The notes below the pieces were generated by a model. That model ran no database searches, had not been told where the DNA came from, and worked only from the letters and a program-made list of their open reading frames with translations. A stretch of 64,000 nucleotides of DNA from Candidatus Obscuribacteraceae bacterium. Lineage in GTDB: Bacteria > Cyanobacteriota > Vampirovibrionia > Obscuribacterales > Obscuribacteraceae. The stretch spans positions 64,001 through 128,000 of the forward strand of contig JBGASG010000001.1 of the NCBI GenBank assembly GCA_044229845.1, read 5' to 3'. The translations under genes and the position numbers were made by a program. Below are positions 1 to 64,000 of the stretch, piece after piece. Position 1 is the stretch's first letter; each line of letters begins with the position of its first letter.

Positions 1-2
1 TC

Positions 3-713
3 AACTTCAATCTCGCACCGGTGCTCGATGTCGAATTGAACTCCGCCAACGATAACTCGCTCAATCAAAGAGCTTATGGAAAGTCGCCCGAGCAAGTAAC
101 GAAGAACGCGCGAGCGTTTCTCAAAGGAATGAAGAGCCAGGACATTCTCAGTTGCGGCAAGCACTTCCCCGGCTACTCGTGCGCATCGGTAGATCCGCAC
201 AACGCTTTGCCGACCGTCGATCGCAGTATGGAAGACATGCTGAAGACCGAGTGGGTGCCATTCCAGCAAATGCTGCATGAACTGGATTCGTTGATGATCG
301 GACACGTTTCATATCCGCAAATCGATCCGTCCGGAGTGCCTGCGACTCTGGCACCGAAGATGGTGCGTGAACTCGTGCGTACCGAGTGGCAATTCAAAGG
401 CTGCACGGTTACTGATGACCTGGACATGGGTGCCATCAATAAGATTTACGGCAGCGTCGAAGCCGCCACCATGGCGCTTAAAGCAGGCAACGACATACTG
501 CTGGTGTGCCACAACGTGACGGGTGTTCCGAAAATTGCGGAAGCCCTGGCCCAAGTCGAGCGCTCCGTTCAGGAGGAATCTTTTGGACGCATCATTCAAT
601 TTAGAAAGCGCCTGCCGAAGCCGGTCGACTTCTCGATGGATGCCTTTCATACGCTGGATGCCGCAGTGAAGAAACTGCGTGAAGCCACGCTGCCCGTATC
701 AAGTGAAGCGTAA
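3..713 (+). CDS. nagZ: Glycoside hydrolase family 3, beta-N-acetylhexosaminidase (5' end outside window)
   Basis: Frame open from the window edge (NFNLAPVLDV); KHFPG, DxH and TDDLDMGA GH3/NagZ motifs. Confidence 0.85.
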   Translation, partial: NFNLAPVLDVELNSANDNSLNQRAYGKSPEQVTKNARAFLKGMKSQDILSCGKHFPGYSCASVDPHNALPTVDRSMEDMLKTEWVPFQQMLHELDSLMIGHVSYPQIDPSGVPATLAPKMVRELVRTEWQFKGCTVTDDLDMGAINKIYGSVEAATMALKAGNDILLVCHNVTGVPKIAEALAQVERSVQEESFGRIIQFRKRLPKPVDFSMDAFHTLDAAVKKLREATLPVSSEA

Positions 714-725
714 AGGAAACAAACG

Positions 726-1775
726 GTGTCTCTAAATTTGGATCGAAATAAAAGAGTCGCAGTCTGGTTGACGGCGATTGCGTCGTTTAGTTTGACTACA
801 GTGAACGCCGCGCATGGCGAAGACCTGGTGCAGGTGACTGAACCTGCTACCTATCTCGATGCCTACAATTTCAAGCCGTGCGTGCCGAATGCGAAGACCA
901 AAGTCGGGTTGGCGCTTGGTGGAGGCGGAGCAAGAGGTGCTGCCCACGTTGGTGTGCTGCAAGTCCTGGACCGCGAAGGAATAAAGATCGATTACGTGTG
1001 CGGTACCAGTGTTGGTGCCATCGTGGGAGGACTCTGGGCAGCCGGGTGCCACCCGGATCGGCTGCAGTGTGACGCGGAGAGGGGATCATTCATGCGTAAG
1101 TACATGAATATGTCACTGCCTACCCGTCTGGCTCTGGAGCCGCTCACCCTGTCGCCTCGTCTGCTAGGCGCTAAGCCATATGACGGGTTGTACAGCGGTA
1201 AGACATTTCGCCATTACTTGCAGGAATCTTTGCCTGAGAAACACCCGCAAATACAGGACATGAAGAAACCATTTGCTGCGATTGCCTTCAACTTGCTGGA
1301 CGGCAAAACATATATGATTCGGGGCGGCGATCTGGATTTTGCGATGCAGGCGAGTTCTGCGGTACCCAGTCTGCGGAAGCCTGTTCCGTTTGCAGGAAAA
1401 CTCTTTGTCGACGGTGGGGTGGACTGCAATCTTCCGGTCAAACAATGCCGCGAGATGGGGGCCGATTTTGTGATCGCAGTGAATGTGGATCAGCCGTTTA
1501 AAGAGCAAGAAGAGGTGCACTTCAGGAAGTTGGGCAGCGTAACTGATCGCCTGATCAACTGGGACCTCTGGGATCTGGATAAGCCCCAAGAGCAGGTGGC
1601 CGATTTCATCATTCATCCTGATACCACCGGCATCAGTGTGATCACAACCAGCCCGAAGGCTGCGAAGAAAGCCTATGAAGCCGGCGTGAAAGCGGCTGAG
1701 GATGCTTTGCCGGAACTGCGCAAACTGCTCGCTCCGATCACTCCACCGGCGAGCGATGGTGCGGTGCAACCTTGA
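726..1775 (+). CDS. Patatin-like phospholipase with N-terminal signal peptide
   Basis: GGGARG, GTSVG and DGG motifs. Confidence 0.92.
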   Translation: MSLNLDRNKRVAVWLTAIASFSLTTVNAAHGEDLVQVTEPATYLDAYNFKPCVPNAKTKVGLALGGGGARGAAHVGVLQVLDREGIKIDYVCGTSVGAIVGGLWAAGCHPDRLQCDAERGSFMRKYMNMSLPTRLALEPLTLSPRLLGAKPYDGLYSGKTFRHYLQESLPEKHPQIQDMKKPFAAIAFNLLDGKTYMIRGGDLDFAMQASSAVPSLRKPVPFAGKLFVDGGVDCNLPVKQCREMGADFVIAVNVDQPFKEQEEVHFRKLGSVTDRLINWDLWDLDKPQEQVADFIIHPDTTGISVITTSPKAAKKAYEAGVKAAEDALPELRKLLAPITPPASDGAVQP

Positions 1776-1780
1776 TCCTG

Positions 1781-3034
1781 TTACAGATCGAGCACGAAGC
1801 CGATTGATGCTATTTCCTGCTGTGAGGGATAAGTCTTCAATAGGTGCAGTTCGGGATAGTGATCCGTCTTTTCTAGAAGCGGTGCGAACGCCTTCACGAA
1901 CGCGTCCCACCGCAGCGATGCTTGCGGTTTGTCGCTCGGTCCGAAATAGACAATGTCCGCTTTGGGAACAAGCGCCGGCATGCGTCCACTAGTGATGCTG
2001 CAGTACGTGTGAGGCCATTTCGCCTTGGCGCTCGTATCGGCTTGCAGTGGTATCACTCTCCAGCCTTCTACGAGCTGATTGAACTCACCCTCAAGTGCTT
2101 GTCGTTGCCAGGCATATACTTGCTGCACGTAATCGAGATGTTTGGTTTCTAGAAAACGTAAGAGCGGTTTTTGCCGGGGCACTCGGTATGAGCTGAACAC
2201 GCCATCCCTCATCAGAATTGGCACCGGCGGCAGTGACCGCGGTTTCTTCGACTCCTCTTCCATCGTCATCATCAAGAAAGCTATGCCGGCCTGTGAATCC
2301 GTTCCGGAGACTGTCATCAAGTTGTTGTTGTGCAGCACGATGAGGCGTTCGCCGCTTACGGGAAGCGTCATCAGATTGTCGGAGAAGACTATGCGAGCGC
2401 TGTCGTATTCGTCTTGCCACATGCTCTTGTGAATGAGGGATTCATTCGTGGAAGTGTCCATGAAGGATTCGAAGTCGAATTGTGTGCGCTCAAACAGATT
2501 AGCGCAGCCCTGTTCGAAGCATTCCAGATATTCCAGACCCCACTCATCCAGCTGACTCGAGGTCACGTACATCATTTGTTCCGGCATATCGTACGTCGCC
2601 AGGAGAGCAAAGTGCTCGGCGACGACCGCGTGCGGAATCTCGACATTGCTTGATTTACCGCCACCCACGCCCATCTTCAACTTGAGGCGCCACATCTCGA
2701 TAGACCATCGATCTTTTACTTGAATCAATAGGCGTGACTTAATAGATTCGATTTCACGGAGCGATAGGTTGGACCGTCGGATCAATCCATTGGTCGCGCG
2801 CATGAGAATCTCTTCGCGGTTGACTGGATTTATTTCGCGGCAGTATTCGTTGTAATAGTTGGTCAGCAGAACTTGGCAGACAACCCGCCCCTGTCCATCT
2901 GAAATCACAAAGCTATATTGGCGTCGATCAAGTTTCAGTTCGCCTTCAATCTTTTTGTTGCGGCTGAAGAAATAGTCAGCAACGATGTTTGCGAAGTCTT
3001 CTTGTGAAGGTAATTCAGTTGGAGCCAAAGTCAC
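1781..3034 (-). CDS. Hypothetical protein (possibly DUF1444-like)
   Basis: Long ORF; GTG at 3034 preceded by GGAGGG SD; 'YDMP...VT...L.EWG' and 'YDSARI' segments. Confidence 0.6.
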   Translation of the reverse strand: MTLAPTELPSQEDFANIVADYFFSRNKKIEGELKLDRRQYSFVISDGQGRVVCQVLLTNYYNEYCREINPVNREEILMRATNGLIRRSNLSLREIESIKSRLLIQVKDRWSIEMWRLKLKMGVGGGKSSNVEIPHAVVAEHFALLATYDMPEQMMYVTSSQLDEWGLEYLECFEQGCANLFERTQFDFESFMDTSTNESLIHKSMWQDEYDSARIVFSDNLMTLPVSGERLIVLHNNNLMTVSGTDSQAGIAFLMMTMEEESKKPRSLPPVPILMRDGVFSSYRVPRQKPLLRFLETKHLDYVQQVYAWQRQALEGEFNQLVEGWRVIPLQADTSAKAKWPHTYCSITSGRMPALVPKADIVYFGPSDKPQASLRWDAFVKAFAPLLEKTDHYPELHLLKTYPSQQEIASIGFVLDL

Positions 3035-3402
3035 AGACCCTCCTGCACGTGTTGCACGCGCTACTGTCCGGCGACAGTGCTGCAATTTAACAGGAATGCC
3101 GCGGACCGGAGTATGGTGGAACCCCCACTGAATTTACAGACGTCTTGGAGTGTCACGTTCTCGTGTTATCTGGAGCGGAGCAGTGCCGGTGATTTTTGAT
3201 GTCCGAAAATTCCGCAGGGTGTGTATATCCGATTAGTCCCGCTGATCCCACCTGATCGTCCTCAGGTAACGTCAAAATTTGACGGCATTCGTGCGGGCTA
3301 CATCATCCGCCTCAGATCACTTAGTGCTCGATGCGGATGGGCAGGCTATGGCGTGGTTAATACATTTCCGTCGATGCATGTTTTCGACGGTGGAGGTTTC
3401 GC

Positions 3403-4002
3403 ATGGTTGAAGGCAAACACGATGTAGAAGACGTGAGCATGTTGGCGCGAGGCATTTCGAATCGATTCGACGACCTCGACACAAACCGCTCCGGCTGTCT
3501 GGATCGCGACGAGTTGGAGATGGCTTCAAAGGAAGGTACTAGTGCCTATCTGCGAGACGCCGCTGTAATGCTGCTTACCCATTTCGATGACGCGACGCAA
3601 TTCGCTTCCACGAACAACGTACCTCATAAGCTGCGGGCGCAAGTGTATGCCTCCTTTGAGAAAACATTCGCCAGTGACAAGACAACTGGCGGCATTTCGA
3701 AAGATGACTTACACGTAATTGAACTCATCGCTTCTGAGTCAGAAACGAAGCAGCACCTGGCTGAGGTAAAAGAGGCAGAGAGTTTGTGGGCGCAGGGAGA
3801 AGCTGTCTTAGCTGGCGGACTGGTGCTCAGTGCATTCGCATTCGGCATTGCTCCGACCGGCGTCAGTCAGGTCGTCAGCCTTGGATGTCTGGCCGGCGCG
3901 GGCTATTCCGCCTTCCGATCTGCGCAAGACTTCCTCTTTAGCAACGTGCCAAGGTACGAGACATACATGCGCGACCGCAGAAAAACTCTGGCCGACTGGT
4001 AG
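3403..4002 (+). CDS. EF-hand-containing membrane-associated hypothetical protein
   Basis: GGAGG SD; DTNRSGCLDRDE EF-hand loop; C-terminal hydrophobic hairpin. Confidence 0.7.
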   Translation: MVEGKHDVEDVSMLARGISNRFDDLDTNRSGCLDRDELEMASKEGTSAYLRDAAVMLLTHFDDATQFASTNNVPHKLRAQVYASFEKTFASDKTTGGISKDDLHVIELIASESETKQHLAEVKEAESLWAQGEAVLAGGLVLSAFAFGIAPTGVSQVVSLGCLAGAGYSAFRSAQDFLFSNVPRYETYMRDRRKTLADW

Positions 4003-4018
4003 GGTAGGTAGACGAGAG

Positions 4019-5065
4019 CTACTGCTTGTTTTGATGTTCTACGTGTCCGATCATTTGCATGTTGTCGGACTTGCCGAACCACTCACCGTTCTTGTCCTTG
4101 AAGAAGACATAGTCGCCTTCGAATGTAGTGACTTCATCGGGTGAGTTAGGACTGTCGAAGCGCTCGCGTTTCACGAACTTGACGTGATATTTGTAGCCGT
4201 CGTAGTTCTGTTCCGGGCCGCCCACGTGAGCGGTGTGCTGCTGGAGGTTTCCTGCATCGGCATTGTTGAATATGCCATGGCCCTCGTTCTGGAAAACGGG
4301 GAAATCGACGTACACGGTCGAACTGCCTTGCGGCACCTGGTTCGACATGATGATTTTTTTGAAGGTGTCTTCGTTGGGTGGTGAACCTTTGGGGACAACG
4401 AACGCATCGCGGAATCCGTTTTGTCCTGGATTTGCCGGAGCCTGACCGCCTCCGCCACCACCGGCGCCACCGCCTCCGCCGCCGGCACCACCACCGCCAC
4501 CACCACCGCCGGCACCGTTGTTGCCTGCGCCAACTCCGCCGTGCGAGCCACCGCCGCCCAGTTTCATGTTGGCAGGATTGAACCAGGCGCCGGGACTACC
4601 TGCAGGGCTGGTGTTGAGTTGGACTCTTACCTGTCCGGATGGACCGCCCACTTCCGTGACGGTTCCCTGGTAGGTGCCCAGAACAATTACGTTGTCGCCG
4701 ACATGGAACTGTCCGCCGCCGCCACCGCCACCAGGGATGCCGCCGCCACCTGGCGTTCCACCGCCGCCCGGAACTCCTCCGCCACCGCCACCACCGCCAC
4801 CGCCGGCGTTGCCACCAGCTCCGCCGCCGCCGCCATGTTTCATGTTGTTCGGGTTATACCAGCTGCCGGGTGAATCGGGCGGCGAGGTCGAAAGCCTGAC
4901 TCGCACCATGCCGGAGGGTCCACCGAGTTGAGTGACCACTCCCGAATAGTTGCCCCATCCTGGAAGAACGATCACGCTGTCGCCGACGGCAAATTGTTCG
5001 GCAAGGGCTGGCAACGAAGTGCTGACGAGGGCTGACAGCAAAATTCCAAGCAGCTTTTGATTCAT
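4019..5065 (-). CDS. Secreted Gly-rich protein with two SH3/Tudor-like repeats
   Basis: Signal peptide; two copies of QFxVGDxVIVL...GGPSGxVRVxL...W(Y/F)NPxNMK separated by poly-Gly. Confidence 0.75.
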   Translation of the reverse strand: MNQKLLGILLSALVSTSLPALAEQFAVGDSVIVLPGWGNYSGVVTQLGGPSGMVRVRLSTSPPDSPGSWYNPNNMKHGGGGGAGGNAGGGGGGGGGGVPGGGGTPGGGGIPGGGGGGGQFHVGDNVIVLGTYQGTVTEVGGPSGQVRVQLNTSPAGSPGAWFNPANMKLGGGGSHGGVGAGNNGAGGGGGGGGAGGGGGGAGGGGGGQAPANPGQNGFRDAFVVPKGSPPNEDTFKKIIMSNQVPQGSSTVYVDFPVFQNEGHGIFNNADAGNLQQHTAHVGGPEQNYDGYKYHVKFVKRERFDSPNSPDEVTTFEGDYVFFKDKNGEWFGKSDNMQMIGHVEHQNKQ

Positions 5066-5198
5066 TTGGGGACCCTCGATTGCCGTATCCGAGTGACTAT
5101 ATCAGATATAGCTTGTTCGAGTGTCGGCTCATGTCTTCCTCGTCGGATCGCAGCGTGTTGCCGGTTAGCGGACGCATCCGTGGCTTCAGGGGAGGGGG

Positions 5199-5995
5199 CT
5201 ATTCGAAGCGGTATCCCAACACGTAAGTATGTTGTGAGTCGGTGCCTGCACCCGAGTAGACGATCAATCCATTTTCCTGGCGCGGGACGCCAGCCTGTTC
5301 GAATCCGCCGAGTGGATTTTGCACCCACCACGTGCCGTCAGCATGTAGCTCGATGCGCTGTCCGCCGGTTTCGTACGAGACTGGATGCTCCGGTGCGTCG
5401 AATAGCGTGGTGATAGAACGCCCGACTCCGTTGCGCTGCTCGGCTTCTTGATCCAGCGCCTCCGGTGTCGCGGAGAGCACCCTCCCGGCGCCGAGTTTGT
5501 ATGCAACGTTCGCATCGTCGCCGGCACCAGGGTAGAACACCGATCCGTCTTCCTGGAGCATTGGTGTCCCGGCAAGCGTGAACGCGCCGTCCGGCTCATG
5601 CACCCACCACATTCCGTCATCGTGTTTGACGATGCGCTTGCCGTTGCTCTCGTACGCGATCGGCTCGCCCTGCGGATTGTACGAGATTGCAGTGTTGTTG
5701 TTGCCGTCGTGAGTAAGTTGTTCTTCAGAGGCACCATCAAAACCGATGGTCACGGTCGGAAGCCAGTTTTCCAGATACGGGTTGTCTCGCGCGACATTAT
5801 TCAGCGAGTTGGTGAACTGCTTGAAGTACTCAGGACCCTGCTGGCGCGCCAGTCCAGCGTCGCTTGCACATCATCGAAGAGATACGTGTCGGCGGTCGCC
5901 GTGTGCTCAGTCAGCTTGTTCACCGCTTCTGTGGCGGCGGCTGTGGGGTTGTCGGCATTCGTCGTGACGGTTTGCGCGGCTGGTTGTGTGGACAT
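5199..5995 (-). pseudogene. Frameshifted hypothetical gene with an internal duplicated domain (or a sequencing error)
   Basis: ORF 5801..5995 has SD GGAG and ATG; the frame of ORF 5199..5753 stays open up to 5870; one added base near 5853 joins them. Confidence 0.65.
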
Positions 5996-6155
5996 TTGCT
6001 CGTCTCCTCTTCAGCGAAGCAAGTGAGAGGAAGAACGCGGAGCGCTCATCCTTCAGCAAGTTCTGGCGGGCGGGAACGATGCAATACTAAGCCGGCATTC
6101 ACAACTAATTCTGGAATGGATTGTGCACATTTCGTGTATGGGATGAGCGCGTCGT

Positions 6156-6190
6156 CGCGTCGCGTCACGTCGCGTCACGTCGCGTCACGC
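6156..6190. repeat. Tandem pentamer C(G/A)CGT, about 7 copies (10-mer CGCGTCACGT x3)
   Basis: Read directly from sequence. Confidence 0.9.
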
Positions 6191-6285
6191 CTATGTACCT
6201 TCAACGAAAGAACCACGGCTAGTGTCCGCGGTGTGGCGGCCAATTTTGAAGTGAAACGCCGAATTCCGGTGCCATCGCGGCGAGT

Positions 6286-6366
6286 TGTCCGCCATGGCGG
6301 ACAGCTATCATCGATTTTGTCCGCCGCGGCGGACACCCGAATCCGTTTTGTCCGCCACGGCGGACA
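6286..6366. repeat. Three 18-bp palindromes TGTCCGCC-NN-GGCGGACA
   Basis: Copies at 6286-6303, 6318-6335, 6349-6366; 14- and 13-bp unique gaps. Confidence 0.92.
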
Positions 6367-6458
6367 GTCCTCACCGCCAACTCTCCATGTCACCCCAACC
6401 TAAGCGTAGCAAGAACGCAGAAGAACGTTTACGGCAAAGTCACGGGCGCGTCGCCCGG

Positions 6459-6743
6459 TTATGCCGTTGCCTTCAGCTCGAAGTCATGCAGCATACGCTC
6501 GGTCTTCGCCTCCGACACGCGATTGATTAGTTTTCGCGCTTCGTGGTTGTCGCGCACTGTTTTCGACAGAGTGAAACAGGAACCAACGCAAAACAATAAC
6601 CCCATCGACATGTACCCCTTTACCCAGAAGTCGACTGGAAGATTGTAGATGCCGATTGCGGTAGCCAGATTCGATGCAACAAAAGAGATCCAGACGAACG
6701 CCATCCAATGGGAGCTGTTCTCGGAGATCATGGGTCTATCCAT
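6459..6743 (-). CDS. YiaA/YiaB family two-helix inner membrane protein
   Basis: 'IGIYNLPVDFWVKGY...F...FTLSKTVRDxHE' family signature; GAGG SD before ATG 6743. Confidence 0.85.
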   Translation of the reverse strand: MDRPMISENSSHWMAFVWISFVASNLATAIGIYNLPVDFWVKGYMSMGLLFCVGSCFTLSKTVRDNHEARKLINRVSEAKTERMLHDFELKATA

Positions 6744-6886
6744 GGCACGCACCTCTGATTTTGTATGTTGCCTAGATCGCAATCCTATCGCTCGCTCTGA
6801 TCCGGCGAAGGACCTCGGTGACACTTCAGAAAATGTACCGGTAGAACAGGGTCCAGGCAGTCTCGTGTACTTCAAAGGGATGCGCT

Positions 6887-6928
6887 TTGCAAGCCGTAGC
6901 ACTAAGTGCTATATTGCACTAGGTGCTA
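6887..6928 (+). promoter_or_regulatory. TA promoter TTGCAA-17-TATATT with two palindromic operators
   Basis: TAGCACTAAGTGCTA at 6897-6911 and TTGCACTAGGTGCTA at 6914-6928 overlap the -10 (6910-6915). Confidence 0.7.
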
Positions 6929-6940
6929 CAGTCAGGTTTT

Positions 6941-7321
6941 ATGCGAATTTTCAAAACGAAGCAATTTGATAAACTCGCTGGCAAGGTCGGACTGATAGAC
7001 GCTGCGTTGATTAAGGCTGCGAAGGAGGTTGCAACAGGGCTTGCCGGAGATGCACTTGGGGGCAATCTCTATAAGAAGCGAATTGCCAGAATTGGAGCGG
7101 GGAAAAGCAGAGGTTATCGTACGGTATTAATCTACAGGACAAAGCCGCAAGACATTTTCTTCATCTACTGCTTTGCAAAGAACGAACGGAGTAATGTTGG
7201 ACGGGAGGAGCTAATCGCGCTGAGGTTATTGGAGAAGGAATTTTCCAACTTTTCGAATGCAGACATAGACACTGCCATTCGCGAAGGCGAATTATCGGAG
7301 TTGACGTATGAAGATGAGTAG
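6941..7321 (+). CDS. Type II TA toxin, RelE/ParE (HigB-like)
   Basis: MRIFKTKxF...LGGNLYKKRIAR.GxGKSRGYR...FAKNER signature. Confidence 0.9.
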   Translation: MRIFKTKQFDKLAGKVGLIDAALIKAAKEVATGLAGDALGGNLYKKRIARIGAGKSRGYRTVLIYRTKPQDIFFIYCFAKNERSNVGREELIALRLLEKEFSNFSNADIDTAIREGELSELTYEDE

Positions 7322-7700
7322 GAGCAAGGCTGCATCAAGTTCTAAGAAGCCGCCGTCACCAAAGAAGTCCTCGCCTAAGAGGAAGCGGACCAAAAGCGAA
7401 AGCCCAATCCTGGCGGCTGTACACGAAACCGCGTCCGGGCTTTACCGCGCAGGCTTAATAGGCAAATCCACTATGAAGGAATTCGACGCTGCCTGTTTGC
7501 CGAAGGTCAAAACGTACACTCCAAGTCAAATCCAGGGAATTCGAACCCGCTGCGGAGCCAGTCAGCCAGTATTTGCCGCTTATCTGAATGTTACAGTCTC
7601 ATCAGTTCAGAAGTGGGAAACCGGACAAAAGAAGCCCAATGCGGCAGCTCTGAAACTTTTGAACTTAGTGGACACCAAAGGGTTTGAGATTTTAAAGTAG
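7308..7700 (+). CDS. XRE-family HTH antitoxin (HigA-like)
   Basis: SQPVFAAYLNV...VQKWETGQKKP HTH; overlaps the toxin stop. Confidence 0.9.
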   Translation: MKMSRSKAASSSKKPPSPKKSSPKRKRTKSESPILAAVHETASGLYRAGLIGKSTMKEFDAACLPKVKTYTPSQIQGIRTRCGASQPVFAAYLNVTVSSVQKWETGQKKPNAAALKLLNLVDTKGFEILK

Positions 7701-7717
7701 CGGTGTCCACTGCGAGG

Positions 7718-8953
7718 CTAGCTGTCTGACAGTGCCATTCGTAGATTGAATCCGAAGCGGTCAAGGGATCCCCTGTGCATTTCCGGTGGCAGAATCGAAG
7801 GCTCGACTCTCGTCAGCGCATCCTTTGCTACGAGATCGTTCAGGTAGTCAATCTCGGTTGAGAATGTTTGATCCTCTACGTAGAAGGTTCCTACAAAGTC
7901 GCCTTCGCATATGAATGCTAGTGCTGTGCTCAACGTTGTTGGCTGTGATACTGTCAGGCAAGCGGTCAACTCTTTTCCCTTGAGCCAACCAAGCATGTAT
8001 TCAATGTACGAGGGTGCATCTAGCGAATCCTTTCGCTCGACCGCATATCCCAAGAACAGTGCCGATATTGGCAGCACCACTTCCTCCGGCAAGTCGTGAA
8101 TCAGAACCTCAGCGGATGGATCATCGATGAGAGTGCGAAAGAGTAGCCGCAAAGACGGTTCAGTAGGCACCGGGTCCAGCGAGTGACGGTTACCGTAAAT
8201 ACAACCGGTGGCGCGCCCTCGAAGTAGCAGCACCGTTCCGCGCGATTTGGATGCTGGGGACGTGAACCTCAAGCAACCAGTTTGCTGGTTTCCTTCCAGG
8301 TCTGTGACAAGATCACTCGGTCCGTGCTCATCTAACTTGTACCAAGCAGGCATTTCACCAACCACCGGAAGTGGTATCAGATCGATTGCGCGTCGATGTC
8401 TGAAGCCGGTCTGCTTCCATGTCGAGTTGATCGGTCCCTTCTCTCGCCAACTCGAATCAAGTTTCTCGCTCAGTCCAAGCTTAACGTTTTCTACGGACAT
8501 CATCGGCTGAAGAAGCGCCCTAAGTCCACTCATACACACGAATTGAGCTATGACCTCATCTCCGACTTTGAGTTCTTGATCGGTTGGAAGAAAAGCCTCA
8601 AGGTCGTCCCTGATGATCACGACGGCGTATCCACCGAGTTCTTTCGCGATCACCTTGCAAATCAGTTTCTGTCCAGGTTTGTAATTTCCCCAATCGCCGC
8701 TGTAACCGATCGCCGTGCGACGAGGCGGTTCTGCTGGTGGAGTTCGTCCTGGGCTGGGTTGCGTTTTAGGAGTTCGCGGAGGCTTAGGGTTTGCGTCCTC
8801 AGCCCGTTTGCGACGCCGCTTCGCTAACTCATCGGAATCATCGTCGGGCATAGTGCGGGACCGTCTTGAGGTTTGGGGTTCTTCCTCTAGTCTGCCGTAC
8901 GCGCCAAACGCTGTCCACTGTGCAAACACCGCGAGCGTAACGATCGCGGGCAT
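7718..8953 (-). CDS. Hypothetical protein with S1-like and DUF4388-like regions
   Basis: YKPGQKLICKV...GGYAV...AFLP S1-like segment; 'QTGCL...GTVLLLRGR' segment; start uncertain. Confidence 0.6.
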   Translation of the reverse strand: MPAIVTLAVFAQWTAFGAYGRLEEEPQTSRRSRTMPDDDSDELAKRRRKRAEDANPKPPRTPKTQPSPGRTPPAEPPRRTAIGYSGDWGNYKPGQKLICKVIAKELGGYAVVIIRDDLEAFLPTDQELKVGDEVIAQFVCMSGLRALLQPMMSVENVKLGLSEKLDSSWREKGPINSTWKQTGFRHRRAIDLIPLPVVGEMPAWYKLDEHGPSDLVTDLEGNQQTGCLRFTSPASKSRGTVLLLRGRATGCIYGNRHSLDPVPTEPSLRLLFRTLIDDPSAEVLIHDLPEEVVLPISALFLGYAVERKDSLDAPSYIEYMLGWLKGKELTACLTVSQPTTLSTALAFICEGDFVGTFYVEDQTFSTEIDYLNDLVAKDALTRVEPSILPPEMHRGSLDRFGFNLRMALSDS

Positions 8954-8962
8954 AATAGGAGC

Positions 8963-9325
8963 ATGAGTACACCTGAGACATCACTCTGCGGTATCGACGA
9001 GCCTGTTAAGACATGCAGGCAGTGTGGGACGCAGGCACCCTCACATGTCGCAGTGTGCCCTCGGTGTACAGAGATTCTTCCTGAGCTTAAGCTTCCGAAG
9101 AGGCACTTGTCTGGCGACGACCTACCAGCCCTAATTTACAAAGGCGAAGAACGCTACACGCCAGCCAAACCAGCCGAAATTGAGGAATCGATAGTCCCCG
9201 AGCCTCCGCCGGAATACGAGCCTGAACCATTCGCTGACGTCCTGTTTCGAGTCTTGAAGGCGCTCGCTGCAATCGGTGCGTTATGGGTGCTGTATGCGTT
9301 GTTTGGTCCAAGGCTGCCCGGATGA
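8963..9325 (+). CDS. Zinc-ribbon membrane protein
   Basis: CRQC...CPRC; C-terminal TM; AGGAG SD. Confidence 0.7.
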   Translation: MSTPETSLCGIDEPVKTCRQCGTQAPSHVAVCPRCTEILPELKLPKRHLSGDDLPALIYKGEERYTPAKPAEIEESIVPEPPPEYEPEPFADVLFRVLKALAAIGALWVLYALFGPRLPG

Positions 9326-9657
9326 TGCTTGCTTCGACTCCTAGCGATAACTTGTTGATGATGCAGGAAGAACGTCTGCAGCGACGCATCGCTGCGGCCG
9401 GCACTCTAATGCTTCCATGGGCGATACTGGTGCTGACTTGGCTATACACGCCGTCCTACATCCGCCCACTCCTTGATCATCCTGCGACGCTTCCGGGCAG
9501 CCTGACGGTCGCTTTGCTTACTGCGATGGTGTTCTGGATGCTGCAATCTACATCGTCCAAGTTGGTTTGGCTTCTAACCATCTTGTTTTTCGTAGTGCCG
9601 TTGTGTCTAGTGCCTTGCATCATTCCGGCAACGCTGGTGGTTCTAATAGCTAAATAA
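9322..9657 (+). CDS. Small membrane hypothetical protein
   Basis: ATGA overlap with the previous stop; three hydrophobic segments. Confidence 0.6.
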   Translation: MMLASTPSDNLLMMQEERLQRRIAAAGTLMLPWAILVLTWLYTPSYIRPLLDHPATLPGSLTVALLTAMVFWMLQSTSSKLVWLLTILFFVVPLCLVPCIIPATLVVLIAK

Positions 9658-12600
9658 GGCTGGCTAGGAGCGTGCGTGCCTCGACTAGTTCGGGCATATC
9701 CAGTCCTTCGGTGTACGCGCCGTATATGGTGCTCAGTGCTGCACGAGCTTCGTTCATGCGCCCCAACTTCTGCCAGAGTCTTGCGAGGCTGATGGTGCAG
9801 CGCAATTCCCAGCCGCGGCTCCCCTGGGCCCGAGCTGCTGCAATCGCTTCTTTGAAGAAACCTTCGGCCGCTGCCTCGTCCTTAGTCGCCGCTTGCGCCG
9901 CTAAGACCCCTCGCAGCCGCTTCAACTCGCTGCGGAAGATGCAATCATCGTTATTGGCGACTAGGACATCAGCTTCATCCAGTAGTCTCTCTGCCGGCTC
10001 ATAGTTTCCTGCCTTGATCTGCGCATCCGCCAAAACCGATAGCAGCGAAGGCACCGTCAGTGATGCCGCGAGAGCCCTGAATGATTTGATGCCTTGCTCC
10101 AATTTTGGTATTGCTTCGTTTGGGTGACCCTCTAACAGCTCTACCGCACCCAGCTGGAAGGTCGAAGTAGCTTCCCATAATGCGAATTTTTGATGCTTGG
10201 CCACAGCGGCTTCTTCCAGAGCTGCTGTCCGGGCTTCATTCGGCATGCGGCAGAAGTGATAGATGCGGCTGGAGAAATACAGTGCGTGCGCCAGACTGAA
10301 TGGATGTCCGATCTTGCGAGCCAACGCCACGGTCTCAGCATTGAGTCGGGACGCTTTTTCTGGAAGACCAAGATGCCACAGCGCCATGGCGAGATAGCTG
10401 CGCTGCACGACGGCCGAGTTCTGTCCGAGACGAGATGACCATATGGCGCATTGCTCCATGTCTTCATATTCGGCGGTCGCGCGCTCGCATTCTTCGCGGC
10501 AGCCTGCGAAGTCACCGCGATAAAAGCGCGTGACGGCAGTTGCAACGGCGGCTTCCATATTGATGCCACGGTCGCCGGTTCGCTCTGCCAGCGCTTGCAT
10601 CTCTGCGGACAAGTTTGTGCATAGTTCCAGATCGGCGCGCACCAGGTGCCAGCACCAGTTGCCCCACATCACTTCGAACATCTGGGCGCAGTCGTCGATC
10701 TTTTCGCAGAGAGAGCGGGCGCGAGCAAACGCGGGTCCGCTTTCGGGAGCGGCATATCCCATGGTCAGCTGGTATGCGGAGCCAAGTGGGCTGAGGAAGG
10801 CAAGTTCCATGCTGTCTCGATAGGAAGATTCGGGAAGCGTGTTGAGCAACTCCAATCCTTTCGTGAAGTGGTTGATTGCCTCGACATTGGCAAATTGCTC
10901 CTGGGCTTTGAAGCCCGCCGCCAACCAGTAACCGACGGACCTTTCGATCAGTCCGGCTTCAGTCAGGTGGTGCGCAATAAACTCCGGCTGCGCTTCGGTG
11001 GTTTGAGCGAATTGTTTCTCCAGTGCCTCGGCGATTTTGGCGTGACACTGCTGGCGGTGACTCTTGACCATGGCGTTGTACAGCGCATCTTCCAGCAGTG
11101 CGTGCTTGAAGTGGTACGATGAATTGGGCGGGCGACCCTTCTGATAGAGTATTTCGGCTTGCACGAGCTTAGACAGTTCCGCATCCAGATTGTCTTTGTC
11201 TGCGCCGCACACCGCTGCCAGCAGCTGATAGCTGAAGCCGCGACCTAGCTGAAGCCGCGACCGAGCGCGGAGGCTAGCTGTGCGAGTTCGCGATCGCCTT
11301 CCATTCTGTCGAGACGAGCCATAATCAGGTCTTGCAACGCCGGTGGAATGGCGCGCACCATGAATGTCTTGACCTGATTGTTATCCTCAGCGCTTTGCAC
11401 GAGCAGACCCGATTCCTTCACCATCTTGGTGAATTCTTCGACGAACAGAGGAATACCGTTCGAGCGATTGCAGACCTCGTCAACCACATTATCGGGAACT
11501 TGGCTGCCTGTTTTTCTCTCCATTAGCTCGGCGACTTGACGCTTGGTCAGGCGATTGAGCGCGAGACTGGTCTGGTGCTCGAGGGACGACCAGGGAGTGC
11601 GAAACTCTGGACGAAACGTCAGCAATATCAGAATGCGTTCGTCTCGCACCTCCGACAGTAATAGCGTGAGAAACTCCAGCGTCGACGCATCCAGCCAGTG
11701 TAGGTCTTCGATTACGAAGAGCACCGGCCGCGATGCCGAGTAAGCTTGCAGCCATTCTTTAAGTGCGAGAAACACCTCTTCGCGCTCTCGCGCGGGCGAG
11801 AGTGCCAGTGAAGGAAACCGCGCGTCCGCCGGCAGCGACAGCAGCGAAGCAAAAAGCGGAACCGCCTCTCGCGATGCCAGTCCATATTTCTCCAGGTGCT
11901 TCAGCAAGCGAGCGAAGTGCTCGGTGGGTGTTTCGTCACGATTGAGCTTCAGTAGTCGCTGAAAATAGTTGGTTGCCGGATAGAGTCCCGTGCTGCGGAA
12001 ATGCGGCGAGCAGCGCCATTCGATGACAGGCGAGTCACCGTTCTGGTTGGTGGCACCGGCGGCGACGTGTTCCTTCATCGCATGCACCAAGCGCGATTTG
12101 CCCAAGCCGGCTTCGCCGACCAGCAACACAATTTGGCCCATGCCTTCTTGCGCCTGTTCCCAGCGCTGCAAAAGGAGATTTAACTCGAGGTCGCGCCCCG
12201 TCAGTGGTGTCAACTCGACCGGCACACTGATCGCTGGGTCAAAGGCACCATCTTCAGATGGTTCGAGTAATTCGAAAACCTCAATCGGTTGATCGAGACC
12301 TTTGATTTTGTGAGTTCCAAGACTGGCGGATTTGAACCTGCCTCTGATGACGCTGCGCGTGGCTTCGCTAAATACGATCTGTCCGTCTGCGGCGACTTCC
12401 TTGAGTCGCTGCGCGATGGTGCGTGCCTCGCCGGCGAGCGAGATCATGTCACCTTCGAGGGAACAGATCGCCGTGCCCGTATGTACTGCGAGCCACGGAG
12501 TTAGATGCTGATCGGTGAGTTCCTGAAGTAATGTACGTGCTGTGGTGCATGCCCGGGCTGCAGCATCTTCTTGAGCCACGGGAAAGCCAAAGCAGGCGAG

Positions 12601-14016
12601 CAGACCCTCAGAACCACACTGAACGACGGTGCCGTTTAAACGCTCAACCGACTGGCGGCAGGACTGCTGGAAGGCGCTGATGATAGTTTCTCGCTCATCT
12701 TCTGAGACATTCTCGAGAAACTCTTCCGACTCAAAGGATTCGCAACCACAGACAAGCACGGTCACCTGGCGCCGCTCCGCTTTGCGCAAGCCGCTCTGAC
12801 GTGACGCGGTCGGTGGTGCTGCGGTTGGAGCAGCAACCGATTTCATCAACCATGAACTCGGCGATTTCGGACCATCGGCACCACCGGTGCCACCAGCTTG
12901 TTGCGCATAGCTGCCGGCGTCTTTGCCTTCAATTGCTTCCAATTCGGCTATCACATCCTTGGCGGTGCGCGGGCGGTCATCGACAGTTTTAGCCAGCAAC
13001 CGCAGCACCAGGTCATCCAGAGCCGGTGGGCAAAGAGGATTGGTCTGAATAGGCGGTGCCGGGGCTTCTGTAGCGAGGGACAGCAACGTGTCCATGATTG
13101 TGATTCGACCGAACGGCGGCTGCCCGGTGATTAATGCATACAGCAAGCAACCGAGGCTGAACAAATCTGTTCGCTCATCGAGATCGGCGCCGCGAGCTTG
13201 CTCGGGCGACATGTAGAGCGGCGATCCGATAATCATGCCGCTGCTCGTCAGCCTGCTGGTAACTTGTTGCGGTCTGGCCAACCCGAAATCGAGGAGCTTC
13301 ACTCGCCCCCGCGGCGCTTCCAGCCAGACGTTTTCAGGCTTGATGTCGCGGTGAATCAGACCGCGTTCATGTGCCGCAGCCAGCGCTTGCGCCGTCTCTT
13401 TGCCGATGCGAACAATGTCGCGCATGTTCGGACGACTCTCGCGTTGCAGAAGGCGATCGAGCGGACCGCCTTCGAGCAGTTCCATAGCGATGTAGCAAAC
13501 ATCGTTGTGCTGACCGACCTGGTGCACCGTCACCACATGGTCGCTCTTCACTTGCGCCATCGCACGAGCTTCTCGCAAGAAACGCTGCCGCACCTCGTCG
13601 TCTTCACGAAACTCCGACTTGATCACCTTGATGGCAACGGCGCGTTCAAGCTGAGTGTCTTCTGCCTGGAGTACCATCCCCATGCCGCCCTCGCCGAGAA
13701 TTTTGACGACGCGATAATGAGCCAGGCGTCCGAGTTCGTCCTCGGACGTCGGGGGCGACAAGAACGACAGCCGTTGCTCGTCGGTTTCGGCGGCAGGCGC
13801 CACCCGCGATACCTCGATGGGAGTCATCGCCGCCGCTCTCGGAACAGGAGGAATCGATGCTGAGCCGCCGGAGATCTTCTCCAGGGTCTGCAGTGTTGCG
13901 ATGCACATGGAGCAATGCTGCACATGCTCATTGAGCTGTTGTGCCTGCGCGTCTGTCAGTTCGCCCAGCAGAAGCTGGGCAATTTCGCCGGGGGTTGGGC
14001 AGGCAACTGTTTCCAT
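9650..14016 (-). pseudogene. zf-HC2 / Ser-Thr kinase / degenerate class III cyclase / P-loop ATPase / TPR protein, interrupted
   Basis: HxxxCxxC; GEGGMG, HRDIKPEN, DFG; GEAGLGKS, FVIEDLHW; FKHAL and TPR-like helices; split by a 17-bp duplication at 11229-11262. Confidence 0.9.
11229..11262. repeat. Perfect 17-bp tandem duplication TAGCTGAAGCCGCGACC x2
   Basis: Copies at 11229-11245 and 11246-11262. Confidence 0.95.
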
Positions 14017-14474
14017 CGCAAACCTGAAGCACCATCGGTGGTGATTGAAAGAAGGCTTCCGGGTAAAAAGCTCCACCCGTGCGGCATTATAACAAATTGA
14101 ATGCTTTAGGATGCGCGGTTCGCATGACAACATTTCGCGCGGCAATTCGTAACGGAGAGTCTACAGTCGGGTGGCAAGCGTCTGTGACAAGTGGCACCGC
14201 CTATGGTGCGCAGGTTTACTCGCCGGTCTCCTCGGACATTGGAAACCGCGTTTCGCATCCATCGAATCGAGTGCCGGATTAAATCGACTTCTTTGAAATG
14301 CCCGCCTCGCATGACAACGAAGCTCCGACTTCAAATAGCGGAGCCCGCCGCGCTCTGCTGGCTGTAACAAGGGGTCTACAAGGGGGAGCGTACGCGCTGA
14401 CTATGCGGGTGTCGAGATGCTAGAGTGTGGCAACCAGTTTTGACATAAGGAATGCCGTGCCTGGGGAGCCCGTA

Positions 14475-15179
14475 GTGAAGACCGTGCTGACGAGATTACT
14501 GGCTTTTTGCGCGCTTGCTGTGCTTGTGGCCGGATGTTCCAGCGGGGGATCCGGGGCAGGTTCTGGTGCGAGCTCCGGAGCCGATAACAACGCCGGGAAA
14601 GTGAAGGCGTTCTGGCAGTGGTTCGAGAAGAACGAACAGCAGTTGTTTGCGTCGAAGGACGATTCGGACGACGCCACGCTTGCCGATCTCGACAAGCAGC
14701 TTGAATCCATCAATCCAGACCTGACTTTTGAGTTCGGACCGGAGAGCAGCGGCAAGAGAGACTTTGTGATTGGCGCCAACGGATTGGAAGAAGTGATTCC
14801 GGTGGTCATGTCGACAGTAGCTAGCGCTCCGAAGCTCCCGCGCTGGCGAGTCATCGCGTTTCGGCAGAAACAGCGTGCTCCGAAACCCGTTAAGCAAGGC
14901 AAAGTGATGGTCAGTCCCGAGAAAGTGACCTTCATGCTGAAACCGGATGGTGACCGCGCATCCATAACGCTCTACGTCAAGGGCTACGATAATTCCGACG
15001 ACTACGAAGAAGCGACTTTGATCTTGCTGGACGAAACGCTTGGCGAATACGATTCCATCACAAGATTGAACGACATCGATATTAAGCCGAGGACAGAGGA
15101 TCGCAGGCGTGCAGCCAAGCCTTTGCCTCAGTTGTGTGCGGAACTCGATAAGATCGTCGCGCCGTCCAAAGCACCTTAA
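14475..15179 (+). CDS. Lipoprotein, hypothetical
   Basis: Lipobox VAGC; 'FWQWF', 'LTFEFG', 'LLDETLGEYD' segments. Confidence 0.7.
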   Translation: MKTVLTRLLAFCALAVLVAGCSSGGSGAGSGASSGADNNAGKVKAFWQWFEKNEQQLFASKDDSDDATLADLDKQLESINPDLTFEFGPESSGKRDFVIGANGLEEVIPVVMSTVASAPKLPRWRVIAFRQKQRAPKPVKQGKVMVSPEKVTFMLKPDGDRASITLYVKGYDNSDDYEEATLILLDETLGEYDSITRLNDIDIKPRTEDRRRAAKPLPQLCAELDKIVAPSKAP

Positions 15180-15181
15180 AG

Positions 15182-16321
15182 TTACGGCTGTTCTGTGGTT
15201 TTGAGAATCTTTTTCCATGCCGGCAATGAAGTGTCCTTGCCGCCGCTGATTCGTTCGATAGCAGCTTGAACCTCCAGTCGCACTTCGAATTCTGGATCGT
15301 TAATGGCTTGTTGCAGTGATGGCAAGGCTTGTTCGGTGCCCATGTCGAAAAGGAATCTGGCTGCTCGCCATCGAACAAGTTTGTTGGAGTCACCGAGTGC
15401 CTTGCACATGGCGGATTGAGCTGAGGCATCGCCGAGATCTGACAGCGCATCACCGGCGGTGCGTCTCACGCCAACGGATGTGTCTTCGAGTAAGGCAGTC
15501 GCTAGCGGGGCGACAGCATTCTCGCTTCCCGACGCGCCGAGAGCAGCGGCGGCTAGTCGGCGTACCTGAGGCTGAGTGTCTGTGAGCGCTTTGATGAGAA
15601 ACGAAACCGCATCTTCCGCTGTCCCTATTTCTTGCACTGCCGCCAATCGTTTGTGCCAATCGTCAGATGCTAGATCCGCCTGTATCACAACGAGCGGTCT
15701 CTCGGCGCGGTGCTCTTGTTGTGACCCTCCTAAAGCATTAGCAACGAGCGATGCAAGTTCTGTTTCGTCCAGAGTCCCGCTGATTTCGTCCACAACTTCT
15801 GCGGCGACCTGATCGCGCGCACCATACCGCACACCTAGATTCTTCCAGTACCGCTCTTTTAGATAGTCTGCACCTGACTTTTCCTGGACAAGCTGCGCTG
15901 CATCGGAGAAGCGTGTGTCGAGCGCAACTCTGTTTTCGCCATCGGCATCAACAACTTTTACTTGAATCGGAATTCCGCGAAACGTCTGCACGAACACCGC
16001 CGCCTGTCCCAGGGTTTCGCCACGAGCCCGCTGTGCATCAGGACTTGTACCTTCGCCGACGCTCGACGTTGTGCCTGACAGAAGATGAGTTGCTGTGTCT
16101 AGAATCGAACTCCACTCTGTTCTTGGGTCTCGGTTCATCGTGATGAAGTCGCCGCACACAAACACACTCTGCACTCCATCTATGTTGAGGAGCTGCGCGA
16201 CGTAGTCGGGACAAGTGGTGGCATCCTTTGCAGTAAACGTCGCGGTCAGTCCAACAGACCGATCCAGATTGAGTTTCATGCTGTTGGGATTGGGTGTCGT
16301 CTCGATGGATATCAGCCGCAT
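15182..16321 (-). CDS. CvfC/YpgR-like protein: NifU N-terminal + virulence factor + HEAT repeats
   Basis: SIETTPNPNSMK, FRGIPIQVK, VRRTAGDALSD, LVRWRAARFL. Confidence 0.85.
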   Translation of the reverse strand: MRLISIETTPNPNSMKLNLDRSVGLTATFTAKDATTCPDYVAQLLNIDGVQSVFVCGDFITMNRDPRTEWSSILDTATHLLSGTTSSVGEGTSPDAQRARGETLGQAAVFVQTFRGIPIQVKVVDADGENRVALDTRFSDAAQLVQEKSGADYLKERYWKNLGVRYGARDQVAAEVVDEISGTLDETELASLVANALGGSQQEHRAERPLVVIQADLASDDWHKRLAAVQEIGTAEDAVSFLIKALTDTQPQVRRLAAAALGASGSENAVAPLATALLEDTSVGVRRTAGDALSDLGDASAQSAMCKALGDSNKLVRWRAARFLFDMGTEQALPSLQQAINDPEFEVRLEVQAAIERISGGKDTSLPAWKKILKTTEQP

Positions 16322-16337
16322 TTCGGTACCGCTGACT

Positions 16338-16763
16338 TCAATCGGATTGCGGACTGCGCCGCGATTGTTTGATTGCGGACTGTTTACGTTTGCTATCGAG
16401 ACGTTTGCGTTTCGACGACAGGGTTGCCCTTGTTGGGCGTCTCTTCTTCGGAGCGGTGGCAACCGAAGTCAGCATTTCTCGTAGTTTCTGTAGGCAGTCA
16501 TCTGCGTTCGATGCCTGATCGCGAAACTTCTGACTGGTGAGAATCAAATCGCCTTCGTTGCTGATACGCGACGCGAATTTGGACATGAACCGCTCGCGCA
16601 CATCCTCGGGCAGCTCTGAAGAACTCGTGACGCGCCAGCGCATTAGCGCTTTGCTATTGACTTTGTTGACGTTCTGCCCGCCAGGTCCGCCGCTGCGCAC
16701 GAAGCTGAACTCGATCTGGTCGAGTGGTATTTGGATAGCGCTGGTGACGAATAATGTGTTCAC
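16338..16763 (-). CDS. arfB: Alternative ribosome rescue peptidyl-tRNA hydrolase
   Basis: RSGGPGGQNVNKVNSK; basic C-terminal tail. Confidence 0.93.
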   Translation of the reverse strand: MNTLFVTSAIQIPLDQIEFSFVRSGGPGGQNVNKVNSKALMRWRVTSSSELPEDVRERFMSKFASRISNEGDLILTSQKFRDQASNADDCLQKLREMLTSVATAPKKRRPTRATLSSKRKRLDSKRKQSAIKQSRRSPQSD

Positions 16764-16844
16764 GGCACGATCATAGACGCTGCGGGGACCATTTGGTTCT
16801 GCCTGTATTTAGAATTTAGCCATGAAGTCCTGGCGGGGCAAGGC

Positions 16845-16893
16845 AATGTATTGACGAAACGTATGGACGAAATGTATTGACAATTTATATAAT
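16845..16893 (+). promoter_or_regulatory. brnTA promoter with three 13-bp tandem repeats and a TATAAT box
   Basis: AATGTATTGACGA / AACGTATGGACGA / AATGTATTGACAA at 16845-16883; TATAAT at 16888-16893. Confidence 0.65.
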
Positions 16894-16901
16894 GCTGTTG
16901 T

Positions 16902-17210
16902 ATGCAATATACATGGGACGAACGGAAACGAAAGATCAACCTCGCTAAGCATTTTGTCGACTTCGGTGATGGTTACTTGGTCATCGAGCATCCTGAGGCT
17001 TTCGAGAGTTTATCGATCAAGACCATCGAGGAGCGATACGAGGTCATAGCGCCGTTTGGGGAAGAAGCTGACCTTGTGTTGGTTGTTTACCACCCATTAG
17101 GTGACGACGAATGCCGCATAATCTCTATGAGATTGGCAAGCCATCAGGAAGAGATTCTTTACAAGCGCTTCAAGCAGAAGAAGGAACGAGATGCGAAACG
17201 AGAAAAGTAA
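16902..17210 (+). CDS. BrnT family toxin
   Basis: WDERKRKINLAKH..DF, EERY, RIISMRLA. Confidence 0.88.
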   Translation: MQYTWDERKRKINLAKHFVDFGDGYLVIEHPEAFESLSIKTIEERYEVIAPFGEEADLVLVVYHPLGDDECRIISMRLASHQEEILYKRFKQKKERDAKREK

Positions 17211-17568
17211 AACCGATCTGGCTAAGGCTCGCCAATTGAAGCGTGAAGGAAAGATAGATTTTTCTGATTCGCCAGAACTAACAGAAGAGTGGTTTAACTC
17301 CGCCACCTATGGAGCGCGACCTCCGAAGGTTATGCTGTCTATGCGGGTCGATGCGGATGTAATGGCGTTTTTTCGGGAGAGCATTGGACCAGGCTATCAG
17401 CGTGTGATTCACGATTTGCTTCGGAGATTCGTTGAATTGAAGAAGGCGGGCGCGAGGACTGAATGGAAAGTCTCGGAGGAAAGGACTGCCTCGAAAAAGC
17501 CGGCAAAATCTTCCAACCGGGTCAAAGCGGCTGCGTCATCGAGACAAAGAGCTAAGAAGAGTTCCTAA
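17191..17568 (+). CDS. BrnA family antitoxin
   Basis: IDFSDSPELTEEWF, SMRVDADVMAFFR..GPGYQ. Confidence 0.88.
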   Translation: MRNEKSKTDLAKARQLKREGKIDFSDSPELTEEWFNSATYGARPPKVMLSMRVDADVMAFFRESIGPGYQRVIHDLLRRFVELKKAGARTEWKVSEERTASKKPAKSSNRVKAAASSRQRAKKSS

Positions 17569-17575
17569 CTGAGCA

Positions 17576-19450
17576 CTAATGCGCAACAGGCTTGGGCGTC
17601 GTGACGGGCGGTTTGATTTTAACTGCCGTCGGAATGATGACTTGCTCGCCCGGCACACCTGTCATCGGGCGCGGCGATCCGGCTGGAGAAGAAATAACGA
17701 GTTCTCGACCCTGCCAGTTACCGCCTATCTGTGGTTCTTGCTGCGCCCCATAATCGCGTTTGACTTCCCACGACACCTGACTCTGCAACTTGTCGAAAGC
17801 TTGATTGACATTACCATTGCACGAGCGCAGCGCTTGAATGAGGTAGTGAGTGAAGATGCCGTTTTGATCGGTCTTTGATTCCCAAGAGGCTTGATTCATG
17901 CCGCTGGAACTGATGATCAAGTGTCCGTTGCCGACGGGAATTGCCTTGACGTCGAAGTTGCCGACGCGATTGATGCCCTTGCCTCCCTGCCCGGCATTGC
18001 CACTAAAGCAGGTATCAAGCACGATCAATGCCCGTTCTGTCTTGACGCCTTCTTTGATGCGGCGCGAGAGTTCGTCCATGTCGACGCCCGTTGCGTAGAG
18101 ATCATTGATGTCGGTATCGTATGCCACCACATAGTTTCTTCCGCCATTATCGATGCTCGACGGCGTCCCGTGAGTGGAGACGTACACAACAACCAGATCA
18201 CCCGGTTCCGCTACGTTGGGCAGCCAGCGACTGCCGAACGCGCTCATGATATTTGCGCGGGTGGCCTGTTCGTTCAATAAGGTGACGATGTGATCGGTCT
18301 TGAAGTTCTCCTCCTTGACCAGGAAGTCACGAAAGTCTTGCGCGTCTTTAGCGGCGAATTTCAGATTTATCTGTGGGTTGGCAAACTTGCTGATGCCTAC
18401 CACGACAGCCCACTTATCGCGAATCGGCGCATCGGGTTTGGTGGCAGTCGATGAGCTTGACACGGGCTTGGCTTGAGCAGTCTCATCGACTGCGGTTTGT
18501 GTGGAAGGCACACCGTCAAGCGTGCCGCCTTTGCATATGAGGTCGGTGATGTCCGTTCCGTGATCCGTTACCGGTTGCTTGCCGTAATAGACTCCGGACC
18601 CTTCAAGAATGAGATTTGCGCGCCCCGCCACAGCCTTTTGAACAAGAGAGCTGCAGCGACTGGCGGAGGCTGCGGTTTCTGTCTGAATGAACTTGACTAG
18701 AGCTTGCTGTTTCGCATTGATTTCTGATTGAAGAGCGCTCGCCATTTGTGCGAGTTCTTGCTTGCTCTTGCCGGCTTTCTGCGCCGCTGCGAGTTTGGCA
18801 TTCCCTTCGGCGACGTCGGTGCGTAGCTGCGTTTCGGCAGCGGTACGCTGTTTCTCTACATCCAGATCGGGAAGGGCTTTGAACACAGTAGCCTTGTTGA
18901 AATAAGCAATGTCGAATGTTGTGGGGGATGCGTTGCCGCTGGAGTCCGTACTAGCCACGCCCAGAGCATTGAGAATTGAGTTGGTGACATCGACACCCTT
19001 GTCGACCAGCACCTTGCCACCGCCATAGACTGCCGCGCCGTCGACGATAAGCTGTAATCCCTTTTGCTCCGCAACTTTCGTGGCGGCTTGGACGATCGCT
19101 TGAGTGGCGGCAGTGTTCTTTGCCTGATAGTCCGCTATCAACTGCTGCTGCCTGGAATTAATAGTGGACTGGATTTCATCCGCCATCGCCTGTTGCTGAG
19201 CCAGGCTGCTACCGGAGGCTTTCGCAGCGTCCAACCGTTTGTTGCCGGCGTCGACTTCGTCCCGCAGGTCCTTCTCGGACTGAGTGCGGAATGCATCGGC
19301 ATCCAGCGAAGCCTGGAACTTGCTTTTAACGACCGCCAGATTGAAGTATCCAGCTTTGATCGTCACTGTATCCGCCGCTGCTGGATTTAAGTGACTGGAG
19401 GACAGCAGGAGAAGGCTGAAAGCAGTCACCAGTAAGGTTTTTGATTTCAT
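17576..19450 (-). CDS. Secreted caspase-like (C14) peptidase with two N-terminal OmpH/Skp-like domains
   Basis: Signal peptide; two 'xYFN...coiled coil...L(I/V).(D/E)G..VY.G...D(V/I)T' repeats; KWAVVVGIS, STHG and LDTCFSG catalytic dyad. Confidence 0.85.
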   Translation of the reverse strand: MKSKTLLVTAFSLLLLSSSHLNPAAADTVTIKAGYFNLAVVKSKFQASLDADAFRTQSEKDLRDEVDAGNKRLDAAKASGSSLAQQQAMADEIQSTINSRQQQLIADYQAKNTAATQAIVQAATKVAEQKGLQLIVDGAAVYGGGKVLVDKGVDVTNSILNALGVASTDSSGNASPTTFDIAYFNKATVFKALPDLDVEKQRTAAETQLRTDVAEGNAKLAAAQKAGKSKQELAQMASALQSEINAKQQALVKFIQTETAASASRCSSLVQKAVAGRANLILEGSGVYYGKQPVTDHGTDITDLICKGGTLDGVPSTQTAVDETAQAKPVSSSSTATKPDAPIRDKWAVVVGISKFANPQINLKFAAKDAQDFRDFLVKEENFKTDHIVTLLNEQATRANIMSAFGSRWLPNVAEPGDLVVVYVSTHGTPSSIDNGGRNYVVAYDTDINDLYATGVDMDELSRRIKEGVKTERALIVLDTCFSGNAGQGGKGINRVGNFDVKAIPVGNGHLIISSSGMNQASWESKTDQNGIFTHYLIQALRSCNGNVNQAFDKLQSQVSWEVKRDYGAQQEPQIGGNWQGRELVISSPAGSPRPMTGVPGEQVIIPTAVKIKPPVTTPKPVAH

Positions 19451-19592
19451 ATTAAATTCGAGCCGAGGAGCACGATTTTATCGTACCCACGCGAACAATA
19501 TTTATATCGATGCCGAAGTGCGGAGGGTAACAATCGAGGTGTCCAAGTCGGGCACCATGGGTGATACCATGCTTAGGCGCTAAGCCGCTGAA

Positions 19593-20048
19593 CTACCGCA
19601 CGCCGAGCTTTGCCAGTTCTTCGTCCAGAGTTTCCAGTCCTGCTGGCCAGTTGTCTCTGTGCCCGTCTCGACTGCGTTCATCTGCGAAGCCGGAGTGGGT
19701 CAAGCGAAGATGAGTGCCCTTGTCGGTGGGCGTGAGCTCAATTCTCAAGACAGTTTCTGTGCCGGCGGTGCCGTCTTTGCCTGTAAGCCATGTCATTTCG
19801 ACTATTCTGTTTTTCTCCAATTCGAGAAACCGGCCGTAGTGCGGGTGACTGCCCCAGTCTTTGCGGTTGTTGAAGAAGAACGGTCTGTCGACTTCCGGGA
19901 CCATGAGGATCTCGCCCGGTTCGGCAAACCATCTGTCGAACTTCTCGGTCCACGCTTCGTAGATGGATTTCGCGTCTGCTTTCATGACGCGTTCGACCGT
20001 CATGGTTAAGGGGCGCGCCGATATGTCTGGAGGGCACTTGGATTTCAT
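19593..20048 (-). CDS. SRPBCC/AHSA1 domain protein
   Basis: IYEAWT, GRFLELE, T.LRLTHSGF, W...LE.L. Confidence 0.88.
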   Translation of the reverse strand: MKSKCPPDISARPLTMTVERVMKADAKSIYEAWTEKFDRWFAEPGEILMVPEVDRPFFFNNRKDWGSHPHYGRFLELEKNRIVEMTWLTGKDGTAGTETVLRIELTPTDKGTHLRLTHSGFADERSRDGHRDNWPAGLETLDEELAKLGVR

Positions 20049-20129
20049 TGGATAATCCCCGGGTTTGGAAAGGAGTCCTAGCATACTACGTTTTGAAAAC
20101 CGACAAAGTCCCGACACGCGGATGTGCCG

Positions 20130-21713
20130 CTATTCAGTGAACAGATCGGCGCCATCGTGATGCTTGAAGCTGTGCGACACTCCGAGTTCTCCGCCGACGA
20201 TCACTGCCTGATTTGTCCCAAGCGGCAGGACCTCTGGTTCGGAGCGGGCATACTTAAGTGCACCGACAAGCGAATGTGTAGTCCCTGTAGGACCAAAATG
20301 AATCAACTCTACAGTTGTGGTCAGACCGTCCTCATCGTCTAAACCCTCAGGCGCTATACCGGAGGCTACTACAATGTCTCCGTTGCCAAGCTCTCCGATA
20401 CCAGGAGCGCGCCTCGGGATCAACAAGTTACCAACTTTTGCCATCGTGTTTGTCTTTGGATCAAAGAGCTCGCATGCACCAGAGATTTGTCGACGCGAGT
20501 CCGTTCCTCCAACGATCAAAACACGTCCATCATGCAACGTCAACGTAGACGGTCCGTTGCGACCGCAATGAAGGTTCGGACCTTGTCGCTTCAGTCCAGT
20601 GTTTGGATCAACAATCCATGTTTGGTCGAACTTTTCGACTTTCGATCCGAAGTTTTCGCAGATGAAGATGTCGCCGTTTTCTAGTTCTGCTGCTGGCACA
20701 CTCCAGCCGCCGATGTTGAATTTCTCCAACACAGCACCCAGTCGCTCTTCACGGAGTTCCCTAGACTCGATGGTTTTATTGTTCACTTTGAATTGGTTCG
20801 GCCGTGTGTTTGACGTCTTACCTGAGTCAGCAGAATCGTAAAACGATCTACCACCATCGGGCACTTGCGCGAGGATCTTTCTTGCGTTCGGAAAGAAGTT
20901 TGACTTTATTGCATAACCCTCTACGAGCCTTGTCCTCCGATCGTAAGTCACCTGCAAGACCGAGTTGGGATCCCAGAAATAGTTGTTCGTCTGCAACAGG
21001 GCGTTGGCTGGCGAGTCGGGCACTTCGGAAGGTCCCAATAGTTTTTCAACGTCTGAGATGGACTTCCCCTTCAGAACATAGTGAGCTTCCAGATCGGGAA
21101 GCATCGAATGTCTGGCTTCGATCTCGTTGTGCCAGCGCTCTGGGAGGAAGGTCACTTTAGTCGGTGGGATTGAACCCAGAACCGATCCGGCGCAGGCAGC
21201 GATTAGTATGGGGAAGAGCATGATAGCCGGAATTTTGGCTACCAGGTCGAAACGCTTTTTTGACTGCCACAACAAAAAAGCGGCGATTCCGCCAGTGGTC
21301 GCACCGGACGGAAGTGCGTAAATCAAGAGGCTTAATAGGGTAAGAAAGTGGAAATGGTTGATCTCAGGATTTTCGGAGCCGGTCATGAACCACACGAAGA
21401 AACCAGTTGTTGTTGCTGTGACCGCGACCAGCGCACCATGAAGAACTCCGCAAATTACACCGTTAACGCTACGACTGCGGAGCGCCCTGTAAGAGAACCA
21501 GGAAGCAACACATACAGCAATAGTGATGGCTGGCATCACAAACATGATGCCGTTGCCGCATTTGAATCCTCCGGCAGCGAAGCCTATTTCCGTTTGAAGG
21601 AAGTTGACACCACTGTTTCTTGCGAATTCAACGGCTTCTAGCATGGTAACTAGCCATGCTAGAGTTGCTCCGACAAGTCCACCAAGGAGAAATATGCGTA
21701 GTCCGTCTGGCAT
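20130..21713 (-). CDS. Membrane protein with C-terminal Kelch-like repeats
   Basis: Several N-terminal TMs; LHDGRVLIVGG, ELFDP; start placed at MPDGL to avoid overlap with the divergent gene. Confidence 0.7.
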   Translation of the reverse strand: MPDGLRIFLLGGLVGATLAWLVTMLEAVEFARNSGVNFLQTEIGFAAGGFKCGNGIMFVMPAITIAVCVASWFSYRALRSRSVNGVICGVLHGALVAVTATTTGFFVWFMTGSENPEINHFHFLTLLSLLIYALPSGATTGGIAAFLLWQSKKRFDLVAKIPAIMLFPILIAACAGSVLGSIPPTKVTFLPERWHNEIEARHSMLPDLEAHYVLKGKSISDVEKLLGPSEVPDSPANALLQTNNYFWDPNSVLQVTYDRRTRLVEGYAIKSNFFPNARKILAQVPDGGRSFYDSADSGKTSNTRPNQFKVNNKTIESRELREERLGAVLEKFNIGGWSVPAAELENGDIFICENFGSKVEKFDQTWIVDPNTGLKRQGPNLHCGRNGPSTLTLHDGRVLIVGGTDSRRQISGACELFDPKTNTMAKVGNLLIPRRAPGIGELGNGDIVVASGIAPEGLDDEDGLTTTVELIHFGPTGTTHSLVGALKYARSEPEVLPLGTNQAVIVGGELGVSHSFKHHDGADLFTE

Positions 21714-21797
21714 GCGTACCTGAATCACCTGGGACTTAAGACTGTGTCTTGACTTGCTATCATTGTAGCGTCCCGTTGATAGTCTCGCTGGAGTGGC

Positions 21798-22859
21798 ATG
21801 AAAACTTCTCCATTGGTATCCGAACTGGAGCGCCTTCTGAAAGACTGCCGTGTGCCGGCGCTGGCAGCTGCAGCGGCGATAGGCGGCGAACTGTGCGAGG
21901 TGGCTGCCGTAGGGAAACGCCGAATTGGGAGTGACGAACAAGTTGCAGAAACGGACAAGTGGCACGTTGGGTCTTGTACGAAGCCGATGACGGCGACCCT
22001 TGCGGGTATTCTGATCGACAAGGGTGTGATGAACTGGGATACTCAGGTCGGTGTTGCATTCTCGAGTTGGAAGGCGGACATCCATGAAGGCTGGCGCTGC
22101 GTGACACTCGAGCAGTTGCTCTCTCACCATGGTGGAGCTCCGCACGACATACCTGCAGATTTGTGGTCGCGGACCTGGCAAGCGAACACGCTGCCGCCAA
22201 CGGAACAACGAATGGCTTTTGTTCGCGAGGTGCTTTCTCAGCCACCGGCCGTGGTGCCCCGCAGTAAGTACCTCTATTCAAATACTGGTTACGCTATCGC
22301 TGGACTGATGATAGAAACCTGCACTGACAGTGCCTGGGAGAAACTGCTTGGAGAGGAGGTGTTTGAGCCGCTCGGAATGAGTTCAGCAGGCTTCGGAACA
22401 CCCGGAGAGCCGGGAAGGGTGGATCACCCTTACGGACATACGCTAATTAAACGAAAACTGGTTCCTGTGGAACCTGGACCCGCAGGCGACAATCCGGCCG
22501 CCATTGGTCCAGGCGCGACAGTGCATTGTTCAATTGAACATCTTCTTCATTTTGCCGCTAGCCATGCAGGCACGAAACAGCTGGTTAGCACCGAGGTCAT
22601 GGAACGACTTCACCGACGATATGGCGCGAGTGAATACTCTTCAGGCTGGTTTGTAGTTGAACGCGATTGGGGTAAGGGTTACGTACTAAGTCACGATGGA
22701 TCAAACACCTATTGGTATGCCAGCGTCTGGATAGCCCCGTTGAGGAATGTGGCATTTGTTGCTGCCAGCAACGCACCTGCTCAAGCTGGGCAGAGGGCTT
22801 GCTGGGAGGCAATTAACGGCATGATCCGCAGACTCCTGAATGAATCGATGAGGGTTTAA
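21798..22859 (+). CDS. Serine hydrolase, beta-lactamase family
   Basis: SCTK, YSN and HDG motifs; GGAG SD. Confidence 0.9.
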   Translation: MKTSPLVSELERLLKDCRVPALAAAAAIGGELCEVAAVGKRRIGSDEQVAETDKWHVGSCTKPMTATLAGILIDKGVMNWDTQVGVAFSSWKADIHEGWRCVTLEQLLSHHGGAPHDIPADLWSRTWQANTLPPTEQRMAFVREVLSQPPAVVPRSKYLYSNTGYAIAGLMIETCTDSAWEKLLGEEVFEPLGMSSAGFGTPGEPGRVDHPYGHTLIKRKLVPVEPGPAGDNPAAIGPGATVHCSIEHLLHFAASHAGTKQLVSTEVMERLHRRYGASEYSSGWFVVERDWGKGYVLSHDGSNTYWYASVWIAPLRNVAFVAASNAPAQAGQRACWEAINGMIRRLLNESMRV

Positions 22860-23290
22860 AGATTCGCCGCGGCTTTCAGTTTCTTGCAAAGTTCGCCGGT
22901 TCGTAAGAAGTTCACGATCATGAAGAAACCGCCGATGTTGATTCGAACGACAGAAATGAACAAGGTGCCGCCGGAGTGCTCCACCTTAAGCATTCTTCCC
23001 GTGCCGTGGAGTCGAAACAGTTCCACGTTCGTGATGTTCGAAAATGGAACCGCGATGTCGTCATCTCCAGTGATGTGCATCTCGGAATCAGATAGAACCA
23101 AGGATCCAGATCGGGCCTTAGTTTTGAGGTCGACTGTCTCACCAACGTGGTATGCGACTTTGTATTTCAATTCTGATCGCTTTGTAGGGACATCTATTGT
23201 AGTCCGCTGACTCAGGATACGTCTGTGGATTTTCTCAACCTGGGACTGAATCTGCAAACACCTGGCTGGACGGATCGGCAAACCGAACAC
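22856..23290 (-). CDS. Hypothetical protein (PH-like beta domain); start probably near 23170
   Basis: ORF fills the gap; beta-rich pattern. Confidence 0.5.
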   Translation of the reverse strand: MFGLPIRPARCLQIQSQVEKIHRRILSQRTTIDVPTKRSELKYKVAYHVGETVDLKTKARSGSLVLSDSEMHITGDDDIAVPFSNITNVELFRLHGTGRMLKVEHSGGTLFISVVRINIGGFFMIVNFLRTGELCKKLKAAANL

Positions 23291-23391
23291 TTAAAGAAGT
23301 GTACTGGTCCGGCTCGCGGTGCCGATAAAGCCGCATAGAATCGCCGTGTTTCGTTCACCAAAGCTGCCTGAGCACGTCGAAAGGAGGGCGC

Positions 23392-24693
23392 ATGGCACGT
23401 TTGAAGTCATTGTTGGCAGTACTAACGTGTGGTCTAGTCGCGAGCGGCAACGTTGTCCAAGCCTCCGACAACCGTTCGATGCAGGCGACCAGCATCACCC
23501 CGTTCCAAGTTCAGAACACAGCAACTCCTCGTCCGCCGTTTGTTGAGAAGTATCTGGTGGAAGGCACCTTGCAGAGTGGCGAGATGGCGGCCCGGGCAAG
23601 GCTGGATGAGTGCCCGCGCGATGATCAACTTCGATTTGGTTTGGGGATGTTGCAGTTCATTGGTGCCATCGAGGGGTTAGTTCAGGATCTGTACCGGTAC
23701 GGTTTGCGAACTGAATATGGTGGAGAGTTCAACTTGCCTTTTCCGAAGAACCCCCATCCCACAGCTCTGACCTATGACCTTTGCCGGCAATCGGTCGAGG
23801 AATTCCGTTCAAGGCTGGAACAGGCTGAGAGAACATTGGCAGGCATTACAGACACTGATGTGAAACTTCCTATTCATTTCGGTTTGATCAGACTGAATTT
23901 TGATGATGAGCCGCAGAGTGCTGGTAAGTCCGAGTCATTGTGGAAACTGTATGCGCAGCTGACAAGAACCAGGCAAGTCACAGAAGTTGCCTCAGAGCGC
24001 TTCTACATCACGTTTGATCGAGGTGATGTGCACTGGTTGCGCGGATACTGCCACCTCGTGATGGCGGTGTGTGATTCGATCCTGGCTTACGACTGCAAGG
24101 AGACGTTCGACCACACCGCGCACCTGTTCTTTGAGAGGACCGATACGCCGTATGCATTTCTGCGCAGACACGATTCAGGTCACAAACTTCTCGATCACGA
24201 ACTGGATGACATCTTTGACCTCGTAGCTCTCATTCATTTGATAAAGTGGCAAGTTAGAGAGCCGGCGCGAATGGAGTCTGCTCTGCACCATCTCGAGGCA
24301 GTTGTGGCGCAGAGCCGTTTAACTTGGAAGTCGATCATGGCTGAAGGCGACGATGATCACGAGTGGTTGCCCAATCCTGAGCAGAGTGGTGCCCTTCCCA
24401 ACATGAACGTGACGAAAGAGATGGTGGTGTCATGGAACCAGATGATGGACGACGTCGATCGGATGCTTGCAGGTAAGTTGCTGATTCCGTTCTGGCGAGG
24501 CGGTGAGCGGCGTGGGCTGAATTTGCGGAAAGTGTTTTTGCAACCGCGCGAATTTGACCTGGTGCTATGGTTTCAGGGTTCCGCTGCGGCGCCATACCTG
24601 GAAAACGGTCCCACTGCTAATACCCGCAGATGGGGCGAAAACATGAATGCGTTTGAACACAACTTCCCCGGCTTTGCACTTTGGTTCAATTAG
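23392..24693 (+). CDS. Secreted hypothetical protein
   Basis: AGGAGG SD; signal peptide; 433-aa ORF. Confidence 0.8.
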   Translation: MARLKSLLAVLTCGLVASGNVVQASDNRSMQATSITPFQVQNTATPRPPFVEKYLVEGTLQSGEMAARARLDECPRDDQLRFGLGMLQFIGAIEGLVQDLYRYGLRTEYGGEFNLPFPKNPHPTALTYDLCRQSVEEFRSRLEQAERTLAGITDTDVKLPIHFGLIRLNFDDEPQSAGKSESLWKLYAQLTRTRQVTEVASERFYITFDRGDVHWLRGYCHLVMAVCDSILAYDCKETFDHTAHLFFERTDTPYAFLRRHDSGHKLLDHELDDIFDLVALIHLIKWQVREPARMESALHHLEAVVAQSRLTWKSIMAEGDDDHEWLPNPEQSGALPNMNVTKEMVVSWNQMMDDVDRMLAGKLLIPFWRGGERRGLNLRKVFLQPREFDLVLWFQGSAAAPYLENGPTANTRRWGENMNAFEHNFPGFALWFN

Positions 24694-24708
24694 AGCCCTG
24701 AATCAAGG

Positions 24709-25059
24709 TCACGTCCAGCGTCCGCGTAGCCGTTCTGCGACCTGAAGCATTAACGGCTCTGAGAACGTCCCGATAGTGGCGACCAGCATGTCTTTAGGGA
24801 TTGCTGCGATGACGGAACAATCGATGTAGGAATTGAGCCGCAAACCGCCGGACTTCCCGTCTTCGCTGTCCTTTTTGACTGGTATGCACCAATATGCAGA
24901 CTGTCTAGTGGAGATGATGGGGAGAGCGAGAACTTCATCCCGAGTTCTATGTGGTTCGTCGGCCGAAACAATGACTGCCGGTCTCCGCTTTATCGTTGAC
25001 GTCCCGGCGGTATCAGTGTATTCCATTGCTACTAGAACTACGTCGCCTCTTTCGACCAT
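24709..25059 (-). CDS. PemK/MazF family toxin
   Basis: RGDVVLV, KRRPAVIVS, GL...SYIDC, IG. Confidence 0.88.
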   Translation of the reverse strand: MVERGDVVLVAMEYTDTAGTSTIKRRPAVIVSADEPHRTRDEVLALPIISTRQSAYWCIPVKKDSEDGKSGGLRLNSYIDCSVIAAIPKDMLVATIGTFSEPLMLQVAERLRGRWT

Positions 25060-25232
25060 GTTTCACCTTTTCGCGATTCTAACTGCCATTCTATCGTCCA
25101 TCACTCCCGTACGGTTTCCACAGCGTTTGATTGTTTCGTAGCGGCGTTTTTAGGCCCCCGCTGATAAGATGTTATCGATTCGACCACCCTGAGAGCGAGA
25201 TAGCAGATCACACAGGGGTTCGACCAGAAGGG

Positions 25233-25652
25233 ATGAAGATGCTGTGGGAAAAAGAAGCAGAGAAGTATGGCGCTGACGTAGAGCGCGTTCAGGTGTGGGA
25301 TGCTCTGTCCGAATTCTATTTGGATTCCTACAGAACAAATGAGGATGTTGAACGCATTGCGCAAGTATTGGCCCGGTCGCCCTTCTCCGTCGATGAGCTG
25401 CGCCATATTGAACTATTCGAGGTGGATTCGGTCTGCTGGATTAACCTTCAACCGCTTGTCGGTGGCGAGTGGTGCGGCTTTTCGCCAGATTGGCTAATTC
25501 CTAAGTGTTTGGAGCAGTCCCGCAAGCATCCCTACGGTCCACATCAATCGCGATCACTCCGGGGCAAATTTTGGCGATTGATTATCTTGTCAAACATTCC
25601 AGTGAAGCGGATTGAGCAGCTACGTAGTGAAGGACTCACGTCGCCGACATAG
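25233..25652 (+). CDS. Hypothetical protein
   Basis: 'R..VW.ALSE.YLD', 'S.FS..EL..I...EV', 'GEW.GF..DWL' pattern; start uncertain. Confidence 0.65.
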   Translation: MKMLWEKEAEKYGADVERVQVWDALSEFYLDSYRTNEDVERIAQVLARSPFSVDELRHIELFEVDSVCWINLQPLVGGEWCGFSPDWLIPKCLEQSRKHPYGPHQSRSLRGKFWRLIILSNIPVKRIEQLRSEGLTSPT

Positions 25653-25672
25653 CGTCCTCGACGTTCAGCGAG

Positions 25673-26002
25673 CTATTCCGCACCACCTGAGTCGCTGCGG
25701 GGACGGCGGGCGCGTTGCGTTAAAGCTTTCTCCTGGATGAGAAGAACGTCGGCGATGCTGATGCCGAACTTCTCTGAGAGTTCTTCAACAGTGTGTGGAC
25801 GACCGCCCTTCAGCCCTATGCGATATTTCAACAGGTCGCGTTCAGTCGAAGTGAGGCTGGGGAAGAAGGGGCTGTCTTTAGTGCTGATCCTGCGGCGGAT
25901 CCAGATGACATCGACATGAGCCATGCCGATTTCACCCTGAATGGAAAACCGAATGTAGTCGATGAAGAAGCTGATTTCTTCTAAGAGATGCATCTGGTCC
26001 AC
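25673..26002 (-). CDS. Stand-alone sigma-70 region 4 domain protein
   Basis: LTSTERDLLKYRIGLKGGRPHTVEELSEKFGIS...IQEKAL; start may be 25924. Confidence 0.75.
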   Translation of the reverse strand: MDQMHLLEEISFFIDYIRFSIQGEIGMAHVDVIWIRRRISTKDSPFFPSLTSTERDLLKYRIGLKGGRPHTVEELSEKFGISIADVLLIQEKALTQRARRPRSDSGGAE

Positions 26003-26049
26003 ATTCTACGGTCTCAGTCGATATTGGACAAGGAGGCGAAGCTCCAAAT

Positions 26050-27063
26050 TCAGTGATTGTCCATTGCAAAGTCAACAATGACTGGGAAATGATCAGAACC
26101 AAAACTCGGACCGAGCGTTCGGTCTGTCACCCGGATATTGCCTCTGACGAAACAATTGTCGATCGGCAGCAGTGGAATAATGGTTTTCTTCTGAGTAGGC
26201 CAGCTCAGTTGAATTCCGCGCCCGAGTCTGGTGTCGAGCAGCTTTGCGTCGCTGACGACGCCACTAAGCGGATAGCACCAGCTCGCCGTGTTCATGTCGC
26301 CGCAAAGAATCACGTTCTCTCCGCTTCCCTGCAAAAACTCGCGCACGCCTGCGGCATCATCCAGATGCATCTTGTAGTAGCGCGGCGAAACAGGTCCCTG
26401 CAAGTGAGTATGCACCACGCTGACGATTCGATTGCCGAAGTCCAGATCAACTTTGATGAGCGGATGCTTTCGCTCACCAAATTCCTTGGTAATCGATTCT
26501 CGTATGGGAATACGAGAGAAAACACCGTTGCCGTAAGTATCCTCACGTGGAGCTATGCGCTGATACGGGTATTCTTTCAGCACTGGATTTAGGGCATTGA
26601 GCCAGAGCGGCGTTAATTCTTCGATGACAATCACATCTGGATTGGTGTTCTTGATGAATTCAGCCGCGTCGGCATGTCGCCGGTTGATGTATTCAACATT
26701 CATTTCAAGAAGCCGCAGTTTAGTCAAGTTCGCCGCATTGGAGCTGCTCGCGAGAGCTTGTGGTAGGTAAAAGGAGTGCAGTCCGGTGCCAAACACATTC
26801 ATCAACAACGAAAGTGCAGACATGGCGAACAGACGTTTGTCCCGGCGCAAACCTGTCCAAACCAAGCAAACAAGCCCCAGCCACAAGTACTGAACACGAA
26901 ACTGATTCAAGAGAAACAGCAACCAATTAAATCTGTCAAGAAACGCAAGCGTGGAGACGAGAAGCAATCCTGCAACCAGCAGCGTCAACAACTTCTTTTG
27001 GAGAGTTGAATTTCCCGGGGCACGTTCTGAATTCTTCCAGTGCACAGTGAGACCGGACCTCAA
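26050..27063 (-). CDS. Endonuclease/exonuclease/phosphatase family membrane protein
   Basis: NV, PDVIVIEE, GDMN, GSDHFPV; N-terminal TMs. Confidence 0.9.
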   Translation of the reverse strand: MRSGLTVHWKNSERAPGNSTLQKKLLTLLVAGLLLVSTLAFLDRFNWLLFLLNQFRVQYLWLGLVCLVWTGLRRDKRLFAMSALSLLMNVFGTGLHSFYLPQALASSSNAANLTKLRLLEMNVEYINRRHADAAEFIKNTNPDVIVIEELTPLWLNALNPVLKEYPYQRIAPREDTYGNGVFSRIPIRESITKEFGERKHPLIKVDLDFGNRIVSVVHTHLQGPVSPRYYKMHLDDAAGVREFLQGSGENVILCGDMNTASWCYPLSGVVSDAKLLDTRLGRGIQLSWPTQKKTIIPLLPIDNCFVRGNIRVTDRTLGPSFGSDHFPVIVDFAMDNH

Positions 27064-27255
27064 TCAGTGATATCAGAGCAAGTCATCGGCAGCCTCATTG
27101 AAGTATGATCTGATCAAGGACTTTGCGCAACAACAGGTGGATATTATTGTGACTGAGATTGAGCGATTGCGGGTTCCAATGCAGCGCATCACATATTGCG
27201 TTCACCAACGAATTGAACAACGAAATAAAATTGCTGGCTCTGATCGGACCCGCGC

Positions 27256-27774
27256 ATGAGCGGAAAAAAGATAATCATCATCGCGGGTCCGAATGGTGCA
27301 GGCAAAACAACATTTGCGCGCGAGTTCTTGCCCCACGAAGCTGGCTGCCCTATATTTGTAAATGCAGATCTGATTGCTGCCGGCTTGTCACCTTTCCGTC
27401 CCGAGCTGGCAGCTGTTAAAGCCGACCGGCTGATGCTGGAGCAGATAGTCGAACACGCCAACCGCGGGGACAGCTTTGCTTTCGAAACAACGTTGTCCGG
27501 GAGCGCCTATGTGCGGCGAATCCGGCAGTGGCGTGGCAATGGCTTCGTCGTGTTGCTCTTCCTCTCTCTGGCGAGCCCAGAGGAGGCGATTGCCCGAGTG
27601 TTGGAGCGTGTGGCGCAAGGTGGGCACGACGTGCCGGTTGAAGTGATTCGGCGGCGGTTTGCCTCTGGCTTACAGAATTTTGAGACTTTATATCGGGATG
27701 AGGTGGATGTTTGGCGGCTGTATGATAATAGTGGTGACGCGCCCAATTTAATTTCGGAAGGAAGTAGCCTGTGA
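27256..27774 (+). CDS. Zeta-toxin-family / predicted P-loop ATPase
   Basis: AGPNGAGKTT, VNADLIA, FAFETTLS, RVAQGGH. Confidence 0.88.
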   Translation: MSGKKIIIIAGPNGAGKTTFAREFLPHEAGCPIFVNADLIAAGLSPFRPELAAVKADRLMLEQIVEHANRGDSFAFETTLSGSAYVRRIRQWRGNGFVVLLFLSLASPEEAIARVLERVAQGGHDVPVEVIRRRFASGLQNFETLYRDEVDVWRLYDNSGDAPNLISEGSSL

Positions 27775-27953
27775 GTCCCGAAGAGCAAAACGAACTGAAG
27801 ATGCTTCTCGATGGCGCTACTGCAGCATTGAACCGCGCGGCGCAACGCGCCAGGGACCTGGCCAGGCAAACAGGCACGAAGATTGTGGTAATGCGCGATG
27901 GTGAGATGGTGAAAGAGACACCATCGGCTGATCGGAGTGCGGAGAGCGCGTAA
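27771..27953 (+). CDS. Small hypothetical partner of the zeta-like ATPase
   Basis: GTGA overlap; AL.RAA.RA...A.QTGT.IVV.RDG pattern. Confidence 0.7.
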   Translation: MSPEEQNELKMLLDGATAALNRAAQRARDLARQTGTKIVVMRDGEMVKETPSADRSAESA

Positions 27954-28110
27954 CAAGGCGCCGTGACTAAGTTAGTTGATCGAGTCTTCGACGAGACCGG
28001 GGACGAAATTTTGCACCATAGTCGCTGGCGAATCGAAGACGACTACAACAGAAGTTTAAATCGGTCGACTTCCAGCCTCACGATTTGATTCCTAAATTGA
28101 AGGCCGAAGC

Positions 28111-28162
28111 CTGAAACCATCGGGACGATAGGATTTGAACCTACGACCTACTGCTCCCAAAG
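28111..28162. repeat. att direct repeat (duplicated 3' part of tRNA-Pro)
   Basis: CTGAAACCATCGGGACG...CTCCCAAAG is identical to 43180-43231. Confidence 0.95.
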
Positions 28163-28270
28163 TAGCAGATATCGATTCTATACGCTTTGCGGCGACTTGA
28201 ACAGTCTGCAAAAAGCCCATAAAATGGCGATTCTTGTTCGCGGTGTCTTGAGGTGCCTGGAAATGGTCTG

Positions 28271-28288
28271 GGTACACAGTGGGTACAA
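28271..28288. other. Candidate integrase arm-type site
   Basis: GGTACACAGTGGGTACAA; 17/18 identical to 43147-43164. Confidence 0.6.
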
Positions 28289-28320
28289 GGCGCTGCGACC
28301 TACTGCTTCGGAGCCGTCTG

Positions 28321-29592
28321 ATGCCAAACATCACTAAATCTTTCGTCGACAAACTGCCGCCTTCCGCCCCGGGTAAGGCGGATTTCCATTTCGACGACTC
28401 CCTTAAGGGGTTCGGCGTGCGGGTGAGCGGGTCGACGAAGACCTATATTGTTCAGGCGTACGTGGAAGGAAAGAAGGAGAGGCTCTCTATCGGTCGCCAT
28501 GGCGTTGTGACTGTAGACTACGCCCGCAGGGAAGCGATTAAGCGCTTAGGCGAGATGGCGGCGGGCGAGAGCCCTTCCGCAAAGAAGAGAAGCCGCGAGG
28601 TCTCCGAGACTACCCTGCGTGAGCTGTTTCAAGAGTACAAACGGACGAGGGAAGCCAGCGGCGGTCTCCGCCCGAAGACCGTCAGCATATATGAGGGTGC
28701 CCTTGTTCGCTGCTTCTCTGACTGGCTCGATTTGCCTGTTGTGCAGATTACGGGCGCGATGGTGCTGAGTCGCTTTCAGGAAATCGCCACGACTGAAGGT
28801 ACGCGCAGCAACACGGGCGGCGCTAAAGCTCAAGCGGCTCAAGCGTTCCGGGTGCTGCGCAGCCTGCTGAACTATGCAAAGGACACTTACGAAGACTCCG
28901 AGGGCAAGCCGTTTTTCCAGTCCAACCCGGTGGACAAACTAACGAAAGTCCATCGCGGATGGAGCAGGGTGGCACCGCGCAATGATGTTATCGATCCGAC
29001 GGATTTGGCAGAGTGGTATCACGCCATTCTGAAGCTGAGAAGTGATACCGCTCGGGACTTCCTTTTGTTCTGTCTCTTTACGGGACTTCGCCGGACTGCC
29101 GCTTCTAAATTGAAATGGTCCAATGTCAACTTCAAAGCGAAGACGCTATTCATCCCGGCGACCGACGACAAAACCGGCAAGGAACAGAAACTTCCGGCGC
29201 CCGAGTTCGTGCTGCAACTGCTGCACGGACGGAAGGCATCCCCCACGGTCGACATAACGTACGTCTTCCCTGGCGATAATCCTGGAACGCATTTTCAGGA
29301 GCCGAAAAGTGCAATCGCAATGGTCAAGGCGCGCTCGGGGGTTAGTTTCTCCACGCACACACTGCGGAGGACGTTTGCCACCGTAGCTAGCAAGAGAGAA
29401 CTCGCGATTCCATACTACGCGGTCAAGAATCTATTGAACCACTCCGTGAGCGGCGATGTGACCGGACATCATTACGTACAAATAGATGTAGAGGATCTGC
29501 GAGAGCCTATGGAAGCCATAGCCGCTTATCTACAAGAGCGAATGAATGTACCGACAGAACAACTGTCTGGCACCATATCCGGTGCGCAATAA
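28321..29592 (+). CDS. Tyrosine integrase with N-terminal arm-binding domain
   Basis: LKGFGVRV, TGLR, HTLRRTFAT, LLNH, HY. Confidence 0.95.
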   Translation: MPNITKSFVDKLPPSAPGKADFHFDDSLKGFGVRVSGSTKTYIVQAYVEGKKERLSIGRHGVVTVDYARREAIKRLGEMAAGESPSAKKRSREVSETTLRELFQEYKRTREASGGLRPKTVSIYEGALVRCFSDWLDLPVVQITGAMVLSRFQEIATTEGTRSNTGGAKAQAAQAFRVLRSLLNYAKDTYEDSEGKPFFQSNPVDKLTKVHRGWSRVAPRNDVIDPTDLAEWYHAILKLRSDTARDFLLFCLFTGLRRTAASKLKWSNVNFKAKTLFIPATDDKTGKEQKLPAPEFVLQLLHGRKASPTVDITYVFPGDNPGTHFQEPKSAIAMVKARSGVSFSTHTLRRTFATVASKRELAIPYYAVKNLLNHSVSGDVTGHHYVQIDVEDLREPMEAIAAYLQERMNVPTEQLSGTISGAQ

Positions 29593-30267
29593 GTGACGTC
29601 TCAAATAGACTCGCCCAGAAAACTACTCCTCGGCATGGGACTCCCGGCGGAGGCTGTGGAGGAAGTGCTGGGTTTAGCGCATGTGTATCAAAAGATTTGG
29701 CTACCCGTGACGTCAATCAGCAGAGAGCAGCGTGCCGAATTCGCAGCGCGTTTACTTCCAGCCCTAGAAACGATTCGAGAATTGGCTGCTGAGCAGAATG
29801 CAGATATCTGGGCACTAACACTCGCTGAGAGCGTGAAGCGCGATTGGGTGAGGGATGCTGAACATCATGTTATATCTCTCGCGGACGCGTTTTCTCCGAG
29901 CGCGCGAGATGTTTACGCTCGCCTTAATGAATCCAGACGAATACTGTCTGAGGAAGCGGAGCTGCTAGTCGCAATGGTGAGCGAGTCCCATCGAGCGCTT
30001 GTGAAAACGCGAAAGCAATTCGACCAACGGTCGCGCTATAGCCTCGCCGGACTAGTGGCAAGAGCGCTGCGCCGCCATGACGTGGACGTGCCCAAGCCGC
30101 GTCCAGAACGGAAAACCACCTATACGCTCGTCCTACAGGCGATTTTTTGTGACATTCTGAAAGATGTGAACAAGAACAGCAACCGGAACGGGCTATTCAC
30201 CGTCGCCTTAGAGGGATACAAGCGGTACATAACGGACAGCTGGCCAGAAACTCCTTTTGAAAAATAG
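29593..30267 (+). CDS. Hypothetical protein
   Basis: Begins immediately after the integrase stop; 224 aa. Confidence 0.65.
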   Translation: MTSQIDSPRKLLLGMGLPAEAVEEVLGLAHVYQKIWLPVTSISREQRAEFAARLLPALETIRELAAEQNADIWALTLAESVKRDWVRDAEHHVISLADAFSPSARDVYARLNESRRILSEEAELLVAMVSESHRALVKTRKQFDQRSRYSLAGLVARALRRHDVDVPKPRPERKTTYTLVLQAIFCDILKDVNKNSNRNGLFTVALEGYKRYITDSWPETPFEK

Positions 30268-30348
30268 GGAGGAGTTCGTGGCGCGGATGAGCGTCTGGAC
30301 TCCTCCCTTGATCAGGACTGACAATCCTCGCATTGTTTAGCGAGGATT
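30267..30348 (+). promoter_or_regulatory. Two hairpins ahead of alpA, the second hiding its SD
   Basis: GGGAGGAGT/ACTCCTCCC (30267-30307) and AATCCTCGC/GCGAGGATT (30323-30348). Confidence 0.55.
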
Positions 30349-30354
30349 TTGATT

Positions 30355-30618
30355 ATGTCAACAATTGAAACTGCCCAGATCGTGCCCGAGCCGTACAGGG
30401 GACGCAGTCACTTGCGTCGAAAGGAATGCGCAGCTATCTCCGGATTGTCGATTGCCTTCTTTGATAGAGCGGCATACGAGGGCTCTGGACCTCCGTATGC
30501 AAAGCTGGGAAACGCGACCCTCTATCCAGTGCGCGAGTTCTTTGGATGGTTGGAAGCCCTAACCGTACAGAGCACCTCCGAGGCGGATGCGAAGCGCACC
30601 GCTCGCGGTGCCAAGTAA
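30355..30618 (+). CDS. AlpA/excisionase-like HTH protein
   Basis: LRRKECAAISGLS...GSGPPYAKLG...Y......WL. Confidence 0.85.
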   Translation: MSTIETAQIVPEPYRGRSHLRRKECAAISGLSIAFFDRAAYEGSGPPYAKLGNATLYPVREFFGWLEALTVQSTSEADAKRTARGAK

Positions 30619-30632
30619 GGCGGAAGCAACCA

Positions 30633-32441
30633 ATGACGAAAAAGAAAAACACCGCCGGCGAGGGCGGTGCTCAATACATTCAGCACGAATGTACCTCGCA
30701 GGATACAACGGGCAGACCTGAGAGCGCAAGTGTTCCGAGCTTGCCGCCGCTGGTATTGTCCGACACTGAGAGAATTCGGGACACGCTTAGAACCATCGCC
30801 CAGAGGGTTCCTGACAAAATTGCAGATAAGACAGAACTGGGACGACTGAATAAAAAGTACCGCGTCCCGGTCAAGGATTTGCAAGAAGAGCTGAATCGGC
30901 TTCGAGCGGAAATAGCCGAGGCGCGGATTGCACCACCAGCGCCGCCAACACCGGAACAGGTAGCCGCAGCCGAGGAGCGCAGAGTCGAAGCGAAACAAAA
31001 CACGGCGCGAAAAGCCGCTGAAGAAGCCGAGATCGAAGAGGCGGCGGAAGCGCTCGCTCACTCGCAAAACCTTTTCGAGAACTGGGCGCGAGACTTTGCG
31101 CTGACGGGATACATTGCTGATGCCGTGCTTGGCGCTACCCTTCTCGTGATGCTCGTCTCGCGCCTGCGGTCTCACCCGACCGGCTTCATGTTCGTCGGCG
31201 AGTCGGGCAGTGGCAAATCAGACGCCATTCTGAGTGCTGTCAAATTCATCCCACCGGAATATGTTCTTCACCTAACGTCGGTTAGTGAGAAAGCGCTCTA
31301 TTACATGGGAGATGTGGGCGCCAAGTTATTACTCTTCGGCGAAATGCAGCCAACTCGTCCTGGGGAAGACGACTTTCGGCAATGCGCACTTAGGCAACTT
31401 ATTTCCGAAGGCAAGCTCACCAGAGGGATTGCAGAGTCGGACGGACAGTCTGTTTCGTTCGAACTGAAGGAGACGACGAACGCCGGCAGTGTTGTAGCTT
31501 CGTCAGTTCACGGACCGAGCAAGTGGGACCATCAAACTGTCACGCGTTTTTCATGGACTCATACAGATTCCACACGAAGCGCCACGGCGGCTGTACTTGC
31601 TAAGCGCGCGGCTAGAGCGGAAAGACCTTGGGAGCGCAACGAGCAACTAGATAAACGCATTCGCGTTTGGCAAGTATTCCACCAGCGGCTGACACCAAGG
31701 GCGGTGCAAATCCCTTATGCCCAAATAATCATTCCGTCCGACGAGCACGTAGCTGCCAGACGGCTGCAGGGTCTATTGCATGCCATGATTGAGTGCTCGG
31801 CGCTCGTTCACCAGTATTCTCGGGAGACCGTAAGCGGGACCGATGGTGTCGAATATCTTGTCGCAAGCATTCAAGACTATGACGTCGCCTATGAACTTCT
31901 CGGGCGCAACGCACCCAGAACTAATGAGTCCTGTGGCGATGCCGCGCTCTCTGCATATCAAGCCATTAAGCCGCATTTGCTAGGGCGCGATCCTTACGGA
32001 GAGCCCAAATATTTGCACCTGGCTCAAATCCGAAGCATCTTGAAAAAGCCGAAGGAAACGGTGCGCGGATGGGTTGATGACCTTTGCGAAGCTGGACTCT
32101 TGGAACACGACGGCAAATGGGGAAGGCAGTACAAATTCATTCTTGGTCCCGCCGAGGTCGATCCGTCTCAGAGCCTCGGGCTGGTGTCACCGGGGGCGGT
32201 CCGGGCAAAAATGACCGGTCTTTCGGTCTCAGCTGAAGAGCCGGAACCGCAGAGGCTTTCTGATATACAGCTGCACCTCGGTCTAATCGGTTCTTCGCGC
32301 TCGTCGACCGAAAGACCGGCGGCGAGTTCAGCTACCGGCACCCGGTCGAACAACCCGCCTATCAGGGATTCTGAACGACAGACCGAAAGACCGACAGAAG
32401 ACGACGACACACCTCCGCCACTCGTCGAGGAGGTGTACTGA
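30633..32441 (+). CDS. P-loop ATPase/helicase (primase partner)
   Basis: GESGSGKS, SEKALYY, LRQLISEGKL; wHTH-like C-terminal part. Confidence 0.75.
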   Translation: MTKKKNTAGEGGAQYIQHECTSQDTTGRPESASVPSLPPLVLSDTERIRDTLRTIAQRVPDKIADKTELGRLNKKYRVPVKDLQEELNRLRAEIAEARIAPPAPPTPEQVAAAEERRVEAKQNTARKAAEEAEIEEAAEALAHSQNLFENWARDFALTGYIADAVLGATLLVMLVSRLRSHPTGFMFVGESGSGKSDAILSAVKFIPPEYVLHLTSVSEKALYYMGDVGAKLLLFGEMQPTRPGEDDFRQCALRQLISEGKLTRGIAESDGQSVSFELKETTNAGSVVASSVHGPSKWDHQTVTRFSWTHTDSTRSATAAVLAKRAARAERPWERNEQLDKRIRVWQVFHQRLTPRAVQIPYAQIIIPSDEHVAARRLQGLLHAMIECSALVHQYSRETVSGTDGVEYLVASIQDYDVAYELLGRNAPRTNESCGDAALSAYQAIKPHLLGRDPYGEPKYLHLAQIRSILKKPKETVRGWVDDLCEAGLLEHDGKWGRQYKFILGPAEVDPSQSLGLVSPGAVRAKMTGLSVSAEEPEPQRLSDIQLHLGLIGSSRSSTERPAASSATGTRSNNPPIRDSERQTERPTEDDDTPPPLVEEVY

Positions 32442-33340
32442 TGGATATATCGAGAGACCTGTGTTCCCTTTTCCTGGACCGCTTCGTCAATCGCACGGAT
32501 GTCTATAACCGCCAGTGGTGCCAAGGCGAAGACTTTGGATACGCCGCCACCTACGAGCCCGTCACGCTGGATTTGATTACTCAGCACCTCCTGGGCGCTG
32601 TCACGCTGTCACTGCCCGCGCTCTCGTCGGAGTCTACTTGTAAATGGGTTGCGTGGGACTCTGACGCCGCAGATGGTGCCATCGACGCTCTGGCAGATGT
32701 CCTTCAGTCCCACGGCTGGCATGCAATTCGGGAAGCTAAACGAGAGGCGCGTGACGGTCATTTGTGGGTGCTGTTCGATAAACCGGTGCCTTCCGTCCAT
32801 GCCATTCGTTTTGGCGCCTGTTTCGAGCGCGCAGCGGGCATAGCGAAGGGTTCCATCGAGTTCTTCCCGAAACAACCGCGAGCCGCGAAAGTCGGCAGCG
32901 CATTGAGGGCACCACTTGGAATTCATCGCAAGCCAAGTGCAGGCAATTGTCGGGGCTGGTTTGAGGGTCCCGCCCTGAATGTGGTGGCGCAGCTTGAATG
33001 GCTGGCGGCTCAGCCTCTGAACTCGGCGGCGGCACTCGTCGCCTACGCCGAAGAGCTGGAGCGCAGAGAGCGAGCAACCAATCCGCCGAAGAGAATACCT
33101 CCGCCGGTGAGTGGTGGCACTCGTCGCAATATCCTCGAATTAGTGCCAGAACATCAGCGGCGCAGACTGGGGTCGGAGATTGTCGCGCAGTGCCCAGCGT
33201 GCGCCGAGTCCGGTGGCGACACTCACGCCGATAACCTCCGCATCAAGGTGGACGGCTCGACGTTTTGCTGCGTTGAGGGAGGACCCGGGCGTGTTCATAA
33301 ACAAAGAGATATTCTGCGCGCCCTGGGGGCGTGGAACTAG
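32441..33340 (+). CDS. Archaeo-eukaryotic primase (TOTE-type AEP) with C-terminal Zn finger
   Basis: R.DVY..QW, CKWVAWDSD, GHLWVLF, EFFPKQ, LRAPLG; CPAC. Confidence 0.8.
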   Translation: MDISRDLCSLFLDRFVNRTDVYNRQWCQGEDFGYAATYEPVTLDLITQHLLGAVTLSLPALSSESTCKWVAWDSDAADGAIDALADVLQSHGWHAIREAKREARDGHLWVLFDKPVPSVHAIRFGACFERAAGIAKGSIEFFPKQPRAAKVGSALRAPLGIHRKPSAGNCRGWFEGPALNVVAQLEWLAAQPLNSAAALVAYAEELERRERATNPPKRIPPPVSGGTRRNILELVPEHQRRRLGSEIVAQCPACAESGGDTHADNLRIKVDGSTFCCVEGGPGRVHKQRDILRALGAWN

Positions 33341-33434
33341 CACCGAATATGGTGCAGCCCTTTCGTGACACGGAACAGAACAGATGCAGCACATCTATAA
33401 CTCAAATCAATAATTGCTAGAAAGGCAATTGTAA

Positions 33435-33782
33435 ATGCCAAACATCAAAACAATGTACATTAATCTAACCGATGACCTGAACGCGCCAGCGCAAGGAGTG
33501 GTGCTTCTGGGCGACGACCTGAGCACCAAGTTCCGGATCACCAGACCAGCCCCGGGGATGCCCGCTTCTGTCGAATTCAGAGAAGCGATTTTTGATTCAC
33601 CTGACACCGAGGAGCGAGCCGTAGCTGTCATCATGGCTGACTATGGATACCTAAAGCGGAAGTTTGTTCGACTTTTCCGAAATGACCTGATCGCAAGCCC
33701 TGACCAGTTTGGGATGTGCGTCCCGCGACTCTTGGTGCAAGGAAGAACCAAACCGAGTTCAGAGCCGGAGGACAACTTCTAA
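33435..33782 (+). CDS. Hypothetical protein
   Basis: ORF with AAAGG upstream; ends before a terminator. Confidence 0.6.
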   Translation: MPNIKTMYINLTDDLNAPAQGVVLLGDDLSTKFRITRPAPGMPASVEFREAIFDSPDTEERAVAVIMADYGYLKRKFVRLFRNDLIASPDQFGMCVPRLLVQGRTKPSSEPEDNF

Positions 33783-33808
33783 GATCTGTTTAGAGGTGTG
33801 AATAAGTC

Positions 33809-33841
33809 AATGCTGCCACTACTCCCGGTGGCAGCATTTTG
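33809..33841 (+). terminator. Intrinsic terminator between convergent genes
   Basis: AATGCTGCCAC/GTGGCAGCATT 11-bp stem followed by T's. Confidence 0.8.
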
Positions 33842-33844
33842 TCT

Positions 33845-34834
33845 TTAGCCCCACTCCAGCGGTTCGCGCAGCGCCTCTTCGATATCTTTGTCGCACCCGC
33901 ATTTGCACTCAATTAGTAACTTGCAGCCCAAATTAAGGCGACTGAGCTTATCGGGACTTTCATCGATCATCATGAATTCGGAGCCGTTCATCGTTAGCTT
34001 TGCACCGATAATCCATTCTTTATTCGGACCGAAGAATCCGCAACGATCATGGTACGAAAATCGGTGTTTACCGTAGAGGGCATCGACTTGGATAAATGCA
34101 ACCCTGTTGGAGCCAAGTCGATTCATATGCAGGATGCGCGTACCTCTCCACTCAACAATAAGTTCCGACTTGGGCGTAAGAATGTCGAATCCATCGGATG
34201 GCACCACTATTAATTCATTTCGCCTTATCAGTGCAAATAGTCCACTTTCGTTGAAAAATGCCGCGTTCAGTGATAGGACTGATGAGGTAGATGGTTCTGT
34301 GTCGGCATCGAACCAGAGTACTGGAATTGCATTGATTTGAACCGTGGCTCCCTCAGTGAACTCACCCCGGTTGCCCTCCCGCCCTAGCAATAGCCGGGTG
34401 GGAAAACCTGGAAGGAAAAACTCATCCTCGCGAACGAATCCCTGCTGCTTAGCCCTCGGATTAGCGCGCGCGGCTGCTACCTGAGTATCGTCGATGGCGC
34501 CGCGAGTCTTCATATTGTGGTGCCTAACGCAAATCATCGCTATGCCCTCAGCGGCATGGTCGAATTTGAGATTCGCGAAAGTGGGTTTGAAATGATCGTA
34601 TTCGCAAATGGCGGCGCCGCAAAAGACGCAACCGAAACCACACTCCTCCCGAACCTGCTGTTTAACACTGACCGGCAGATGGCGGCTGACCCCGTAGCGG
34701 TTGTAGTCCTTGAATTGCTTGCGCGGCTCGCCGGTCTCGTCAGTGAGCACCTTGTCGCATGCGCGGCATTGTGTCGCCTTCGTCGGAATAGACTCTGCGC
34801 AGTGCGTGCATGGTTCTGTTTCTTGCCTACCCAA
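33845..34834 (-). CDS. HNH endonuclease with N-terminal zinc ribbon
   Basis: CTHC..CRAC; VREECGFGCVFCG, EYDHF, ICVRHH. Confidence 0.8.
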   Translation of the reverse strand: MGRQETEPCTHCAESIPTKATQCRACDKVLTDETGEPRKQFKDYNRYGVSRHLPVSVKQQVREECGFGCVFCGAAICEYDHFKPTFANLKFDHAAEGIAMICVRHHNMKTRGAIDDTQVAAARANPRAKQQGFVREDEFFLPGFPTRLLLGREGNRGEFTEGATVQINAIPVLWFDADTEPSTSSVLSLNAAFFNESGLFALIRRNELIVVPSDGFDILTPKSELIVEWRGTRILHMNRLGSNRVAFIQVDALYGKHRFSYHDRCGFFGPNKEWIIGAKLTMNGSEFMMIDESPDKLSRLNLGCKLLIECKCGCDKDIEEALREPLEWG

Positions 34835-34980
34835 GGTTCCCGGCTCCGATTAGGGAATCCGGGATTATATAGCTTTGGCGCACGAATGTATATATCGACT
34901 TGGGCGAAAATGTCATCGGTGTGAATAAGCGCTATCGGGGGCTCCCGGATGTGAAAAGGGAGGGGTACCCGGGTAGGTCT

Positions 34981-35328
34981 TTATGTGGTACCGGATATGG
35001 TGCGCATCCAGGAGCGGTGCATTTGCCAGCTCGACGCTGCGAGCCTCACCTCACTGTACAATGCCACACCGGCATTGTCGGTCCAAGGGCAGTGATCATC
35101 GAGCAGTTCGGACGCATCGCCCGCGTAGATGTCCACACTATCCATCAGCACGTAGTGAAGCGCTGCTCCGTCCTCGTCCAGCAGTAAGACTCGCTTGCCC
35201 TCTGCCGCCTGGTCGAAGATGAGCGCGCCCGTCTCTCTGACGCAGCACCTAATAGCGGCGACTTCGGCAGCCGTGAGCGCCGCGTCCCCTTCAATGAGTT
35301 CGAGGAGCGCGAGGTCGTTACTTAACAC
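34981..35328 (-). CDS. Hypothetical protein
   Basis: Overlaps the integrase-2 stop; plausible composition. Confidence 0.5.
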   Translation of the reverse strand: MLSNDLALLELIEGDAALTAAEVAAIRCCVRETGALIFDQAAEGKRVLLLDEDGAALHYVLMDSVDIYAGDASELLDDHCPWTDNAGVALYSEVRLAASSWQMHRSWMRTISGTT

Positions 35329-36577
35329 GTCGAAGGTTCCTGCGCCCGTCGGTCGCGGTAATAGAGGGCGGCGTCGCCGGTCCGGGAATCGGCTGCTCGG
35401 GCTGTCCCTTTAGATATTGCTGCGCTTTCTCCATCGCGTCTCTCAGTGGATCGACAGCCAGGTGCGTGTACCTTTCAGTCATTCGGGAGGAGCTGTGCCC
35501 TAGGGCGCGTTGAATCATGAACGCTGACGCCCCGCTCATGCCCAGCGTCGAGCCGACAGTGTGCCGCAAGTCATGGAGCACCATGTCTGACAATCCGGCT
35601 TCTTTCCGGACTATTCTCCAGGTTGCCTCAACGGCGGCGATGTGCCCCGTCTTCGTTGGCTGTCTGGTCCTCTCTGGAAACACCCACGGCGTAAAGACTT
35701 GGAGCTGTGAACGGCGATTGAGCACGTTCAGCGCCGCCTCCGTCAGCGGTACCACTAACGGCTTGCGTTGCTTCGTGGTGCGAGCAGGCACTGACAGACA
35801 ACGATTAGCAAAATCAACATGCTCCCATCGCATCGCCAAAACGTTCGACTTCCGCAGCCCAGTAAATAAAAGTAGTTCGATTGCATCACTTGAATCGCAA
35901 GGGTGGTTCCTGAGCGCCCTCATGAGGCGGTCGAATTCGTCGCCGGGCTTAACGTATCGCTCCCGCCCGTATTCAGCAAAGCGTTTAACACCAAGCGTCG
36001 GGTCTCTCAAGAGTTTGATTACATCGTGAATGAGACACCAATTAAGGCACGCCTTAAAGAAGGTAAATTGCTTGTTCGCAGTCGCCGCACCGAACTCCTC
36101 GGCGGTTTCGTTCACCCAGGTTTGAACATCGATTGATTGAATCTGAGCCACTGGCACATCGTGGAAGCGTGCGCAATAACGCTGAAAGCCCATCTCTGCA
36201 TCCGCCACGGTCCGCGGCGCGGTGTGCTGCCGCAGGTGACCATCCATGTAACTCTCAAACGCCTGACGGTACGTGCGAGTTTCCTTCCGCAGCCTTTGTC
36301 GCATCACTCCCGGCTGAATGTCGAATTCTAGGGCACCGTCGATTTCCTCAGCCTTATCGCGTGCATCATGCACCGGCATTCGAGGCCATGTTCCTAGCTT
36401 TAGCTTGTTGAGACGCATTTTGATGCGTCGGACGTAGTACCAATCCCTTCGACCATCGGGATAGATTCGCAAGCCTAAATGGGGCCGCCGGGCATCCCAG
36501 ATGAAGTATTCAGACTCTTTCGACTGAAGATTTACGATGAGCGCGTCTGTCAAATCGGGCTTGTTTGCGATTGTCAT
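35318..36577 (-). CDS. Second tyrosine integrase with arm-binding domain
   Basis: LGLRI, TGLRK, HDLRHT, LGHSS, TERY; GAGG SD before ATG 36577. Confidence 0.93.
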   Translation of the reverse strand: MTIANKPDLTDALIVNLQSKESEYFIWDARRPHLGLRIYPDGRRDWYYVRRIKMRLNKLKLGTWPRMPVHDARDKAEEIDGALEFDIQPGVMRQRLRKETRTYRQAFESYMDGHLRQHTAPRTVADAEMGFQRYCARFHDVPVAQIQSIDVQTWVNETAEEFGAATANKQFTFFKACLNWCLIHDVIKLLRDPTLGVKRFAEYGRERYVKPGDEFDRLMRALRNHPCDSSDAIELLLFTGLRKSNVLAMRWEHVDFANRCLSVPARTTKQRKPLVVPLTEAALNVLNRRSQLQVFTPWVFPERTRQPTKTGHIAAVEATWRIVRKEAGLSDMVLHDLRHTVGSTLGMSGASAFMIQRALGHSSSRMTERYTHLAVDPLRDAMEKAQQYLKGQPEQPIPGPATPPSITATDGRRNLRRVK

Positions 36578-36611
36578 TTTTGCTGTTACCTCAGTGGTTA
36601 CCTGGCTGACG

Positions 36612-36831
36612 CAGGACCGAGCCCGCAATCGATCCGCCGGCGCACCATTCGCGGTGCCGTCATACTCCTCCTTTAGGAGGCGGTCCTGTCCATTAAACAC
36701 CCCTATCAGACCCTGTGCAGGGTCGACTAAACCCGCTTGCCGTGCGGCTCCCAGGAGATGCTCACTATTTGGACGCGCACTAAATAAGACACCGGGGTAC
36801 GGAACGGCAAAACCGGCGGGAACCATCCCGC
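36612..36831 (-). other. Hairpin-rich non-coding leader of integrase 2 (possible structured RNA)
   Basis: At least five inverted repeats in ~220 bp. Confidence 0.4.
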
Positions 36832-36942
36832 AACATCGTGCGAGATCGGCGCCCAATAGTTAGCAAATGCCGGGAGCAAAGGTCAGCTTAACGATTCGTT
36901 GCGTTCGAACCATCAATCGTTTCAGTGTCTTCTGGGCTTTGT

Positions 36943-37281
36943 TCAGCCTTCTTTCTCGCGCGCTCTGTCCGTATCGCGTTTTTGCTTGCGCTTTTGTTTT
37001 TCAAGCTGGGCTTCTTCTCGTTCCGCTTCAAGCCCCAGATTTTTCTGCCATTCCATGACGGGTTGTAGGGCGAGAATCCAGATGACTAGACCCGGAAAAA
37101 CGCCGATGAAGACGCCAAGATCGCGGTGCCTTTCTAGCGCAGGAAAAAGTCCAAAAAGCATTCTAATAGACCCGTCTGTGCAAAAGAGGTAAGCACATAG
37201 CATAAAGAGCCACACCGCGGCAACTTTCGCCAGGTGGAGTAACGCGGCGAAGCTGTCGTAAAACCGTCGAGAGTCTTTCAT
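36943..37281 (-). CDS. Small two-TM membrane protein with charged tail
   Basis: ATG 1 nt after the upstream stop; two hydrophobic segments. Confidence 0.6.
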   Translation of the reverse strand: MKDSRRFYDSFAALLHLAKVAAVWLFMLCAYLFCTDGSIRMLFGLFPALERHRDLGVFIGVFPGLVIWILALQPVMEWQKNLGLEAEREEAQLEKQKRKQKRDTDRAREKEG

Positions 37282-37282
37282 T

Positions 37283-37732
37283 TCAAGTTTGGGTTGATTC
37301 AGACCAAGTGCGCGTTCTGCCGGAATTCGACAATTCAATGGAACTGGAATTTCCAACGCAACCCATGCTGATTAGTGCATTGCCGTCAGCATCAGCGAAA
37401 CCCAGTGAACCTAGACCATCCGCTCCTACGCCCACCATGAACCTAGGGTTGCCGTGAACATCGTACATGCGGATAAGCGCATGCGCTTGGTCATCAATTT
37501 CAATCGTCACTCGGGGCGAGCCGTGCTCGTGGAGTAATGCAATCATTGGAATGTCGCGTCCCACCCCAGACAGCCCAACAAATGCACGAGGCTCTCCTTT
37601 TCTGTCATGGAGTGTCAAGTTCACGTGATTGTCTTCGTCTACTCCAAGGTATGCCCGGATTTGTCCGTTCAGGTCTCTCACATGGAAGGATTCGGCTTCT
37701 ACCACCTTCGCCTTCAAAACTTCATCGCTCAT
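37283..37732 (-). CDS. Hypothetical beta-repeat protein
   Basis: GGAGG SD; repeated 'h.D..G.PR' units. Confidence 0.7.
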   Translation of the reverse strand: MSDEVLKAKVVEAESFHVRDLNGQIRAYLGVDEDNHVNLTLHDRKGEPRAFVGLSGVGRDIPMIALLHEHGSPRVTIEIDDQAHALIRMYDVHGNPRFMVGVGADGLGSLGFADADGNALISMGCVGNSSSIELSNSGRTRTWSESTQT

Positions 37733-37747
37733 TGTAATTGCCCTCCA

Positions 37748-38422
37748 TCAACACCGATAATCTTCTTCAATTCCTAATGCCACCGCCTGCGACACCGCGA
37801 CAACGGCGCTACAGACTTCGTTAATTTTGTCTCCGAACGCCTTAAGCTCATCGCGAGTCATCGTCGGCTTTTTGAGGTGCAAGACTTCTCTGGTGAAAAC
37901 GTTTTCAAATATTTCATCTGCGAAGGCGAACCGATCAGGATACGGACCGCCATAGTTCCTGACTATTTTGCCTACCGAGGAACCGTGTGCCTGGACATCA
38001 ACAATCGCTTTTTCGAGCCAATCATGGAGAACCTTGTGCTTGTGATCGAAGTAATGGAATGTACCCCGATTGCGAATTCGGTTGAAGATTTCGAACATCT
38101 CTTTGCGTGGACCGCTTGGGGTCACCTCTCGCAATAGTTCGAGTGCTGGAGTCGCACGTCTTTCTATCAGCGCTTTTACTTGGTATCCTTTGTCGGTTAG
38201 TTCAACCAAGGGGAGTGCTTCCATGGCATGAGAGCACATCAAACGCATGATGTACGAGCGAGTGCCTTCACGGAACTCTGAGAACTTCGGGTTGTCGTAC
38301 TTTTCGTCGAGTGCTATATGCATAATGAATGCAGACATCAAATCGTGCCCTACCATTACCCAGGCAATTGCCAGCCCGGACTCGGGCATTTGCTCCAGCC
38401 GCGAATACTTGATGAAGTGCAT
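37748..38422 (-). CDS. Helical protein with HEPN-like R-N-x4-H motif
   Basis: IRNRGTFHY in a helical context; start uncertain. Confidence 0.55.
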   Translation of the reverse strand: MHFIKYSRLEQMPESGLAIAWVMVGHDLMSAFIMHIALDEKYDNPKFSEFREGTRSYIMRLMCSHAMEALPLVELTDKGYQVKALIERRATPALELLREVTPSGPRKEMFEIFNRIRNRGTFHYFDHKHKVLHDWLEKAIVDVQAHGSSVGKIVRNYGGPYPDRFAFADEIFENVFTREVLHLKKPTMTRDELKAFGDKINEVCSAVVAVSQAVALGIEEDYRC

Positions 38423-38453
38423 GATCGTTTGAATCAAAATTGAATCTCTCGTC

Positions 38454-39500
38454 CTAATGAACTGATACTGGCGCGAGTGGACCGTAGCCACGGATCTTGT
38501 GTCCCCGCTTAGTGAGTTCGCGGGCAACAATCTCAAGCAATTCTTTGAGGTTCTGAGCAGGTTCCACCGTGGCAAGTCCAGGTGCCTCAGTCTTGGTATA
38601 GACTGTCATCACCCTTGATACGGCAATGCCTCCAACCGCGTCCGTGACAGGGATTGAAAATTCGATAGGGATAGACAGCGGGGGGAATCCCTTTACCACG
38701 CCTAATACGCGCGTCCCGACATTTCTGCTGTCTGGTGAGGTCGCTCCAGGACGCACGCGTATTTGTTCGGGTGCGATAAAGACCGGCGAACCGCTAGCAC
38801 CATGGGTAATGCCTAGCTCGCACATATAGGCTTGCTGTGGAATCGGCATAGCATCACTCGTAAGCCAATACTCGTCAGATAGCATCGCCACTTTTCCACT
38901 TCTAATTAGCGGCAGATTCTTTTGAAATCCCGCATAGCCGAGAAAGTATCCTGCGGTGAAAACCTCTGAGCCTTCTGTTACGCCGACGAGTTTGATTCGT
39001 TCAATGTCTAACAGACAATCATGCCCAATGCTAGCGGGATTGGTGTCCGTGGGTGCTTTCACTTGTAGCGCCACAAGGTCAACATCAGCACGGTCGGGCT
39101 GGAAAAAATTCTGGTCGGGCGGGGAAGACTTTAGCGGAAACGGCTGACAAACAGCATTCCCATTGACTCCGTTTAGTCTCAAGACCACTTCGTCATGCCC
39201 AGCAACGACATGCCTGTTCGTAATCAGAAGCAACTGCGTCCTAGGCGTGGATGGGTCGTCTTCGAGAGTTAAATGCATGAAAAAGCCGGTGCCGAGCGTG
39301 TCCTTTGCGTTCGTGCAAGGCTCAGAGCCTTTCCTGTAGATGAAAACAATGCTCTCTTTTGCTTTGGTATACGGGCTGACGTACTTTTCTGGGGATACCT
39401 CCGCCTCGGACAAAGGCGCATCGCTGTGTGCCAAACAGGGATGAAGAGCAACGACTAATCCAGTCACTAATCCAGTCAACGCGTGAACAATCCGGCGCAA
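38454..39500 (-). CDS. Trypsin-like serine protease, probable signal peptide
   Basis: GTGF, TNRHV, DLVAL, GASGSPVF; TTG 39500 with GGAGG SD (longer start at 39587 possible). Confidence 0.85.
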   Translation of the reverse strand: MRRIVHALTGLVTGLVVALHPCLAHSDAPLSEAEVSPEKYVSPYTKAKESIVFIYRKGSEPCTNAKDTLGTGFFMHLTLEDDPSTPRTQLLLITNRHVVAGHDEVVLRLNGVNGNAVCQPFPLKSSPPDQNFFQPDRADVDLVALQVKAPTDTNPASIGHDCLLDIERIKLVGVTEGSEVFTAGYFLGYAGFQKNLPLIRSGKVAMLSDEYWLTSDAMPIPQQAYMCELGITHGASGSPVFIAPEQIRVRPGATSPDSRNVGTRVLGVVKGFPPLSIPIEFSIPVTDAVGGIAVSRVMTVYTKTEAPGLATVEPAQNLKELLEIVARELTKRGHKIRGYGPLAPVSVH

Positions 39501-39583
39501 AGAACTTTCCTCCAGAGTGAGATAGGGAGATAGCCCGACTACAATGACCTCGTTCGCGGTGTCCGATTCGACGCAAGTTCGTA

Positions 39584-40672
39584 TCACGACTCATTTTTGC
39601 TTTTTACTGTCACGTCGATGGTGACTTCATCGGCATCCGACGTCAGCTCAGGGGGTAGTTGCACTTTATCAACGCGATTATTGACTTGATGTATATCGTT
39701 GGCTTGTCCCTCGACGTAGATTCCGGCAAAACCTTCGGTGAAGGTAGTGATGTGTTGCGTGAAGCCGGACTCGAAATCCTCACTGCAAAAAGGTATTGCC
39801 CCTTTGAAGGTCGCATACAGAGGTAACTCTAAGCTTTGAGCGGCCTTGTAGATCTCGTGAAGAGTGGTTCTGTTGGAGCACAGTTTAGTAGAGAGCAATA
39901 CGCCCTTGCAATCGCCTTCGCGGCCGTGTTTTCTCAGCCAGCTCGCAAGGTGGACTTCGAGTCTGTCTAGACCGGTGTGACCAAAACACAGGTAGAACTC
40001 GTCGCCATGAAGTTGTCCCCACTCGCGAATCTCAATGTTCTCATGCGGATCATTCTGATAACAGTAGCCGTAGACCTTAGGTCGACTGTCCGACCCTGAA
40101 TGCTGTTCGAAGTGGAGCTGGGTTGCATCGTAGTATTTTGGAAACAACTCCTTCTTAAAGCCTGCAAGCGCGTCTTCGAATTCCTCGACCATCCCACTGC
40201 CAGAGGGCATGCGAGCAAATCGGACAAAAGCATCCGCTGCTTCTTTTCCTAGCACCGAGTGAATAGCGTCGCGTATCCGATTTTTGCATTGTCCAACCAT
40301 TTTAATTGCGCCTAATTCGGTAGGCATCTCCCGTTGCAATGTTGCACGCGTGAGGCTTATGTCCTGCTCGGCGCCGATGAGTGTTGTTATTGCTGTGCCG
40401 AGGTCCGTGAGCTTGCCATCGTTCGTTACAAGACCGATGGCTTCCAAATATTGCACCCCCTCGTCCTGCAACTTCAATATCATAGTGCTCGTTTCACGCA
40501 GCCAATGGTTGTGAAGAGCGACTCTCAGCGCGCCTTCGGTCGGGAGTTCATCGGGATTGTTTCGCCCGGATATTGCTCCTCTCCATATGGCTCCTCTGAA
40601 GCAATGGCTGTCATCATTGAAAGCGGTCAGTAATACTTGAATTACTCGCCAATCTCTCTCTGAATGTCTCAT
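39584..40672 (-). CDS. Hypothetical multidomain protein (wHTH-like + helical + unknown)
   Basis: 362-aa ORF tightly packed in the operon. Confidence 0.7.
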   Translation of the reverse strand: MRHSERDWRVIQVLLTAFNDDSHCFRGAIWRGAISGRNNPDELPTEGALRVALHNHWLRETSTMILKLQDEGVQYLEAIGLVTNDGKLTDLGTAITTLIGAEQDISLTRATLQREMPTELGAIKMVGQCKNRIRDAIHSVLGKEAADAFVRFARMPSGSGMVEEFEDALAGFKKELFPKYYDATQLHFEQHSGSDSRPKVYGYCYQNDPHENIEIREWGQLHGDEFYLCFGHTGLDRLEVHLASWLRKHGREGDCKGVLLSTKLCSNRTTLHEIYKAAQSLELPLYATFKGAIPFCSEDFESGFTQHITTFTEGFAGIYVEGQANDIHQVNNRVDKVQLPPELTSDADEVTIDVTVKSKNES

Positions 40673-40676
40673 CGAC

Positions 40677-41786
40677 CTATCCTCCGAAGCACTTCATAAC
40701 TATTTCGATGAACTGTGCATATGCCGACTGAATCATTTGCAGTCCCTGCACCGCACCGCTCACGGTGGCAAAGACGCCTCCGACCGCCAGGGCTTTAGTG
40801 ACAATGCTCTGCTTGTCCCGCTTCGCTTCGGGCCGATCAATCTCCGAGACCACTTGATTGATGAGCGAGACTGCCATCGATTTGGACGCATCTGGAATTT
40901 CTGAGACTTCGACGGCGGCAGTCAACTGTTTTACCGATTTCGCAATCTCAGGATAGTTGTTCTGCAAAACTTGTACGTGGTTGTTGATTTGCGTAATGTC
41001 GTGCGCAACCGCCCCTGGCGCTTGGACGATACCATTTCCATGGATTTCAATGTACGTGGTGTTGCCGCTTTGATCCTTGCGTTGTTCGCGTTCGTCTTCG
41101 TTCTGTACTCTTGTTTCGCTCATGGTAGCTTGGTCCTCGTAGTGTTGCGGATCTCTCAAAGCCTCTGCTCTAAGGCTCTCCAAAAACGATAAGCGCTTCT
41201 CGACCGACTTGTCGAAGTCGTGGGCTGTTCGTGGTCTAGAGGTACCCCAATCCACGATGCGCTTGAACCTCAGAGCCGTCGTGGAACCGAATTCCTGAGA
41301 TAACGCAGAGACAACCCTGGATGACCAAAGTTTCTTCTGCTCGATTCCGTCCTTCCTTCCTGCCAAGAAATCAGTTCGAATCTGAGCTAGATCTGCGATG
41401 AGTCTGTCTATACCGGCTAGCTGTCGCGCGGTCTTCGATCCTGCCGAAACCTGTTGAGTAGACACAAATCCTCGCTGTAAGTCGTCGCGTACTGCTTCCA
41501 GAATTCCCTGCATACCATGGAACGCCATCACTTTCTCGGATGGTCTGCCGTTCAAGAAATTATTGGCGAACACATTCGCCTGTCTGTTGTGTGCATGATT
41601 CTTGTCCGGCACTGCCGCCTCGATGGCTGCGAGCGCGCGCGTTATTGCCCTTGATCGGTCGGCGAACGGAGCGCTCTTTTGTTCTCGCTGACGGAATTCG
41701 ATGCAAGCGCGGATGTCGGCGAGCGCCTCTTCTAGATGAGCAATCTTTGTGGTCAGAGAGTCTTGCAAAGCCGAGCCCCTACTCAC
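40677..41786 (-). CDS. Hypothetical protein: two helical domains + shared C-terminal module
   Basis: GTGA overlap with the upstream stop; C-terminus aligns with that of 41783..43102. Confidence 0.75.
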   Translation of the reverse strand: MSRGSALQDSLTTKIAHLEEALADIRACIEFRQREQKSAPFADRSRAITRALAAIEAAVPDKNHAHNRQANVFANNFLNGRPSEKVMAFHGMQGILEAVRDDLQRGFVSTQQVSAGSKTARQLAGIDRLIADLAQIRTDFLAGRKDGIEQKKLWSSRVVSALSQEFGSTTALRFKRIVDWGTSRPRTAHDFDKSVEKRLSFLESLRAEALRDPQHYEDQATMSETRVQNEDEREQRKDQSGNTTYIEIHGNGIVQAPGAVAHDITQINNHVQVLQNNYPEIAKSVKQLTAAVEVSEIPDASKSMAVSLINQVVSEIDRPEAKRDKQSIVTKALAVGGVFATVSGAVQGLQMIQSAYAQFIEIVMKCFGG

Positions 41787-43102
41787 ATTGGTGGTGGCAA
41801 GGTCGACAAGAACTCCAGGATGCGTGCCCAAAGTTGACTGGCAATAGGTCGCAATGTTTCGAAGTTCTCATAGGTCTTTGCGGTTTCATCGATGCAGCGC
41901 ACCAGTCCTTGAGCTTGGTCTTTGATGTGCCATGGCTTGCGCTGATCGGCGGGCAAATCGATCTGTTCGGCTGTGACCTTAATGCGGTCGGCCGGCTCAA
42001 CTTTTGCCGCAGGGGGTGCGTCCAATGCTGACAGCGAGTCAGCGAGTTGCTTCAACAAGTCAGCTATCTCGGTGCTCTGTTGGCTGATAGACTGGAGGTG
42101 CGTATTCGTCTGCTGGATGTCCCTTGCCACCGCTCCCGGTGCCTGAATAATTGAGGGTCCAGTCGCTTCAATGTTTGTGTGGTAAGTGGTGACAGAGGTT
42201 GGGACGGGTGAGCTGGACTGCAATATTTCCGCAGTCGATTTCCCGCTCCTGCGAGCCTGTAGAGCACTGATTCCAGTCGCAGTTACTCTGTACCAGATTC
42301 CGTCCTCGTTCTGAATCCAATTGAATTCATTCAACATGCGGCTAAAGGCCTCAAGCGCTGCTATGTTTCCCTTTTCTGTTTTCCCGATTCGTTTCGCTAA
42401 TGTCGCTACCGAACCAGGTCCATCAAGGGTGCGGGGATAGAGTTGCAGTTTCCAGTCAACTTCGCGTGCCGCCTCAAGAATCTCTGTGATCGCTGCTTCA
42501 ACGTCAGCTTCGTCAATCGCCATTCTGAATTCAGACCCCCTCCATTTATCAAAAGCCTTCCGTCCAGGTTCCGCGACGGAGAAAACACTATTGCGGCCAG
42601 TGGCTGGTTTGAGCCATTCACGTTCCAACACGAGTCGCTTAAATGCTGCCACCATTGCTCGCATCTCTTGGGCATCGGGGGTGATAGATCGTTCTGCGCA
42701 TACTAGTTTTGGCTCGCTCGACCACGTCTCCGGTCTGTATGTCAGTTCCCACCCATTCCGTTCTGCTTGTTCGAGGAGTTGAAACGTCGCAATGGCAATA
42801 GCGTCCTCAGTCAGAGGCACCCGCTCGATTGGATCGGAAACGTTGGCGCTCACCTCCAATCCAGTAGAACTGAGGGCGAAGATCCATTGCGAAATTGATG
42901 TAAACCAATTCTTCCTGCGCATTTCATTGAAGGTCTCGATCAATGCAGTGCGCTCGCGCTTCTCCAAGCCGCCAAGGGTTAGCTCCCCAATCTTGAGAAT
43001 TGGGCCGCTATCAACGGCTCCGATGTACCTGGATTCGTCCCTGCTCGCTGTCCCGAACAGCAGTAAGAATGGCGTACTCCGCTCGCTTGCGCAGTTCTTC
43101 AT
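41783..43102 (-). CDS. Hypothetical protein: two wHTH-like repeats + shared C-terminal module
   Basis: Internal repeat 'LE.A....W.L...P.T...AF.R...E..W...G..A'. Confidence 0.75.
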   Translation of the reverse strand: MKNCASERSTPFLLLFGTASRDESRYIGAVDSGPILKIGELTLGGLEKRERTALIETFNEMRRKNWFTSISQWIFALSSTGLEVSANVSDPIERVPLTEDAIAIATFQLLEQAERNGWELTYRPETWSSEPKLVCAERSITPDAQEMRAMVAAFKRLVLEREWLKPATGRNSVFSVAEPGRKAFDKWRGSEFRMAIDEADVEAAITEILEAAREVDWKLQLYPRTLDGPGSVATLAKRIGKTEKGNIAALEAFSRMLNEFNWIQNEDGIWYRVTATGISALQARRSGKSTAEILQSSSPVPTSVTTYHTNIEATGPSIIQAPGAVARDIQQTNTHLQSISQQSTEIADLLKQLADSLSALDAPPAAKVEPADRIKVTAEQIDLPADQRKPWHIKDQAQGLVRCIDETAKTYENFETLRPIASQLWARILEFLSTLPPPM

Positions 43103-43146
43103 CCGTCAGCAATTCCGTTGTGACCACTCGGAGCGTTCACCGATTA

Positions 43147-43164
43147 GGTACATAGTGGGTACAA
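43147..43164. other. Candidate integrase arm-type site
   Basis: GGTACATAGTGGGTACAA, near-copy of 28271-28288. Confidence 0.6.
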
Positions 43165-43179
43165 AGCCAAGCCCACGTT

Positions 43180-43231
43180 CTGAAACCATCGGGACGATAG
43201 GATTTGAACCTACGACCTACTGCTCCCAAAG
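43180..43231. repeat. att direct repeat overlapping tRNA-Pro
   Basis: Identical to 28111-28162. Confidence 0.95.
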
Positions 43232-43262
43232 CAGCCGCGCTACCAAGCTGCGCCACGTCCCG
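43189..43262 (-). tRNA. tRNA-Pro(TGG), CCA not encoded
   Basis: CGGGACG acceptor stem, GCAGCTTGGTAGC D-arm, CTGCT-TTGGGA-GCAG anticodon arm, GGTTCAAATCC T-arm; 74 nt. Confidence 0.97.
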
Positions 43263-43328
43263 CCGTTTCATAAATATAGCACGACCAGTTGTAAGGACCG
43301 CCGGAAGGGCTCCGAATCCCGATACAAC

Positions 43329-45338
43329 TTAAGGCACGAATTCCGGCGGTGCGGCGGCGCCGCTGCCCTTCTTATGGGCAATCTTGACCTTATTCTTCGG
43401 ATTGTCCAGGTTTATGACCACCGGACCCGTATCTTCATAAGCCTCGGTAGACGCCGGACGCGCTTTCTTCTTGGCTTTCGCCGCTGCCGCTATCTTTTCG
43501 CGTTCCGCCTGGCGCTCTTTGCGACGCTCGGCGCGGCTCTTGCGGCGGCTGCTGCGGCTCGACGAGGACGTGTTGTTATCGTCGTTGTCGTCATTCCGGC
43601 TGGCGCTGGCGCTGGCGCTGGCGCTGATCTCCGGCACATCCGACGACGAAACGCCGCCGTACACGTACCCTTCCTGACCGTTGACGCGAATCTTGTACCA
43701 ACCATCAGACTTGCCGAGCACTTGCACGGTCGAGCCGACGGTCATGGTTCCGACCGAGTGGCTGCGGCTGGTCGGCGAGTTACGAATATTGCGGTTCATG
43801 GTGGCACGGCCGGTCTTGCCGCCGCCGCTGCTCGCAGGTTTCTTCGCAGAAACTGCCGGTGGTGTGGCGGTTGGTGGCAACGTTGCGGCCATCACGGCGG
43901 CCGAGTTGTGAGCTACAACCGGTAGCACGGCGGCTTCGACAGCTGCGCCGCCGTTCTTCGCATGCGGAAGAATGACGGTTCCCGGTGTCTTAGTAGTTGC
44001 AGCTTCCGGAGCGACATTATTCTTGTTGCCGAATGCTGATGTCGCCACGCGAATCTCAGCCACGGGCACCACATCCGGTGGCGCTGCGGCTGCCAGGATC
44101 GGAGTCACTGCGCGACTTGCAGTTGTCGTCACTTGCACCGCCGGCTGCGCTGCTACCACAGGTGGTGCAGCCGTTGCGGACGAAACACGATTCGCTGCGA
44201 TTGCCTTCTGCAATACGGCGTTGGAAGTTTCTGCCGTCAGCGGTTCGGTCGAGCCGCCGGTAAACTTGTAGCTGCCGCCACCGCGCGATTTGCGGAAGTT
44301 GAACACTATCGACTTCGAATCGCCCACGAAGGTGAACTTCAGGTTTCTGTCTTCAACAGCCTTGCCGAATGCAAATGGTGCCTTGGTAGCGACGCCCTGG
44401 GCATATGAAACGCCGGCATCGCCGATCACCGATTTCGCTGCATTGCCCGCATTCTCAGGATTGCGAATCACTTGAGCGACGTTCCAGAGCAGTCCGAAGT
44501 GACCGTCCGGCGTTTCGTTGACAGCGGTGTAGTGCGCGTCTTTCCAGACGAATTTCTGGCGCAGCGGCACATAATCCTTAGTAGGACTGGCTGCAAAAAA
44601 TCCTTGTTGTTGCAGCGCTGCCGGCAGCGATACTTCTACATTTAGATCGTTGCTGGTAGTCGAGACAAACTTGACGTTTCCTTCCGCCAGAAGCGGAGGC
44701 ACTGCTTTGTCAGTTTCTTCCTGAATGAAATCAGGCAAGAGCGCATAGGCGCGCACCTGTGGATGGTGCGGCGGCTGGCCGCCCGTGTGTCCCAACACCA
44801 CAAGCACAGGACCCGCGGCATCGTTAATGATGCGCGCGTTGTCGAATACTTCCAGTCCATTGAGACGGAAAACTTTGGTGCCCGAGTGTCCCTTCATAAC
44901 AAGGAAGGGAGTTGCTTGCAGTAAGGTGTCTACTTCGACGATACGCAGATCGCGCGGCAGGTCGATGACGTGCACTTCGAAGGCATCGCGCTTCAAAGCC
45001 GCTTTCAACTTCTCGCGCAGGTCACCACCTTTGATATCACCGTTATGCAGCAAGAATTCCTTGATGGTTTCATCAAGGTCGTGTTTCATTGCTTTGGCAT
45101 CTTCGGTTGATTTCGGACCAGTGGCGACACGTTTGGCGACGCGACCGAGCTTGTGCTCGACGTCCACCATCTGTGGCACTATTGCCGACAAAAGCACCGT
45201 GCTCGCGATGACGACGCCCAGTCCAGCGCCGCCAAAAAGTATGGCTTTCGGGAGCGCCTTTTTGGCGAATTTGGAGCCGCATACTGTGCACTTACGTGCC
45301 GCGACCGAATTTCTCTGGGAACACTGTGGACAACGCAT
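43329..45338 (-). CDS. Zinc-ribbon/TM protein with C-terminal SH3 domain
   Basis: CPQC..CTVC, TM; NIRNSP...VQVLGKSDGWYKI...GYV. Confidence 0.8.
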   Translation of the reverse strand: MRCPQCSQRNSVAARKCTVCGSKFAKKALPKAILFGGAGLGVVIASTVLLSAIVPQMVDVEHKLGRVAKRVATGPKSTEDAKAMKHDLDETIKEFLLHNGDIKGGDLREKLKAALKRDAFEVHVIDLPRDLRIVEVDTLLQATPFLVMKGHSGTKVFRLNGLEVFDNARIINDAAGPVLVVLGHTGGQPPHHPQVRAYALLPDFIQEETDKAVPPLLAEGNVKFVSTTSNDLNVEVSLPAALQQQGFFAASPTKDYVPLRQKFVWKDAHYTAVNETPDGHFGLLWNVAQVIRNPENAGNAAKSVIGDAGVSYAQGVATKAPFAFGKAVEDRNLKFTFVGDSKSIVFNFRKSRGGGSYKFTGGSTEPLTAETSNAVLQKAIAANRVSSATAAPPVVAAQPAVQVTTTASRAVTPILAAAAPPDVVPVAEIRVATSAFGNKNNVAPEAATTKTPGTVILPHAKNGGAAVEAAVLPVVAHNSAAVMAATLPPTATPPAVSAKKPASSGGGKTGRATMNRNIRNSPTSRSHSVGTMTVGSTVQVLGKSDGWYKIRVNGQEGYVYGGVSSSDVPEISASASASASRNDDNDDNNTSSSSRSSRRKSRAERRKERQAEREKIAAAAKAKKKARPASTEAYEDTGPVVINLDNPKNKVKIAHKKGSGAAAPPEFVP

Positions 45339-45531
45339 AATTGAGAGTCTTCAAGGTTTCCTGAGCAGCCATACTACTAGAGAACGTATATATCATCCTT
45401 ATACAGGTTTCCTCTTTGAAATTAGAAATGCGAGTCTGTGAGCCATTCGCGTGCTTGGAAACGCTGTTTGAATAACTTAAAGAACTTATCGGCGGCTAAA
45501 ATGTTGTATCCGATATGCGAAACGAAAGGAG

Positions 45532-46245
45532 TTGACATTGGGAGAGGTCCTGCACCCTGAAGAAGTTGTAACAACTGTCTTTTTAGTGCGCCACGGCGAC
45601 ACACGGCAAACGGACGAGGGGCGTCTATACACCGATCCTGAAGCGCAGTTAACCGAAAAGGGACGCGGGCAGATCCGCGGAATCGCAAGCTGGTTGGGCG
45701 ATGAGGGGATCGAAGCCCTGATCTCAAGTTCTTCTAAGCGTGTGCTCTCGTCCGCTGAAATCATCGCGGCGCAGCTGAAAGTCAACATTTTGACCAATGA
45801 TGCATTCAATGCCTGGCGCGTCGGCGAGTGGGAAGGGCGTACCTATTTAGAGGTGAAGAAAGCCGAACCGCAGATTTATCAGTCGTGGGTTGCTGATCCG
45901 GTGCGCAATGCACCACCTGGTGGCGAAGCCATTCTCGATGTGTCGAAACGTGCCACCGAAGCCATTCGGCAGGTGATTGGCGACAACGAAGGCAAACGAC
46001 TGGCAGTGGTATCACATGCGGAAGTCATCCGTGCGCTGCTCGTGGACGCGCTCGGCATGCCGTTGGAAAACTACTGGCGCATCGCGGTGCCCACCGGTTC
46101 GATCACCAAGATTGATTACAGCGCGCACTTCGCCACGGCACATTTCATCTCGTTGCGTCCGCATGAGTACCGGCACAAGATGTCAGCCTTCGAGGAAGAA
46201 ACCGAACCTGAGTGCCTGCACGGATCATCCTTCGCCAGCGAATAA
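45532..46245 (+). CDS. Histidine phosphatase family protein
   Basis: LVRHG, GEWEG, PPGGE, VVSH; AAGGAG SD. Confidence 0.9.
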   Translation: MTLGEVLHPEEVVTTVFLVRHGDTRQTDEGRLYTDPEAQLTEKGRGQIRGIASWLGDEGIEALISSSSKRVLSSAEIIAAQLKVNILTNDAFNAWRVGEWEGRTYLEVKKAEPQIYQSWVADPVRNAPPGGEAILDVSKRATEAIRQVIGDNEGKRLAVVSHAEVIRALLVDALGMPLENYWRIAVPTGSITKIDYSAHFATAHFISLRPHEYRHKMSAFEEETEPECLHGSSFASE

Positions 46246-46296
46246 TGCGCGAATAAATGCTTGAATATAGCGGTACCAAAATGAGGACCGCTTGCA

Positions 46297-46542
46297 ATGA
46301 AGCAAAACATAGTGATTGCGCTGTTGGCCGGCATTATCCTGGGGCAGAACATGCCGCGCGCCACCGCCGACGACGCGCCCTCCGGTGGTATCACCAAACA
46401 AGACCTTCTATATGCGGCAGCGATTTGCGGATTGTGTGGCAACTCGCGTTTCGACCCGACGGGACACATGGGTCTGACCAGTAACCTCAAAGGACCGGAA
46501 GGCTTGAAGAAACTGGCGCGTAACTACGCGACCGTCGAATAG
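46297..46542 (+). CDS. Small secreted hypothetical protein
   Basis: GAGGA SD; signal-like N-terminus. Confidence 0.55.
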   Translation: MKQNIVIALLAGIILGQNMPRATADDAPSGGITKQDLLYAAAICGLCGNSRFDPTGHMGLTSNLKGPEGLKKLARNYATVE

Positions 46543-46548
46543 TCTACG

Positions 46549-47313
46549 CTACGGTGCATCGTGTGCGGTGGCACCACCGGCGGAGCCGGGTGCAAACGTG
46601 CCGCCCATCGAGCTGCCCGTAACTGAATTGTTGCCGGTGCCCGAGGTCCCTTCGGTCTGCGCCATAAGCTCTGCCAGGCGCGCCCGCTGTTCCTCATCGA
46701 GAAGGGCGCGCAGCCGCAGCATCAATCGAATGCGGTCCAGCTGAATTTCGCCCTGCAACTTATTGATCTCTTCCTGCATCGCAATCACTGTTTGCTCATC
46801 AGGGCTCGGCTCCAGCGAAAGCTTGTGCAGCCGCTGCAACATATTTTTGCTGCGCCCGATCTTTACCCGCGCTTCCAGTTCATAGTCGCGCACCATGCGA
46901 CGCATTTCGCGCTCTTGCCCGGAATTTGCGCCGGCATCGACATAAATACGAATCGGATCAAATCGCATTCCCTGGGGAGGAGTGCGCTTGGGTGGCGGTG
47001 CCGGAGTGTTTTCGCCTGTGCTCTGCGACTCGGTGGTGCCGGGTCCGCCGGTCGATCCGCCTACCGCTCCGGCCGCGGAACTGCCTGCCGCATTGCCGGC
47101 TTCTGCCGCGTCCGCACGAGCATCCAACGCTGCCGGTCCGAGCACTGTCAGACAGGCAATCGCAATCGCTGTTACTGCCGAAGCCTTGCCGCGGCTCAGT
47201 CGATACCCAGGTGCACAAATGGTGCCCAGGCGTGAATCGGTGCTCCTGCCAGAACCGCTTTGGTTTGCGCTTGCTGCAGTGCTTGCGGAATAGAGTTTTT
47301 GCCTGCTTGCCAC
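46549..47313 (-). CDS. Spy/CpxP-like periplasmic protein
   Basis: Helical core ending LLDEEQRARL; true start likely near 47199 since the ORF overlaps the CHAT gene. Confidence 0.6.
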   Translation of the reverse strand: MASRQKLYSASTAASANQSGSGRSTDSRLGTICAPGYRLSRGKASAVTAIAIACLTVLGPAALDARADAAEAGNAAGSSAAGAVGGSTGGPGTTESQSTGENTPAPPPKRTPPQGMRFDPIRIYVDAGANSGQEREMRRMVRDYELEARVKIGRSKNMLQRLHKLSLEPSPDEQTVIAMQEEINKLQGEIQLDRIRLMLRLRALLDEEQRARLAELMAQTEGTSGTGNNSVTGSSMGGTFAPGSAGGATAHDAP

Positions 47314-49853
47314 AGTTGGTGGAAATCCTGCATGAGGTCTGCGGTTGAGCGGTCTGCCACTTCCCAGAGACTGAGAATCAGGTTAGGCATGCCAGCATAC
47401 ATTAAAGCGCGCGCCAGGCCCAGTATCTCGCCGCCGTCGGTGATCACGTTCACACCGGTCTGGCAGGCGGACAGCACCAGCAGCTTGCCGCAATGGGTGC
47501 GCAGCGCCTTGCCCTGCAGGATGCGGGCGGCGGTCAATATCGAGCCGTCCGCGAGAACTAAGCCGGAGGCTAGCGGTTCCTCCGGGTTGAACACGGCGTG
47601 CCCAGCGAAGTGCACGACCGGATACTTGTCGAAGTTGGACAAAAGACCATCCTTCACTTCCTGATTAGTGAGCAGCTTCGGTTCCTGCGCGTATTGCGAG
47701 GCGAGGCTGAATACTGTCTTGGCTTCTTCCAGTGTATAGCTCAAGTCTTCCAGTCCGGCTGCCGAACGCAGTCGCGAACTAAATACGATGCCGTTGTCGC
47801 GCGTCGCCGAGTAATCGCTGATGGCGCTGATTAAGTAACGGGACGCTTCCGACATTTGTTCGTCGTGCGTTGCTTGCATGAGAATCGGGATCAGGCTGAC
47901 CGTCGGCAGGTAGCTGAGGCTGTAGCGTTGCACCAGATAGCCGTTGCCGTCGTGCAGCGCAGCAAACGGAACCTTGTGCAAGTTGCCGTGCGGCACCATG
48001 ATCAGTTTGGTCACGCTCTCCGGCAGTGCTGCCACCAGTGGTGATACCAGTCGATTGAACAAGCGCTTGCAGATGCTGGTCGGAACTTCCCAGCCTTCGG
48101 TGGCGGACATCTCGAGAAAGTCGGCGACGTCATTGGCCAGCTTGCGCAGTTCTGTTTCGTCCATGATGATGTGCGTTGCCGGCTCGCCGCAATCTTTCCA
48201 GATGGCTGCCGACAGCATGAATTCACCGGTCCAGAAAAACTCCAGAATGGCCGTGTTGTCCGACAGCGGTTTGTGCGCGCCTTCTTGTTTCTTCCAGAGA
48301 TCTTTGACCTCATCAAAGGTCAAGGTGCTGGCCGACACCATGCTTGCATAATTAGGATGGCGACGCTTCAACTGATCGACCACTTCGCGCCATTCATTAT
48401 ATAGACGCGGAGCGTCTTCGGGAGAGATGGTCAAACCGCGGTGTCCGGTGGACGCGGTCGACTCGCCTTCGCCCATGCCCTGCCAGTAAATGCGTTCCAA
48501 ACGCGCGATCTGAGCGCTCAGCGCCTTCTCGCGATCGATCAGTTTGGCGATGGTATCATCTTCGGTGCCCTGCAACTCCGATATATCAATCGGTGAGTTG
48601 TTGAGCAAATCGAGAATCGCCCGAGATTTGGCTCTGCCGACATACTCCAGCGCGGCCACGCGCTTGCCGGCTTCCAGGCACAGCCGGATCATGTCACGAT
48701 AGATAGGTTGAGCGTTGGAAGCAAAGGAAGTCTTGAACGACTCCGAGACTTTGATGCGACTGCGTTGCAGTTCGAAGAGCGAAATAGCCGCATCTAAGTA
48801 ATCGTAAGCCGGGTCATACTTCCCAAGTTTGGCAAACGCGCGACCGACGTTGGCGAGATAGACTCGCTCTCCTAGTTTGTCGTTGATCGACTGTCCGATC
48901 TCCAGAGCCTGTTTGTATGAATCGAGCGCCTTCTCGATTTCGCCTTTCACCGTATGGCAGTCACCCAGCGTGTCCAGGTGAGCCGCTTCGGCGCGGCGGT
49001 CTTTGTTTTCACGGGCGAGCAGCAAGCCTCGTTGCGTCAGCTCCTGGGCTTTGTCCGGATCGCCCAGTTGCAGGTAAACATTGCCGAGGTTGCCGAGCCA
49101 GATGCCTTCACATATATAGTCGAGTCCGTGGGCGGTCTCCAGTGCTTGCTGGTAGCAGCGCACGGCCTGCTCGTAGCGTTCTTCCTGGAAGTGTACGAGA
49201 CCTTCGCTGGCCAGACATTTGGATTCGGCGCTCGGGTCGTTTTGCCGCCGGGCAATTTCAAATGCCTCGCGGTAGGACGAGAGCGCCTGTTCGTACTGCC
49301 CCAGTTCTGTCAGTGTGTTGCCCAGGTTGCCCAGCCAGGCAAACCGGTTGGGGCTTTCGGGCATTATCTCCAGCGACTGCCGGAAGCATTCCGATGCCGG
49401 TTCCATCCATCCGTAGTTGAGATATATAAGTCCAAGCTTGCCGGCTGCCACTTCGGCGGTCGACAGTTCACCACATTCGACTGCGGTATTGAGAGCACGC
49501 AGGAGTTGATCGACGGCTGCCTCATCGTTGCCGCAATCCAACTCCAGCTCAGCCAGGAGGAAACGGGCGTGCGCTTCAATGGGCGCCGCGCCGAACTCGA
49601 TCGCCAGGACTATGCTGAGATCGAGGTTTTCCCGCGCTTCATCGATGCGTCCCTGCTCGCGCTTCGCTAATGCGAGGTAGCTGAGGAAAAGCGCCTCAGC
49701 CAGGACATCTTCAAGCTCGCGGGCGATGGTGACCGCACGGAAATACGCTGCCTCGGCGTTTTTCCAGTGCCTGGCTTCAAGACCAGCCCAGCCAGCTTCA
49801 GAAGCTTGCTGCATCTGTCCTCTAAGCTCAATCTCCAACGATGGATCCCTCAT
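47196..49853 (-). CDS. TPR-repeat CHAT domain protease
   Basis: Many TPRs (WLGNLG); PHG.LH.VPFAAL, HFAGH, LSACQTG, SLWEV. Confidence 0.93.
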   Translation of the reverse strand: MRDPSLEIELRGQMQQASEAGWAGLEARHWKNAEAAYFRAVTIARELEDVLAEALFLSYLALAKREQGRIDEARENLDLSIVLAIEFGAAPIEAHARFLLAELELDCGNDEAAVDQLLRALNTAVECGELSTAEVAAGKLGLIYLNYGWMEPASECFRQSLEIMPESPNRFAWLGNLGNTLTELGQYEQALSSYREAFEIARRQNDPSAESKCLASEGLVHFQEERYEQAVRCYQQALETAHGLDYICEGIWLGNLGNVYLQLGDPDKAQELTQRGLLLARENKDRRAEAAHLDTLGDCHTVKGEIEKALDSYKQALEIGQSINDKLGERVYLANVGRAFAKLGKYDPAYDYLDAAISLFELQRSRIKVSESFKTSFASNAQPIYRDMIRLCLEAGKRVAALEYVGRAKSRAILDLLNNSPIDISELQGTEDDTIAKLIDREKALSAQIARLERIYWQGMGEGESTASTGHRGLTISPEDAPRLYNEWREVVDQLKRRHPNYASMVSASTLTFDEVKDLWKKQEGAHKPLSDNTAILEFFWTGEFMLSAAIWKDCGEPATHIIMDETELRKLANDVADFLEMSATEGWEVPTSICKRLFNRLVSPLVAALPESVTKLIMVPHGNLHKVPFAALHDGNGYLVQRYSLSYLPTVSLIPILMQATHDEQMSEASRYLISAISDYSATRDNGIVFSSRLRSAAGLEDLSYTLEEAKTVFSLASQYAQEPKLLTNQEVKDGLLSNFDKYPVVHFAGHAVFNPEEPLASGLVLADGSILTAARILQGKALRTHCGKLLVLSACQTGVNVITDGGEILGLARALMYAGMPNLILSLWEVADRSTADLMQDFHQLWQAGKNSIPQALQQAQTKAVLAGAPIHAWAPFVHLGID

Positions 49854-50052
49854 GGGTTTCTCCAGGACTTCGATACCACTTTAGCCTGTCTGCACGCGCT
49901 TTGCGCAGTTTTTTGAGACTAGAGTGACCGGGCGGCAATCCGACTGTGCTCGCCTTAGTTCAGAACGCCCTGCCTGTAATGTTTTTGAGGATCACTGGCA
50001 GGATGCATGTATGTATCCGCAGCCCCCGGTTTTTGGACAGAACATTAAAACC

Positions 50053-50088
50053 TAAAAAGTGTTACGCCCGCGGTTTGCACCGCGGGCG
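50053..50088 (-). terminator. Probable intrinsic terminator
   Basis: CGCCCGCGGT/ACCGCGGGCG stem at 50065-50088; T-run a few nt downstream on the - strand. Confidence 0.6.
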
Positions 50089-50118
50089 AACGACCCACCG
50101 AAACTTAGTGAACGTCTT

Positions 50119-51258
50119 TTAGAAGGGACGGTTGTAATTACCCTGATAGGGAGGGTATTGGGCAACCGTTGCCGGCATACGGACTGGCTGGCTTTGAGCC
50201 ATATTTGCCGGCGGCGCAAACCGCTTCTTGGCTCCAGTGACTATCTGCCGCTTAGTGGAGGGCTGGGCAGTAGCTTTTGCTGGACTGGCGACGTTTTTTC
50301 TCCTCTTTGTGCCGTGAGTGATATAGGATCCGCCGAACCCTCCCGAGGAGAGCTGGCTTTTCTGGTGCCATTGACCAAATTTTGGTTTCCCGACCAGCGG
50401 GTTATTTGGTTTTTGGGTTGGACCGGAACCGGTGGTTCCGAATAAGAGATTCAAGGGGAATGGTGCCTGGCCTGCTCCAGAAGCTGGGTTGCCAGAAGGC
50501 GTCGTCATGTCCCCCGTGCTTGTTCCTGCGCCGCGCGTAGCACCGCCTGATAGGATGCGGTTCAACGCTGCTTCATCCTCTGCTGAAAGTATCGGTCCCT
50601 GGTTTTGCTGTTGCGGTGCACGTTGCATCGCCATCGGCATCATGGGTTGCGATACTGGTGGCATCATTGCCACCATTGGTTGTTGTTGGAACTGGGACTC
50701 CTGCAATGGTGCACCGTTGATCGGCATTGCTGCCAGGGCTGGTGCTTTCGCCATTACTTTTTGTACTGCCGCTTTCACGGGGCGAGCGATCGCTTCGTTT
50801 TTGGCGGCTCTGGCAGCCACTCCCGCCCACTGTTGATAGGGACTGGGTGCGGCATCTGCAGTCGGTTGCTGGAACGCGCAGATGCGTCCATTCAACTGAC
50901 TTTGTGGATCTAGTGACGCCTGTTGCGGCATCAAGCCTGTCGACATACTGTTGTCGAGTTGGGCGTATTGTGACACCAGGTCTTTCTGGCGCGGCAGCGA
51001 TCTGCCGGGCTGAAAGGCGCGGAGCATAACGGGTTTGTTAGCGATGGTCGCTGATTTGGCACCTTGGGTGGTGGCGCGCCGTGCCGAGGTATTTGTGATG
51101 ATCGGCTTTCTTTTGGCTGGTGCAACCTGAGTGGTGCTGGTCTGTTTGATCTCCGCCAAACTTGCTTTCAGCCAGTTACCGCTGCTTTCGTCAGCGGCAG
51201 CCGCGCATGGCACGGCAATCAGGTTTGCACCCAACAATAGGATTGAAGAGAGTTTCAT
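50119..51258 (-). CDS. Secreted low-complexity hypothetical protein
   Basis: Signal peptide; Pro/Ala/Gln-rich. Confidence 0.7.
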   Translation of the reverse strand: MKLSSILLLGANLIAVPCAAAADESSGNWLKASLAEIKQTSTTQVAPAKRKPIITNTSARRATTQGAKSATIANKPVMLRAFQPGRSLPRQKDLVSQYAQLDNSMSTGLMPQQASLDPQSQLNGRICAFQQPTADAAPSPYQQWAGVAARAAKNEAIARPVKAAVQKVMAKAPALAAMPINGAPLQESQFQQQPMVAMMPPVSQPMMPMAMQRAPQQQNQGPILSAEDEAALNRILSGGATRGAGTSTGDMTTPSGNPASGAGQAPFPLNLLFGTTGSGPTQKPNNPLVGKPKFGQWHQKSQLSSGGFGGSYITHGTKRRKNVASPAKATAQPSTKRQIVTGAKKRFAPPANMAQSQPVRMPATVAQYPPYQGNYNRPF

Positions 51259-51550
51259 TCAGCGAAGCGCGTTTTGTGGGACTTGTTTCCGGTTGTTTAT
51301 TGGTCCGCACCGACATGTCGTGAGGCGACGTTCGTTGTTCGGTGTAGCAGTTACTTTACGGATTGGGTCGGGTTATGTCACTGGGAGAACTACGCATCGA
51401 GGGCTATGCGAACTTGGATGGCATGGGATTTACACCACTGGGGCGGTCCAACCCTCATCTGGAGCGGGTTTCAGCGAGGTTGTATTTGCCTAATCAGGCG
51501 TTTATCCTCCTTACAACCTGAAACAATCAGCAATTCAGGTTTACAAGGGC

Positions 51551-52234
51551 TCAGTCCCAGACGAGGCGATATCCAACACCCCGCACAGTCAATATATGCT
51601 TCGGGTGACTGGGGTCCTGTTCCAGTTTCTCGCGCAAATAGCGGATATGCACGTCCACCGTGCGGCTCTCGCCGAGGAAGTTGGATCCCCAGACCTGCGA
51701 GAACAGCTGGTCGCGCGTGAAGACGCGATTGGGATGGCGCGCCATGGTGGCAAGCAACTCGAACTCTTTATAGGTGAGGTCGATCAACTGTTCGCCGACT
51801 TTCACAGTGCGGCTGTCCAGATCGATATAGAGACTGCCGTACTTGATTGTGCGATTGCTCGCCTTATCGGGCGGCGTGTCGCGCAGGTGCGCTTTGACCC
51901 GCGCCACCAGCTCGCGCAGGCGCACCGGTTTGGCAATGTAGTCGTTGGCGCCCAGTTCCAGCCCGACCACCGTATCCACTTCGCTGGTGCGCGCCGTCAG
52001 CATGAGAATCGGCGTCTTCTTGTCGCTCGACCTGACGCGCCGGCAGACCTCGTAGCCATCGATGCCGGGCATCATTAAATCCAGGATAATCAAATCAGGG
52101 CGCTGATTCTCGATCAGCTCGATGGCTTTGAATCCATCGTGAGCAAGCAGCGTGGAGAAACCCTCTTGCTTCAGAACATATTGAATGGAATTCGCGATAT
52201 CTACTTCATCATCAACGATGAGGATGCTTTTCAT
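51551..52234 (-). CDS. OmpR/PhoB family response regulator
   Basis: LIVDDE, DLMMP, GANDYIAKP, RTVDVHI, TVRGVGY. Confidence 0.96.
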   Translation of the reverse strand: MKSILIVDDEVDIANSIQYVLKQEGFSTLLAHDGFKAIELIENQRPDLIILDLMMPGIDGYEVCRRVRSSDKKTPILMLTARTSEVDTVVGLELGANDYIAKPVRLRELVARVKAHLRDTPPDKASNRTIKYGSLYIDLDSRTVKVGEQLIDLTYKEFELLATMARHPNRVFTRDQLFSQVWGSNFLGESRTVDVHIRYLREKLEQDPSHPKHILTVRGVGYRLVWD

Positions 52235-52305
52235 GTGGTTGGTCGTGCGCCTTCCTAACCTCTAGACGGCTTTCATAGTATCATCGAGCGTAGGAAGAAG
52301 GGAAA

Positions 52306-53466
52306 ATGCGGAAACCGACAATCTTGGCAGCCGCCGCCATGGCGCTTCTGGTGACGACTGTCAGTGCAGCATTTCAGACTGTTCAGGCCGCTCCGGCTGG
52401 CAAGCCCGGTGGGCTTTTTGCCGGCTTTGCGCCCTATCCGCCCATGATCACGCCCATCAGAATTGGGCTGAAGCCGCATGCGACCATGGCGCGCTTCGCT
52501 GTCTGGGCGCCGGGCTTTGTTTTTGTCGACGGGCAGCCCGTCTTTCCGCTGCAACCGATGACGGTTTACACAATCACCGGCGGTCGCATCGTCGGTCCCG
52601 GTGGACAAAGCTTCCAGTTGCCGATGGACAGGCGCTCGCACGTGACCGCGCGTGATTACAGAATCTGGACCAACAACCACTGGTATCGCGGCGGGCTTGA
52701 GTTGATCAGTTTTGGCAGTTCGGTGAGCGTTCTGAATTTGCTGGATATGGAAGATTACTTGCTCGGTGTCGTGCCTTCTGAGATGCCCTCCAGCTGGCAC
52801 ATCGAAGCATTGAAAGCGCAGGCGGTGGCAGCGCGCAGTTATGCGTGGGCGCACATCGGCTCGGGCTCCAAATGGCGCGCCGAGGGCTATGACTTGAAAC
52901 CCGACGTATCCGATCAGGCATACAACGGATTGGCTGCCGAAGCGAACAGCACCTACAACGCGGTGCAATCCACGCGCGGCATGATTCTCAAAGATTCAGG
53001 ACGCGTCAAGCCCGGCTTCTACCGCGCCTGGGTCGGTGATGCCATGGAGAACCTCAATATTCGCACGCAGCGGGTTCCGAAGGCTCAGCTGGAGAAAATC
53101 ACCGGTGTCTCCGACATTGTCGGTGTTACCGTCAAGCAATTCGATCCCTACGGCAGCGCGCATAACGTGCAGATCATGGGCACCAAAAAGACGCGCGATG
53201 TCTACGGCAAAGCGCTCGCGCAGATGCTTGGGCTGCAAACTGCCGGCATTCTGGACGCACATGAGGAAGGCGACACCTGGCTCTTCACTTATCGAGGTCC
53301 AGGCAATGGTGCTCGCGGACTGAGCCAGCACGGAGCCAACATGCTGGCAAAAAACGGCTGGCGTTTCGACCAGATTTTGCAGCAGTACTACCAGGACGCT
53401 GATGGGCAGCTGCGCCTGGATTACATGAACAATTACCGGTCGTCGACGGCTCAGAAGTCTATATAG
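52306..53466 (+). CDS. SpoIID/LytB domain protein
   Basis: YLLGVVPSEMP, EALKAQAVAARSY, GLSQHGA, ILQQYY. Confidence 0.93.
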   Translation: MRKPTILAAAAMALLVTTVSAAFQTVQAAPAGKPGGLFAGFAPYPPMITPIRIGLKPHATMARFAVWAPGFVFVDGQPVFPLQPMTVYTITGGRIVGPGGQSFQLPMDRRSHVTARDYRIWTNNHWYRGGLELISFGSSVSVLNLLDMEDYLLGVVPSEMPSSWHIEALKAQAVAARSYAWAHIGSGSKWRAEGYDLKPDVSDQAYNGLAAEANSTYNAVQSTRGMILKDSGRVKPGFYRAWVGDAMENLNIRTQRVPKAQLEKITGVSDIVGVTVKQFDPYGSAHNVQIMGTKKTRDVYGKALAQMLGLQTAGILDAHEEGDTWLFTYRGPGNGARGLSQHGANMLAKNGWRFDQILQQYYQDADGQLRLDYMNNYRSSTAQKSI

Positions 53467-53534
53467 TCGCGCTTTGGAACTGAAACTACACACATCCGTC
53501 CTGCTCGATGGAAGAGGCGGAGGAAGAAACGTTC

Positions 53535-54194
53535 ATGCGGGATTCAGTCAGATTTGTTTTGCCGGCACTACTGATGTGGGCGGCGGTCGTGGGCATCAAT
53601 CCATCGTTTGCCGCCGGTGCGGCAGCCGGTGGAGTCGCTCCCTCTGGCGGTGGCATCACCTCCAACATGGGTGTCGGTCCATCAGGTCCCACGGGCAACG
53701 CCTCGTTCGCTTTTCCAACGGCCATCCCGGGACAGTCTCAGGGTGTAGGTCCTGCGGGACCGCCAGGCAATAGCACCGGTCTGCCTGCGCAAACCAATGC
53801 CGGTTTCCCCAACCAGACTACAGTTGGAATTCAGAGAAACAATGCAGGTTTCGGTTTCTCAACTCAGGCATTCGGGTTCGCGCTCAACGGCTGGAACGGC
53901 TACGGTTTCTTTCCGTATGCGCCCACGGATGACGACCTGCTCAAACAGCGGTTAAAGGAGGCTGTGCGCGCTAGAGAAACGGCACCGCAAGCGATGCCGC
54001 TCACCACTTCCATACAACATCGTGGTGCAAAAGTGGTGGCGATCAAAGAACAGGTCATCAATGGACAGGTCGTGCGCAGCGAAGGCACGATGATTCAAGA
54101 GTACTCGCCGCGACCCTCATCGCGCATGGCTGTGCGACCGACCACCAGAACACTTGCGCGGACTATCCCGAAGAAGCATTGCAACTGTAAGTAG
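53535..54194 (+). CDS. Secreted hypothetical protein
   Basis: Signal peptide; Gly/Pro-rich. Confidence 0.65.
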   Translation: MRDSVRFVLPALLMWAAVVGINPSFAAGAAAGGVAPSGGGITSNMGVGPSGPTGNASFAFPTAIPGQSQGVGPAGPPGNSTGLPAQTNAGFPNQTTVGIQRNNAGFGFSTQAFGFALNGWNGYGFFPYAPTDDDLLKQRLKEAVRARETAPQAMPLTTSIQHRGAKVVAIKEQVINGQVVRSEGTMIQEYSPRPSSRMAVRPTTRTLARTIPKKHCNCK

Positions 54195-54195
54195 A

Positions 54196-56601
54196 TCAGG
54201 GTGTCGCTGACTTTGTCGCCGTCTGCTCTGTGGGGATGCGTGGTTGCAAGATATTGAATTGCCGTGTCCATGCCGGTGGACGAGCCTGTGTGTTGCTCAG
54301 CATGCGCTGCCAATCGATGTCTGATACCGGTTCGCCGGAAAACTCGTAGTAAGAGTAGACGGCGCCGCGTGCCAGGGTCCACTCGCCCGTGCGCGGATTT
54401 TGAACGATCACATGCAGGTAGCCGGGCCTGCCGAGGGCGATGTTGAACCCGGCACCGGGATGCTGTCTCGTCTGAGGATCGATGGTGCCGCCGGCGAAAG
54501 GCAGCACTGTCGGTAGTGGCACGTCGACTTTGTCCAGAACCATGTCGATATTGCCGAGCAGGGCTTTGTCGGCCGCTGCCATCGGTCGTCCGGTGCTTTG
54601 CGCCTCCGCGATGGCTTGCAGGCGAGCGCTGAGGCGCACGAAGTCGGCAAAGCGATGTTTTTGATATGGCTGCAGATATCCCAGTTCGGTGAGAGCCTTC
54701 ATGAGCTGATTGGCATCAGCTTGAATGGACGCGAACATGGCGGCGTCCGGCTCCAGCACGTGGTAGTCGGTCGGACCCTGGCGGGGTTTCACCGCCGCGG
54801 GCGTGCCGGGCGCGCCAGCCGCCGCCGGCTGAGCGGACTGTGCAGGTGGGGCGGACTGCGCATGGGACTGTTGAGCCTGTCCCGACGCCGACGCCGGAGC
54901 CTGTCCAAGTGCCGATGCCTGATGGGCGACCGGGGCTCTGGTGGAGGTAGCGGCAGCGCCTGGCGGCACTTCCGCCTTGAGCGGGGCGGTGACGCCACCG
55001 ACAGTTGCGGTCGAAACCGCCGGCGGTGCGATTAAAGTTACGCTGGCCAACCATGCGGCGTAGGCGCTCTCCAGCCTGTGTGTCAGCCAGAGATCGCCGC
55101 GCAAGGCTGCTTGCGTCGCATCTGGAAATCCGCGGAAGTAATTGGCAAAAAGCATCCAGCGGCGCGAGGGAATCGCCTTTGAATCGCCGGAGTTTTTCTC
55201 CACGATTGACCTGAAAAGTTCGCCGTATGTTTTGTTGAAACCGGGGTCGAGCGTGCCCGGATTCTCGGCCAATATGTTGACCGCTTGCGGCGCTCCCCAG
55301 GCGGAGAGGTCGGCGAGACAGACGGGAAACCAGGTGCCGCCTTCTTGTTCGGACGGATAGATGCGAGCGACGGACTGCATCCACTCGATTTCCGGATCGC
55401 CGGTGATTGGAAACAGGCGAAACACTGCCGACGCCTCACGAGCCGAACTGTTGCCGCTCATGTCGAAGATTGATGTGGAGCCGAGATTGACTGGCTTTTG
55501 TCTGCGCACCGCCAGTAGTAGCTTGGTGCGATAAAACGGTTCGGACAATCCGTTGAGAGTATCGCGCAGGTTGTTGGCGTCGTTTTTGAAAACCGTCTTG
55601 TAGTCGGTGGGATAAAGCACGCGATCTCGCCAGGTCAGAGGCTCGGGCGCCAAAAGTGCCAGCTCTTTCTTGATGCGTTCCCACTGATCCAGCGCCGGTT
55701 TGCCGTCGACGCGTCCCAGTTCGAGCGCCCGAAACAGCAACACCGACCGGCGAAAGCTGTTGCTCTTGTTGGTGCTCATGCCGGCGTTGATGTCCGATAT
55801 GGGAAACGACATGCGCGACAGCCATTCGCGAGCCTTATAGAAGTTGCCCAGTTTCTCGGAGCTCTTGTACCAGCCGACAGGGCGAAACCTTTTCATATCT
55901 TCTTCGCGGTCGAAGATGTCCGAGATTCCTTTGTTGCCGGAGTGGATGTTGCGCAGGTCGTGTTCTACCAGAGTGCGCACGCGCCCCAGGTTGAGCATTT
56001 CGAAGCCGGGGTCGAGCAACTTGATGGCGACGCCGAGAAAGGCGATGTTCTTTTCGATGTCCTCGCGCACTTCCTTGTCGTCGGTGCCGTTGTAATCGAT
56101 GGCTGATTGTTCGAGCATAGCGACCAGAAGATGCTTGAGGTCTGGCGCGAAATGCTTTTCGGTCGAATCGGCCAGCACCCGATTGGTGAAGGCTATGTAT
56201 GGATGCAAAATGCAGTCGGTGGTGACGAAGTTGGCTTTGCCGGCGAGTCGATTGTCTCTGTACAGATCCGCCATGCGGGTGTGTTTGGGATCGTTGACGA
56301 TGACGAAATTGTTGAATCCCAGTGTGTCGACGGTTTTGGAAGCCAATCCCGGAATCTTCACGCCATGCAGCGTGACGGGGGTGACGTAGGTGGTGCCCGT
56401 TGTTGCCGGCTTCAAAAACTCTTCGATGCCGCTGGTGTGTTTCTCAAAGTCGATCGGTGCAGGTTGTCGCCCTTGCAAGTTGTAGGGCAGCTTCTGACCT
56501 TCGAAAACATCTGCTCGCGCCGGCGTCTGCATCTGCACCGGCAGTTGCACGCCGAGTGTGGCGGCAACGACCAGGTAGATGGGCAGACGTGATTTGATCA
56601 T
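54196..56601 (-). CDS. DUF3160-like protein
   Basis: FVTTDCILH, F.P.G.Y, LARGAVYSYYEF, W...L...P.W. Confidence 0.75.
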   Translation of the reverse strand: MIKSRLPIYLVVAATLGVQLPVQMQTPARADVFEGQKLPYNLQGRQPAPIDFEKHTSGIEEFLKPATTGTTYVTPVTLHGVKIPGLASKTVDTLGFNNFVIVNDPKHTRMADLYRDNRLAGKANFVTTDCILHPYIAFTNRVLADSTEKHFAPDLKHLLVAMLEQSAIDYNGTDDKEVREDIEKNIAFLGVAIKLLDPGFEMLNLGRVRTLVEHDLRNIHSGNKGISDIFDREEDMKRFRPVGWYKSSEKLGNFYKAREWLSRMSFPISDINAGMSTNKSNSFRRSVLLFRALELGRVDGKPALDQWERIKKELALLAPEPLTWRDRVLYPTDYKTVFKNDANNLRDTLNGLSEPFYRTKLLLAVRRQKPVNLGSTSIFDMSGNSSAREASAVFRLFPITGDPEIEWMQSVARIYPSEQEGGTWFPVCLADLSAWGAPQAVNILAENPGTLDPGFNKTYGELFRSIVEKNSGDSKAIPSRRWMLFANYFRGFPDATQAALRGDLWLTHRLESAYAAWLASVTLIAPPAVSTATVGGVTAPLKAEVPPGAAATSTRAPVAHQASALGQAPASASGQAQQSHAQSAPPAQSAQPAAAGAPGTPAAVKPRQGPTDYHVLEPDAAMFASIQADANQLMKALTELGYLQPYQKHRFADFVRLSARLQAIAEAQSTGRPMAAADKALLGNIDMVLDKVDVPLPTVLPFAGGTIDPQTRQHPGAGFNIALGRPGYLHVIVQNPRTGEWTLARGAVYSYYEFSGEPVSDIDWQRMLSNTQARPPAWTRQFNILQPRIPTEQTATKSATP

Positions 56602-58241
56602 TTGATAAAGTCGAGGGCGACGAAGCGCGCCATGTTTATGCCGTCGGCGTCGTTTAGTTCCGTGACCAGCACTGGATTGAGCGGATCATCAAGGGTCATC
56701 ACCATCACCGCTTCCTCGCGGGCATTCTTGCGGGCCACAGACATGGTGCTGATGTTGATGTCGAAGGCGCCCAGTATACCGGCAACCTTGGCTACCATGC
56801 CAGGCTGATCGCGGTGACTGGTGAAGAGCATGTACTTGTGCGGCATCAGGTTGATCGGGAATTCATTAATTCTGGTTATGATTGGCTCGTCCTGCGCCAG
56901 CAGCGTGCCACTTATGGTCGACGTCGATCTCTCGGCGACAACGCGAATGCCCAGCTCGCCTTTGTCGTCGACGCTCTGGCGATCGTCCGATTTTGTTTCG
57001 CGCACTTGAATCCCGTGGTTTTTTGCCACCAGCATCGAGTTGACGTAGGTGACGCCTTCGATTTTAGAAGCGAATACGCCGCGCAGCGCCGCCACCACTA
57101 GCGGTGCGACATCCTTTTGGGCCAGGCTGCCGCTGGCGACCACTTCGACTTCCTTGACGTTTCCTTCGCAAAGCTCGCTGGCGATGGCGCCCATGGTTTC
57201 TGCCAGGAAAATGAACCGTCCAAGCAGCGCCACGATTTCGGGACGCATGTAGGGCATGTTGACGGGGCTGCGCACCACGCCGCCGGTCAGATAATCGCGA
57301 ATCTGCTCAGCCAGATCTATGGCGACGTTGAACTGCGCCTCCACCGTGGAGGCTCCCAGGTGTGGCGTCAAAATTACCTTGTCGCCAAGCTCGGAGAGGG
57401 TCTTGTCGGCGGGCGGCTCCTGCTCGAAAACATCCAACGCCGCCGCTGCCACGCGACCATCGCGAATGGCCTCCGCCAGTGCTTTTTCATCGATGATGCC
57501 ACCGCGCGCGGTGTTGACGATGCGCACGCCCGGCTTAACCTTTTGCAGCACCTGCTCGTTGATCAAGCTGGTGGTCTCGCGCGTCTTCGGTGTGTGGATT
57601 GTGATGTAATCAGCCTTGGCCCATATCTCATCCAGCCCGACGCTGGTGATGTTCAAGCGTGCAGCACGTTCGGCGCTGATCAACGGGTCGTAACCGAGCA
57701 CTTTCATGCCCACGCCCTGGGCGGCTTGCGCCACGCGGCTGCCGACTTTGCCCAGCCCGATCACGCCTAAAGTCTTGTTGAACAATTCGCTGCCCAGAAA
57801 ACGGTTGCGCTCCCACTTGCCGCTTTTCATAGAAGCGTCGGCCGCCGGTATCAGGCGTGCCATGGAAAACATGAGGGCGACCGCATGCTCTGCGGCGCTT
57901 GCCGTGTTGCCTTCCGGCGAGTTGACGACGACGATACCAGCTTCGGTGGCGGCATTCAGGTCGATGTTGTCGACTCCGACGCCGGCTCGCCCGATCAACT
58001 TGAGTTTCTTCCCATGCTTGATCACATCAGCCGTGATTTTAGATCGACTGCGCACCAGCACCGCATCGACACCGGCGATTTCATTGAGCAACTGCTCCGG
58101 CGTCACATCCGGCTTGTAGACTACATCGAGCGCGGCGCTCATAATGTCCAGTCCTTCTTTGCTGATTTCATCGGCTACGAGAACGGTGGGCATGGAGTTG
58201 GTTCCTTGTTTCTGGTCTTTATCTTTCGTCTTGGTTTGCAT
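56598..58241 (-). CDS. serA: D-3-phosphoglycerate dehydrogenase
   Basis: RAGVGVDNID, GLGKVG, TPHLGAST, C-terminal ACT (DQPGM). Confidence 0.96.
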   Translation of the reverse strand: MQTKTKDKDQKQGTNSMPTVLVADEISKEGLDIMSAALDVVYKPDVTPEQLLNEIAGVDAVLVRSRSKITADVIKHGKKLKLIGRAGVGVDNIDLNAATEAGIVVVNSPEGNTASAAEHAVALMFSMARLIPAADASMKSGKWERNRFLGSELFNKTLGVIGLGKVGSRVAQAAQGVGMKVLGYDPLISAERAARLNITSVGLDEIWAKADYITIHTPKTRETTSLINEQVLQKVKPGVRIVNTARGGIIDEKALAEAIRDGRVAAAALDVFEQEPPADKTLSELGDKVILTPHLGASTVEAQFNVAIDLAEQIRDYLTGGVVRSPVNMPYMRPEIVALLGRFIFLAETMGAIASELCEGNVKEVEVVASGSLAQKDVAPLVVAALRGVFASKIEGVTYVNSMLVAKNHGIQVRETKSDDRQSVDDKGELGIRVVAERSTSTISGTLLAQDEPIITRINEFPINLMPHKYMLFTSHRDQPGMVAKVAGILGAFDINISTMSVARKNAREEAVMVMTLDDPLNPVLVTELNDADGINMARFVALDFIK

Positions 58242-58255
58242 CGTCAGTTTTTCTT

Positions 58256-60856
58256 TTATTCAGTCGCGGCGGTGTTGTTGAGTATGAGCTTTGATTTGGT
58301 CTGTCTCTCCAGCTGCTCTTTAGAGAGCGCCATCGGTAATACGTCGTTGCGCAACCAGGACGGCAGCTGATTGTCTCTGAAAGGTGAAAGGTAATGTCCT
58401 GATTGTCCCGGCAGTACCAGCTGATACATTTTTTCGTCATCCGCCATGTCGATCAAAATGCGAGCGGTAGGTCCAGCCTTGACGCGAAACGGCTTTTGCG
58501 GGTCGGCGGCGGATATATCGCAGGTCATGATGGAGTTTTCATCGCCTCCGGCCTGTACACCGCCTACGGTGCTGAAGAGGGTAAAGACAGGCGAGCGGAA
58601 GTCCAGAGGAGCAGCAAATTCTATTTGATGGATGCCGCCCCATGCCCAGTCTTTGAGCGGCTTGTTCAAGAAACTTATGCGAAGTTCCTTTGCGCTTTGC
58701 ATGAATGATGCCAATAAAAAAGTGTCATACGAGCGAAACTGCGGCGGCAGCCAGCGCGGCGGCAGGTCACGCACGCAATGTTCGGTGAAGGTCGACCACA
58801 TCGGCCAGCGCTCGAGATACTGGTTGGTCATGTCGATGCCCAGCTTGGGCTCAATGCTGCGGCGGGCGACCTGCATGAAAAAGGTCTCGTAAAACGAAGC
58901 CGGCATGCTGCTGGTTTTTAGCTGTCCGTCCCATTGATCGAGAGCCTGAATGGCCGGGCGCAGGGTCGAGTCGCTGGTCGGGCAGCGGTTGATGGCGGCT
59001 ATCAGTTGCTGGCGCACGACATTGCCGGAGGCGGCGTATTGATCTGTGAGGACAGCCCCGACGCTGGCCAGCGATATGGAAGGCGCCGGCGGTGTCTGAA
59101 TCTCCAGCATGCGCAGCAGGCGGTTGGCGCGGTAAGGCGGGCTGAACTGCTTGCCGAAAAACATATTGGCCGGCGCTGCCGGAGCACCGATTGCGTGCGG
59201 GATCAGTTTTTGGTTGGCGGCGACCAGAACTCCGGTGCCGCTCGTGAGCTTTTGTCCGGCCGGCAACGTGGTGAAAGGCAGGCGCTGGGGCGATATGGTG
59301 CCGGTCCACGCCCCGTCGTTGCTCCAGGCGCTCATCAGTGTGGTGCCGTCGGCGGTGCCCTGGCGCACCGGAATGCTGCCTGCCGAGAGACAACCGATGT
59401 TGCCGGAGCGGTCGGCGTACATAAAGGCGGACGGCGGGTCTGCGTATGTGACGAGTGCCTGTTTGAAGGTATTCCAGTCCTGCGCATGATTCAAGGCGTA
59501 GCAGGTGTTGAAGGCAGGCTTGGTGGCGTCGGAACCGGTCCATGAGAGCGCGACGCCGGTGTCGCCATTGCGGAAGAGAATCGGTCCTCGCTCCGTGGTG
59601 GTGATGCGGTGTTCGGTATCGCGGCTCCAGCGCACGGGAATCACTTCGGTGCGGTCGGTGACGTTTTGCCAGCCCTTTGACGCGCGTACTTTTTGACCGA
59701 ACTGAGAATCGAATTGCTCGACGAACAGGTCCTGTACATCGGCTTTCAGACTGGCGGTCACCCAGCCGATCTTGTCGTTGCGCCCGATCAAAATTCCCGG
59801 TACTCCGGGGATGGTGGCGCCGGCAAGGCGCAGTCCGGGAGCATTGATCGAAAGCGCATACCAGAGTGGTGGTATCGTCAGGCGCTCATGTTTTTCGCAG
59901 ACCAAAAGTGCACCGCCCGTGTAGCTGCGTGCCGGTGCGACGGCGATGGCGGTGCTGCCGTTGATCCATCTTTTGGGCAGGAGAGTCTCTACCTCAGCAA
60001 GTTTTTTGAGCCCGTCGCCGAGCTTTGTCTGGTCGACATAACCGACCGGCGAACGGCGAGATGCCGGTGCGGGAGCGGGTGTGCCCGGTTTGGCGGTGGG
60101 TGTGCCCGGTTTGGCGGTGGGTGTGCCCGGTTTGGCGGTGGGTGAGGGCGCAGCGACTGATTCTGTCGGTGGCGCGGATGTCGGCTGGTCTGAGAGAGGC
60201 GAAACGAAGTCATCGCGAAACAGGTCGGCGTAAGTGTCTCTGTCGACCTTCTCTTTGACGCGCTGGCGCAGGTCATCGAGCTTCCACGATTCATCTAACT
60301 CGTAGGCGAGATATTTCATCACCGCCAGAGTGTCCGCTGGTCTCCAGGCTTTGGGGCGGTAGCCGAGCAGCGAAAATTCGACGTTTAACTGATCGGCATT
60401 TGCCGACAAATAGCGATTTACGCCCAGGCAATATTGTTCGAGCGCCGCCTTGGCCAGCGGGGTGAGATGGCTGACCTCATCTTCGGCGATGCGGCGGATG
60501 CCGACGGTGCGCATCAATCTGTCGGCGGGAATGGTGCTGGAGCCGAAGACTTCCGACAGCTCGCCATTGGCGGCGCGACGCAGGAGGTCCATCTGGAACA
60601 TCCGTTCGCGCGCAACCAGATAGCCCTGTGCTTGATAGGCGTCGGACTCGCTCTTCGCTTCTATGTACGGCACACCCAGTGCATCGAAGTTGACGAGGAC
60701 GTAATTCTCCAGTCGGGGCATGGCAACCACGCCTGACATGGGCGGCAACGGGCGCCGCATCCACCACCAGGCGGACAGGGGCGTGGCGATGATCAGTACC
60801 ACTGCCGCCGCTATCCAGATCGCTTTCGAGATGGCGAATGTTGTTTTTTTGGCCAT
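58256..60856 (-). CDS. Penicillin acylase family (Ntn hydrolase)
   Basis: GVPYIEA, AQGY, RMFQMDLLRR, GELSEVFG, PGQSGH. Confidence 0.88.
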   Translation of the reverse strand: MAKKTTFAISKAIWIAAAVVLIIATPLSAWWWMRRPLPPMSGVVAMPRLENYVLVNFDALGVPYIEAKSESDAYQAQGYLVARERMFQMDLLRRAANGELSEVFGSSTIPADRLMRTVGIRRIAEDEVSHLTPLAKAALEQYCLGVNRYLSANADQLNVEFSLLGYRPKAWRPADTLAVMKYLAYELDESWKLDDLRQRVKEKVDRDTYADLFRDDFVSPLSDQPTSAPPTESVAAPSPTAKPGTPTAKPGTPTAKPGTPAPAPASRRSPVGYVDQTKLGDGLKKLAEVETLLPKRWINGSTAIAVAPARSYTGGALLVCEKHERLTIPPLWYALSINAPGLRLAGATIPGVPGILIGRNDKIGWVTASLKADVQDLFVEQFDSQFGQKVRASKGWQNVTDRTEVIPVRWSRDTEHRITTTERGPILFRNGDTGVALSWTGSDATKPAFNTCYALNHAQDWNTFKQALVTYADPPSAFMYADRSGNIGCLSAGSIPVRQGTADGTTLMSAWSNDGAWTGTISPQRLPFTTLPAGQKLTSGTGVLVAANQKLIPHAIGAPAAPANMFFGKQFSPPYRANRLLRMLEIQTPPAPSISLASVGAVLTDQYAASGNVVRQQLIAAINRCPTSDSTLRPAIQALDQWDGQLKTSSMPASFYETFFMQVARRSIEPKLGIDMTNQYLERWPMWSTFTEHCVRDLPPRWLPPQFRSYDTFLLASFMQSAKELRISFLNKPLKDWAWGGIHQIEFAAPLDFRSPVFTLFSTVGGVQAGGDENSIMTCDISAADPQKPFRVKAGPTARILIDMADDEKMYQLVLPGQSGHYLSPFRDNQLPSWLRNDVLPMALSKEQLERQTKSKLILNNTAATE
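60077..60144. repeat. In-frame 21-bp tandem repeat, about 3.2 copies (PTAKPGT)
   Basis: GGGTGTGCCCGGTTTGGCGGT at 60077, 60098, 60119. Confidence 0.95.
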
Positions 60857-60865
60857 TAACAACTT

Positions 60866-62272
60866 GTGTCCCAAGCGGGTTCACAGTGTAGAGGAATCGT
60901 CGGGCGCGCGCCTGAAGTCTGGCAAAGGCTGCGGGTTGCAAAGCGCTATACACTGGAGCGCGTGGGAGAGCGCCAGAAATCACGTGGAAACAGACAAGTC
61001 CGGCCGGATCTTCTTTTGCTGTGCCTGGCTGCGGCGGCCGTGCGCGTGCCATTTATCTTTACCGTCCCCATGCGTGAAGCTCCGGATGAGTTCTCGCACT
61101 TCTGGGTAATTAAGTTTCTTCACGATCATCTGCGTCTGCCGAGCGCCGCCGAGGTCACTGCGGGCGGTGCATCAGGGGTCTACGGTTCGTTGCCGCAATT
61201 CGGATATGTGCCCCATGTTCTGCTGACCATGCCGTTTCCTGAAGACATGCAGATGCTGACTGCCCGTTTCGGCAGTTTGATGATGGGACTGGTGATGATC
61301 TGGGCGGCCTACCACACCGGACAGATGCTGTTCAAAAAAGACAATCTGCTCGCTTACGCTCTGCCGTGCACTTTGATCGTGCACCCGCAACTGGCGTTTC
61401 TTCACTGCTACTCGAACAGCGATTCGACGTCTTCGGCGCTCAGCAGCGTCATTATCCTGCTCATGCTGCAAATAATTTATCAAGGCGTCAGCCTGCGCCA
61501 CGCCACCATAATTGGTGCTCTGTCGGGTTGGATGGCGCTCAGTAAATTTTCTACCCTGGCCGTGATTCCGGTTGTGGCACTGGCGGTGGTGGCTTCGACG
61601 ATAATTCACGGCTCCGGCTGGGGGCTGGCAGTGCTCTCGCTTATGGCGATGGGCGCAGCGGGGGCGGCAGTTTCCGGCTGGTGGCTGGTGCGCAATTACT
61701 ATGAGTTCAACGGCGACATCATGGGCACGAAAACCATGTACGCCACCTGGGCAAAACTATTCAATCGCAAGCAAGATTTCTACCTGCCTCCTTCGCACAT
61801 CGTCAAAAACTTCAGCTGGTGGCGCATGCTGTTTTTCAGCTACTGGGGGCTGTTCGGCTATATGACGCGCTACATGTGGCGACCCGTGTATGTGGTCTAT
61901 GCCGTCTTTTTCTTCCCGTCCATAGTCGGGATAATTCGCACCACTTTCAGTGGCATTAAAACTTGTCTGGCGGACGGGCGGCGTTTGCTGACCGCGCAAA
62001 GTATCGCCTGGATCTGCCTGCTGTTGATTGTTTTGATCAACATAGCGTCTATCGTCTGGGCTTCCATGGTCAATCTCGGAGGACCTCAGGGCCGCTATCT
62101 GTTCACATCGGAGATCCCGATCATTTCGCTGATTATTCTGGGACTCAACTCTATCTGCAGGAAGTACGGTCACAAGTTCGTCATAGCCTTCGTCTTCTGG
62201 AACGCCATGGTCTGCATCGGATCGTTTATCTATCTCTTCTCTCTTTATGGATTTAATCCACGTCCTTACTGA
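60866..62272 (+). CDS. GT-C fold membrane glycosyltransferase (GT39/DUF2142-like)
   Basis: APDE..H, many TMs, QGRYLF; start uncertain. Confidence 0.75.
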   Translation: MSQAGSQCRGIVGRAPEVWQRLRVAKRYTLERVGERQKSRGNRQVRPDLLLLCLAAAAVRVPFIFTVPMREAPDEFSHFWVIKFLHDHLRLPSAAEVTAGGASGVYGSLPQFGYVPHVLLTMPFPEDMQMLTARFGSLMMGLVMIWAAYHTGQMLFKKDNLLAYALPCTLIVHPQLAFLHCYSNSDSTSSALSSVIILLMLQIIYQGVSLRHATIIGALSGWMALSKFSTLAVIPVVALAVVASTIIHGSGWGLAVLSLMAMGAAGAAVSGWWLVRNYYEFNGDIMGTKTMYATWAKLFNRKQDFYLPPSHIVKNFSWWRMLFFSYWGLFGYMTRYMWRPVYVVYAVFFFPSIVGIIRTTFSGIKTCLADGRRLLTAQSIAWICLLLIVLINIASIVWASMVNLGGPQGRYLFTSEIPIISLIILGLNSICRKYGHKFVIAFVFWNAMVCIGSFIYLFSLYGFNPRPY

Positions 62273-62363
62273 TTTAAGGCGACCGTCGTAGTTTCCCCAA
62301 TTGTGAGCACTTGAGGGCGGGAGTACTATCGACCTGGTTAATGGCGTTTTTTCATCCACGTCA

Positions 62364-63722
62364 ATGGCAGACCAGGTCAAAGCCACAGATGAGCCGGCTG
62401 TTCCCAACAAGGGACAGATGGGACCCGATTGGTCTGGAAGTGCCTGTCCGACTTCGCGTGAATACAACGACATTATCTCGGTCTTTCGCAACTACTCGCT
62501 CGACCCGAAGAAACTCGGCGATCTCGATGCGCTGGACAACAAGTACAACTGCGAAATTCACTCGCCCGCCGATGCGGTGACTTACGGCAAGGAAGCGTTG
62601 CATACTCTGCACGACAAGTATGCCGCCGTCATGTCGAACATCGAAGTGGACGCGTTCTTGACCAGCCTGCGCGGCGATATTCAGGGCGTCGGCGTGCAGA
62701 TGCGCCGCGACACCGATCCCGCCACCGGCAAAGGCGTGGACAACGGACCAGTACACATCTCGCGGGTATTTCCGGACACTCCGGCGGCGGCTGCCGGCTT
62801 GCAGAAGGGCGACCTGATTGTGAAGGTCAACGGCGACCCGGTTGCGCAAAAGAGCCTCGACCAGGTGACCAACGCGATACGCGGTCCGGTCGGCGATCCG
62901 GTGACGCTCACCATCTCGCGCGGCGGCGAAGAATTCGATCGCACCATCACGCGCAGCCAGATGCACATACCGGCAGTCAGCGATGCCCAGTTGCTGCCAG
63001 GCAATGTGGCGTACATCCAGTTGCAGTCGTTCGAAGCCAACAGTTCTGCCGAAGAAGTGAAGGCGGCGCTCGAGAAATTTCGCGACTCTCGCGGTGTGAT
63101 TCTCGATTTGCGCGATAATCCGGGTGGGCAGCGCGATCTGGCGATACTGGTCACGTCGCTCTTCATGGAAAAAGGCGTCGTCATGACGGTCGACGACCGC
63201 ATTCCATCCCCGATCACCGATCCGCGCTTCCAGCGCACCACCATCTCGTTGACCACGGACAATATCGTCTCGCAGGCGGGTGCCGGTACGCCACAGCAGA
63301 CGATTCGCTATCCCGATCTGGTCAATCGCCCCACCGTGATTTTGGTCAACGGCGGCAGCGCCTCCGCTTCCGAAATCGTTGCCGGCGCGTTGCAGGACAG
63401 CCGGGATGCGCACTTGATCGGCACGCGCACCGGCGGCAAAGGCGTCGGACAGTCATTCTTCGACGGTCCGGACGGCAGTTTGATCAAGCTGACGTCCTCG
63501 CGATCTTTGTTGCCCAAGGGGCGCTGGGTTGGCGACGGCGACCAGAACACCATCGGCATCGAACCTGATGAAGTCGTACAAAATCCAGCCAACGCCCAAC
63601 CGCTCTCGCCTGACGACGTCCAACTGCAAGCGGCGCTCAAGTGGATAGCCGCGCAACCTGATGCCAAGCCGCCCAGCTGGTTGCCGCGTTTCAACTTCTG
63701 GCCTTTTTCAAGAAACGGCTAA
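62364..63722 (+). CDS. S41 family C-terminal processing peptidase with PDZ domain
   Basis: GVG, DLRDNPGG, SASASE, GKG, GIEPD. Confidence 0.93.
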   Translation: MADQVKATDEPAVPNKGQMGPDWSGSACPTSREYNDIISVFRNYSLDPKKLGDLDALDNKYNCEIHSPADAVTYGKEALHTLHDKYAAVMSNIEVDAFLTSLRGDIQGVGVQMRRDTDPATGKGVDNGPVHISRVFPDTPAAAAGLQKGDLIVKVNGDPVAQKSLDQVTNAIRGPVGDPVTLTISRGGEEFDRTITRSQMHIPAVSDAQLLPGNVAYIQLQSFEANSSAEEVKAALEKFRDSRGVILDLRDNPGGQRDLAILVTSLFMEKGVVMTVDDRIPSPITDPRFQRTTISLTTDNIVSQAGAGTPQQTIRYPDLVNRPTVILVNGGSASASEIVAGALQDSRDAHLIGTRTGGKGVGQSFFDGPDGSLIKLTSSRSLLPKGRWVGDGDQNTIGIEPDEVVQNPANAQPLSPDDVQLQAALKWIAAQPDAKPPSWLPRFNFWPFSRNG

Positions 63723-63818
63723 AGCCGCCTTCCTGGCCTCGAGCCATCAATAAGGGTGGCCGAGTTAGTTAAAGCAAGGCGCCCTTCAGCCGTAGCAATT
63801 TTTCAACGGCTCCTGCCG

Positions 63819-63879
63819 TTGTCACAATTGGTGCCATCGATTGTGACAAATAGGCTCCGGAACCCCCGTTGGTCACAAT
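63819..63879. promoter_or_regulatory. Candidate transcription-factor site
   Basis: TTGTCACAAT-N11-ATTGTGACAA plus a third half-site GTCACAAT. Confidence 0.45.
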
Positions 63880-64000
63880 AGAACGGCATTGCCTTACCCG
63901 GTAGAGCCAGTGTTGCTGCGGGGTACTCACGCGGGGGAAAGTACGAAGCGCCAGACGGGAAACCGTGTGGGCATTAGACGATGTTGTCAGTAGTATGAGA

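Follow-up and report, generated by a model that had tools for sequence, protein, structure and literature searches.

The window, the whole 64,000-nucleotide stretch of Candidatus Obscuribacteraceae DNA that was analysed, contains a 15-kb element at a tRNA-Pro gene, delimited by 56-nt att direct repeats. The proximal repeat (43180-43235) and the gene for tRNA-Pro(TGG) (43189-43262), located by tRNA and repeat detection, together occupy 43180..43262 on the minus strand, and the distal repeat (28111..28166), which corresponds to the tRNA-Pro 3' end plus flank, is 98% identical to the proximal one. Inside the distal repeat, a tyrosine integrase (28279..29592, plus strand; Phage_integrase and Arm-DNA-bind_3), with close homologues in six of the seven genomes whose tRNA-Pro region was examined, is followed by a replication module (30349..33340, plus strand). 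This module comprises a small HTH protein recognised by eye (30349-30618), which we take to be of the excisionase/AlpA-like type, a P-loop protein (30546-32441) with a visible Walker A motif and no family match, and an AEP primase (32441-33340; AEP-TOTE, E = 1.6e-17). An HNH-like nuclease (33845..34834, minus strand; phrog_6544, E = 4e-30; HNH phrogs, E = 1e-3) is element cargo outside the seven-gene block, and a second tyrosine integrase (35318..36856, minus strand; Phage_integrase, E = 1e-30) probably starts at ATG 36577, according to a start scan. The tRNA-proximal arm holds seven co-directional minus-strand ORFs, g1 to g7.

The original prediction had likened this cargo to that of P4-like/PICI satellites. 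Integration at a tRNA, the att repeats, the integrase and the AEP primase agree with that comparison, whereas no Pfam or PHROG match to helper-hijacking packaging genes (psu/sid/delta, terS, capsid) was obtained among the 15 element ORFs scanned, which leaves a P4-like or PICI identity putative. A related element (L016) carries two TerS genes. No excision joint was present in the contigs of four runs, a form of assembly that drops rare forms. P4-like satellites and PICIs are described as defence hotspots (PMC9122126); the present element resembles them in being integrated at a fixed site with an integrase, a primase and variable defence cargo, and differs in that this copy lacks P4 or PICI packaging genes, has two integrases and resides in a host of the Obscuribacterales lineage. 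In relatives, the elements integrated at this tRNA carried dGTPase, Schlafen, TIR_2, PIN-TPR-GreABC, DUF3990, Abi_2 and PIN genes as cargo, in agreement with the proposed hotspot rich in anti-phage genes, and none of g1 to g7 was found in them. An integrative, satellite-like mobile element that occupies a tRNA gene thus carries the seven genes as cargo.

The layout first described, co-directional genes with short gaps or overlaps, held for the orientation and for the gaps, which with the best starts measure 14, 4, 83, 31, 15 and 1 nt, but the long overlaps were mostly due to over-extended ORF starts. The seven genes have a similar, slightly low GC content (0.49-0.53 vs 0.555 for the contig), a second strain has the same block undisrupted, and promoter and terminator scans stayed at chance level, with no terminator-like site above chance between genes. 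The GC content, the undisrupted block and the lack of terminator-like sites, like the shared direction and short gaps, favour a single system. Searches of Pfam, PADLOC, PHROGs and NCBIfam returned nothing specific for g1, g3, g5, g6 and g7.

Four probably independent genes

The protease gene g4 (38454..39500, minus strand; Trypsin_2, E = 1.6e-7; PADLOC PDC-S45; phrog_7688) encodes a trypsin-like serine protease whose triad, intact as first noted, is H97-D141-S236 as numbered from TTG 39500. This is its most likely start, being preceded by GGAGG and followed by a hydrophobic leader. Judged by eye and by hydropathy, the N-terminus is signal-peptide-like, a feature that the original prediction, which required a functional signal peptide, had named as an argument for unrelated cargo. 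No adaptor domain was found; with its leader, and with neither a fused nor an adjacent adaptor, the protein does not appear to be an intracellular trypsin conflict effector. Relatives were found in 22 of 103 family genomes, the homologues stand alone, and the same genome has a stand-alone chromosomal paralogue. The g4 product is likely an exported protease, carried as independent cargo.

The next gene, g5 (37748..38422, minus strand), encodes a stand-alone HEPN-like protein, a predicted RNase toxin. The R-N-x4-H noted earlier in this helical protein is present, and its R, N, F and H are invariant in three of three aligned homologues (RN-x4-H), a fourth having RN-x3-H. No HEPN family match was obtained in Pfam, PADLOC or PDB-sequence searches, the PDB search with a g5 profile being uninformative; an insensitive word-based search gave no non-self homologue, a scan of a viral collection no relative, and tblastn against plasmids and phages no match. 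Relatives of g5, present in 3 of the 103 genomes, adjoin integrases or BREX. The gene is likely to be a separate one-gene HEPN RNase defence.

As predicted, g6 (37283..37732, minus strand) encodes a beta-repeat protein and g7 (36943..37281, minus strand) a small 2-TM protein, seen as two hydrophobic peaks, with a charged tail. The g6 family is common in the lineage (26 of 103 genomes) and gave no plasmid or phage tblastn match, while g7 is an orphan with matches only at E values of 0.003-0.004, in 2 of 103 genomes (0-2, depending on their acceptance). Both genes are passengers. Homologues of g5 and g6 lie 8.8 kb apart in one genome (G107). At the genome level, g6 accompanies g5 in two of three cases, an overlap expected 16% of the time because g6 is common, and a genome-level linkage was rejected as accounted for by g6 frequency.

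In the loci read, homologues of g4 to g7 never occurred together or with g1 to g3, an outcome that the original prediction had listed as refuting it. No second g1-g7 module was present in eight g4 loci, six g5 loci (four distinct) or four g6 loci of 8 kb or more, or in 19 short g6 loci, and only g1-g3 modules co-occur in another genome (G026). The absence of a second module and the very unequal frequencies support the independence of g4 to g6. The seven do not make up a single system; they are mosaic hotspot cargo in which only g1 to g3 are linked. Of the defence or signalling role originally proposed, the anti-phage sensor-effector architecture stands for g1 to g3, and the single seven-gene sensor/adaptor/effector system does not.

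The g1-g3 array and its T module

The first gene, g1 (41783..43127, minus strand), encodes three W repeats (winged-helix-like, ~95 aa) and a complete T module. It carries a +1 frameshift near its 5' end, at ~43028, where residues 1-32 and 34-139 of a homologue (P0002) match two different frames; the ORF as called therefore begins with ~25 codons read in the wrong frame. The sister-strain contig has one base fewer at 43028 and g1 is in frame there; in the present strain the frameshift may have partly inactivated the array. In g2 (40677..41768, minus strand), A and T matches delimit a helical N-terminal module A, a second helical module and a complete T; a reading of the second module as a repeat of A found no support (E values of at least 0.07). 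The third gene, g3 (39584..40672, minus strand), contains a winged-helix-like N-terminal module G, a helical linker, an alpha/beta module R and a truncated T consisting of the motif only. A homologue (P0021) matches over residues 5-352 (E = 8e-28) and has a full T; no frameshifted remainder of the g3 bundle was found. The motifs said to be shared by the three proteins are well supported between g1 and g2, with 39% over 93 aa (E = 1e-12) in a common C-terminal module, but in g3 amount to a weak motif (E = 0.19).

The N-terminal modules recur on known candidate defence proteins. W was fused to a CAP12 TIR in 8 of 20 non-self matches, all seven full-length W+TIR proteins scanned belonged to PADLOC PDC-S35, and W, A and G all occur on PDC-S35 proteins; further W fusions were W+DUF4062, W+T and W+R+T. 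Within the 103 genomes, W was found in 7 and A and G in 1 each. The single match of g2 module A was the N-terminus of an A-W-W-TIR protein of G026 (E = 5e-14), and G is joined to TIR in G026 and to T in P0019, P0017 and P0021. In G026, A, W and G stand together in two adjacent genes, each with a CAP12-type TIR, an arrangement with a rough chance of 0.0007; the two TIRs, with 100 of 156 residues identical, were rejected as near-identical. No TIR was found in g1 to g3 with Pfam or PADLOC. The link among g1, g2 and g3 is drawn from this single further genome, in which the genes end in TIR and not in T.

Other searches with these genes added little. An insensitive word-based search gave no non-self g2 homologue, Atlas had no match for g3, tblastn with g2-A against plasmids and phages found nothing, the PDB sequence search with a W profile was uninformative, and the g3 fold predicted from its sequence alone was too poor to use (pLDDT 41). 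Insensitive W or W-R-T pattern scans were negative in genomes, viruses and a first metagenome scan, and a second metagenome scan yielded three loci.

T consists of a G/N/I-rich motif followed by a C-terminal four-helix bundle and stands where relatives carry TIR. The swap between T and TIR was seen on at least three N-terminal modules: W, G and the N-terminal domain of a T protein (L055), which is fused to a CAP12 TIR in plasmid records (four annotated as TIR or nucleotide-binding, with TIR confirmed on one). T is likewise found in the variable effector slot that follows Roc-COR (L139), a slot described in section 15 of PMC8195603. It is a common cyanobacterial tail, present in 33 of the 300 genomes sampled from the phylum and most often attached to pentapeptide-repeat proteins (12 of 20 scanned), where a defence role is putative. 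Since W-R-T genes occur singly (L105; split by an IS in L106), T needs no partner gene; none of 137 non-own loci had a further pair of neighbouring T genes. The motifs of g1 and g2 are identical at 14 of 26 positions (54%), the highest of 45 pairs (median 28%), whereas their bundles are 18% identical (vs a median of 24%). The motif search recovered only g1 and g2, with g3 not significant and g4 to g7 negative, and a profile built without the window's own rows missed the g3 motif (E = 3.7).

In the structural model of T (pLDDT 81), the motif is predicted to be disordered and the bundle helical. Foldseek gave no hit at E <= 0.001, and the best VIA scores (Z 11.6) point to generic four-helix bundles and nothing specific. 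The modelled fit to PDB 8VER (Z 9.7, rmsd 2.2, 90 aligned), on which a review consulted in part superposed AbiTi (PMC13064643), falls within that generic-bundle range. Among 26 T segments, 24 matched the PDC-M14B C-terminus at E <= 0.053 (g2 T, E = 8e-6) and two, both cyanobacterial tails, matched AbiTi, which makes the resemblance of T to AbiTi transitive only; the window's own copies had no direct AbiTi match, and no AbiTii or PDC-M14A partner was found in g1 to g7 with Pfam or PADLOC, a difference from AbiT. A PDB sequence search with the T profile was uninformative, and plasmid and phage tblastn with g2-T and the L055 T gave no match. The literature search found no description of T or W.

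Taken together, g1 to g3 form a real unit, a small array of likely anti-phage sensor-effector fusions, and W, A, G and R are new candidate phage sensors. The three genes share W, A and G with the CAP12/Pycsar-type stand-alone TIR proteins of variable N-terminus (PF10137; PDC-S35), which also occur as tandem genes on mobile DNA (G026), and differ in having T in place of TIR. AbiJ-NTD Abi proteins combine an N-terminal domain with interchangeable C-terminal HEPN, TIR or REase domains, proposed to be a sensor and a suicide module (PMC3710099, in part). The array likewise joins N-terminal domains to an exchangeable C-terminal module, but W, A, G and R had no Pfam AbiJ-NTD match at E <= 1 and their C-terminal module is a non-enzymatic bundle.

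Competing explanations and significance

Our preferred explanation, to which we assign a probability of about 0.55, is a mosaic tRNA-Pro element cargo with independent g4 to g7 and a g1-g3 sensor-effector array in which T is the predicted effector. W, A and G/R would bind phage components, which would cluster the g1-g3 proteins; stacking of the G/N/I-rich motif, in which g1 and g2 match, would build a beta-rich polymer; and cell arrest or death by the bundle would follow, as abortive infection. By analogy, this clustering of T may parallel the activation of TIR NADase in relatives, g3, with motif and no bundle, serving as sensor or seed only.

The strongest competitor, clearly less probable, keeps the mosaic cargo and makes T an adaptor or oligomerisation tail (EAD/TCAD-like) without killing, so that g1 to g3 would signal to a partner encoded elsewhere, act as phage-protein decoys or be decaying relics that lost their TIR. 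The Atlas neighbours of T include TCAD2 (0.91) and DUF4404 (0.90); the main texts of PMC7159879 and PMC8195603 do not mention TCAD. EADs too occupy the Roc-COR C-terminal slot (PMC8195603). T has neither a catalytic signature nor a conserved transmembrane helix, a hydropathy of 1.68 being reached in g2 alone, and the g1 frameshift, the g3 truncation and the IS-split W-R-T gene would suit relics. Against this, in many T proteins nothing else could serve as effector and no neighbour bears the motif (L059, L105, P0003, P0019), two cyanobacterial T tails match AbiTi (E = 3e-8 and 0.0026), a component of a tested Abi system, and no motif partner was found in g4 to g7 or elsewhere in G000.

A bolder extension of the preferred explanation is held only tentatively: T would be a widespread and so far uncharacterised death module, interchangeable with TIR and gated by amyloid, whose polarity is reversed (the motif leads and the killing bundle closes the chain), and g1 to g3 would be a poly-sensor array with three different phage sensors converging on a single motif-templated polymer, g3 being a bundle-less seed. 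In the sources seen in part (10.1101/2020.01.06.895854; 10.1101/2024.11.07.622273), Bell/BASS and Bab/Agp genes likewise have neighbours sharing a short beta-prone G/N/I-rich motif beside a small helical domain. Compared with these accounts, g1 to g3 reverse the order (motif before C-terminal bundle), lack the N-terminal MEPIS helix and an NLR or TGP partner, with no NTPase/TPR gene in the arm, and join sensor and bundle in one chain, the amyloid here being only putative.

It is improbable that g1 to g3 are DNA-binding regulators or element-maintenance proteins, with winged-helix repeats and a dimerising tail, unrelated to phage defence. In favour of this view, W and G look winged-helix-like (a profile probability of 49% for W-G), HTH_45/PadR is a weak match to the N-terminus of a related T protein, and W genes sit near integrases or tRNAs; against it, W, A and G are most commonly joined to the CAP12 TIR of a family listed in PADLOC as candidate defence, and related elements at the same tRNA do not retain g1 to g3. 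A single system in which g1 to g3 sense, the protease relays and the HEPN and 2-TM proteins execute is very improbable in view of the scattered g4-g7 homologues, the exported-looking protease with its solitary paralogue, and the absence of the shared motif from g4 to g7.

The seven-gene 'system' thus resolves into ordinary hotspot cargo with one interesting lead, the T of g1 to g3. A TIR effector has been naturally swapped for an unstudied non-enzymatic tail on three sensor modules, so the function of T is directly testable by simple chimeras. If T kills on motif-driven assembly, it would add a new architecture to amyloid-type immunity in bacteria and may account for AbiT, which has long lacked an explanation; amyloid gating, if true, would give a mechanism to AbiTi/PDC-M14B-like proteins and to hundreds of cyanobacterial pentapeptide and Roc-COR tails. 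The candidate sensors W, A, G and R come from a lineage whose defences have barely been studied.

The element and its tRNA-Pro site

The seven co-directional genes of the original prediction were confirmed as minus-strand ORFs by ORF calling of the window (36943-43102; g1 on the tRNA side, g7 farthest from it), with gaps of 14, 4, 83, 31, 15 and 1 nt from g1 to g7 when the best starts were used. They are carried by an integrated element of 15.1 kb bounded by 56-nt repeats (28111-28166 and 43180-43235; 98% identical), the second of which overlaps the 3' end of tRNA-Pro(TGG). Further genes of the element encode two tyrosine integrases, an AEP primase and a P-loop protein, and one more is HNH-like. 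The product of this last gene (33845-34834; phrog_6544, E 4e-30) carries a zinc ribbon at its N-terminus and is beta-rich towards the C-terminus, and the gene is a candidate for another one-gene defence on the element. Of the 24 runs listed, 19 matched window DNA at no less than half of its words; they are metagenomes of sludge, reactors and drinking water. The 20 runs containing window DNA come from 12 studies, and 7 runs may be its source.

Around the element, a second "tRNA" called by ARAGORN (43857-43954) falls, on the other strand, inside an SH3-domain gene and is probably a false call. Outside the distal att, the region 24709-27774 encodes a MazF/PemK protein, a DUF7079 protein, a sigma-70 region-4 HTH, an EEP nuclease and a zeta-like kinase, which are probably remnants of an older island; a homologue of the kinase was found within a small tRNA-Pro element of another genome (G027, locus L017). 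A further island of the same genome (G000:C1:1044000-1071790) encodes three integrases as well as a primase that shares 42% identity with the one of the window element.

A DNA search of 60 relatives yielded no match to the gene block; what matched was the tRNA/att and, here and there, stretches of up to 81 nt. The tRNA-Pro regions of seven relatives were then compared. A homologue of integrase 1 was present in the elements of six of them, accompanied in four by a second tyrosine integrase. The two integrases of the window (within 28279-36856) are only 22-23% identical to each other, and such distant pairs, found here and in four of the six related elements (L011-L016), perhaps reflect nested or composite elements. 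The cargo was different in every relative: dGTPase plus Abi_2 (L014), Schlafen plus two TerS (L016), TIR_2 (L013), PIN (L011), DUF3990 (L012) and, after the tRNA-Pro of a same-genus genome (L018 of G001), PIN-TPR-GreABC plus IrrE/DUF4411. The TPR-GreAB-C-PIN protein at this last locus (L018:8571-12287), encoded directly after the same tRNA-Pro, is of the class that serves as sensor in the Bab/Agp amyloid system. Homologues of g1-g7 were absent from all seven regions (phmmer, E<0.05). Given this varied cargo, none of it with g1-g7, the tRNA-Pro site behaves like satellite hotspots, as these are portrayed in parts of PMC9122126. The proposed P4-like/PICI-type hotspot was thus borne out as regards satellite-like variable defence cargo at tRNA-Pro, but not as regards packaging genes, none of which was found in the window's copy of the element.

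Distribution of g4 to g7

The trypsin-like protease encoded by g4 has the intact triad that had been predicted, and matches the PADLOC candidate PDC-S45, a single-gene entry. A GGAGG site lies upstream of TTG 39500, and the product from this start opens with two arginines, followed by hydrophobic residues and then by small residues resembling a cleavage site; judged by eye, this leader is signal-peptide-like, a feature that, if functional, would by the original prediction's own criterion argue for unrelated cargo. Homologues of g4 occur in 22 of the 103 family genomes, and the window's own genome carries a chromosomal, stand-alone paralogue too. For its part, g5 encodes the predicted helical protein with R-N-x4-H, a motif kept in all three aligned sequences; its "HEPN" label rests on this motif, since no HEPN profile matched g5. 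Relatives of g5 were found in 3 of the 103 family genomes and one more, with integrases or a BREX cluster as neighbours. The g6 product is a member of a beta-repeat family present in 26 family genomes, and g7 gave only matches of E 0.003-0.004, in two.

Co-occurrence was scanned in 137 non-own loci (860 kb, many overlapping). No second module was present in any locus of at least 8 kb containing a homologue of g4, g5, g6 or g7 (8, 6, 4 and 0 loci, respectively), nor in 19 further short g6 loci. As a counter-case, genome G107 has homologues of g5 and g6 on opposite strands at a distance of 8.8 kb; an overlap of g5 and g6 in two of three genomes has an expected frequency of 16%. In the loci scanned, g4-g6 are distributed independently.

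Modules of g1 to g3 and the spread of T

Modules were defined from a full HMMER search with g1, which gave 20 non-self hits. W is a winged-helix-like repeat of about 95 residues with three copies in g1; A is the first helical module of g2, G the N-terminal module of g3 and R an alpha/beta module. T, at the C-terminus, is a G/N/I-rich motif with a helical bundle behind it. The order in the window is W-W-W-T, A-x-T and G-R-(T motif). W was fused to a CAP12/Pycsar TIR, scored as PDC-S35, in 8 of the 20 hits, its other partners being DUF4062, T and R+T. G is followed by TIR in a relative (G026) and by T in three database proteins (P0017, P0019 and P0021), and a third N-terminal domain occurs with T in L055 and with TIR in plasmid records. 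Since the same N-terminal modules carry either one, T and TIR are interchangeable C-termini, as in the architecture described for AbiJ-NTD proteins in part of PMC3710099.

W, A and G were found in 7, 1 and 1 of the 103 family genomes, respectively. Besides the window, all three co-occurred in a single genome, G026, where two adjacent genes directly after tRNA-Arg read A-W-W-TIR and G-TIR; the chance of their meeting in one genome is roughly 0.0007, a figure affected by the genomes not being independent. The TIR domains of this tandem (L050:649-3092) are 64% identical, and the two genes share 32 nt without a mismatch where sensor and TIR meet. The database protein P0008 joins the N-terminus of the first gene to the TIR of the second; it reflects either an assembly chimera or a domain swap that took place naturally at this junction.

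T was present in 33 of 300 phylum genomes. Among 20 T-bearing proteins scanned, 12 were pentapeptide-repeat proteins and 6 had no other family match; T also ends a Roc-COR protein and a TPR/AAA protein. The Roc-COR tail is described in section 15 of PMC8195603 as a variable effector slot for TIR, caspase, trypsin or EAD adaptors. A cyanobacterial protein (L114:466-1959) has a PADLOC Aga_Helical-REase N-terminus (E 9e-40) with T at its end, so T can follow an enzymatic effector too. Another T-bearing gene closes an HmaB/HmaC (DUF1156/DUF499) defence cluster (L055:121-9222, G013). A profile made exclusively of 29 cyanobacterial tails matched g1 (E 8e-8) and g2 (E 1e-8), and nothing else in the window's genome.

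In the AlphaFold model of T (pLDDT 81) the motif is disordered and the bundle consists of long helices; T contains no conserved transmembrane helix. Fold searches with this model retrieved generic four-helix bundles only, and the score against 8VER, the entry used for AbiTi in the review PMC13064643, was within the generic-bundle range (Z 9.7, rmsd 2.2, 90 aligned). The nearest labels were unnamed clusters (0.93), TCAD2 (0.91) and DUF4404 (0.90). The PDC-M14B C-terminus was matched by 24 of 26 T segments and AbiTi by 2. No description of T or W was found in the literature searched (main texts); TCAD2 may be defined in supplements.

The T motif, gene decay and proposed function

The T motif contains 17% Ile, 16% Asn and 10% Gly, a composition that by our own comparison appears similar to that of known amyloid signalling motifs. 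The motifs of g1 and g2 share 14 of 26 positions, the top value of 45 pairs (median, 28%), and their bundles share 18% (median, 24%); such an excess of motif over bundle similarity is what one would expect if the motif were homotypic and matched. The g3 motif alone was not significant (E 3.7), no second tandem T pair was present among the 137 non-own loci, and W-R-T genes occur without an adjoining partner. In Bell/BASS and Bab/Agp, as presented in parts of 10.1101/2024.11.07.622273 and 10.1101/2020.01.06.895854, the killing domain is N-terminal, the motif comes after it and the partner is an NLR or TGP, whereas in T the motif precedes a C-terminal bundle. T therefore falls outside that family.

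Two of the three genes are altered. Residues 1-32 and 34-139 of P0002 match g1 in two frames, which puts the true start of g1 close to GTG 43127. In run X7, from a sister strain with its own host SNPs, one contig (depth 4) lacks one base at 43028 that runs X8, X9 and X12 retain. The frameshift is therefore a genuine allele, and the sister strain has g1 in frame. From the in-frame ATG 43102, a product retaining two intact W repeats could still be made. In the window and in X7 alike, g3 stops behind the motif and no frame-shifted remainder follows, while its homologue P0021 has a full T. A W-R-T gene elsewhere (L106:5271-7816) is interrupted by an IS that sits between its W and R modules; if the frameshift in g1 and a split homologue of g5 (L087) are added, inactivation of such genes looks frequent. 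X7 also shows an 11-nt insertion at 28082, immediately beyond the distal att, as well as a divergent EEP nuclease allele (26626-26909), and its element depth is about half the host depth (11 versus 16-25), possibly reflecting a mixed population.

We propose, with a probability of roughly 0.55 for the whole, that W, A, G and R would sense phage components, that the resulting clustering would permit motif polymerisation and that T would then arrest the cell, with g5 acting as a separate RNase defence and g4 as an exported protease. A tentative alternative, consistent with the tail position of T in Roc-COR proteins and with the decay of g1 and g3, is that T is an adaptor or relic only; this is less likely. 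That g1-g3 are regulators, as winged-helix-like repeats may suggest, is unlikely beside the fusions of W, A and G to TIR. A combined system of all seven genes, as originally predicted, is very improbable, no g4-g7 homologue having been found with another module in the loci scanned. The cluster is mostly an ordinary hotspot mosaic, within which the T module offers a lead that can be tested.

What the first reader, a model, noticed from the sequence alone, without database searches (positions are those of the whole stretch)
39671..42190. Three consecutive proteins share an A-x-D-I-x-Q-x-N motif (possible homotypic or amyloid interaction motif)
Seen: 41783..43102 has IIQAPGAVARDIQQTNTHL (~42092-42190), 40677..41786 has IVQAPGAVAHDITQINNHV (~40971-41060), and 39584..40672 has GQANDIHQVNNRV near its C-terminus (39671-39703). 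ANDIHQVNNRV vs AHDITQINNHV is 7/11 identical. Established: RHIM and bacterial amyloid signalling (BASS) motifs are short Q/N/G/hydrophobic segments shared by neighbouring genes. Inference: this may be a new motif of that kind. It lacks the canonical RHIM (I/V)Q(I/V/L)G core, and the third copy could be chance.
Basis: partly seen in the sequence, partly recalled or inferred. Interest (0 to 1): 0.85.

Follow-up and report, generated by a model that had tools for sequence, protein, structure and literature searches.

The report
Shared tail module on defence proteins
The shared motif is the start of a widespread, unnamed tail domain of about 125 residues that sits where close relatives carry a known antiviral killing enzyme (TIR), so it is more likely a new defence effector or assembly module than a stand-alone amyloid tag.

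Summary
The motif is real in all three genes, but it is not a free-standing tag. In A and B it begins a shared C-terminal module of about 125 aa: an Asn/Gly/Ile/Val-rich beta-type segment, an amphipathic helix (the A-x-D-I-x-Q-x-N part) and a four-helix bundle. The module ends 150 of 151 relatives collected from several phyla. C is a truncated member: it is colinear with a relative that keeps the whole module (E 5e-27). The genes abut or overlap as one operon in a 15-kb island at tRNA-Pro. In same-family genomes the N-terminal domains of A, B and C are fused to a CAP12/Pycsar TIR domain instead, once as an adjacent pair. So the module fills the effector slot of sensor-effector defence proteins; the mechanism is inferred, not shown. 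RHIM and BASS architecture are not met. A and B match unusually well in the motif (57%) against 18% in the bundle, which keeps co-assembly, possibly amyloid-like, open.

The parts
41783..43102 (-). Gene A (439 aa): two tandem copies of an unnamed ~95-aa domain (res ~96-190, ~191-290; winged-helix-like by eye, fold not tested) plus the full C-terminal module
   Evidence: res 98-290 match a TIR-fused protein in L045 at E 1e-21
41786..42184 (-). Module in A (res 307-439): beta-type segment, motif helix, four-helix bundle
   Evidence: 85.8 bits against a profile without A/B/C
42104..42127 (-). A-x-D-I-x-Q-x-N copy in A
40677..41786 (-). Gene B (369 aa from a GTG overlapping A's stop): two predicted four-helix bundles plus the full module
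   Evidence: GTGA overlap; 369-aa cluster member P0035; model; first bundle matches a TIR-fused protein in L044 at E 6e-12
40680..41069 (-). Module in B (130 aa)
   Evidence: AlphaFold2 with 19-row alignment: mean pLDDT 86, res 1-15 below 50, helices 20-38, 40-55, 60-77, 86-102, 110-128; PADLOC PDC-M14B C-terminal part E 7e-5
41007..41060 (-). Beta-type Asn/Gly/Ile/Val segment of B upstream of the named motif (family pattern I-x-[VI]...G-x-[LIV]-N-x-G; derived Pro-containing variant unique to A and B)
   Evidence: low confidence, no secondary structure in the monomer model
40983..41006 (-). A-x-D-I-x-Q-x-N copy in B, first turns of the amphipathic helix
39584..40672 (-). Gene C (362 aa): unnamed N-terminal region, unnamed alpha/beta domain (res ~197-302), truncated module
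   Evidence: res 7-163 match a TIR-fused protein in L044 at E 3e-8
39587..39757 (-). Remnant of the module in C: beta-type segment, motif helix (motif at 39680-39703) and start of the next helix; about 80 residues of the bundle absent
   Evidence: same sequence in an independent contig
38454..39587 (-). Trypsin-like peptidase gene overlapping C's stop; similar to PADLOC candidate PDC-S45
   Evidence: Pfam Trypsin_2 E 1.6e-7; PDC-S45 E 2.4e-16; GTGA overlap
37748..38575 (-). Next gene of the run; carries an R-x5-H motif as in HEPN RNases (motif recalled, no family hit)
   Evidence: sequence; no Pfam hit
43180..43235 (.). 56-nt att repeat overlapping the 3' part of tRNA-Pro (43189-43262)
28111..28166 (.). 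Second att repeat (98% identical), far end of the 15,069-bp island
28279..36856 (.). Island core: two tyrosine integrases (28279-29592, 35318-36856) and an AEP primase (32441-33340)

Best explanation
A, B and C are paralogous cargo genes of an integrative island, built as variable N-terminal domain(s) plus one shared C-terminal module. Shown: anatomy, homology, truncation in C, island and operon context, and that the same N-terminal domains carry a TIR domain in relatives. Inferred: these are one-gene sensor-effector defence proteins of the SpbK type. The N-terminal domains bind a phage or other invader component and cluster the protein; the beta segment and helix promote self-assembly; the assembled bundle is the toxic output, perhaps acting on the membrane through its last two amphipathic helices. 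A and B probably stem from an old local duplication or module shuffle. C has lost the bundle and is either decaying or takes part only through its motif.
For: Module ends 150 of 151 relatives behind unrelated N-termini. Of 7 other genomes of the order with A's repeated domain, 3 fuse it to PF10137 TIR and 1 to DUF4062; 1 is stand-alone and 2 are broken beside transposase genes. In L044 two adjacent genes, one with B's first bundle plus A's two repeats and one with C's N-terminus, both end in TIR (65% identical). The N-terminal domain of module protein L009 finds 4 of 4 plasmid hits annotated TIR or nucleotide-binding protein. Module genes lie beside Mrr nucleases, DUF1156/DUF499, relaxase, RadC or resolvase genes in L014, L015, L022, L023, L024. 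The module resembles the C-terminal part of PADLOC candidate PDC-M14B in B and in most of 20 hits. Patchy occurrence: 3 of 107 genomes of the order. In SpbK the N-terminal domain is proposed to bind phage portal and cluster the TIR (PMC12847820, passages).
Against: No activity is shown for the module, and no fold match stands out (best Z 10.2 among generic four-helix bundles; none at E<=0.001). Only 3 of 67 bundles have a 19-residue window of mean hydropathy >=1.6 (B 1.68, A 0.52), so a membrane role is weak. In cyanobacteria the module ends pentapeptide-repeat proteins (8 of 14 scanned), not obvious sensors. The PDC-M14B matches are weak (E 3e-8 to 2e-3) and partial. Sharing a slot with TIR could also mean that the module only oligomerises an N-terminal effector. 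No function is known for any of the N-terminal domains.
Confidence: 0.5

Rival explanations
1. Amyloid-type signalling in reverse layout. The beta segment stacks into a cross-beta or beta-solenoid core that converts and activates the bundle behind it. A and B have locus-matched motifs so that they cross-seed, and C, with motif but no bundle, is a seed or a decoy.
For: Composition of the segment matches that described for BASS (10.1101/2020.01.06.895854 section 9). It is unstructured in the monomer model yet holds the family's best-conserved positions (G 88%, N 85%, G 84%). A-B motif identity is 57% against 18% in the bundle, the top outlier of 171 pairs (z 3.8), with 14 of 21 identical residues on different codons. 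C's 11-mer is closest to B (7/11) and A (5/11) of all rows, above its full-length relative P0005 (4/11). Cyanobacterial members have longer Gly/Asn/Ser repeat-like segments.
Against: With 67 rows the outlier weakens: 15 of 887 comparable pairs reach the same motif identity, and the pair was picked for its likeness. The motif is often better conserved than the bundle across the family. A and B lost the conserved Asn and gained a Pro there; BASS are depleted in Pro. The part C shares best is the helical part. All 7 other larger loci examined hold one copy, as do 29 short cyanobacterial loci, bar one weak second hit. No motif-bearing NLR partner was detected.
Confidence: 0.2
2. The module is a non-amyloid homotypic adaptor of the EAD type. 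It joins A, B and C through a short coiled coil of the motif helices into one complex, and the output comes from the N-terminal domains or the coupled trypsin and HEPN-like genes.
For: Heptad-like spacing with Ile/Val at the core positions. The motif helix lies outside most structural matches, which cover residues ~34-130. The genes abut or overlap in one run with the peptidase. Atlas look-alikes include DUF4404 (0.92, on 21% of members) and TCAD2 (0.88) clusters. The EAD principle is described in PMC7159879 (passages).
Against: Mostly single-copy elsewhere. No peptidase was noticed beside the module at those loci, though only selected neighbours were scanned. The TCAD2 profile does not hit the module in this genome. 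The module swaps with an enzyme, not with an adaptor.
Confidence: 0.15
3. No joint function. The three genes are independent paralogues gathered in a defence hotspot; the motif is simply the slowest-evolving part of a duplicated domain, and C's tail is a decaying remnant.
For: The N-terminal domain pool is shuffled freely and often broken by insertion sequences in relatives. Single copies are the rule. No DNA-level similarity remains between the A and B modules.
Against: C keeps an open 362-aa frame whose stop overlaps the next start. A parallel adjacent pair with a shared TIR exists in L044. C's motif matches its neighbours better than its own full-length relative.
Confidence: 0.15

Closest known systems
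One-gene sensor-TIR defence proteins (SpbK of Bacillus subtilis, PMC12847820, passages read; PF10137 CAP12/Pycsar TIR fusions)
   Same: Variable N-terminal domain plus C-terminal constant domain on a mobile element; the very N-terminal domains of A, B and C are fused to PF10137 in relatives.
   Different: No TIR here, and none found in this genome with PF10137 (genome 88% complete). The slot holds an all-helical module with no catalytic signature.
BASS amyloid signalling pairs and Bab/Agp (10.1101/2020.01.06.895854 abstract and sections 7, 9; 10.1101/2024.11.07.622273 parts 1-2 of 8)
   Same: Short Asn/Gly/Ile/Val-rich segment next to a small helical domain, shared by abutting genes in a defence setting.
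   Different: In BASS the motif is C-terminal to a Bell domain and N-terminal on an NLR or TGP partner. Here it is N-terminal to the bundle in every full copy, there is no detected NLR, the named part is helical, and most loci have one copy.
PADLOC candidate PDC-M14B (10.1101/2024.01.29.577857, passages; not named in the main text)
   Same: Profile positions ~150-265 match the module in B (E 7e-5) and in 16 of 20 proteins scanned.
   Different: Only the C-terminal part matches, no PDC-M14 partner was hit among 8 island proteins, and the preprint's supplementary tables, which may describe it, were not seen.
Effector-associated domains and TCAD2/DUF4404 (PMC7159879, passages)
   Same: Small helical domain shared by neighbouring genes with varied partners; Atlas feature scores 0.92 and 0.88.
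   Different: No Pfam hit for A or B to these families; one relative hits DUF4404 below cut-off and outside most of the bundle; TCAD2 does not hit the module.

Membership tests
   Absent in A and B and in C's tail; present in 9 of 151 relatives, one subgroup; no RHIM Pfam hit.
BASS / Bab-Agp | Motif at the C-terminus of a Bell-type effector and the N-terminus of an adjacent NLR or TGP protein | tested here: not met
   Motif precedes the C-terminal bundle in A and B and is near the C-end in C; no NB-ARC, NACHT or TPR hit among the island genes scanned.
BASS / Bab-Agp | Bell/HeLo-like helical domain | tested here: inconclusive
   No SesA/HeLo-type Pfam hit and no such structure among the listed fold matches; no Bell profile was available.
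BASS / Bab-Agp | About 25 aa, enriched in Q/N/G/V/I, depleted in K/P/L, beta propensity | tested here: inconclusive
   Met by the upstream segment of the family; not by the named motif, which is helical by periodicity and model; A and B carry a Pro.
BASS / Bab-Agp | Motif matched within adjacent gene pairs at many loci | tested here: inconclusive
   Matched at this locus; no second multi-copy locus found among 7 larger and 29 short loci.
BASS / Bab-Agp | Fibril formation and templated activation | not testable with these tools
   Needs ThT, EM, ssNMR and genetics.
Sensor-TIR proteins (PF10137) | C-terminal TIR domain | tested here: not met
   No TIR in A, B, C; relatives have it. The claim is 'works like', not membership.
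Sensor-TIR proteins (PF10137) | Shared N-terminal domains | tested here: met
   A 98-290 E 1e-21, B first bundle E 6e-12, C 7-163 E 3e-8 against TIR-fused proteins in a pool of 42.
PADLOC PDC-M14 | Full-length match to PDC-M14B plus partner gene | tested here: not met
   Only positions 152-261 of 267 match; no partner hit.
EAD/TCAD2 adaptors | Match to the TCAD2 profile | tested here: not met
   Best hit in the genome is elsewhere, E 0.2, under cut-off.
EAD/TCAD2 adaptors | Homotypic binding between copies | not testable with these tools
   Needs binding assays.

The most novel reading that the evidence does not exclude
The module is a self-contained 'seed plus killer' effector: a beta-stacking segment wired in front of a death bundle, freely exchanged with TIR behind many sensor domains in several phyla. 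At this locus A and B have co-evolved a private motif so that either sensor triggers both, and C supplies a motif-only seed or brake. This would be amyloid-like signalling without NLR or Bell domains and in the reverse layout.
Probability: 0.15. Interest if true: 0.85.

Novelty: new variant of a known kind. Interest (0 to 1): 0.5.

Why it matters
If right, it names a widespread, unannotated domain as a new output of bacterial defence proteins, interchangeable with TIR, and labels several unknown N-terminal domains as candidate phage sensors. Natural TIR and module versions of the same sensor make a direct swap test possible. The locus also offers two full copies and one motif-only copy, a ready set for asking whether the Asn/Gly segment drives assembly. 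As a pure 'new amyloid motif' the finding is weaker than first scored.

Tried and rejected
Complex prediction of two B modules with one A module gave no verdict (score 0.00, mark 0.32); it is evidence neither way. Word-based protein searches for longer relatives found nothing (weak). Viral contigs gave no relatives; the first metagenome scan none; phage records none and plasmids one weak hit. A single-sequence search of 201 phylum genomes gave only marginal hits. In a sample of 301 genomes around a Verrucomicrobiota hit only the seed genome matched. Fold searches gave only generic four-helix bundles, so no fold family is claimed, including HEPN for B's first bundle. PDB sequence, NCBIfam, PHROGs and Atlas searches did not identify the N-terminal domains; my impression that C's alpha/beta domain is a degenerate resolvase is recalled and unsupported. 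Recent duplication or gene conversion between A and B is rejected (no DNA similarity; synonymous differences). The module tree leaves A and B unresolved. No two of 20 database hits shared a longest-contig length, so no second multi-copy locus emerged. No excision joint was seen in 4 runs of contigs, and one 264-base RNA-run contig at 39391-39654 is too little to claim expression. Literature searches showed no description of this module; 'PDC-M14' was in no paper held; 'TCAD' was not in PMC7159879 or PMC8195603. Subscription papers and preprint supplements were not covered. Earlier scan notes held nothing on this sequence or genome; the 8 word hits concern other motifs.
Full report
Observation. 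Genes A (41783-43102), B (40677-41786) and C (39584-40672), all on the minus strand, carry A-x-D-I-x-Q-x-N at 42104-42127, 40983-41006 and 39680-39703. A and B share more than the motif: 93 aligned residues at 39% identity, E 9e-14. A's stop overlaps a GTG start for B, B's stop lies 4 bases before C's start, and C's stop overlaps the start of a trypsin-like peptidase gene; a 369-aa form of B is on record. The run lies just inside a 15,069-bp island bounded by a 56-nt repeat at tRNA-Pro, with two integrases and a primase. The host lineage is not named by the tools; genome sizes of its order and class and a 'Cyanobacteriota' label on one relative suggest a non-photosynthetic relative of cyanobacteria (inference).

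The module. A profile of the two C-terminal regions found 21 proteins among 1.84 billion, 2 of them A and B themselves. A further search from four of the hits gave 124 proteins, 120 listed. In a pool of 153 non-window proteins, a profile built without A, B or C found the module in 151, ending within 25 residues of the C-terminus in 150. The pool came from module queries, so it cannot show motif-only forms. Named members come from Teredinibacter, Nitrospira, Xanthobacteraceae and Verrucomicrobiota. A wider profile matched 33 of 401 genomes of the phylum and 3 of 107 of the order. Of 14 of the 29 phylum loci scanned, 8 are pentapeptide-repeat proteins, 1 has DUF4926 and 5 have no Pfam hit. The module has no Pfam or NCBIfam family and a weak match to the C-terminal part of PADLOC candidate PDC-M14B.

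Anatomy. Across 67 rows dereplicated at 70%, the module starts with two hydrophobic positions spaced 2 apart (97% and 100%), then G-x-[LIV]-N-x-G (G 88%, N 85%, G 84%), then four hydrophobic positions spaced 3-4-3 (96-100%). Hydrophobic moments agree: beta-like in the first stretch (15 of 18 rows), helix-like in the motif stretch (14 of 19). The exact motif is in 0 of 151 relatives, and the Pro-containing variant of the upstream segment is unique to A and B.

The third copy. C is colinear with P0005 over residues 4-351 (E 5e-27). All 8 relatives aligned with C continue from the same alpha/beta domain into a full module; they were found through the module, and that domain also occurs without it. 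C's tail beats 2000 of 2000 shuffles, though it is not significant genome-wide. An independent contig confirms the early stop. C is therefore a truncated paralogue.

Is the motif matched within the locus? A and B are 57% identical over 30 motif positions and 18% over 94 bundle positions, the top outlier of 171 pairs, and 14 of 21 identical residues use different codons. C's 11-mer is closest to B and then A. Against this, with the larger set 15 of 887 comparable pairs do as well, the pair was chosen for its likeness, and old common descent with a slower motif would give the same picture. All 7 larger loci examined elsewhere have one copy, as do 29 short loci apart from one weak hit.

What fills the slot in relatives. 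Of 7 other genomes of the order with A's repeated domain, 3 fuse it to a CAP12/Pycsar TIR domain, 1 to DUF4062, 1 has it alone and 2 are broken beside transposase genes. L045 has A's two repeats then TIR (E 1e-21). L044 has two adjacent genes, one with B's first bundle (E 6e-12) plus A's repeats and one with C's N-terminus (E 3e-8), both ending in TIR. B's second bundle had no match in that pool of 42. The N-terminal domain of another module protein finds 4 plasmid genes, 3 annotated TIR domain protein and 1 nucleotide-binding protein. Neighbours of module genes include Mrr nucleases, DUF1156/DUF499, relaxase, RadC and resolvase genes.

Mechanism. Most likely (0.5) these are sensor-effector defence proteins in which the module replaces TIR. 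In SpbK the N-terminal domain is proposed to bind phage portal and cluster the TIR into an active assembly (PMC12847820, passages). By analogy, clustering here would assemble the module through its beta segment and motif helix and unleash the bundle. Every step of that chain is inferred. Membrane action is weakly supported: only 3 of 67 bundles have a strongly hydrophobic window. Rivals are reverse-layout amyloid signalling (0.2), a non-amyloid adaptor (0.15) and unrelated paralogues with a decaying C (0.15).

Comparison. BASS motifs are C-terminal on Bell proteins and N-terminal on adjacent NLRs (10.1101/2020.01.06.895854, abstract and sections 7 and 9), and Bab/Agp follows that layout (10.1101/2024.11.07.622273, parts 1-2 of 8). 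That layout and the RHIM core are not met here; composition is met only by the upstream segment. EADs are described in PMC7159879 (passages), but TCAD2 does not match. I also saw passages of PMC8195603, PMC13142454, PMC12261475 and 10.1101/2024.01.29.577857; the last one's supplementary tables, not seen, may describe PDC-M14. Eight literature searches showed no description of this module.

Verdict. Observation confirmed and extended; amyloid reading partly supported at best. The feature is an unnamed, widespread C-terminal domain that swaps with TIR: a new variant of a known kind, interest 0.5. The most novel reading, a seed-plus-killer module with locus-matched motifs, has probability about 0.15 and would deserve 0.85.

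Noticed in passing
window 28111-43235: Island with two tyrosine integrases in opposite orientation, an AEP-TOTE primase and a P-loop protein, but one att pair; may be a composite or satellite-like element. The longest public contig holding B is 15,077 bases, close to the island's length.
   Followed up: partly
window 38454-39587: Trypsin-like peptidase similar to PADLOC PDC-S45 and phrog_7688, overlapping C's stop; it has a hydrophobic N-terminal stretch that may be a signal or anchor.
   Followed up: partly
window 37748-38575: Unknown protein with an R-x5-H motif as in HEPN RNases (recalled); no family hit.
   Followed up: no
window 33845-34834: Island gene with Cys pairs and an HNH-like stretch by eye; no Pfam or PADLOC hit.
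   Followed up: no
L044:652-3092: Two adjacent genes with different N-termini and the same PF10137 TIR tail (65% identical): a TIR counterpart of the A-B-C operon.
   Followed up: yes
L023:8153-10695 and L051:2-951: A gene of the A-repeat, alpha/beta, module type split by a Mutator-family transposase, next to an Mrr nuclease; an intact 344-aa form is on record (P0033).
   Followed up: partly
L062-L090 (cyanobacterial genomes): The same module ends many 490-730-aa pentapeptide-repeat proteins, with longer Gly/Asn/Ser-rich segments in front of the bundle.
   Followed up: partly
P0016, P0020, P0021, L014:5752-6546 and about 120 relatives: A widespread ~190-aa subfamily with an N-terminal Cys-pair (zinc-finger-like) region plus the module, unnamed in all sources.
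   Followed up: partly
window 17576-19450 and 47196-49853: Outside the island: an OmpH-like plus caspase-domain protein and a TPR-rich protein with a CHAT-like C-terminus by eye.
   Followed up: no
window 43857-43954: ARAGORN call of an odd tRNA with a four-base anticodon inside a coding gene; probably spurious.
   Followed up: no
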